Source: a candidate division WOR-3 bacterium | GTDB lineage: Bacteria; Hydrothermota; Tepidihabitantia; SM23-42; JAOAFX01 | Length of the DNA stretch: 33,390 bases | Assembly (NCBI GenBank): GCA_039802265.1 | Contig: JBDRWI010000022.1 | Location: 1 to 33,390 of the forward strand | Reading direction: 5' to 3' | Part shown: positions 1 through 33,390 of the stretch, one piece after another | Layout of the letters: every line of letters starts with the position of its first letter | Numbering within the stretch: position 1 is the first letter of the stretch | Position numbers and translations under genes: made by a program | The notes under the pieces: model-generated | The model's input: only the letters and a program-made list of their open reading frames with translations | The model's database searches: none | What the model was told of the DNA's origin: nothing

Positions 1-640
1 CACCACAGTGTGGACTATATCTTCATCCAGTTTCACGGTTCCTTTTTATCTGGAGGAGTTGATCTCTCTTTGTGGTATTCATTGAAAGTGCAATCTGTAG
101 TATTTCATCAAATCCATCTTCAGTCAGATGTCTACCCTGCTGGATTAGTTCCACAACCTTTTTAAATTTTAGAAAATCAATACGTTTTTTCGTTCTCAAG
201 GGATAACGGGTAAAAAACTCGCAGATTTTGCCCAGATTCGCTATCTTTCTCACCCTGTAGCACCATCTTTCATCGTGATTCTTCCTTACCACACCAAATC
301 CGAAGAATTTCTTTAAGCCGTATAATACATCCTTATCGCGTAGATGCTGAACTACCGTAAATTCCGGCAGAATCTGATAGCCTATCTTCATCTCCGGATG
401 CCTCAGGAAGGAGATGTGGAAGCAACCTTCTCCATCCACAAATCCAGCAATCCATTCCGGGCTTAATTCCATCACTCCTCCTTGAAACTGGATGCCTGGC
501 GTATAGTCTCTGAGGAACTCCTTTATCAGGATTTCCTGCGGGTTGTCCAATCCTTGACTTTGTTACGGATTGTCATCCAATCTCGTATTCAAGGCTCTAA
601 GGAGTTTCCCGCATATAGCCAAGTTCAGGCAACGCTCGTT
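1..640 (-). mobile_element. Group I self-splicing intron in 23S rRNA at E. coli-equivalent position 1931; 3' end lies beyond the window start
   Basis: rRNA match stops after ...CGGTCCTAAGGT (641), where AGCGAAATTC should follow. P1 (AGGU/AAC-GAGC-GUUGCCU) has a U.G pair at the splice site. Core elements are present: P GCUAUAUGCGGGAA, Q GACAACCCGCAG, R CUCAGAGACUAUA (~500-515), S AAGAUAUAGUCC (~12-23). An 11-bp P8 stem (484-494 with 24-34) encloses the ORF. Confidence 0.95.
23..472 (-). CDS. Single-motif LAGLIDADG homing endonuclease (149 aa), intron-encoded
   Basis: Motif WIAGFVDGEGCF plus FTVVQH...L..LKKFFGFG and YPLRTKK..DF..F. ATG at 472 is preceded by SD AAGGAGGAG. The ORF-track extension to 550 lies in the ribozyme core. 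Confidence 0.93.
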   Translation of the reverse strand: MELSPEWIAGFVDGEGCFHISFLRHPEMKIGYQILPEFTVVQHLRDKDVLYGLKKFFGFGVVRKNHDERWCYRVRKIANLGKICEFFTRYPLRTKKRIDFLKFKKVVELIQQGRHLTEDGFDEILQIALSMNTTKRDQLLQIKRNRETG

Positions 641-2698
<2,058 letters not shown>

Positions 2699-2722
2699 TT
2701 AGACCCTTCCGCCAAATTTTAA

Positions 2723-2753
2723 TTTTCAAAGACCAGAACTACCAGTGGTAGTT
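2723..2753 (-). promoter_or_regulatory. rRNA antitermination leader: boxB-like hairpin and boxA-like element
   Basis: Hairpin AACTACC-N3-GGTAGTT (2737-2753) followed by TGGTCTTTGAAAA (2735-2723), between the promoter and the 23S 5' end. Confidence 0.65.
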
Positions 2754-2777
2754 AATCCTTTTTCCCCTCGCGCTATA

Positions 2778-2805
2778 ATTATATGCACTTTTACCAAAAT
2801 GTCAA
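2778..2805 (-). promoter_or_regulatory. sigma70-type promoter of the 23S gene
   Basis: TTGACA (2805-2800)-N16-TATAAT (2783-2778), followed by GC-rich GCGCGAGGGG. Confidence 0.88.
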
Positions 2806-2849
2806 GGGGTAAAACATCATAAATTTAGACCTTCTCAATTAACAATTGT

Positions 2850-3326
2850 TTATTTGAAATAGAATCTTATGCCCAATCCTCCTTCCAGGTCAAAATCGGT
2901 CGCCGGAAAGATATTTACTACTGGATATATCTCCAGAAAGATTCCGAACCGGACAATAGTATATTCAATACCACCACCCAGCCGCATTCCAATATGCAAT
3001 TCTGTTTCATTCTGCTCAGTTTCTTTAATCCTTAATCTCCCCCCAACCCCTAAGAACGGTATAAGTCCCTTTATTTCTTTCTGTTCACCGGTCATCTCGT
3101 CTTGCCATCTTATAACCGAAGGAAAGAGAAATTGATAATCAGTGGTAATATGAAGATGGTAATTTTCAGTAATCGACCAACCAATATTGGCGGCAACCGC
3201 TGAGTTTTTAGTGAAAATGACTTTACCGGTAAATCCAGTTGGACTGCCGAGAATAATTCCCAGCCCAAGATGTTGGGCAAAACCAGCTGTTATCAGTGAA
3301 AATAATATAGCTCCTAATTTATTCAT
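2850..3326 (-). CDS. Small outer-membrane beta-barrel protein
   Basis: Signal peptide, alternating Gly/aromatic beta-strands, C-terminal GLGIRFYFK. Start overlaps the dnaN stop. Confidence 0.7.
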   Translation of the reverse strand: MNKLGAILFSLITAGFAQHLGLGIILGSPTGFTGKVIFTKNSAVAANIGWSITENYHLHITTDYQFLFPSVIRWQDEMTGEQKEIKGLIPFLGVGGRLRIKETEQNETELHIGMRLGGGIEYTIVRFGIFLEIYPVVNIFPATDFDLEGGLGIRFYFK

Positions 3327-4416
3327 AAGTGTCGATTCTCAATGGCATCAAGAGATATATTAAAGATTCCCCTTCTTTTGGCTTAACAAGGGTGGCGGAG
3401 GTGGCTGAGGTAAGCTGAATAATTGCCTCTTCAGTAATTATGTGGCGCAGAATTTCAAGAAAGAATCCGGCATTGTACCAGATGCTAATGCCTTCACCTT
3501 CATATTTACAGGGAATCTCTTCTTTCGCCTCACCAATATCTGGAGATGCGGCTGATAGTAAGATACTATCTGTCCTGAAATCAAATTTTACATTTTTAAG
3601 ATTGGGACTGGCGACAAGCGAAACCCTTCTGAGTGCCCCTTCCAAAAATGACCTTTCCACTGAACAGGTTCCGATAAATGCCTTGGGGATGACACCTTCA
3701 TAATTCGGATAGGGTCCCTCTATGAGACGGGCAATGATTGATGTACTTAGGAATTTAAGTCCAACCATTCTTTCTTCTATGAATAATTCAATCTTTTCCT
3801 CTGGCCTGTCGTATTCAATTAAATCAAATAACTTTGGAGTTACAATCACTTCTCCAGCGGGTGCTGCGGATAGACTTTGCTTATAAAGGGCAAGGCGTGC
3901 CCCATCCGTTGTTACCATATTTAGGGTATCATCTTTTACCTGAATCAAAACTCCGTTCATCGGTCGCCGTGAAATATCCTTTGAGACCATAAAGATTGTT
4001 GAATCTATCTGGGTACTGAATTCTCCAATGGTGATTTCAAACCACTTCTTTTCGGGGAATTTTGGAATTTCCGGAAATTCCTGATAGTCAAGGGCAGGAA
4101 TGTTAAAATGGGCATTTCCTGCAATAATTCCCAGGTTCAATTCTTTTAATTTGAAAGTAAGTTCTTCAATATTTGCCTCTCGGGTTATTTCTAACAGTTT
4201 CTTTCCAGGAATTAGTACCTTTCCTTCTTTCTTTACTTCGGCATTGACAAATTTCTTTATGAAGATATCAAGGTCTGTTCCTTCTATAAAAATTTTATTT
4301 TCTTTTGCTTCGATTATGATATTTTGAAGAACCGTGTAGGTACTTTTGGGCGGAATTAGTTTTACAATGCTCTGAAGGGTCTTTTCTAAAAAGCCTCGGT
4401 TAATTTTAAATTCCAT
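3319..4416 (-). CDS. dnaN: DNA polymerase III beta sliding clamp
   Basis: 365 aa with GTDLD, TTDGARLA, RLIEGPYPNY and C-terminal YLLMPLR; lies downstream of dnaA. Confidence 0.97.
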   Translation of the reverse strand: MEFKINRGFLEKTLQSIVKLIPPKSTYTVLQNIIIEAKENKIFIEGTDLDIFIKKFVNAEVKKEGKVLIPGKKLLEITREANIEELTFKLKELNLGIIAGNAHFNIPALDYQEFPEIPKFPEKKWFEITIGEFSTQIDSTIFMVSKDISRRPMNGVLIQVKDDTLNMVTTDGARLALYKQSLSAAPAGEVIVTPKLFDLIEYDRPEEKIELFIEERMVGLKFLSTSIIARLIEGPYPNYEGVIPKAFIGTCSVERSFLEGALRRVSLVASPNLKNVKFDFRTDSILLSAASPDIGEAKEEIPCKYEGEGISIWYNAGFFLEILRHIITEEAIIQLTSATSATLVKPKEGESLIYLLMPLRIDTYE

Positions 4417-4613
4417 TTTTCCCCCTTATCTCATTAACAAAATTATTTGAAATCAAATTGCTGTTATTATTGGAATAATGGAAAAGTGGATAATCGTAAA
4501 TTGTTAAGAAAAATTGGTAAAAATAGAGAAAGACAATGTGGATAATTGTGTGGATAGAGAAAGGATAAATTAATAACGATTTTGAAAAAAAACTATTCAA
4601 CATTTTATCAACA
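4417..4613. other. oriC element between dnaA and dnaN (DnaA boxes plus AT-rich unwinding region)
   Basis: TGTGGATAA 4537-4545 (perfect); TGTGGATAG 4549-4557, AGTGGATAA 4485-4493 and TTATCAACA 4605-4613 (one mismatch each). AT-rich tract next to dnaN. Confidence 0.85.
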
Positions 4614-5927
4614 ATTTATCCTGTTGGTTATTGACTCTATCTTAAGGGCAATTTCGGTGTCAACACCTCTTAATCTTTCAATTTTATCAATCGCATGAAT
4701 CACGGTACTATGGTCCTTGCCACCAAAAAATTCACCTATCTCAGTCAGTGAAAGATTTAAAAGATTTCGCACCAGATACATCGCAATCTGGCGGGCCAGG
4801 GCAAGTTTGGGTGTGCGTTTCTTACCCTTTAACTCCTCTTCGCTGAAACCAAATTCCGCACAGACACGCTTGAGAATCAATTCCTTTGTGGGTTGTCCAT
4901 TTGTTCCAAACATATCCCTTAATGCCTCTTCAGCGAGTGATTCAGTCAATTCCTGTCCGGAAAGTGATGCCATTGCCATCAGTCTTATAAGACATCCTTC
5001 CAGTTCACGGATATTTGACTTTACGCGCGAAGCAATATAATATGCAACACTGCTCGGTAGTTTTACATTTTCTATCGCGGCCTTTTTCTGCAATATGGCA
5101 ATCCTTGTCTCAAGGTCTGGGGGTTGAAGGTCTACAACCAGACCACCCTGAAAACGGGATGTGAGACGTTCTTCCAGCGTGGTCAATTCTTTGGGTGGAC
5201 GGTCAGATGTAAGAACAATCTGCTTGCCCTGACTGTAAAGATAGTCAAAGGTATGGAATATCTCATCCTGCAACCGCTCTTTACCATAAAGAAATTGAAT
5301 GTCATCAATCAATAGAATGTCAATCGTTCTATACTTCTTCTTGAATGCAATTTGGAGATTCTTCTGAATTGCCTCAATCAGTTCATTCATTATATTCTCA
5401 GCCTGGGTATAATAGACCTTCATATTTTTATGCTGGCGATGGACAAAGTTACCAATTGCCTGCATCAAATGAGTCTTACCCAGTCCAACACCACCATAAA
5501 GAAACAATGGATTGTATGCCTCACCCGGTGCCTCGGCAACTGCCAGGGCAGCAGCATGGGCAAACTCATTATTTTTACCCACGACAAAATTCTCAAAGGT
5601 ATACCTTTCCTGCAATTTTGTAGGACTTTGTGAGATTATAAAATGTTTCTTTTTTGCAACTGGCCGACTTCCTTCCTGGGTGGCAGTTTTGAAACTCACC
5701 CGTAGTTTATCTCCATTTACGGCATTTACTGCCTCTTCAAGGATCTGGGCATAATGGACAGCAATCCAGTCAATATGAAAGTTGGTGGGCATTTCAACAA
5801 ATAATAGACCATCCTTCAGTTCTACTCCTTTACTCTTCTCAAACCAGGTAGTATAGGACTGGGGATGTATCTTCTCTTTTATATATGAGAGAATATTATC
5901 CCAGATTACCTTTGCCGAATCGTTCAT
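4608..5927 (-). CDS. dnaA: Chromosomal replication initiator DnaA
   Basis: YTFENFVVG, YNPLFLYGGVGLGKTHL, LLIDDIQF, NIRELEG and GGKDHSTVIHA motifs. Confidence 0.99.
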   Translation of the reverse strand: MNDSAKVIWDNILSYIKEKIHPQSYTTWFEKSKGVELKDGLLFVEMPTNFHIDWIAVHYAQILEEAVNAVNGDKLRVSFKTATQEGSRPVAKKKHFIISQSPTKLQERYTFENFVVGKNNEFAHAAALAVAEAPGEAYNPLFLYGGVGLGKTHLMQAIGNFVHRQHKNMKVYYTQAENIMNELIEAIQKNLQIAFKKKYRTIDILLIDDIQFLYGKERLQDEIFHTFDYLYSQGKQIVLTSDRPPKELTTLEERLTSRFQGGLVVDLQPPDLETRIAILQKKAAIENVKLPSSVAYYIASRVKSNIRELEGCLIRLMAMASLSGQELTESLAEEALRDMFGTNGQPTKELILKRVCAEFGFSEEELKGKKRTPKLALARQIAMYLVRNLLNLSLTEIGEFFGGKDHSTVIHAIDKIERLRGVDTEIALKIESITNRINC

Positions 5928-5933
5928 ATTTGG

Positions 5934-5964
5934 TTATCCACAGTTATCCACAAACTTATCCACA
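5934..5964 (+). promoter_or_regulatory. Three perfect tandem DnaA boxes just upstream of the dnaA start
   Basis: TTATCCACA at 5934-5942, 5945-5953 and 5956-5964 (11-bp period). Confidence 0.92.
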
Positions 5965-6052
5965 TTATAAAACCCCTTAAATCCATTGAAAAATCGGAGG
6001 ATATATCTTATAAAAAAAATCTCTTTCATAATAATCAAATTAAAGGCTGATA

Positions 6053-6080
6053 AGTTTACCTAAAAAATGGAAAAAGTCAA
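6053..6080 (-). promoter_or_regulatory. Probable dnaA promoter
   Basis: TTGACT (6080-6075)-N16-TAAACT (6058-6053). Confidence 0.65.
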
Positions 6081-6191
6081 GAAAAAAGTAAATTCTTTGA
6101 AAAAAATTCAGGCACAAAATTTGCATATAGTCATAAAAATCGGTTTGGACAATATATTCCACGCGAATTGGAAATATGGGATCTCAATAAG

Positions 6192-7112
6192 TTACCTTAA
6201 GGCCTTGCCTACGGATCCGAACAGGATTATCTTTTCACCTATTATCTTCTTTATAATTTCCTGGGCATAGCCTAAGATCTTTCTCGGGTCAAAGTCCGAT
6301 GGGTTCTTCATTAAATATTCACGAATTCCGCAAGTAAAGGCAATTCTTATATCAGTATCAACATTGACCTTTGCGATGCCGTTTGCTATAGCCTCCTTTA
6401 TCAAGTGATCGGGAATCCCGCTGGTGTGTTGAATATGGGCACCGTATCTATTTGCATAGTTGACCCAGCGTTTCTTTACTCCTGATGCGCCGTGTAAGAC
6501 AAGAGGAATTTTTATCTCTCGGGCAATTTCCTTCAATATATCAATCCGCAGTTTTGGTTTTCCTTTGAATTTATAGGCACCATGGGATGTACCTATCGCC
6601 ACCGCCAGTGCATCACACCCTGATTCTATTGCAAATCTCTTTGCCTCCAATGGGTCGGTATAAATGGCACTATCCGAATTTAAGTCGTCTTCAATCCCGG
6701 CAAGCCTGCCGATTTCGGCCTCAACCGAGACATTCCTCTTATGGGCATAGGCGACAACCTTTTTTGTAATTTTCAAATTCTCTTTATAGGGAAGATGTGA
6801 GGCATCAATCATCACCGATGTAAATCCATTTTTAATACAGTCCTGGGCAATTTCAAATGACGAGCCATGGTCCAGGTGCAGGACAACCGGAATCTTGGAT
6901 TTTTTCGCCAGTTCCAAGACAATATTGCTGATCTGTGTTAGCCCCGCATATCTTATCGCCTTTTCACTCACACCAATGATTACCGGTGAATTCAGTTCCT
7001 CAGCTGATTTAATAATTGCCTGGGTAATCTCTAAGTTAGCGGTATTGAAATGCCCTACCGCATAATGGTTACGCCATGCCTGAGGCAGGATTTGATTGAG
7101 ATTCATTAACAT
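6192..7112 (-). CDS. fba: Class II fructose-1,6-bisphosphate aldolase
   Basis: VVLHLDHG, GFTSVMIDASH, VEAEIG, AIGTSHGAYK, PLVLHGASG and KVNVDTD motifs. Confidence 0.96.
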   Translation of the reverse strand: MLMNLNQILPQAWRNHYAVGHFNTANLEITQAIIKSAEELNSPVIIGVSEKAIRYAGLTQISNIVLELAKKSKIPVVLHLDHGSSFEIAQDCIKNGFTSVMIDASHLPYKENLKITKKVVAYAHKRNVSVEAEIGRLAGIEDDLNSDSAIYTDPLEAKRFAIESGCDALAVAIGTSHGAYKFKGKPKLRIDILKEIAREIKIPLVLHGASGVKKRWVNYANRYGAHIQHTSGIPDHLIKEAIANGIAKVNVDTDIRIAFTCGIREYLMKNPSDFDPRKILGYAQEIIKKIIGEKIILFGSVGKALR

Positions 7113-7136
7113 CTAAAAATTGCACTCCGGGTTTAA

Positions 7137-8951
7137 TTATTTCAACACAATAAACTTTCTTACCGTTTTCCATCTCTCGGTTTTCACTACTGCGAAATAG
7201 ATACCTTCAGGCAGTGTCCGATTGTAACTGTCAACCAGTGGAATACTTATTTTATAAAAATTGGGTGTAATTTTCTCACTCTTTACCGCCTTCCCCAGAA
7301 TATTGTAAATTGTTATTTCAAATTCTTTTAATTTATCACCGAAAATGGATAATGTCAAGGCGTGCCTCGTGTGGGTAGGAATGTATAAAGATATTTTTTT
7401 CTTTATTTTGGATTGTTGCTCACTGATGTCGATCAAGCCAATAATTGTATCAGTCCAACACCAGAAGCCCCCTGCACCAGTCATTCCTTGATTTTCTTGT
7501 GGACTCCTATTTACTACAAATATCCTATCACCTGCCCAGGCACGATAATAAATTAAAAACTCCCCTGTTGTTCGTGGTCTAAGTGCAACCCAGTAATTAA
7601 CGGTATCATTGGGGGGTAAGTAGTTATCCCAGTGATTGCCTCCATACCATTCAACCCATTGAAATCCATCCCAATTCGGACCTGATTGAGAATAACCGAT
7701 TCCATACCCACTCGTTTTATAATCAACAATCTCAAGTTGTGAAGTATCAACAGAAAAATGGACACCATAGTTATATGGGGTTAGTGGTCCATTGTTCGTT
7801 AACCTAAGGTAAATGGTATCAATTTCGTCCGAGAGAAGGGATTCTGGCAGAATGGTGGTCTGGATTGACAAATCTATCGGTCCCATTTCATAAGGACGAT
7901 AATTTATATATATTGGATTGGTAAAGCCCTGACCCTCATTTTCCGCATTTCTAATTTCAACCCGCACAAAATTCGTATCATCAGGTGTATAAGTATGTGT
8001 CCATTCATAAACCCACGAACCGGGTAGGGCAGGATGTTCTTCAAAAATTCCATTTTTATCAAAGAACCAGGCTTTGTATCCGGAGAGATTATTATGCGAT
8101 TCAATCCGGAACTTTATTATTGTTGGAGTATTAATTGATATTATATCACCGGTTAATTTATCATAGACACCATCATTCCCTGAATCTGCATAGAAATAAA
8201 CAATAGGATGGTCAAAGTGTTCAGACATCGTCATCCGTCCCAGTTTTATATATTTTATTATTGTATCGGGCTCATTGCTCGGGGCATATACCCTGATACA
8301 GGGGTCAAGGATATTCTGTATTTCATCATTGTGGAAATCCGAAGATGCAATTCCGGCAATGGCACGGCCTTGGGCGAGTAAACTCTGCCACCAGTCGATT
8401 GCCTGCTGATTATAAGTTGACCAGGATTTGTTTAAAATTTCAATGGCATCAATACCGATATCAAGGTATGGATAATGTTGCCAGTTTACTCCCGGCCTTG
8501 CGGGATGATTGATTACGACTATACCACCCCGATAAGTCGCCTTATCTATCATATCTATAATTGGACAATAATAATTTACTGGATTATCGCCCTGAAGACC
8601 CAAAATACAGGCATGTCCAGAATCCGAGGTCCATTCAGTTCCCCTTATCGGGAGTACATTTCCTGTTTGGTGCCAGCCTGTATCATTACATTGGGCAAGT
8701 GTATTATGGTCAGTGATGGCAAGGAAACTACCACCCAAGTTATTCACCTCATTCAAATCCCAACTTACACTATGGAGTCCGTCACTATATGTGCTGTGAC
8801 AATGGGTATTACCCAGCCACCAATAATTCCTATGGCAGGTGAGGTTTATAACTATTGAATTTGGAATTAACTCACCTGGGGCAGCGAGATAATCCCCGGC
8901 AATAAAGTGAATTGAAAAGATAAGGCAGGATATATTGAATATCTCAACCAT
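7137..8951 (-). CDS. Secreted PHP-domain (CehA/McbA-like) metallohydrolase with T9SS-type C-terminal domain
   Basis: GNTHCHSTYSDG, AITDHN, GTEW, INHP and SSDFH metal ligands; C-terminal IYNILGK...LPEGIYF...RKFIVLK. Start moved to ATG 8951 (GAGG upstream, and the promoter lies within the longer ORF). Confidence 0.85.
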   Translation of the reverse strand: MVEIFNISCLIFSIHFIAGDYLAAPGELIPNSIVINLTCHRNYWWLGNTHCHSTYSDGLHSVSWDLNEVNNLGGSFLAITDHNTLAQCNDTGWHQTGNVLPIRGTEWTSDSGHACILGLQGDNPVNYYCPIIDMIDKATYRGGIVVINHPARPGVNWQHYPYLDIGIDAIEILNKSWSTYNQQAIDWWQSLLAQGRAIAGIASSDFHNDEIQNILDPCIRVYAPSNEPDTIIKYIKLGRMTMSEHFDHPIVYFYADSGNDGVYDKLTGDIISINTPTIIKFRIESHNNLSGYKAWFFDKNGIFEEHPALPGSWVYEWTHTYTPDDTNFVRVEIRNAENEGQGFTNPIYINYRPYEMGPIDLSIQTTILPESLLSDEIDTIYLRLTNNGPLTPYNYGVHFSVDTSQLEIVDYKTSGYGIGYSQSGPNWDGFQWVEWYGGNHWDNYLPPNDTVNYWVALRPRTTGEFLIYYRAWAGDRIFVVNRSPQENQGMTGAGGFWCWTDTIIGLIDISEQQSKIKKKISLYIPTHTRHALTLSIFGDKLKEFEITIYNILGKAVKSEKITPNFYKISIPLVDSYNRTLPEGIYFAVVKTERWKTVRKFIVLK

Positions 8952-8979
8952 GATAGTTGCCTCTAAGGAGTATTTTTTA

Positions 8980-9007
8980 ATTATAAATAAAGATTCCAAA
9001 GAGTCAA
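8980..9007 (-). promoter_or_regulatory. Promoter of the PHP hydrolase (and possibly fba)
   Basis: TTGACT (9007-9002)-N16-TATAAT (8985-8980). Confidence 0.75.
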
Positions 9008-9091
9008 TAATTAAAACATAAAATCGGATAATCAGATCGGCTAATATTATTTTAAAATTTTCAGGGTTTCAGGAATCTACTCTGATGTATC

Positions 9092-9120
9092 TTGATAAAG
9101 ATGAATCAGGCATATATAAT
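9092..9120 (+). promoter_or_regulatory. hypF promoter, probably giving a leaderless mRNA
   Basis: TTGATA-N17-TATAAT ending 6 nt before ATG 9127; no SD. Confidence 0.6.
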
Positions 9121-9126
9121 AGTTCA

Positions 9127-11418
9127 ATGACAAGGATTCGGGTGCAGGTCAGGGGGATAGTCCAGGGGGTTGGATTCAGGCCGTTTGTCTATCGTCTGGC
9201 AAAGAACTTGAGATTGGTCGGGTTTGTGCGCAATACATCTTTCGGTTTAGAAATTGAAGTTGAAGGAGCACTCTGGAAACTAAAAGAATTTTTAAAAAGA
9301 CTTTCATCACAGAGACCACAGGCATCAATAATTGAAGGGGTTAAGGTCAAAAAGATCCCGGTAAAAAAAGAAAAAGATTTTATTATAAAGCAAAGCAGAC
9401 CGGCTAAAGGCTTCACGCAGATTTCACCTGATATTGCGACCTGCAAGGACTGTTTAATGGAATTCTTCAATCCCAGAGACCGCCGATATCGATTCCCCTT
9501 TATCAACTGCACAAACTGTGGTCCAAGATATTCAATAATTCATAATACACCCTATGACCGCAAACAGACATCAATGGAGAAATTTAGAATGTGTCCAGAT
9601 TGTAAAGAGGAATTTGAAGATGTGCGCAACCGTAGATTCCACGCCCAGCCTGATTGTTGTTTTGTGTGTGGACCACAATTTTCTTTATATCGCGTTGATG
9701 GCAAGCAGATCAAAACAAGCGATCCGATTGCCAAGGCAATAGACCTGCTCCACAAAGGAGAAATCATTGCCATCAAGGGTATCGGTGGATTTCATATTGC
9801 CTGTGATGCTACAAATTGTAGCACGATAAAAAAATTAAGGATTTTAAAGAACCGACCGACCAAGCCATTTGCGATAATGGCAAGATATACCGACATCAAA
9901 AAAATTGCAAGCCCCTTTAGGGAAGAATTGAGCATCTTAAGATCTCCCATTGCCCCGATTATGTTATTGAAAAAAAGAGATAGGGTGGTATGTGAAGAAG
10001 TGGCACCGAAAAATCCATATCTCGGCGTTATGCTTCCCTATGCCCCGATTCATTATCTGCTCCTGGAAGGGATTCCCTATCTTGTTATGACCAGTGCCAA
10101 TATTGCCGATGAGCCATTGGTGAAGGACGACGAAGAAGTTAGAAAAAAATTAAAAAAAATAGTTTCTTTCTATCTCACCCATAATCGCGATATTGTCAAT
10201 CGCTGTGATGATTCAGTGGGATTTTATCTTGCAAAAAGAGGATTTTCCATCATCAGACGCTCAAGGGGATATGTCCCTGTTCCTGTTGAATTGCCTTTTA
10301 AGGTCAGACCAACCCTTGCGGTTGGACCGTATTTAAAGAATACCTTTACCCTCGCCGATAAAAATTATGCCTATGTTTCACCACACATCGGGGATCTGGA
10401 TAATATAGAGACCTTGAACTTTTTTAATGAGATGGTTGAAAAATATAAAAAATGGTTCAAGATTGAACCGGAATTAATTATTCATGACCTGCATCCAGAC
10501 TATCTGTCTACAAAGATTGCCCTTGAAATAGCGAAAGGCGAGAGTTTAAAGGTGAAAGGTGTCCAGCACCACATTGCCCACATCGTCTCCTGTCTTGGCG
10601 AAAACAGAATTTATGATCGGGTAATTGGCATTGCCTTTGATGGTACTGGATTTGGTCTTGATGGAAAAATCTGGGGGAGCGAATTCTTTGTCGGTGATAT
10701 CAAGGAATTAAAGAGGGTTTCCCATCTTGAGTATCTACCACTTCCGGGTGGCGAGGAGAGTATAAGAAAGCCTTACCGGATTGCAATTGCCTACCTGTAT
10801 AAACTCTTTGGTAAGGAGTTAATCCGTCAGGATTTTATAAAAAACTTGCAACTTAAATCATTTTCTAAAGAAATTGACACGATCATCAAAATGATTGACC
10901 GAAATTATAACCTTGCCTTTACCTCAAGTATGGGTAGGCTCTTTGACTGTGTCTCGGCAATGCTCGGAATTACCCAAGAAATTACCTACGAGGCTGAGGC
11001 TGCAATAAACCTTGAATATATAGCAAAGAAGGGAATAAAAGATTATTATCCATACATCATTACGATGGAATCTGATGAATTTGTTATTTATATTCGCCCC
11101 ATCCTTGAAGGCATATTAAACGACATTAAAAAAGAGGTAGATAGAGGTATCATCTCCGCAAAATTCCATAATACAATCGTTCAATTCTCTCTTGCCATTG
11201 CAATAAAATTACGCAGGATTTATAGTGTAAAGAAAATTATTTTATCGGGTGGTGTCTTTCAAAATCGTTATTTATTGAATCTGATGATAGATGCTCTTGA
11301 AAAAAATAACTTTCAGGTTTATACGCACCACCGGCTCCCCACAAACGATGGTTGTATATCTTATGGACAGGTGATACATGGGAACATAACAAGCAAATGT
11401 GCCTGCTATTCCTATTGA
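9127..11418 (+). CDS. hypF: Hydrogenase maturation carbamoyltransferase HypF
   Basis: Acylphosphatase-like GIVQGVGFRPFVY, zinc-finger CxxC pairs (CKDC, CTNC, CPDC), KGIGGFH, HDLHPDY, QHHIAH, TSSMGRLFD, PTNDGCISYGQ. Confidence 0.97.
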   Translation: MTRIRVQVRGIVQGVGFRPFVYRLAKNLRLVGFVRNTSFGLEIEVEGALWKLKEFLKRLSSQRPQASIIEGVKVKKIPVKKEKDFIIKQSRPAKGFTQISPDIATCKDCLMEFFNPRDRRYRFPFINCTNCGPRYSIIHNTPYDRKQTSMEKFRMCPDCKEEFEDVRNRRFHAQPDCCFVCGPQFSLYRVDGKQIKTSDPIAKAIDLLHKGEIIAIKGIGGFHIACDATNCSTIKKLRILKNRPTKPFAIMARYTDIKKIASPFREELSILRSPIAPIMLLKKRDRVVCEEVAPKNPYLGVMLPYAPIHYLLLEGIPYLVMTSANIADEPLVKDDEEVRKKLKKIVSFYLTHNRDIVNRCDDSVGFYLAKRGFSIIRRSRGYVPVPVELPFKVRPTLAVGPYLKNTFTLADKNYAYVSPHIGDLDNIETLNFFNEMVEKYKKWFKIEPELIIHDLHPDYLSTKIALEIAKGESLKVKGVQHHIAHIVSCLGENRIYDRVIGIAFDGTGFGLDGKIWGSEFFVGDIKELKRVSHLEYLPLPGGEESIRKPYRIAIAYLYKLFGKELIRQDFIKNLQLKSFSKEIDTIIKMIDRNYNLAFTSSMGRLFDCVSAMLGITQEITYEAEAAINLEYIAKKGIKDYYPYIITMESDEFVIYIRPILEGILNDIKKEVDRGIISAKFHNTIVQFSLAIAIKLRRIYSVKKIILSGGVFQNRYLLNLMIDALEKNNFQVYTHHRLPTNDGCISYGQVIHGNITSKCACYSY
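11397..11413 (+). pseudogene. hypC: Probable relic of the hypC 5' end (MCLAIP with a 1-nt deletion)
   Basis: ATGTGCCT-GCTATTCCT overlaps the hypF 3' end; restoring one base gives Met-Cys-Leu-Ala-Ile-Pro. Confidence 0.45.
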
Positions 11419-11443
11419 CATTTTTTATTTCTTAAATTATATT
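11415..11443 (+). promoter_or_regulatory. Promoter of the STAND regulator, probably leaderless
   Basis: TTGACA-N17-TATATT ending 5 nt before ATG 11449; no SD. Confidence 0.55.
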
Positions 11444-11448
11444 TAAAT

Positions 11449-14376
11449 ATGAACAGTTTTGTTCTGCTGAGCAAGCTTCAATTACCACAGATAAATCAAA
11501 GGGTCTTATACCGCGGTCGTTTGATTGAGTTGCTTAAATCGAATTTAGACAAACAATTAATTCTAATCATTGCTGGACCGGGTTACGGTAAGACCACGCT
11601 CCTTGTTCAATTTGTTCATGATACCGGTATTAATTATGTATACTATCATTTAGAAAAAGAAGATTCTGACCCAGCAATATTTATACCTCACCTGATTACC
11701 GGGGTCAGACAAATTTATCCAGAATTTGGCGAAAAAACTATGGCATTGAGTAATTATTTCAGCAGGATTGATAAATTTTCATATATTACGCTCGGAACGC
11801 TTACCAATGAATTCGTTGAACATCTGACCAGGGATTTATACATTATACTTGAAGATTACCATGCGCTCAAGCCGCCGTCCCAGATTGATTTTATCTTAAA
11901 TTATCTCTTTCTACACGCCCCCCAAAAATTGCACTTTATAATTACATCAAGGGGTGATATATCAATTACAACTTCTGTACTTAAGGCAAGGGATGTAGTA
12001 TTTGAGATGAGAGCCGATTCTTTTCGTTTTACAAAGGATGAAATCAAGGCGCTTGTCACAACTTTGTTTTCTTTGAAATTAAAGGAAGATGAAATTGAAT
12101 GGTTAAACATCCATTCCGAAGGCTGGCCTGCAGGTCTTAGATTGATACTTCAATCACTCCAGCTGACCAGGGAGATTGAGCCTTCATCTTTTATTACAAA
12201 ATTGCAGGCTGACTATCCCCGTATCTCGGCAAATATCTTTGATTATTTCGCCCAGGAGGTTTTCCAATACGAACCAAAACAAATCCAGGAATTTTTAATT
12301 GATTGTTCTTCTGCCGAGTATTTAAATCCCAATATTTGCACGATAATTACCGGGATGGAAAACAGCAAAGAAATCCTTGCTGATTTAGCCAGGCGTAACA
12401 TATTTGTTTACTCCTTGCCCGATGGCAATTATCGGCTTCACTACCTTTTTAGAAAATTTTTAGCAAACAAGGTTTCAGACCAAAAGAAAAGGAAGGAGCT
12501 CTACCAGCGCATTGGTGACTACTGGTTAGGGATAAATAAAGACGAAGCGATTAAATATTACATTCAGGCAGAGGATTTCAGAAAGGCGGGGGAGGTTTTA
12601 CAAGAGTATGGAAAGATAATGCTTGCCCAGGGCAGGGGTAGCGCCCTTTCTTCACTCATTGAAGAACTCCCCGAGTCAATTTACATTAAAAATCCGATGC
12701 TACTTAAATTGTATGGCCAATCTTTGAGTTATCTTGGTAATTATACAAAGGCAAAAGAATATCTTCTAAAGGCGCTAAAAAAGAGCCGGGACCGGGGTTT
12801 TAAAGCAGATACCGAATATACCATCGCTGGTGTCAATCTAAATGAAGGCGATTATAAAAGTGCCCGAAGGAGATTATTCAAAACCTTGAAACTATGCCCT
12901 CAGAAACAATGCCTTATAAAGGCATCTGCTCTCAATTCCTTGGGTGCCATATTTAATAGTTTAGGTGGCAGATATCTCTCCCTTGCCCAAAGGTTTTTCA
13001 AAAGGGCAATGCGGATTGCCGAAAAAAGAAACCTGAATGAACTGAAGGCAAGCATCCTCAACAACTGGGCAATGAACCTATGGAAACAGGGTGACTTAGA
13101 AGGGGCATACTCAAGACTATCAATTTCAATAAAATTATTAAAGGAACACTTCACCCCGGGCTGTGGTGCAGGATTTTATAATGCGGCAAGGGCAGCACTA
13201 TTACTCGGTTATGTAAATCAGGCAGAAGAGATACTAAAGTCAGGGTTTGAAATCTGTGAGAGATTCAATGATCCCTGGTCTTTAACAAGTATCTGGCGGG
13301 GATATGGACTCCTTTCTCTGGAGCGTGAAGAATTAGACAGGGCAAAGGAATATATTATTAAATCACTTGAATTATCAGAAAGATTGAATGTGCCTTGGCT
13401 TATTATTGTTGCCCTGATTGAACTTTGTAATATTGAGATTTCAATGGGAAATTATCTGGAGACAGAAAGATGCCTTGAGCGGATAGCTAAGATAAAAAAA
13501 TTGAAAGACGATACCGAATCAATACCGATTTTACTTGCCCGGGGTAGATTATTAGTATCCCAGAAAAAATATGAGGAGGCAATAAACAATTTTCTCAAGG
13601 CAATTGAATATGCCCAAAAATTTCATCAAATCTTTGAATTGTTTCTGGCAAAGATTGAACTGGCAATTGCCCTTTTTAGACGCAATGAATTGAACAATCT
13701 TAAAAAGTCCTTAAAATCCCTGATAAAGATGAGCAAGAAGTATGGCTATGGTTATGCATTGATAAAAAAATTTTCAACCGAGCCGCAGTTGTTGAGATAT
13801 TTATTAAAGGAGGGGATTGAGAGCAATTACATACACTCAATTTTGCGGAAATATCGTCAGAATATTCATATCCTTGAGGCACACTTCTTTGGTACTTCTG
13901 AATTATATGTTGATGGCATAAAGGTTAAGGATGAAGATTGGAGGTTGCAAAAGGCAAAGAAACTTTTCTTTTATATCTTATTAAATCAAAAGACAAAACT
14001 GAACCGGGATACCTTGATCGAAAGATTCTGGCCCAACTCAGGCTTAAAACAGGGCTATGATAGTCTGCGCAAGGCGGTCCATTATATCAGACTAACGCTC
14101 AGTAAATATAATATAGATGAGCCGATCCTGGTGCAGGGTGGTTATTACCAGCTTTCGGAAAAACTCAATGTCTTCACCGACATTGAAGAATTTAATGAGA
14201 TTGTGAATAAAATTAAAAGTGCCGAAACCAGTATCCATATAGAATTACCGAAACTCTTGAAGCTCTACAAGAGCGGGTTCGCCCCTCAGTGGTATGACGA
14301 TTGGGCACTGGAAATGGCGCGCAAATATGAATATGTGATAAAAGAAATGAAGGAAAGACTCAAGGCTAAAGTATAA
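11449..14376 (+). CDS. MalT-like STAND ATPase / TPR / SARP-type (wHTH plus short BTAD) transcriptional regulator
   Basis: N-terminal SKLQLP..R.RL, Walker A AGPGYGKTT, Walker B IILEDYH, SEGWPAGL; central TPRs; C-terminal FFG..ELYVDG...W...KAKKLFFY...LIERFWP...LYKSGF...DDW. Confidence 0.85.
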   Translation: MNSFVLLSKLQLPQINQRVLYRGRLIELLKSNLDKQLILIIAGPGYGKTTLLVQFVHDTGINYVYYHLEKEDSDPAIFIPHLITGVRQIYPEFGEKTMALSNYFSRIDKFSYITLGTLTNEFVEHLTRDLYIILEDYHALKPPSQIDFILNYLFLHAPQKLHFIITSRGDISITTSVLKARDVVFEMRADSFRFTKDEIKALVTTLFSLKLKEDEIEWLNIHSEGWPAGLRLILQSLQLTREIEPSSFITKLQADYPRISANIFDYFAQEVFQYEPKQIQEFLIDCSSAEYLNPNICTIITGMENSKEILADLARRNIFVYSLPDGNYRLHYLFRKFLANKVSDQKKRKELYQRIGDYWLGINKDEAIKYYIQAEDFRKAGEVLQEYGKIMLAQGRGSALSSLIEELPESIYIKNPMLLKLYGQSLSYLGNYTKAKEYLLKALKKSRDRGFKADTEYTIAGVNLNEGDYKSARRRLFKTLKLCPQKQCLIKASALNSLGAIFNSLGGRYLSLAQRFFKRAMRIAEKRNLNELKASILNNWAMNLWKQGDLEGAYSRLSISIKLLKEHFTPGCGAGFYNAARAALLLGYVNQAEEILKSGFEICERFNDPWSLTSIWRGYGLLSLEREELDRAKEYIIKSLELSERLNVPWLIIVALIELCNIEISMGNYLETERCLERIAKIKKLKDDTESIPILLARGRLLVSQKKYEEAINNFLKAIEYAQKFHQIFELFLAKIELAIALFRRNELNNLKKSLKSLIKMSKKYGYGYALIKKFSTEPQLLRYLLKEGIESNYIHSILRKYRQNIHILEAHFFGTSELYVDGIKVKDEDWRLQKAKKLFFYILLNQKTKLNRDTLIERFWPNSGLKQGYDSLRKAVHYIRLTLSKYNIDEPILVQGGYYQLSEKLNVFTDIEEFNEIVNKIKSAETSIHIELPKLLKLYKSGFAPQWYDDWALEMARKYEYVIKEMKERLKAKV

Positions 14377-14412
14377 AAATTTCACAAAAATTTCACAGAG
14401 ATAGATTATAAT
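14376..14412 (+). promoter_or_regulatory. Activator-type promoter: 11-bp direct repeat in place of -35, plus TATAAT
   Basis: AAAATTTCACA x2 (14376-14386, 14387-14397); TATAAT at 14407-14412; no TTGAC at the normal distance. Confidence 0.6.
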
Positions 14413-14428
14413 ATTCTTAGGAAATATT

Positions 14429-15958
14429 ATGCTATTAGTCATCCTTTGCCTTTTTAACCTTTATTCCCATAACCCATCATTTAATGTCCGTCTCTGGGAT
14501 ACAAAGGTGCATAACATAAATGGGATAGAGTTCTGGATAACAAACTATGGCAAATTGGGTCCCTGCTATTGTCCACCCGGAAGCGGTTTCAATTATATGT
14601 GGGGTTCTGGCATCTGGGTTGGTGCAATAGACTCAGTAATTGGGGATACCCTTGTCACCATTGGCTATGGTCCATCTGGTGGCGAGAGTGAATTTGCCCC
14701 GGGATTATATCTCCAGGACCCTTCAGCACCCTATGTAATAATTTATATGTATCCCCAGCCCTGGCCCGCACCACCTGAGACATTTCCTATGGCACCGCAA
14801 GAACCAGTTTCTGACCAGGACTCCTGGTGCTGCTACAATGACTGTGATTCAATCTATCACACCCCCAATGATACAAAACCGATAGGGATTGAGGTCTATC
14901 AGACAGTCTATGTCTGGGCTGATTCCCTGCCTTGGGATATGATATTTTTAACCTTTGAGATAAAGAATGTCATGCATAAACCGATTAAAGACCTTTATAT
15001 TGGCTACTGTGCAGATATTGATATTGGAAATGAGACAGCACCGTATCTGAATGATATCTGTAGTGCAATTGTGGGACAATGGTATGTAATAAATGGTGAA
15101 TCAATCTGGGTTGATAACCTTGCATATCAGTGGGAAACTGAACCTGAACCAGGATGGGATGAATCCCGTTGCGTAATTGGTATTGATTTGCTTCAGACAC
15201 CCTTTGATTTACAATGGGGGCAGGATAAGGATAATGATGGAATTCCTGACCAGTATGAACGGGATAGTGCCTATTATGTAAATAACCTTCCACCGGATAT
15301 GTGGGATGTTGACAATGATGGCGTTCCTGACTGGCGCGATGCCTCAGAAAATCCCCAAATGGGGATGACCGCATTCAAGAGATTTACACTTGCCATTGAA
15401 CCCAATAAAGATAATGAGCGCTATTTAACGCTTGCTGGTTATAACTTCCAGACCGGGCAGTATGAGCCCTATGATACAATACCATCTCAACCCGATGACC
15501 AGAGATTCTTGATGGCAAGCGGGCCATTTGAACTTATGCCGGATTCAAGCGTTATAATTGTGCTCGGGATAATGATTACCTGTTGGGATACCCTTGATGC
15601 CCGGCCTGATACCGCCATCGTCCTTGCTGACCGCTGGGCACAACTTTACTATAATCTAAACTGGTCTTTAGGTATTTCTGAAAACAGAACTACCCGGCAA
15701 TCGTTTTTTGATTTTTCAATAAGACCCACTATTTTGCAAAATCACACCAAGGCCTTCTTCAGCCTGAGACAGCCCGGAAATGTCACGCTGAAGATCTATG
15801 ACCCTTTGGGTAGATGTGTGAAGGAGGTTTATAGCGGCTATTGCCCGGCCGGTAAAAGATATATAGATATTGACCTCCAGGACCTTGCTTCCGGGATGTA
15901 CCTCTTATCACTTGAGAAGAATAAAAAGCAGATTATCAAGAAATTCATAAAACTATGA
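14429..15958 (+). CDS. Secreted protein with T9SS-type C-terminal domain and Ca-binding DxDxDG loops; function unknown
   Basis: Signal peptide; DKDNDGIPD and DVDNDGVPD; GISE linker; LKIYDPLGR...LASGMYLL...KKFIKL. Confidence 0.8.
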   Translation: MLLVILCLFNLYSHNPSFNVRLWDTKVHNINGIEFWITNYGKLGPCYCPPGSGFNYMWGSGIWVGAIDSVIGDTLVTIGYGPSGGESEFAPGLYLQDPSAPYVIIYMYPQPWPAPPETFPMAPQEPVSDQDSWCCYNDCDSIYHTPNDTKPIGIEVYQTVYVWADSLPWDMIFLTFEIKNVMHKPIKDLYIGYCADIDIGNETAPYLNDICSAIVGQWYVINGESIWVDNLAYQWETEPEPGWDESRCVIGIDLLQTPFDLQWGQDKDNDGIPDQYERDSAYYVNNLPPDMWDVDNDGVPDWRDASENPQMGMTAFKRFTLAIEPNKDNERYLTLAGYNFQTGQYEPYDTIPSQPDDQRFLMASGPFELMPDSSVIIVLGIMITCWDTLDARPDTAIVLADRWAQLYYNLNWSLGISENRTTRQSFFDFSIRPTILQNHTKAFFSLRQPGNVTLKIYDPLGRCVKEVYSGYCPAGKRYIDIDLQDLASGMYLLSLEKNKKQIIKKFIKL

Positions 15959-16055
15959 GCCAACACTTCTTTGCATTTTTGAACTGAACCCATCAGTCAA
16001 GGAATTTCAGTGAAAAAGGATGATAGAGATGGGTGAAAATGCTACACATCAATTT

Positions 16056-16088
16056 ATTGTATAGGAATTTGGAAAATTCCTATACAAT
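16056..16088. repeat. Perfect 15-bp inverted repeat; possible bidirectional terminator
   Basis: ATTGTATAGGAATTT-GGA-AAATTCCTATACAAT between convergent genes. Confidence 0.75.
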
Positions 16089-16123
16089 GGTAATGAAATT
16101 TTTCATTATAGTTAAAAAAACCA

Positions 16124-16224
16124 CAAGATATTCAGGGGAGGGTGAGATGAAAATGGTCTTTGCACATAGAGAGGGTTTGCTATATAGCGGGGGTTTTCAG
16201 GGGGTATCCCCCCTGAATATCTTG
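16124..16224. mobile_element. Candidate 101-bp MITE-like element
   Basis: Perfect 15-bp terminal inverted repeats CAAGATATTCAGGGG / CCCCTGAATATCTTG; internal hairpin TTCAGGGGG-TATC-CCCCCTGAA; no clear target-site duplication. Confidence 0.5.
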
Positions 16225-16299
16225 ATGATTCATCTTTATTTTAGGAAAAACTTACCTTTTACTTTTAGCCGTGATAAGGAATTGGGTTGGACAGGTCTT

Positions 16300-16896
16300 T
16301 TAGTAAAACTTATAATATAAACCAATTCTCTGGGGGCTGACCTCCACTCCCAGATTGGTCTCATGTTTGAAGACGGCAACATTTATCACTGAGACAATAC
16401 GGTTGATAATCATAAATCCGGTCATAAATGTTGCCCGCCGAAAGTTCTCCCGGGCGGATTTTCTCTTCTCCCAGTAAAATATTTGATTTACAACTGTATC
16501 CCATTGCCACTGGTCTTCACCGAAATAACCGTGTTCAGAGATATATTCCTGTTGCGCCTGCGGGTCGTCGGGATAATAGAGACTGGCATCTCGCTCAACA
16601 ATTAAGTTATATTCTTCAGAAGAAATATAATCTTCAAGATGGTCAAAGTATTCTGCATCCCTCCGGGCGGGATTTGCCCCGGCGTGTTCAACCGCGAATG
16701 CCCTTGACGCATGTTCCAGGTTCTTACCCGCCCAGTTGAATGTGTAGTATGAAAACCATAATGAACCTTCAATAATAAAAAATGTCCTTGCCTCATTCTT
16801 TCTCTCTAATATCAACTCGCCCCAGCCGGGCATAATCGCCGAGGCAAGGATGGGATTCATACCCTGAAATAGAATCAAAGTCAGGCCTAAAAGCAC
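16300..16896 (-). CDS. Hypothetical membrane/exported protein (DUF5683-like SAIMPGWGE motif)
   Basis: 198-aa ORF with strong SD AAGGAGG and GTG start; hydrophobic N-terminus; C-terminal aromatic residue. Confidence 0.75.
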   Translation of the reverse strand: MLLGLTLILFQGMNPILASAIMPGWGELILERKNEARTFFIIEGSLWFSYYTFNWAGKNLEHASRAFAVEHAGANPARRDAEYFDHLEDYISSEEYNLIVERDASLYYPDDPQAQQEYISEHGYFGEDQWQWDTVVNQIFYWEKRKSARENFRRATFMTGFMIINRIVSVINVAVFKHETNLGVEVSPQRIGLYYKFY

Positions 16897-16914
16897 AATA
16901 CCTCCTTGGTTACA

Positions 16915-17149
16915 TCAAAAAAGGAGAAGAGGGCTTAAGAAGTGAAAGATGGCAAAAATGGCAATCAATAACACCAGTAAGAAAGAAATTGGCCATCGGT
17001 TTCGGTTTAGAAATGCGATAGGGTTTAGTTATTGGACTTAGTAAACAACAAACGACAACCAATAGACCGATCTCGTTTCCAAACCAAAACCTAAACCGTT
17101 TATCATATCTTGCCATCTTGAGCCCTATTTAGCCTTCTATCCCTTTTTG
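16915..17149. repeat. Long nested imperfect inverted repeat filling the intergenic region
   Basis: Arm pairs GGTTTCGGTTTAGAAATGCGAT / ATCTCGTTTCCAAACCAAAACC, AAGATGGCAA / TTGCCATCTT, GGGCTTAAGA / TCTTGAGCCC, CAAAAAAGG / CCCTTTTTG. Confidence 0.65.
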
Positions 17150-17161
17150 CTTTATCATTAT

Positions 17162-20100
17162 TTACTTAAGCACTGCAAACTTCTTGAACTTCACTTCTCT
17201 TTTTTTATTATTCTTCGCCTCAATGCGCAGGATATAGATACCATTTGCCTGATTGGTGAAGTCAAAATATCCTTCGTTATATTCATTGGGAGTAACCTTA
17301 TCAATCTTCATCCCGCCAACGCGGTGTCCGGCAAGGTCCAGGATGTCAATCTTCACAGTTGCATCCTGGGCAAGGAAGAAACGGACCGTGCCATATTTCT
17401 CAACCGGTGAAGGGTAGATATAGAACGAACCAATCAATGTCCCTGAAATCCGGGGTTGAATATAACCCCCTTCATACCTTCCCCAGTTTTTGTTTGAATT
17501 CATATAGCCACACCAGGAGGCGGTCTTCCCTGGAAAATCCCAGATATAAATCATACCTGAATCACTACCGCAGGAAAGTTCTAAATCACCATCACCATCA
17601 ATATCTTTAACAAATCCCGGAGAGGAGAACCCACCCTCACCAAATAATGGTGAAAATGCAAATTCATGGTTTCGGTTGTAGATGAGTTTCAAACTCCCAA
17701 AACTCAGGGAGTCCGGTGCCGCCAGGCCAAAAATTAACTCTTCATTTGCTATGGTATCAAGATTGGCAATCAAAAGGGGATATAATATATACTCCTCAGT
17801 ATTGAGGGGGAAATTATTCTCAATCGTTCCATTGCGGTTGAAGACATACAATGTCCTGCTACTATTGGGTGAGATTATCTCAAGGAAGCCATCTTGGTCA
17901 ATATCGGCCAGTGCCGGTGTATAATAAAACACTGTATCAATCCAGGTCTCAAACTTCTGTTCTAAGGAGTCTTCACCATAGATATAGAATGTGCCATAAC
18001 CATTAACAATTGCAGCCTCGGGTTTACCATCCCGGTCTAAATCACCAACAACCGGCGATGAATAGGTAAGCATATTATGCCGGGAGTTGGTGAATTCCTT
18101 AATTATTCCATCTTTATTTACCAGCCAGAATCTGCCATCAGCACCCAGGACACCAATTTTTTTATTCAATTCATCAAATACGCAGGGTGTAGAATAGAGC
18201 CAGGAATTGAGATAGATCGGGAAATTGGGGATATTTGAACCAGTGTTATTTAAACAGTATAACCTTCGGTCTTCCGAGCCAAAGATAATCTCCAGTTTAG
18301 CGTCGCCATTTATGTCAAATAATAAAGGGGCGCCAAGGATTATACCTTCGGCACGGAAAGGGAAATATGCCAATGGGGTAAGTGTCCGTCCATCAATTGC
18401 CCTTAAATAGAATCCCGAGCCGAAGACAATATCTTCTCCATTATCACCATTTACATCACCGATTGCCAGGAAGGTGGTAATTGTATCAACCACCGTTGAA
18501 CCGTAGAGTGTGCCATCGTGATTATAGACATAAATATTTCCATAACGGGTTGTGGCAACTACTTCAATATCCCCGTTTCCATCAAGGTCACCATAACTTA
18601 AAGAATAGATCGGTCTTCTCCAGGGTAAAGAGACCGGAAATCCCTTTTGATAGATATCAAAATTTACTGAGATATTCATCAGGGTATCAAGTTTTGATAG
18701 GACTTCAATGTTAATCAGCGATTTTCCAAAATAACTGTCAGAATTGGGATTGGTGAACGGTCCAAAGTGATGATTGGATTTACCAGAATCATCAATAAAG
18801 AAAAAATCATATTTACAGCCGAAATATTCAGGGTCCGGTTCATTGTAGTATCCAACATTCCACCAGGCATCAAAGTGCTGAATTCCGTCCGCCTCCTCTA
18901 CATCAATTCCCTTATGTTTTGGGTCAATCTGGATTGTATTATAGGGATAGTTGGCATATATCACATTATCATCAATATGCCAGATTAAAATTCCACTACC
19001 GGGTAAAAAGAAGTCATATTCACCATAATCAACATAGACCGGGACCCCATCTTCAACATCAACGATGATTGTATCTTTATTTTTTATATCCTGCTGGCGG
19101 TTTTCAATTAGAAAAAATTCGGTGGAAGAAATTGGAATCTTTATCAATGTCTGATTTGCCAAACCTGACTGGGTAGTATCAACTGCAGACGCACGCAGGG
19201 TCAAGAGACTCTCGGGCTCGGCTACTACAACTGGTTCAACCCAAACCGGGTCATTGGTGTAATGACCGAAGAAATATCTTGTCCAGGCACCCATATTCGC
19301 CGGGATTGAACCTTCCGGAACCCCGACCTCGGGCATCCCAACCCAGCCGCCGGTGCCCATTAAATCATAGGCGCCCACACCGCAGGAATTCCCGGTAACA
19401 TCGTATAGGTCGGGCAGACCGAGGATATGACCGAACTCGTGAACGGTTGTTCCCACAGCACCCACCATATACCAGTCCACCCTTGCCATCTCTGATAGGC
19501 AGGAAATTGGACACTGGATTGTGTCCGTGCCATTATTGGCGATTATATAGGGAACACCCAGATAGTATTCAAGTGCCCCGGGTGGAATTGTTGCGGAAGG
19601 AATATCATAGACCCGCCAAAAGTTAGCACCTGTCTGGAGCATGCTGCCGGCGTGGAAAACAATTATTGCATCGTAATCCGAGAAATCAATGGTCTCATCC
19701 AGGTCTGCGGCGGCGATTGCATCCGCAACAATCCTTACCATCCCCATCTCCATCGCATAGGTGTTAAAGAGAGCCACGGTGATTCCACCGATAACCTCAA
19801 AGTGGTCAAAACCGCTGTAGTATGACATCTTATGGGGAAGTTGATAAGAATCGGTTGGCCGGTCGGGCTTTACTACGAAATTTATATTACAATGACCAAA
19901 GGAGTTAGCCTTATAATAGTTGTGCAGAAACTCCATCTGGTGCTCAAAGTAATTCTTGGTGTGGGGTGGGTCGTAGAAGAGACCATCAGAAGGCGAACCG
20001 AGGCCGATCAGGTCCATCTTGCCGTTGCCGGTGGAAAGCGTATCATCATCCAGGACAAATTCTGCCCTTAAGACCAGGATATTCAAATTCTGTAGTCTTG

Positions 20101-20317
20101 ATTTCTTTTTTAATTTCGGAATGCCAAATTCCTTAAAAAAATGTACATTTCTAAATTGCCTTGGTGAGTATATTTCAGCCCCTTTGGAGTTGATAAGTTT
20201 AATCCTTAGATTTGATTCTGGTAGCGCGGGTATCGGATAATGCCTGTCTTTCGTAATTACCAATCTTTCGGCATTACCGATGGCAAAGAAAAATAAGATT
20301 AGTAGCGACAGCCGCAA
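17162..20317 (-). CDS. M6 (immune inhibitor A-like) metalloprotease with FG-GAP repeats and T9SS-type C-terminal domain
   Basis: HEFGHILGLPDLYD, YDLMGTG, FFLIENRQ, GILIWHID; repeated GDLDGNGD.E motifs; C-terminal NGIYILRI...KKFAVLK. TTG start at 20317 follows AAGGAGG and gives a signal peptide. Confidence 0.9.
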   Translation of the reverse strand: MRLSLLILFFFAIGNAERLVITKDRHYPIPALPESNLRIKLINSKGAEIYSPRQFRNVHFFKEFGIPKLKKKSRLQNLNILVLRAEFVLDDDTLSTGNGKMDLIGLGSPSDGLFYDPPHTKNYFEHQMEFLHNYYKANSFGHCNINFVVKPDRPTDSYQLPHKMSYYSGFDHFEVIGGITVALFNTYAMEMGMVRIVADAIAAADLDETIDFSDYDAIIVFHAGSMLQTGANFWRVYDIPSATIPPGALEYYLGVPYIIANNGTDTIQCPISCLSEMARVDWYMVGAVGTTVHEFGHILGLPDLYDVTGNSCGVGAYDLMGTGGWVGMPEVGVPEGSIPANMGAWTRYFFGHYTNDPVWVEPVVVAEPESLLTLRASAVDTTQSGLANQTLIKIPISSTEFFLIENRQQDIKNKDTIIVDVEDGVPVYVDYGEYDFFLPGSGILIWHIDDNVIYANYPYNTIQIDPKHKGIDVEEADGIQHFDAWWNVGYYNEPDPEYFGCKYDFFFIDDSGKSNHHFGPFTNPNSDSYFGKSLINIEVLSKLDTLMNISVNFDIYQKGFPVSLPWRRPIYSLSYGDLDGNGDIEVVATTRYGNIYVYNHDGTLYGSTVVDTITTFLAIGDVNGDNGEDIVFGSGFYLRAIDGRTLTPLAYFPFRAEGIILGAPLLFDINGDAKLEIIFGSEDRRLYCLNNTGSNIPNFPIYLNSWLYSTPCVFDELNKKIGVLGADGRFWLVNKDGIIKEFTNSRHNMLTYSSPVVGDLDRDGKPEAAIVNGYGTFYIYGEDSLEQKFETWIDTVFYYTPALADIDQDGFLEIISPNSSRTLYVFNRNGTIENNFPLNTEEYILYPLLIANLDTIANEELIFGLAAPDSLSFGSLKLIYNRNHEFAFSPLFGEGGFSSPGFVKDIDGDGDLELSCGSDSGMIYIWDFPGKTASWCGYMNSNKNWGRYEGGYIQPRISGTLIGSFYIYPSPVEKYGTVRFFLAQDATVKIDILDLAGHRVGGMKIDKVTPNEYNEGYFDFTNQANGIYILRIEAKNNKKREVKFKKFAVLK

Positions 20318-20342
20318 ATTGGCCTCCTTCATAAATTTCTTT

Positions 20343-20370
20343 ATTATACCCAAACCTGCAGGGAAGTCAA
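20343..20370 (-). promoter_or_regulatory. Promoter of the M6 protease gene
   Basis: TTGACT (20370-20365)-N16-TATAAT (20348-20343). Confidence 0.8.
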
Positions 20371-20372
20371 CA

Positions 20373-23300
20373 TCAGAATCTTATCCGGTATTGGTACTGC
20401 AGCCGATATTCACCGGTTTCATCCCGCTTTATCATAATTTCATTGCGGTCATCAATAAAGTATTCAACATTGAACTCATTGGAGAAGGAGGTAATGTCAT
20501 AGGTATAGGTAACAAAGAGATTCCTTGATACATACTTACCAACGGTCAATTTTGTCTTCTCCTCGGGTTCAAACAGAGGTGCCTCAATCCGAAAGTAGTC
20601 AAGTCCGGTATAGGTCCTGAGCCTTCTTGAGACATCGCTCTCAAGCCAGGCCAAAAGGCTCTGGGGCAGGACCTTACCCATGTATTCACCCTGCTTCATT
20701 GACTCAAGTTCCCGCCAGGTGATGTTCAGGTTTAAATAAGTAAGGATATCCTGCTCACTGTAGATTGGCGGTTCAGAAAAGAATTCAAAGATTGGTTCGC
20801 CGATCTTACCAAAGCAGTGCAGGATGATCTTTATCTCCTGATTTGTTGTCGGGTCTTTTTCCTTGGTGTTTAGTTCAGCCCAGAAGTCCAGTTCCGGATT
20901 AATCGTTTCTTCCGGGATGAAATTTACCTTTCCGGTGGTGATCTTCAATATATGATTGAGCCAGTAAAAATTGCCACGCCGGGTTTCTAAGTTACCCACA
21001 ACATAGACCGGCCCCTGCTCTTTGATTATATACGCCTCACCACCAAACTCAATATCTGCATCACGGTTGCGCAACCAGATATTACGCTCACCATTCAGTT
21101 TTAGATTCATACGCCATTCGCCAGTTTTGGTTGCATTTTCCTCTTCAAATCGGGTGCCGAATTCAACCGGAACAACCCCCTCTTTAATCACAATATTCCC
21201 ATTATAGGAAGTAATACCATCTTTTATTACTAAAGAAAAATTGCCGCTGCCAATTCCATAGGCAAAGGATTGATACTGCAGTGGTGCATCCTTAAAACTA
21301 AAGTCAAAAGAGAGTTTTTTTACCTGTAATCCTTTTTCTAATTTAATGATTCCTCCCCCCCAGATATTCGGCTGGACCGTTTTTGTGGTAATACCCTCCC
21401 TGCTGACACAACCAATACCCGATTCAAACAGAATCCGGTCCTCCAAGAATTTTACCTGGCAAAAGACAGAGTCAAATCTTGATGAAAGCGTGGGAATAGT
21501 AAAACTCCCTTGGGTTATTTCACCTTCGCCGCTGAACTTATATTCCTCAAGATTGCCGACAAATTTGATGCTCCCCTCCATCAAACAGTCCGGGTCCTTC
21601 ATAAAACTCTTCAAGAATGGAAATACCCAGGGCCGTAACTTCTCAAATCTTACATTCAGATTTGAATTTTCAAGGGAGAGTTTTCCCTCGGCATTGAGAT
21701 ACTGCCCAATATCATCGGAGATGGTCAGATTATTTAAGAGGATATTATTCCTTTCGTATTCTGCCTCCAGTTTGACCTTTCCATTCTTGAGGCCGGAAAA
21801 GTTGACATTTACTGCCTCAAGGAGGATTTTATTATCCTTTAGGATAAATTCAATAACTCCACTTAGCGAATCTCTTATTTCCAATAATTCACTTAACTTC
21901 CCAAGTTGGCCACCGGTGTAAGTCAGAGAAAGAGGGATAATTGAACCACTTAAAATTCCATCAGCAATTAGGAATTCTATCCTGCCAATATTTTTGTGAA
22001 ATATATCAAAGGTTATCGGAATTTCATTTTTGACCACAAATGTATTACGGGTAAACAAAAGTGATTCTACTACACCCAAACCACCGGGTTCAATCCTACC
22101 TTCTATCTTTAAATTATTTTCTTTTTCCCTAACCATCAAAGAAAACTTCTCTTTTGAAACCTTCATTTGAATACTATCCAAAGAAAGATTCCGGTAAGAC
22201 GCCTTTTTGACATCCAGCATCAGAGAATCCAGTTTATATTTGAATAAGAAATTGCGGGTATATATGTTACACTTCTGGATTTGAAAATCGGAGTAAGTAA
22301 ATGAATTGATGGATAATCGGGCATTGATCAAGAGTTTGGATAAATTATATTCATTGCCCTGCAGGTTAACCAACCCGGAGCAGTTACCATCTATCGGCAG
22401 GTACGGAGCAAGTTTTTTTAGATTGAATCTGTTGCATATTACGGTGAGGCTACACTCTGGATATACATTACCCTGGATAAAAAGGGTGTCGCGAATAATA
22501 ACTGAATCAAGGAAGATGTGTCCCTTAGAATAACTTCCTGAAATCTTAAGTGAATCTATATCCAGACCCGCAATTGGTGGTGAATGTAAAACCCCAAAGA
22601 AATTTTCTTTATGATAACTTAGGAATCCACTTATCAGGAGTGAATTCTTCAGGTTGAGAAGTCTATTGACCGCGATATTCTTAAAACCGAGTTCCACAGT
22701 GTAGTCTTTTAGATTTACTCCCTTAACCTGTGCCGAGAATGTGCCCTCCAGTAATTTACCATCAAAGATGCTCAAAATTATTGTATCACCGAGATAATTT
22801 GTTTCAAAATTAAACTGGTCAAGGAGATATACCCCCTGTGCCTGACCCCGAATAGAGGGTTGGATTCTCTTGCCCGCAAGTTTTATTTCACCACTAAACG
22901 AAAACTTCCCTTTAAATCTACCCAATTCATCAAGGTTTATAAAACTACTGTCAATGCTTAAAGAAAGATATTGATTGAGCGGTTCATAAAAACCCTGGGC
23001 ACCAAATAGAAATCCCTTTCCTTTTACCCTTCCCGATTTCAACTGGATTCTTTTGGGGTCTATATTCAAGGCAAGATTGGCGGAGGTGACCTTCAATTGA
23101 TAATCAGGGGCATAAAACGAAAGATTCATTGTGGTCAGGTACATATTTGTCCCTAAGAAGTCAATGAATAGGAGTCCGGAGATATCCTCAATTGAGTATA
23201 TTTTACGGTCCTGATAGATAACCCGACCATTCTTTAAGTTTATCCGGAGGGCTAAATCTATCGTCGGGAGGTTTATCCCCGTTTTTTCGGTAATCCCTTC

Positions 23301-23612
23301 TTTCTTTCTTAGATTAATTACCGGTTCTATCAGCACAACATCAAAAAGGGTGGGCAGGCGAAAGCGGAGCGGTGAAAGGTGATAATTTATGCGGGCAATT
23401 GGACCATAAATACTATCGGTCGGCGAAAATTTTACACGATAGTTTTTAATCTGAAAACCACGGAATATGCTGCCTTCAAGTTGCTCATAGGTAATTTTTA
23501 TCTTTGCATTGCGCTGGATGATATCTATTGCCAATTTTCCCCAGTCAATAAAGAATATCAAAGTTATTAGCACCCCACCCACAATTATCAATATAAGAAA
23601 GGTTTTCCTCAT
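20373..23612 (-). CDS. tamB: TamB-like translocation/assembly module protein
   Basis: N-terminal membrane anchor, long beta-rich body, C-terminal DUF490-like region (FFSEPP.YSEQDIL.YL, LTVGKYVS..LFV.Y); directly after an Omp85 gene. Confidence 0.8.
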   Translation of the reverse strand: MRKTFLILIIVGGVLITLIFFIDWGKLAIDIIQRNAKIKITYEQLEGSIFRGFQIKNYRVKFSPTDSIYGPIARINYHLSPLRFRLPTLFDVVLIEPVINLRKKEGITEKTGINLPTIDLALRINLKNGRVIYQDRKIYSIEDISGLLFIDFLGTNMYLTTMNLSFYAPDYQLKVTSANLALNIDPKRIQLKSGRVKGKGFLFGAQGFYEPLNQYLSLSIDSSFINLDELGRFKGKFSFSGEIKLAGKRIQPSIRGQAQGVYLLDQFNFETNYLGDTIILSIFDGKLLEGTFSAQVKGVNLKDYTVELGFKNIAVNRLLNLKNSLLISGFLSYHKENFFGVLHSPPIAGLDIDSLKISGSYSKGHIFLDSVIIRDTLFIQGNVYPECSLTVICNRFNLKKLAPYLPIDGNCSGLVNLQGNEYNLSKLLINARLSINSFTYSDFQIQKCNIYTRNFLFKYKLDSLMLDVKKASYRNLSLDSIQMKVSKEKFSLMVREKENNLKIEGRIEPGGLGVVESLLFTRNTFVVKNEIPITFDIFHKNIGRIEFLIADGILSGSIIPLSLTYTGGQLGKLSELLEIRDSLSGVIEFILKDNKILLEAVNVNFSGLKNGKVKLEAEYERNNILLNNLTISDDIGQYLNAEGKLSLENSNLNVRFEKLRPWVFPFLKSFMKDPDCLMEGSIKFVGNLEEYKFSGEGEITQGSFTIPTLSSRFDSVFCQVKFLEDRILFESGIGCVSREGITTKTVQPNIWGGGIIKLEKGLQVKKLSFDFSFKDAPLQYQSFAYGIGSGNFSLVIKDGITSYNGNIVIKEGVVPVEFGTRFEEENATKTGEWRMNLKLNGERNIWLRNRDADIEFGGEAYIIKEQGPVYVVGNLETRRGNFYWLNHILKITTGKVNFIPEETINPELDFWAELNTKEKDPTTNQEIKIILHCFGKIGEPIFEFFSEPPIYSEQDILTYLNLNITWRELESMKQGEYMGKVLPQSLLAWLESDVSRRLRTYTGLDYFRIEAPLFEPEEKTKLTVGKYVSRNLFVTYTYDITSFSNEFNVEYFIDDRNEIMIKRDETGEYRLQYQYRIRF

Positions 23613-23613
23613 C

Positions 23614-25284
23614 TTAAAATATATGATACAATCCTAAATAGATACCATAACCTTTTTCCCAGAGTGGTATCCCGAGGTCTACCCTTATTGGTCCAAGCGG
23701 GGTATTATAGCGCAGTCCAAGACCGGCGCTCATTCCCAGATGATTTTTTTCTTTAAAGTCTATTCGGTTGTTCACACCAGCAGCATCCAGGAAGATAACC
23801 ATTCCTAAATTTTTTACCAAAGCAATTCGGACTTCTGAATTTAAATTGACAAGGTAGTTTCCATAGTGGTCATCTCCTATTGAGTCCGGTCCCAATGACT
23901 TCTCTTCATATCCCCTTAATGTATATTGCCCACCGACGAAATACTTTTCGTCTATTGAGACTCCATCCGTGGGAATGAGGGAACCTAATTTCAATCGTCC
24001 GGCAAGGATTATCCTTTCAAAGGGTTCAAGATAGAGGCGTATCTCATCTTCCAGTCGCAAAAAATTATTGGCACCGCCCAATATCCCGCCGGCATATTCA
24101 GTTAATAAACTGGAATATAAGCCCTTTTTGGGATTAAAGAATTCATCCCGATAGTCCAGCATCAATTGGAGCCTGATACTGTTGGTGACACCCTCAACCG
24201 TATCCGAAAGGGCAAGCTTTGGTTGATAATTAACATATCTATACTTATTGCCAATGTTTGCCTGAATATTTTCGCTGTATATCTTGGAGAGGCGAAGTTC
24301 AAAACCACGGGTACTTTTGGCAAACTCCTCCTGGTTTTCATACCAGTAAAATGGTATTATTGAGGCATTCAATTTAAATGGTGTCAGGTATGGGTAGAGA
24401 TAGTGAACTTCAAATTTCGCCTCCCATTCCCTTTTTGTGTTGATCTTAAAGGATGGTTCAATCTTTAATCTATGTCCCCGGTTAAATAGATTCAACTCCT
24501 CCAGTCCCAGCGATAATAAAAAACCCAGCGGGAATGATATCCCGGTGCCAAAGTTCAAAACCCTGGTCTTCAATTCCCTTATGGTAAAGATTAAGCTGAG
24601 GCTATCGGTGGTTTCCTTTAATAATTCTACATTTACCATACTATAAAACCCAAGACTGTATATGCGGCGCCGGCTGTTGAATAATTTCTTCTCACTATAG
24701 ATGTCACCCTTTTTGAATTCAATCTCTCTCTGCACAACCATAGGATTGGTGGACCTTAACCCCGAAATTAAGATATCTTTGATATAAAACTTATCCCCCT
24801 TTTTTACCGAAAATGCCAGGATTCCTGAATCAGGAATGATAGAAAAAGAAGCCTCGGCAAAGGCATAACCCTTTTCTTTATAAAAATTTTCAATTTTCTT
24901 TTGACTTTCTCTTATTCCTTCCTGGATAAAGAAATCTCCCAATTTTAACCTAAGCAAATCCTTAGGATAATCCTTTTGGTCATCTTCAATCCTTATCTCT
25001 TTTATCTTAGGTCTGGGACCTTCCTTGATATCAAATATTATTTCAATCCCATTGGATATTTCTCTTGTTTTTGTCTTTACCGTTGGAGAAAAGAATCCCT
25101 TATTGTAGTATGCACGAATAATCCGTTCTACATCCTGATTCAGGATGGATTCACTATATTCACCCTTTATCCTGGAGAGGATAGCCTGATTCAGTTCCCG
25201 AGAAGGGATAGATTTATTGCCGTTGTAGGTGATTTTCAAAATAGGACTGTTAAAAAGCAGAATTAAGAATAGAAATGGGGTCAA
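23614..25284 (-). CDS. tamA: Omp85-family (TamA/BamA-like) outer-membrane protein with POTRA domains
   Basis: POTRA motifs (YYNKGFF, YKEKGYAFA, IYSLGFYS), LRGYEEKSLGP, GLGLRYNTPLGPIRVD, terminal Phe. Confidence 0.85.
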   Translation of the reverse strand: MTPFLFLILLFNSPILKITYNGNKSIPSRELNQAILSRIKGEYSESILNQDVERIIRAYYNKGFFSPTVKTKTREISNGIEIIFDIKEGPRPKIKEIRIEDDQKDYPKDLLRLKLGDFFIQEGIRESQKKIENFYKEKGYAFAEASFSIIPDSGILAFSVKKGDKFYIKDILISGLRSTNPMVVQREIEFKKGDIYSEKKLFNSRRRIYSLGFYSMVNVELLKETTDSLSLIFTIRELKTRVLNFGTGISFPLGFLLSLGLEELNLFNRGHRLKIEPSFKINTKREWEAKFEVHYLYPYLTPFKLNASIIPFYWYENQEEFAKSTRGFELRLSKIYSENIQANIGNKYRYVNYQPKLALSDTVEGVTNSIRLQLMLDYRDEFFNPKKGLYSSLLTEYAGGILGGANNFLRLEDEIRLYLEPFERIILAGRLKLGSLIPTDGVSIDEKYFVGGQYTLRGYEEKSLGPDSIGDDHYGNYLVNLNSEVRIALVKNLGMVIFLDAAGVNNRIDFKEKNHLGMSAGLGLRYNTPLGPIRVDLGIPLWEKGYGIYLGLYHIF

Positions 25285-26225
25285 ACGAGAATTTTTCCCC
25301 TCTCAATCACCAGTTTCTCATCAAACCAGACCACAGGCCTTCTGATTACCCCATCAAGGTGTAATGGGGCATCATTCTTACCACCAAAGCCTAAATTATT
25401 TCCAAATGCGATATGAACCGTTCCCATTACCTTCTCATCCTCGAGGACATTACCGGTTATCCTTGCCCGGTAGTTGGTACCGATTCCCAGTTCACATAAA
25501 ATCCTTCCTGATTCCGGTGCTTTTTTGAATATCTCAGTTAGTTTATTGCTTCCCTTTATTCCGACTATCCTGCCAGCCTTAATGATAAGTTCTACCGGTT
25601 TTTTTAACAAACCGATTGGTGCAAAAGACCCATCAATGACCACCTTCCCTTCTGAATTTCCCTCAACCGGTGCACAGTATGCCTCTCCAGCCGGGAGATT
25701 TGAGAAACTTCCGGGTTCGGTGATGATACCGGTATCAGGATGGCCGGGTCTGGATTCTATATCAAGGTGGAGTTCGTAATCATCAGCGGTTTTTATTGTT
25801 ACCTTTTTCGCAGCGGTCAATAACCCTGCCATCTTTTCTGTAATCTGGGCAATCTTATGGTAGTCGGCATTGAGTGTCCTTGCCATTACACTTAGGGTTA
25901 TGCCCGGCATTGTCGCACCCCTTACACCCATCTTTGTTGCCTCAATCCTGGCCCGGGTATGGGTCAGGGAAAAACTGGTGGGTATGATAAAGGCATCACA
26001 CCTTTTCAATATCTCAGCGATGATTGGTGGTGGTTCCTTGCCGTGAATTCCGGTTGGTTCTATTTCAATAAGGATTGAGCTTGATCGGTCTGGTAATTCA
26101 TTCCATAAAGCTTCACCGATTCTTCGACAGGGGCGGTCCACAATGATAACAACCCGCTCACCCCTTTTTATACCCAGGCATTGATTGATGATAACCCTGG
26201 CTGATGACCGGATTTTTTTTACCAT
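25281..26225 (-). CDS. M29-family (thermophilic metalloprotease-like) aminopeptidase
   Basis: [30 protein letters not shown] and HLDGV motifs. Confidence 0.88.
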
Positions 26226-26689
26226 CGGAAGTGGGCAAAGGCCTTGTTTGCCTCAGCCATCTTGTGGACTTCTTCCCGTTTCTTTATTGCTGCCCCTTCA
26301 TTCTTGCTTGCCGCAATTATCTCTTGGGCAAGCCTCTGCTCCATACGATACTCGGGTCTCGCCCGGGCAGCCTGAATTATCCATTTTATTGCCAGACTCT
26401 CTTTACGGTTCGGACGCACCTCCATTGGAATCTGATATGTAGCACCACCGACCCTCCTTGGTCTCACCTCAAGAATCGGTTTTACATTATTCAATGCCCT
26501 TTCAAAGACCGCAAGCCCATCCTCTTTTGTTATCCTTTCAATCTCTTCAAGCGCCTTATAGAATATCTTCTGGGCGATGCTTTTTTTGCCATCCCACATC
26601 AGGTTATTGATAAACTTGCTCACAATGATACTATTATACTTAGGGTCGGGTTGAATCCTTCTTATCGTTGCCCTTCTTCTTCTTCCCAT
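26219..26689 (-). CDS. rpsG: 30S ribosomal protein S7
   Basis: [37 protein letters not shown]. Confidence 0.99.
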
Positions 26690-26698
26690 ATTTACCCC

Positions 26699-27079
26699 TT
26701 AACTTGCTGCCTTTGGTCGCTTTGCCCCATAGAGGGACCGGCTCTTCCTTCTATTTTCAACGCCAGCTGCGTCATATTTACCGCGCACAACATGATACCG
26801 AACACCGGGGAGGTCCTTTACCCGGCCACCGCGCACCAGAACAATGGAATGTTCCTGAAGATTATGCCCCTCACCAGGGATATAAGCAGTTACTTCATAC
26901 CCATTGGTCATCCGCACCTTGCAGACCTTGCGCAGGGCTGAATTTGGCTTTTTGGGTGTAGTCGTATAGACCCTGGTGCAGACACCACGGCGCTGGGGAT
27001 TTCCGGTCAATGCCGGGGCACGACTCTTCTTCTTGACCTTCTTTCTTCCCAATCTCACAAGTTGATTGATTGTTGGCAT
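26699..27079 (-). CDS. rpsL: 30S ribosomal protein S12
   Basis: [42 protein letters not shown] before ATG 27079. Confidence 0.99.
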
Positions 27080-27095
27080 TTGCCTCCTTTTTCCT

Positions 27096-27123
27096 ATTAT
27101 ATCCAAAATCTCTTCTTTGTCAA
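27096..27123 (-). promoter_or_regulatory. rpsL operon promoter
   Basis: TTGACA (27123-27118)-N16-TATAAT (27101-27096). Confidence 0.88.
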
Positions 27124-27240
27124 CAATATCTGGTACTGACTCCTCTCCACATTTTATAGAATGCTTTCTTTAGGTTCAATAAAATCTATTCGTAAGACTG
27201 TAGTGGTAGACCTTGGTCTGCAGATATTTGAAAGCAAAAT

Positions 27241-27290
27241 GAACCCCTCACCTATATCCTCTCCCCGCAAAGCGGGGAGAGGGCAAGGGT
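27241..27290. repeat. REP-like palindrome, copy 1
   Basis: GAACCCCTCA...CCTCTCCCCGC-AAA-GCGGGGAGAGG-GCAAGGGT; a similar copy is at 29123. Confidence 0.8.
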
Positions 27291-27416
27291 GTTGTTTTTA
27301 TATTTCCCAATTGGCTGTTTAAGAGATGAAAATAATTTGAATAAAACTGGAAAGGACTCAGTATCTGGTAGGTGCAATCTCCGAATTAATTAGTCTTCTC
27401 TTTCTCTGCTCTGAGC

Positions 27417-27444
27417 TTGACTTTTTTTTTTTAGTGTATATAAT
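27417..27444 (+). promoter_or_regulatory. Promoter with a T11 tract in the spacer
   Basis: TTGACT-N16-TATAAT; T run at 27422-27432. Confidence 0.8.
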
Positions 27445-27463
27445 AGTGTACAAGGAGGTTCAT

Positions 27464-29089
27464 ATGAATAGACTCCTTATAATCACCATAATCTATTTAA
27501 CATACTTATGGGGAGTTACACTGCCTGCAAAATTGGACAAGGCAAAATACCTTAAATCAAGTCCGCTCGATAATTCCATTCATACTCCACAACCAGGTGG
27601 CTATTGCGCAATTGATTCCTGCTACGTCTATTCAATGTGGACTCAAATCCAGGAAAATCTGGCATATAATCCAAACATAGCAGGGCTTGAATTTGTCTGT
27701 GCCAACTTCGGCTCTGGTTCAAGATTGGATGTCTCACAGACCGATAACGAATTTTCATTCTCTTTGACTGACCTCTTTGTCTATCAGGTACAATTTGGTG
27801 CACCCCACTATCCTACTGCAATCGCCTCAGGGTTTGATTTGATTGGCACCGGTCCCCATATCTCTTTTGCCTATGGCTGGATGACGCAATCCGGAATGGC
27901 TGGTCAGTTTGAAATTGGAGGCTGGTGGTCATCTAACTGGGATACACCGGTGGACCTTGGACCGGGTGAGGTTGATGTCTGGTGGAACATCGGTAAACAA
28001 CTGCCCAGTGGTAATCTTATCTTTATCGGTGTTACCCGGGAGGACTATTTAGGCAATACCCGTCTCATCTACCGCACTTATTCCTCTAATCTCTCCACAA
28101 TGCTTGCTGGTGGCCAGATCCATCCTGATTTCCGCAGTTACTGGGGTTTTGATATAAATGGTGGCATTGCCTATGTTTTTTACTATGATTCCCTCTTGAA
28201 TATATACTATCGCGCAACAACCGATGGTGTAAACTGGTCGCCGGAACAGGTTTATAACATAATCTGGCCTGAGCCATTTGATTCCAATTTAGTCTTCTGG
28301 ACTCAGGCGGTAGTAATGGACAATGGTGAACCAAAACTGATCTTTGATAATATAGATTATCAAGACTATATCCAGGACAATTATCCTTTTTCCGGAAAGA
28401 TTTATGTCTCACCGGGTTCGGGACAAATCTGCCGAGAGATATCTACGGGTTTGACCAGAAATTTCTATCCCACGATTGCCTCTGGTGGAAATTATCTGGT
28501 TGGTCTCTGGCATTCCCAGACCGGACCAGGAGAGGATTCATTGGCATTCTGGAATCTCTATTACAATTATTCAACTGATGGGGGCTTGACCTGGCATACA
28601 CCCCGTAATATCACGGGTGATTTTGGTTATCGCCATGGGTTAGCAAAAATTGCCAAAAGGATTGATACCCAGAATAATCAGTTTTTTTATGTCTTCGGAC
28701 AAGATATGGTCGCGGATTTAGATCCGATATGGATGTGCTGGCGGGGCTGGCAGTATGCCCATCATGCCCGCTGGTACTGGGGCAGGCAGGCGATTACAGG
28801 AATTTCAGAAGAGAAAAAGACAAGGCAGGTAAGACTTTCTTTAAACATCGCACCCAATCCTGTAAGGGAAGATGCTGTAATTACCTATACCCTGCTGAAA
28901 TCAGGAGATATTTCTATTAAGATTTATACAATTGATGGCAGGCTGGTAAGGACAATTGATGCGGGATATCGGAATGCGGGCAGATATACATTAAATTATT
29001 CATTCAAAGACTTCAATTCCGGGATGTATATAATTCTATTTGAAAATGGTAAGGTTGGTCCAGGCAGGGCTTTTGTAGTCGCAAAATAG
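27464..29089 (+). CDS. Secreted Asp-box (BNR-like) beta-propeller protein with T9SS-type C-terminal domain
   Basis: SD AAGGAGG; signal peptide; YRATTDGVNW and YSTDGGLTW Asp-boxes; TGISEE linker, IAPNPV...IKIYTIDGRLV...SGMYII. Confidence 0.8.
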   Translation: MNRLLIITIIYLTYLWGVTLPAKLDKAKYLKSSPLDNSIHTPQPGGYCAIDSCYVYSMWTQIQENLAYNPNIAGLEFVCANFGSGSRLDVSQTDNEFSFSLTDLFVYQVQFGAPHYPTAIASGFDLIGTGPHISFAYGWMTQSGMAGQFEIGGWWSSNWDTPVDLGPGEVDVWWNIGKQLPSGNLIFIGVTREDYLGNTRLIYRTYSSNLSTMLAGGQIHPDFRSYWGFDINGGIAYVFYYDSLLNIYYRATTDGVNWSPEQVYNIIWPEPFDSNLVFWTQAVVMDNGEPKLIFDNIDYQDYIQDNYPFSGKIYVSPGSGQICREISTGLTRNFYPTIASGGNYLVGLWHSQTGPGEDSLAFWNLYYNYSTDGGLTWHTPRNITGDFGYRHGLAKIAKRIDTQNNQFFYVFGQDMVADLDPIWMCWRGWQYAHHARWYWGRQAITGISEEKKTRQVRLSLNIAPNPVREDAVITYTLLKSGDISIKIYTIDGRLVRTIDAGYRNAGRYTLNYSFKDFNSGMYIILFENGKVGPGRAFVVAK

Positions 29090-29122
29090 GTAAATCATGA
29101 TGCTTGAAATGTGGAATCTTAA

Positions 29123-29180
29123 GAACCCCTCATTTTCTATCCTCTCCCCGCTAAAACGGGGAGATGGCAAAGGTGATGGG
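29123..29180. repeat. REP-like palindrome, copy 2 (more degenerate)
   Basis: GAACCCCTCA...TATCCTCTCCCCGCTAAAACGGGGAGATGGCAAAGGTG, same orientation as copy 1. Confidence 0.75.
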
Positions 29181-29276
29181 TCCATATTGGTTTTTGACTT
29201 ATGCGCATTAGACTAAAAAACATTTAAAGAAAAGAGGCATTTTTGGCAAAAACCCCAGGCTAAATGGGAGATGGTC

Positions 29277-29304
29277 TTGACATTTAGTAAAGTGTGGCTA
29301 TAAT
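29277..29304 (+). promoter_or_regulatory. Promoter of the TonB-receptor operon
   Basis: TTGACA-N16-TATAAT followed by AGGAGG and ATG 29316. Confidence 0.85.
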
Positions 29305-29315
29305 TAGGAGGCAAA

Positions 29316-31850
29316 ATGGTCAATTTTATCCTGATTCCATTTATTTTTAGCGGAATTACTGGTAAGATTCAGGGTGTAGTAAAGGATGAAGATACAAAAG
29401 AGCCCATCGCCTTTGCTGATGTGATATTGTTAAATACGGAGATGGGCTCCGCAACCGATGAAAATGGCAATTTCTTTATTTTAAATGTCCCACCAGGTAG
29501 ATATTCAGTGGAAATATCCTATCTTGGCTATCAGACAAAGAGAATTGAAGATGTTATGGTTGAAATTGACCGGACAACCCGGCTCAATATTACTTTAAAA
29601 CCGAGTGTCATAGAAATCGCACCGGTAACTGTTTATGGGGAAACGCCCAAAATAAAAAAAGACTATGTTGCGACAACCCAGATTGTTCGTAAGCCCGAGA
29701 TTGCTACATTACCCATAGACTATACACCCACCGTGATTTCGTTTCAGGCCGCTGTAGCACGCACTGATACTGCATTGCATGTCCGCGGGGGCAGGGCAAC
29801 TGAGGTTCAGTATATGATTGACAATGTCTCAATCATTGACCCCCAGACCGGAGACTTGGCGATCGAACTTTCTAAAGGGATTGTTGAAGAGGTAATATTT
29901 TTACCCGGCGGTTTTGATGTTGAATATGGTAGGGCAATGTCCGGGGTGGTGAATTTAATCTCCGAAAGACCCCAGAAAAGTTTTAAGGGAAATCTCTATG
30001 CAAAGACCGAAAAGATTATGCCCTTTTATTATGATTTCGGTTATGAGAATTACCAATCAACAATCCATCTGCCCGCAACGAAGAATTTTCTGGGGCTTGC
30101 TTCAATAGATATTATGCAGACACAGGATTGGGACCCGAGGCTTTATATATTGCCCCACAAAAAGAGGCAGGATTATTCTCTATATACCAAATGGCTTTTT
30201 ACGCCATCACAAAAATTTAATTTGAGTCTAAGCGGGGCAAAGTCAAGGAGTCAGTTTGACCGGTATACCGGACCAGTTCCATTCTTTAAATTTCACCTGG
30301 ACAACTACCGCTCGGATATGCGTAAGGGTAATCTGGCAACAATGAATCTGAGTTATCTTCCCAGCAATCGGATGTTGTTCAATCTCACCCTGAGTCGGCT
30401 ATATACAAAACGAATCTTTGGTGTACGTGAAATGGGTTCATATCAATTATTTGATGATTTTAAATTCCGTGATTATAATACCCTTACCTGGCCTCAGGCA
30501 AGTCACCGAAATCCCTTTGGTGTTACATACTACCGGGTCATCAGTGAAGGCGATTATCCACAATACCAAGAGAAGTCCTCGGAGATTTACAATCTCAGCC
30601 TGAGAAACACATTTCAAGTTCATAATTACCATGAATTGAAATCTGGTATTGAATATATCTATCAGAATTTAGGAAACTTCACCTATCTGTTGTGTGGTGA
30701 TACACTCAATCCAATTGCCGATGAATACAGACATCAACCCAGGGAATATTCGGTCTATCTCCAGGACAACATTGACTACAAGGGATTTTATGCCAAGCTC
30801 GGTGCCCGCTATGACTATCTTGGAGTAGATATTGAAGGAGTAAAACCTAAGAAGAGTATCTCGCCGCGACTGGGCTGTTCCTTTTTGGTTACCGAAAAGT
30901 TTCTCTTTCGGGCAAACATTGGTCGTTATGTCCAGCCTCCCTTGTATGATTATATTTACCCATATTACAAAATGCTACCTCTACCTCCCCAATACTACTC
31001 CTACATAGGAATAGTGGGAAATCCTGATTTAAATCCCGAAAGGACACTGAGCTACGAGATAGGACTTCAGGGTGAGATAAAAGAGAATTTAATTGCAACA
31101 ACCAATATCTTCTATAAAGATGTGACCGACCTGACCGGCACACGGTATATACCTGCCCTGCCTGTTGGTTATTTCCAGTATTTTAATGTTGAATATGCGA
31201 ACATAAAAGGGCTGGAGGCAATCCTTGAATTTACCAACCGGGTCTTTTCCGGAAAGGTCTCCTATACTCTATCCTGGGCACGGGGGACGAGTTCCTATGC
31301 CGGTGAATATGCGGATACATCCATAACCAGACCCGCACAGGATTATTATCTAAACTTTGACCAACGTCATAGAATCTTTATTCAGGGGGCATTGAAAGTG
31401 CCTTTTGCAACGACAATCTATCTTTTTAGTTACTTTGGAAATGGTTTTCCCTATACCCCACCGGGCTATGCTGGAAAATACGAAGAACGGAATATCTTCC
31501 ATCTGCCATTCCAGCGCGAGTTTGACTGCCTTATTTCAAAGCAATTTCACATAAACCACCTCTCTTTAAACCTCCAGTTAGAAGTCCTCAATCTTCTTGA
31601 TGAACGCTATGAGGTTGCCCCGCATTATCCCTTTGTCAATCCGGAGGACATTAAACCCGAGGACTTTGATTATTATCTTTCAATCACCAATCCCTATTAT
31701 AGCCCGGCTGCAGATTTTAACCACGATGGGCTTATGACACCCTACGAGTCGTTTCACTCCTTTCGGGAACTAATCAAGGCAACCGATGACTGGGTTGCCG
31801 CATATACCGCACCAAGAAGGGCAAGGATTGGTATTACAATAGGTCTATGA
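29316..31850 (+). CDS. TonB-dependent receptor with N-terminal carboxypeptidase-regulatory-like domain
   Basis: GITGKIQGVV.D..T.EP, plug HVRGGR..E..YMID and GGFDVEYG.AMSGVVN, barrel GARYDY, SPRLG, GNPDLNPE, PRRARIG. Confidence 0.9.
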   Translation: MVNFILIPFIFSGITGKIQGVVKDEDTKEPIAFADVILLNTEMGSATDENGNFFILNVPPGRYSVEISYLGYQTKRIEDVMVEIDRTTRLNITLKPSVIEIAPVTVYGETPKIKKDYVATTQIVRKPEIATLPIDYTPTVISFQAAVARTDTALHVRGGRATEVQYMIDNVSIIDPQTGDLAIELSKGIVEEVIFLPGGFDVEYGRAMSGVVNLISERPQKSFKGNLYAKTEKIMPFYYDFGYENYQSTIHLPATKNFLGLASIDIMQTQDWDPRLYILPHKKRQDYSLYTKWLFTPSQKFNLSLSGAKSRSQFDRYTGPVPFFKFHLDNYRSDMRKGNLATMNLSYLPSNRMLFNLTLSRLYTKRIFGVREMGSYQLFDDFKFRDYNTLTWPQASHRNPFGVTYYRVISEGDYPQYQEKSSEIYNLSLRNTFQVHNYHELKSGIEYIYQNLGNFTYLLCGDTLNPIADEYRHQPREYSVYLQDNIDYKGFYAKLGARYDYLGVDIEGVKPKKSISPRLGCSFLVTEKFLFRANIGRYVQPPLYDYIYPYYKMLPLPPQYYSYIGIVGNPDLNPERTLSYEIGLQGEIKENLIATTNIFYKDVTDLTGTRYIPALPVGYFQYFNVEYANIKGLEAILEFTNRVFSGKVSYTLSWARGTSSYAGEYADTSITRPAQDYYLNFDQRHRIFIQGALKVPFATTIYLFSYFGNGFPYTPPGYAGKYEERNIFHLPFQREFDCLISKQFHINHLSLNLQLEVLNLLDERYEVAPHYPFVNPEDIKPEDFDYYLSITNPYYSPAADFNHDGLMTPYESFHSFRELIKATDDWVAAYTAPRRARIGITIGL

Positions 31851-32593
31851 AGAGGATTTTCAGCGTTGTTTTTACTGCACTTATCCTCCTTCGGGCGCAA
31901 AATGGCGGTGATGGAGAAAGTCTATTAAACCAGGCACAACAGGATTATGAAAAAGGGGAATATACCAAGGTAATAAGCACTCTTGAGGGCGAATTGAATC
32001 AGTTTAAAGGAGACGATAGAGTTGTGGCACACAAGTATTTAGGTTTGAGCTATCTTGCCCTTGGTGATAATGCATCAGCCAAAGACCATTTCAAACTTCT
32101 CTTGAAAATGAATCCTAAATTTCTTTTTGATACTACAATAATCAAGGGCCCGGGGATAGTCAAGGCAATCAATGAGGCAAGGAAGGAGATTGCCCGGGAG
32201 GCGGCATTCTGTTCCTGTTTTATCCCTGGTTCAGGGCAGATGATTAAAGGCGAAGATATGAAAGGCAGGATTATAATGCTCGGTTCAGGGATAAGTCTGG
32301 CCGGTGCCCTTTATTTGTGGACCATCACCAACAATAAACACGAACAATATCTCTCCCTGGGACCCGATGACCAGGAGAGGATGGATGAATATTATGACGT
32401 CTATAATCGCTGGTACCACCGGGCGCTTCTGGGGAGTACATTATTTATCGGGATTTATCTTTACAATTTTATTGATGCAATGTTTGCAAATACTGAAGTT
32501 CGCATCGCATCTAATTGCAACAATTGCCGGATATACTGCACAACAGATAACGAAAAAATTCAATTCGGCTGTTGGATTAAATTCTCAAGATGA
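31847..32593 (+). CDS. Exported TPR protein with DUF5683-like membrane C-terminus
   Basis: Signal peptide, TPR (AHKYLGLSYLALG...A..HF..LL..NP), SCFIPGSGQ motif; ATGA overlap with the receptor gene. Confidence 0.75.
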   Translation: MKRIFSVVFTALILLRAQNGGDGESLLNQAQQDYEKGEYTKVISTLEGELNQFKGDDRVVAHKYLGLSYLALGDNASAKDHFKLLLKMNPKFLFDTTIIKGPGIVKAINEARKEIAREAAFCSCFIPGSGQMIKGEDMKGRIIMLGSGISLAGALYLWTITNNKHEQYLSLGPDDQERMDEYYDVYNRWYHRALLGSTLFIGIYLYNFIDAMFANTEVRIASNCNNCRIYCTTDNEKIQFGCWIKFSR

Positions 32594-33390
32594 AAATTAC
32601 AAATAAACATCTCCTGATCATTGTTTTTCTTTTTCTCAACTGTCTGAATGCACCTCGGGATAATAGATACGACCCCCAAAATCCCCATAAGGCAGAGATA
32701 ATCGGAACAGTATATGAGCCAGACAGTGCAACTATCACCGGTGCGATTTTACAACTTTATGATGACAATAATCAAATAGTCCAGGTTGATACTAGTGATA
32801 CACAGGGGGAATTTGTCTTTTTAAATATTAACCCCGGGGTCTACAAAATTACCGGTCAGACAAAATACTATAGTAAAGTTGAAATTGAGGCAGAAAGCCT
32901 CTGGGCCGGAACCGTCCTTGACTCATATAATATCTTATTTACAACCTTTCACTTTGAAGATGACCTGCCAAATGAGATGCCCTATGGTTTTTATCGTATT
33001 AGCGGCACCTGGCGTGTTGTCTCGGACTCCAGCGCAAATCATTCAATACCTAATGTCTACAATGGGTGCAATACCGATGCCGGCGATTGGGCAATTACCT
33101 TCTTCCGGAGCCCGAGTCAGGCATTAGAGTTTTCCCTCAAGATGAAGGTCTTGAGTTCATCCGGCAATGACTGGGAGACTGGTATTTTATTGTGGTATCA
33201 GGACCGAAGAAATTACTATTTTATAAGGATTAGACAAGGTTATTCGACCTATGGGGTAATGAAGGACAGCGTAGAGACAATATTCTACACTAAGCCATTA
33301 GACTTTACAACCGACACCTGGCATCATTTAAAGGCAAAGCGTTGTGGTTATGCACTTCCTGTCTATATTGATGAATTCTTTCAGTTTCCT
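32590..33390 (+). CDS. Lipoprotein with carboxypeptidase-regulatory-like domain and probable lectin-like beta-sandwich; partial, runs off the window
   Basis: Absent from the ORF track. Manual translation: MKITNKHLLIIVFLFLNC-LNAPRDNRYDPQNP...TSDTQGEFVFLNINPGVYKI...GILLWYQDRRNYY...DTWHHLK. ATGA overlap with the previous gene. Confidence 0.8.
   Translation, partial: MKITNKHLLIIVFLFLNCLNAPRDNRYDPQNPHKAEIIGTVYEPDSATITGAILQLYDDNNQIVQVDTSDTQGEFVFLNINPGVYKITGQTKYYSKVEIEAESLWAGTVLDSYNILFTTFHFEDDLPNEMPYGFYRISGTWRVVSDSSANHSIPNVYNGCNTDAGDWAITFFRSPSQALEFSLKMKVLSSSGNDWETGILLWYQDRRNYYFIRIRQGYSTYGVMKDSVETIFYTKPLDFTTDTWHHLKAKRCGYALPVYIDEFFQFP

Follow-up and report, generated by a model that had tools for sequence, protein, structure and literature searches.

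A STAND–TPR–SARP regulator of a WOR-3 bacterium and the 11-bp-period repeat through which it probably controls genes for exported proteins

In the window analyzed here, the whole stretch of 33,390 nucleotides from a candidate division WOR-3 bacterium, a STAND–TPR–SARP regulator is followed at its stop codon by a TTTCACA direct repeat in the place of a –35 element. Because the regulator and this box occur together across genomes, it is quite likely that the regulator binds the repeat and would switch on the next gene, whose product is predicted to be exported. Judged from sequence comparison, the regulator–box pairing is a regulon of mostly exported proteins, wider than a two-gene cassette, since many sites lie away from the regulator. 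The mechanism itself, a SARP on 11-bp repeats with a MalT-type switch, is already known.

The regulator gene (11449..14376, plus strand, as for all features below) encodes 975 amino acids and ends with a TAA stop codon at 14374-14376; domain profiles, a family alignment and a structural model define it as a STAND–TPR–SARP protein whose BTAD is cut after helix 3. The promoter scan places an ordinary sigma-70-type promoter, TTGACA-17-TATATT, in front of it (11415..11443), and a TTGACA-type promoter lies close 5' of the regulator start in 11 of the 20 clade members examined. The upstream hypF gene is not conserved at 19 other loci. The MalT-type nucleotide-binding and arm region (11467..12702; profile match and alignment) matches MalT residues 2-409 with E 3e-53, and the TPR sensor region (12703..13848; profile, alignment and model) matches TPR_MalT with E 1.2e-11. 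All features of MalT-type STAND proteins, namely the Walker A/B NOD, sensor Arg, WHD His, arm and TPR sensor, are found in the regulator, and K48 of Walker A, D136 of Walker B, R168 and H331 are kept in every alignment row that covers them. Within the TPR region, N538, N539, N578 and a GCG motif are conserved in the clade. For the idea of an Asn ladder, our search of the literature returned no source.

The SARP part (13861..14373; model and family profile) consists of a winged helix and BTAD helices 1-3. A profile of 36 C-terminal parts covers AfsR residues 50-263 and matches AfsR (8hvr) with E 2.2e-16 and EmbR (2fez) with E 1.2e-8; for the clade, the family profile gives the SARP order of an OmpR-type winged helix followed by BTAD, and the model shows a winged helix and then helices. 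The C-terminal 171 aa of the regulator itself have no sequence match in Pfam, NCBIfam or PDB, and its SARP identity therefore rests on the family alignment and the model. No LuxR-type output was detected, as the NF003420 match ends at residue 804 and PF00196 has no match on proteins P0001-P0024, which bears out the sequence-only reading of a MalT-like ATPase/TPR protein ending in a SARP-like wHTH. The protein is also not an AfsR orthologue of the large-SARP kind: its SARP is C-terminal, and NF053617 scores 14.6 bits versus 1430. A fold search with the whole model returned MalT, PH0952-type STAND and TPR proteins, with no SARP among the matches listed, and a search for related loci with the single regulator protein alone found none. 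Our literature search, which lay mostly outside subscription journals and supplements, brought up neither a characterized STAND–TPR–SARP protein with its domains arranged in this way nor any account of WOR-3 regulons. The supplement of a STAND survey (PMC13581612) may list the architecture.

The shortened BTAD suspected from the sequence is reproduced in the model, which contains only three BTAD helices (911-924, 926-940 and 951-974) and terminates at the equivalent of AfsR D189, short of a complete seven-helix BTAD. Half of the part by which related activators hold on to RNA polymerase is missing. Among the clade-A rows, 9/42 have a short and 33/42 a full BTAD; all nine members from the family of this genome are truncated, with boxes persisting, and a FastTree tree places the truncation at one event. 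A separate gene encoding the missing helices was looked for in the genome and not found. In AfsR, substitutions at the sigma/beta contacts R59, D71, E76 and R173 cut activation, and E246A, L247A and V249A have no obvious effect (PMC10936776 section 8). The positions of these four contacts map to the retained part of the truncated regulator. The D71 position is E in 9/9 truncated rows and the R173 position is K/R in 8/9, compared with 0/33 full-length rows; the R59 and E76 positions show no such conservation, with N/H at the former and mostly K at the latter in truncated rows.

The sequence AAAATTTCACA stands twice in tandem, at 14376-14386 and 14387-14397, and the pair contains the operator-like direct repeat TTTCACA-N4-TTTCACA (14380..14397; 11-bp period), whose predicted binding follows from sequence and conservation. 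The –10 element TATAAT (14407..14412; sequence and aligned sites) follows 9 bp past the repeat, in agreement with the perfect 2 × 11-bp repeat that had been described as starting at the stop codon. Direct repeats of 11-bp period over –35, just upstream of –10, are the arrangement of the SARP family. The hexamer 17 bp 5' of the cargo –10 is ACAAAA, whereas the four 11-of-12 promoter-like sites in 8500-17500 have TTGATA, TTGACA, TGGACA and TTGACT; the earlier observation that the cargo promoter lacks a TTGA-type –35 thus holds. The promoter scan alone proves nothing, since it finds 27 sites in this interval versus 27.6 in shuffles. The exact TTTCACA-N4-TTTCACA has a single match in the whole 2.3-Mb genome. 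In the window alone, there are 2 repeat matches at ≤2 mismatches versus 0.46 expected, and 8/100 shuffles reach 2; this count is not far above chance, and the proof of the repeat lies in its conservation. No terminator was found between regulator and cargo, so read-through from the regulator may also express the cargo, and Rfam has nothing near regulator, repeat or cargo. An RNA raw-read run gave 0 reads on the stretch, which two probable DNA runs cover.

A period-11 repeat scoring at least 11 is present in 43/53 spacers behind regulators. By comparison, it occurs in 13% of 47 regions upstream of these regulators, in 4% of 575 own-genome spacers and in at most 4/53 in 30 shuffles, and other periods reach 2-19% behind regulators. 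The proposed check, collecting homologues and then looking for the repeat and a CTD-bearing gene, was passed: the TTTCACA box stands behind 37/42 clade-A regulators versus 0/33 other regulators, –26 to 264 bp from the regulator stop. It always has the same orientation and lies a constant 9 bp from –10, where TANAAT columns emerge unselected in 35 aligned sites; in a 97-site matrix, neither a –35 consensus at 16-18 bp nor a TG extension is seen. Box plus –10 are found in 33/37 genomes with the clade versus 2/94 without it, the strict pattern being absent from 4/37 regulator-bearing genomes and present in 2 others, with four clade assignments resting on gene fragments. In the family of this genome, a site is present in 10/10 genomes with the regulator and 0/5 without. 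Since the genomes are related to each other, nearly all belonging to one order, and the truncation arose once, these counts overstate independence. No box and no cargo follow three intact clade-A regulators (L004, L019 and L040), and one locus (L007) has decayed jointly, with a stop in the regulator, half a box and a broken cargo.

The recurring regulator–cargo cassette proposed earlier therefore stands in its recurrence (37/42) and falls in its two-gene limit: 96 box-plus-–10 sites occur in 35/131 genomes, up to 12 per genome and many far from the regulator, versus 1 site with the reversed pattern, and the downstream gene varies. This genome, 89% complete, holds one site only in the matrix scan (34.8; next-best 12.5; control maximum 13.7).

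The recognition helix (residues 866-885, 14044-14103; model and alignment) carries the clade-diagnostic K875 in the place of the base-reading T88 of AfsR; the lysine is present in 42/42 clade-A rows versus 0/33 other rows. Sister clades whose recognition helices differ have different boxes, giving the pairs K-type with TTTCACA, RTT-type with TGTT(A/G)TG, VEIS-type with TGTGAG, and others. The TGTT(A/G)TG box was found in 5/48 genomes, each time just behind a regulator match and once at a locus outside the collected set, and the TGTGAG box in 17/48. The pattern did not extend to relatives from other phyla, where 80 loci yielded 61 long ORFs, 49 with a SARP match and 48 with enough flank: behind these 48, a period-11 repeat is not enriched (10% versus 4-10% for other periods), nor is it upstream. 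As hints only, CCTCAAG pairs occur in four Acidobacteria loci and TTTGCAAA pairs before three Anaerolineae genes.

The cargo (14429..15958, ATG at 14429; 509 aa; profiles and model) has a hydrophobic N-terminus, a beta-supersandwich (about 19-420) with acidic DxDxDG loops (266-301) that may bind Ca, and a T9SS type A tail. The earlier assignment as a secreted T9SS-type protein is supported by Por_Secre_tail (PF18962) at 449-507, with 31 bits against a cut-off of 27, and by TIGR04183 (33.3 bits, over cut-off). The marks of a T9SS type A substrate are all present: sorting domain, signal peptide (by eye and by a crude rule) and machinery, with the SprA and PorV families in the genome over cut-off. 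The fold resembles the N-terminal beta-supersandwich of GH15/GH94/GH116 (Z 19.6, rmsd 3.0, 235 residues aligned). A GH15/GH94 glycoside hydrolase was considered and rejected, as the model contains only the sandwich, one long helix and the tail, with no catalytic helical barrel. In the ESM Atlas, the cargo meets unnamed clusters only, under 0.9, and its paralogues on contigs C27, C34, C36 and C63 of this genome have no box by eye or matrix scan. A crude signal-peptide test is passed by 54/57 called target ORFs versus 293/575 in the background. Among relatives, genes for TonB-dependent receptors, peptidases and beta-propeller proteins stand behind the same box, which makes macromolecule scavenging the most likely role of the regulon. 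Our best guess for the inducer, held tentatively, is an imported peptide; an oligosaccharide comes next and is more doubtful.

For DNA binding, activation and ligand of the regulator, we infer the following course. A cytoplasmic inducer on the TPR would, as in MalT, bring about ADP/ATP exchange and oligomerization. As in AfsR, a head-to-tail pair of winged helices would occupy the two heptamers, with sigma region 4 and the beta flap as the contacts that bring in sigma-70 RNA polymerase; the truncated form would still activate through the winged helix and BTAD helix 3, without alpha-CTD contact. A wider reading is conceivable, at somewhat less than even chances: the secretome of one WOR-3 order may be under a family of one-component STAND–TPR–SARP sensors with a readable helix code per 11- or 12-bp repeat, the member in this family being a natural minimal SARP that activates without the alpha-CTD contact believed necessary, aided by a basic residue, K959, that was regained and faces the beta flap, and its TPR would sense peptides from degraded protein.

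AfsR needs its alpha-CTD contact residues, and all of these are lost here; this raises the alternative that only the full-length ancestor activated, and that the truncated form binds DNA without activating, the boxes being relics or a near-perfect –10 sufficing alone. A broken regulator copy in one genome (G032) and the perfect TATAAT at 15/16 family sites, versus 29/79 in family f3 (hand count), fit this view. However, an f3 genome whose genus-mate carries a full-length regulator has 8/8 perfect –10 sites, and lineage bias may thus explain the difference at –10. Moreover, each of the 10 genomes of the family that have the regulator keeps near-perfect boxes, also at sites remote from it, and the 5 without the regulator have none; among six truncated proteins the winged helix is conserved like the ATPase (57% versus 55%). 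We consider this alternative improbable.

Activation by the regulator is also favored over repression or a roadblock at the repeat, which we regard as very unlikely. The repeat does overlap the –35 region, a position mostly held by repressors (PMC11301090 introduction), and transcription from the regulator's promoter could run on into the cargo; yet a repressor would find no –35 or extended –10 here, and the one orientation and fixed 9-bp distance speak against repression because activation needs both and repression neither. Equally little credit goes to another reader of the box, or a partner supplying the missing helices. Contig C3 does encode a 715-aa TPR–SARP with full BTAD, but its recognition helix, NLQVAINEVR, is of non-K type, the box goes with the clade-A gene across genomes, as does helix type with box type; the search for a stand-alone helix gene likewise gives no partner.

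With the regulator as the likely activator, a nearly uncultured phylum gains a concrete regulon with regulator, site and targets. Matched helix–box pairs make SARP sequence recognition testable, and the truncated clade is a natural test of the need for the alpha-CTD contact seen in AfsR structures.

Our comparison with AfsR of Streptomyces coelicolor (PDB 8HVR, 8K60 and 8JKE; PMC10936776, PMC11301090) reveals a shared SARP winged helix (profile E 2.2e-16) and STAND and TPR modules in both proteins. The afs box likewise places 11-bp repeats over –35, and the 20-bp gap from the –35-like hexamer (here TTCACA, 14381-14386) to –10 is that of the afsS promoter. If –10 is assumed to start at –12, the repeats fill –40 to –19 and both boxes share T–38, T–37, C–36 and A–35 (PMC10936776 section 7). 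The differences lie in domain order (SARP–NOD–TPR in AfsR versus STAND–TPR–SARP), the MalT-type NOD, the replacement of T88 by K and of R92 by Y/H, the absence of BTAD helices 4-7, the Gram-negative host and the targets, which are exported proteins here and antibiotic regulators for AfsR. According to bioRxiv 10.64898/2026.09.02.748808, large-SARP AfsR orthologues have an N-terminal SARP, NB-ARC, and a TPR placed behind the NTPase. MalT of Escherichia coli (PDB 8BOB; PMC10427625), the top fold match, has its N-terminal NOD, arm and TPR-type sensor arranged as in the regulator (E 3e-53), whose catalytic motifs are intact, whereas the regulator has a SARP output in place of the LuxR-type helix-turn-helix, scores 241.5 bits versus the 537-bit MalT cut-off and has no maltose genes nearby. 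EmbR of Mycobacterium tuberculosis (PDB 2FEZ) shares the SARP domain (profile E 1.2e-8) but has an FHA domain and lacks STAND. For the cargo, the N-terminal domains of GH15, GH94 and GH116 (1LF6, 9JU0 and 1ULV) share the beta-supersandwich, a fold that shows no function; identity is 7-11%, and the cargo lacks the catalytic barrel of these enzymes while adding acidic loops and a T9SS tail.

The regulator gene (11449–14376, plus strand; 975 residues) encodes a STAND–TPR–SARP protein whose BTAD is cut after helix 3, and is followed by the cargo gene (14429–15958, plus strand; 509 residues), which encodes a T9SS-tailed protein. The pair is flanked by hypF on one side and an unrelated reverse-strand gene on the other, and hypF was absent as the upstream neighbour in 19 of 19 other loci checked. 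The window is contig C22 of a source genome that measures 2.3 Mb at 89% completeness, and for both proteins the named homologues belong to candidate division WOR-3. The sequence-only reading had placed the regulator stop codon at 14374–14376, a TTTCACA-N4-TTTCACA box at 14380–14397, a TATAAT –10 element at 14407–14412 and the cargo start codon at 14429, and all four positions were confirmed. The exact repeat occurs once in the whole genome. Within the window alone it was unremarkable, and its conservation was therefore tested.

A search of 131 genomes gave 110 rows of regulator matches, spread over 43 genomes; 30 of the matching loci, together with 40 regions picked for possessing the 3' end, yielded 75 regulators with a C-terminal end. 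In a motif-blind test of the 53 regulators followed within 400 bp by a called gene on the same strand (22 were left out owing to contig ends, tandem regulators or no called gene), a period-11 score of at least 11 was found behind 43; this score was reached by 13% of 47 regions upstream of the regulators, by 4% of 575 spacers from their own genomes and by no more than 4 spacers in shuffles. As the earlier reading had held possible, the box recurs behind homologues: a TTTCACA pair is present in 37 of 42 rows of clade A, the branch with K875 in the recognition helix, and is absent from all 33 other rows. In the alignment of clade A sites, the –10 columns emerge unprompted 9 bp from the box. Among the five clade A misses, no cargo follows the regulator in L004, L019 or L040, L032 carries a degenerate TCAC array, and in L007 the regulator is interrupted by a stop, half of the box is left and the cargo is broken. 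Behind 48 relatives from other phyla, flanking repeats were not enriched. A separate TTTGCAAA repeat of 11-bp period, possibly an autoregulatory box, lies 50–65 bp upstream of the regulator gene in the Anaerolineae-type loci L213, L214 and L217.

Scanning the 131 genomes with the pattern box-9-TANNAT returned 96 sites in 35 genomes and 1 control site. Clade A was assigned to 37 genomes from the match table and tree, four on fragments only; the pattern is present in 33 of these versus 2 of the 94 others, one of the two being 66% complete. Within the source genome's family, it is found in 10/10 genomes with the regulator versus 0/5 without. Because the scanned genomes are kin, no P value is attached to these counts. 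Of 73 box sites inspected, 57 have a callable gene, which is a cargo homologue at 23; 54 of the 57 targets pass a crude signal-peptide rule, compared with 293 of 575 in the background. Pfam matches among 22 targets include TonB-dependent receptor, peptidase C25, M28, DUF885, Kelch, LVIVD, FG-GAP, YncE, BNR and TPR families, and 5 of the 22 gave no match. In genus g14, the box also lies upstream of the regulator (4/5 checked), suggesting positive feedback. The source genome's regulator has an ordinary promoter, and the cargo site is the only box site in this 89% complete genome. Three further T9SS-tailed proteins of the window, a PHP-type metallohydrolase (7137–8999), an M6 peptidase (17162–20353) and an unknown protein (27434–29089), have no box before their genes.

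K875, at the position of AfsR T88, is a perfect clade A marker. Helices outside clade A pair with different repeats at an unchanged –10 distance: RTTAYR/RTTASR with TGTT(A/G)TG and HVEIS with TGTGAG, alongside the single-case repeats TGTAACA, TTGAGA and TTTAAG, and TTGAC and TGTCAAC with a 12-bp period. No repeat was called in 10 of the 33 non-clade-A rows, most of them the leading gene of a tandem pair; among the repeats that were called, a few low-scoring ones probably reflect chance. Consistent with the pairing, genome scans located TGTT(A/G)TG in 5/48 genomes, every site directly behind a regulator match, and TGTGAG in 17/48, with up to 10 sites and 1 in the control. At the sequence level, recognition helix and box co-vary. 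In genus g16, STAND–TPR–SARP genes also occur in tandem pairs (L059, L061, L063, L066–L069); only the second member has a box behind it, together with a TonB-dependent receptor-like gene, and such pairs might act as hetero-oligomers.

The cargo has 211 homologues, and the top fold match of its model (pLDDT 82.7) is the glucoamylase N-terminal beta-supersandwich (Z 19.6), the catalytic barrel being missing. D266, D268, D270, D274, D293, D295, D297 and D301 are invariant across 84 sequences, fitting putative Ca-binding loops. Two paralogues lie directly behind TonB-dependent receptor-like genes, one being followed by a PorV-family gene, which makes surface binding during uptake the likeliest role. 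In sequencing run X1, the cargo contig (window 14444–16080) differs at 49/1647 letters and the regulator contig (11271–13304) at 9/2034, so the cargo region may diverge faster. A conserved leader between the –10 element and the cargo start was observed in L014, L018, L024–L027, L041 and L126 of genus g16; it has a closing stem of 15 bp, an invariant core and two-sided changes at 9/23 predicted pairs among 8 sequences. Its pattern occurs in 8/131 genomes, 7 of them genus g16 at the cargo gene, and an Rfam search gave no match; it is possibly an unknown regulatory RNA.

Elsewhere in the window, dnaA (4608–5927) and dnaN (3319–4416) lie on the minus strand, and the GC skew changes sign at about 8–9 kb, so the locus may be close to the replication origin. 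A group I intron match (57.9 bits; 1–693, minus strand) at the end of the 23S rRNA gene overlaps a 175-residue ORF (23–550, minus strand), a candidate intron-encoded endonuclease. At about 16050–16225 lies a multi-copy element, roughly 170 bp long and containing an inverted repeat, which has 55 blastn rows in the genome and very high depth in the sequencing runs. The 260-bp stretch at 16900–17161, likely a small mobile insertion, is missing from the contigs of runs X1 and X2 and has 11 blastn rows.

In the regulator model (mean pLDDT 85.5), a long TPR solenoid follows the NOD, and the chain ends in a winged helix plus three more helices. A profile of 22 close homologues matched MalT residues 2–409 (E 3e-53), and K48, D136, R168 and H331 are kept in every row covering them. 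N496, N539 and N578 occupy the equivalent position in successive TPR repeats and are almost invariant across clade A; other TPR proteins use such Asn rows to bind the backbone of peptides. As peptidases are among the box targets, a peptide is weakly favoured as inducer. By analogy with MalT (PMC10427625), inducer binding to the TPR would trigger oligomerisation. Yeast extract supported growth of the one cultured WOR-3 strain and no tested substitute did (PMC12285271); these data do not settle the inducer type.

The regulator's C-terminal 171 residues gave no matches when searched alone, and a profile of 36 C-terminal parts matched AfsR (E 2.2e-16) and EmbR (E 1.2e-8). On that alignment, the regulator stops at AfsR D189. 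According to PMC10936776, the AfsR BTA domain comprises seven helices, with a sigma-4 pocket (L211, E213, L243, L247, V249, R252) and alpha-CTD contacts (R240, D245, E246, D250, L263), all past the regulator's end. The short form is found in 9/9 clade A members of the source genome's family, forming one branch (FastTree support 99), and the remaining 33 members are full length; judged from these sequences, the cut is therefore old and no assembly error. A search of the genome revealed no stand-alone gene encoding the lost helices; their sole good match there is a TPR–SARP tail of another helix type on contig C3. This protein (L147; C3 19514–21658, 715 residues) has no STAND ATPase and precedes genes for small exported proteins.

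With the –10 element assumed to start at –12, the two box units span –40 to –19, matching the afs box, and T-38, T-37, C-36 and A-35 are common to both (PMC10936776). The 20-bp gap of the afsS promoter described in PMC11301090 is shared by the cargo promoter; that paper gives 8 nt from repeats to –10, and we count 9. Neither a –35 element at 16–18 bp nor a TG extension was seen in the box site matrix. By analogy, we infer that the regulator would be an activator rather than a repressor. Its short form may still activate: boxes persist, the retained part holds AfsR positions whose substitution cut activation (PMC10936776), D71 is retained as E, and the R173 position is K/R in 8/9 short versus 0/33 full rows. 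Against this, AfsR needs the alpha-CTD according to the same paper, and R59 and E76 are not conserved. MalT–SARP fusions are already recognised in annotation names, at the label level. Our comparison suggests that such an activator would resemble AfsR at the promoter and MalT at the switch, while lying outside both the AfsR and MalT families as defined.
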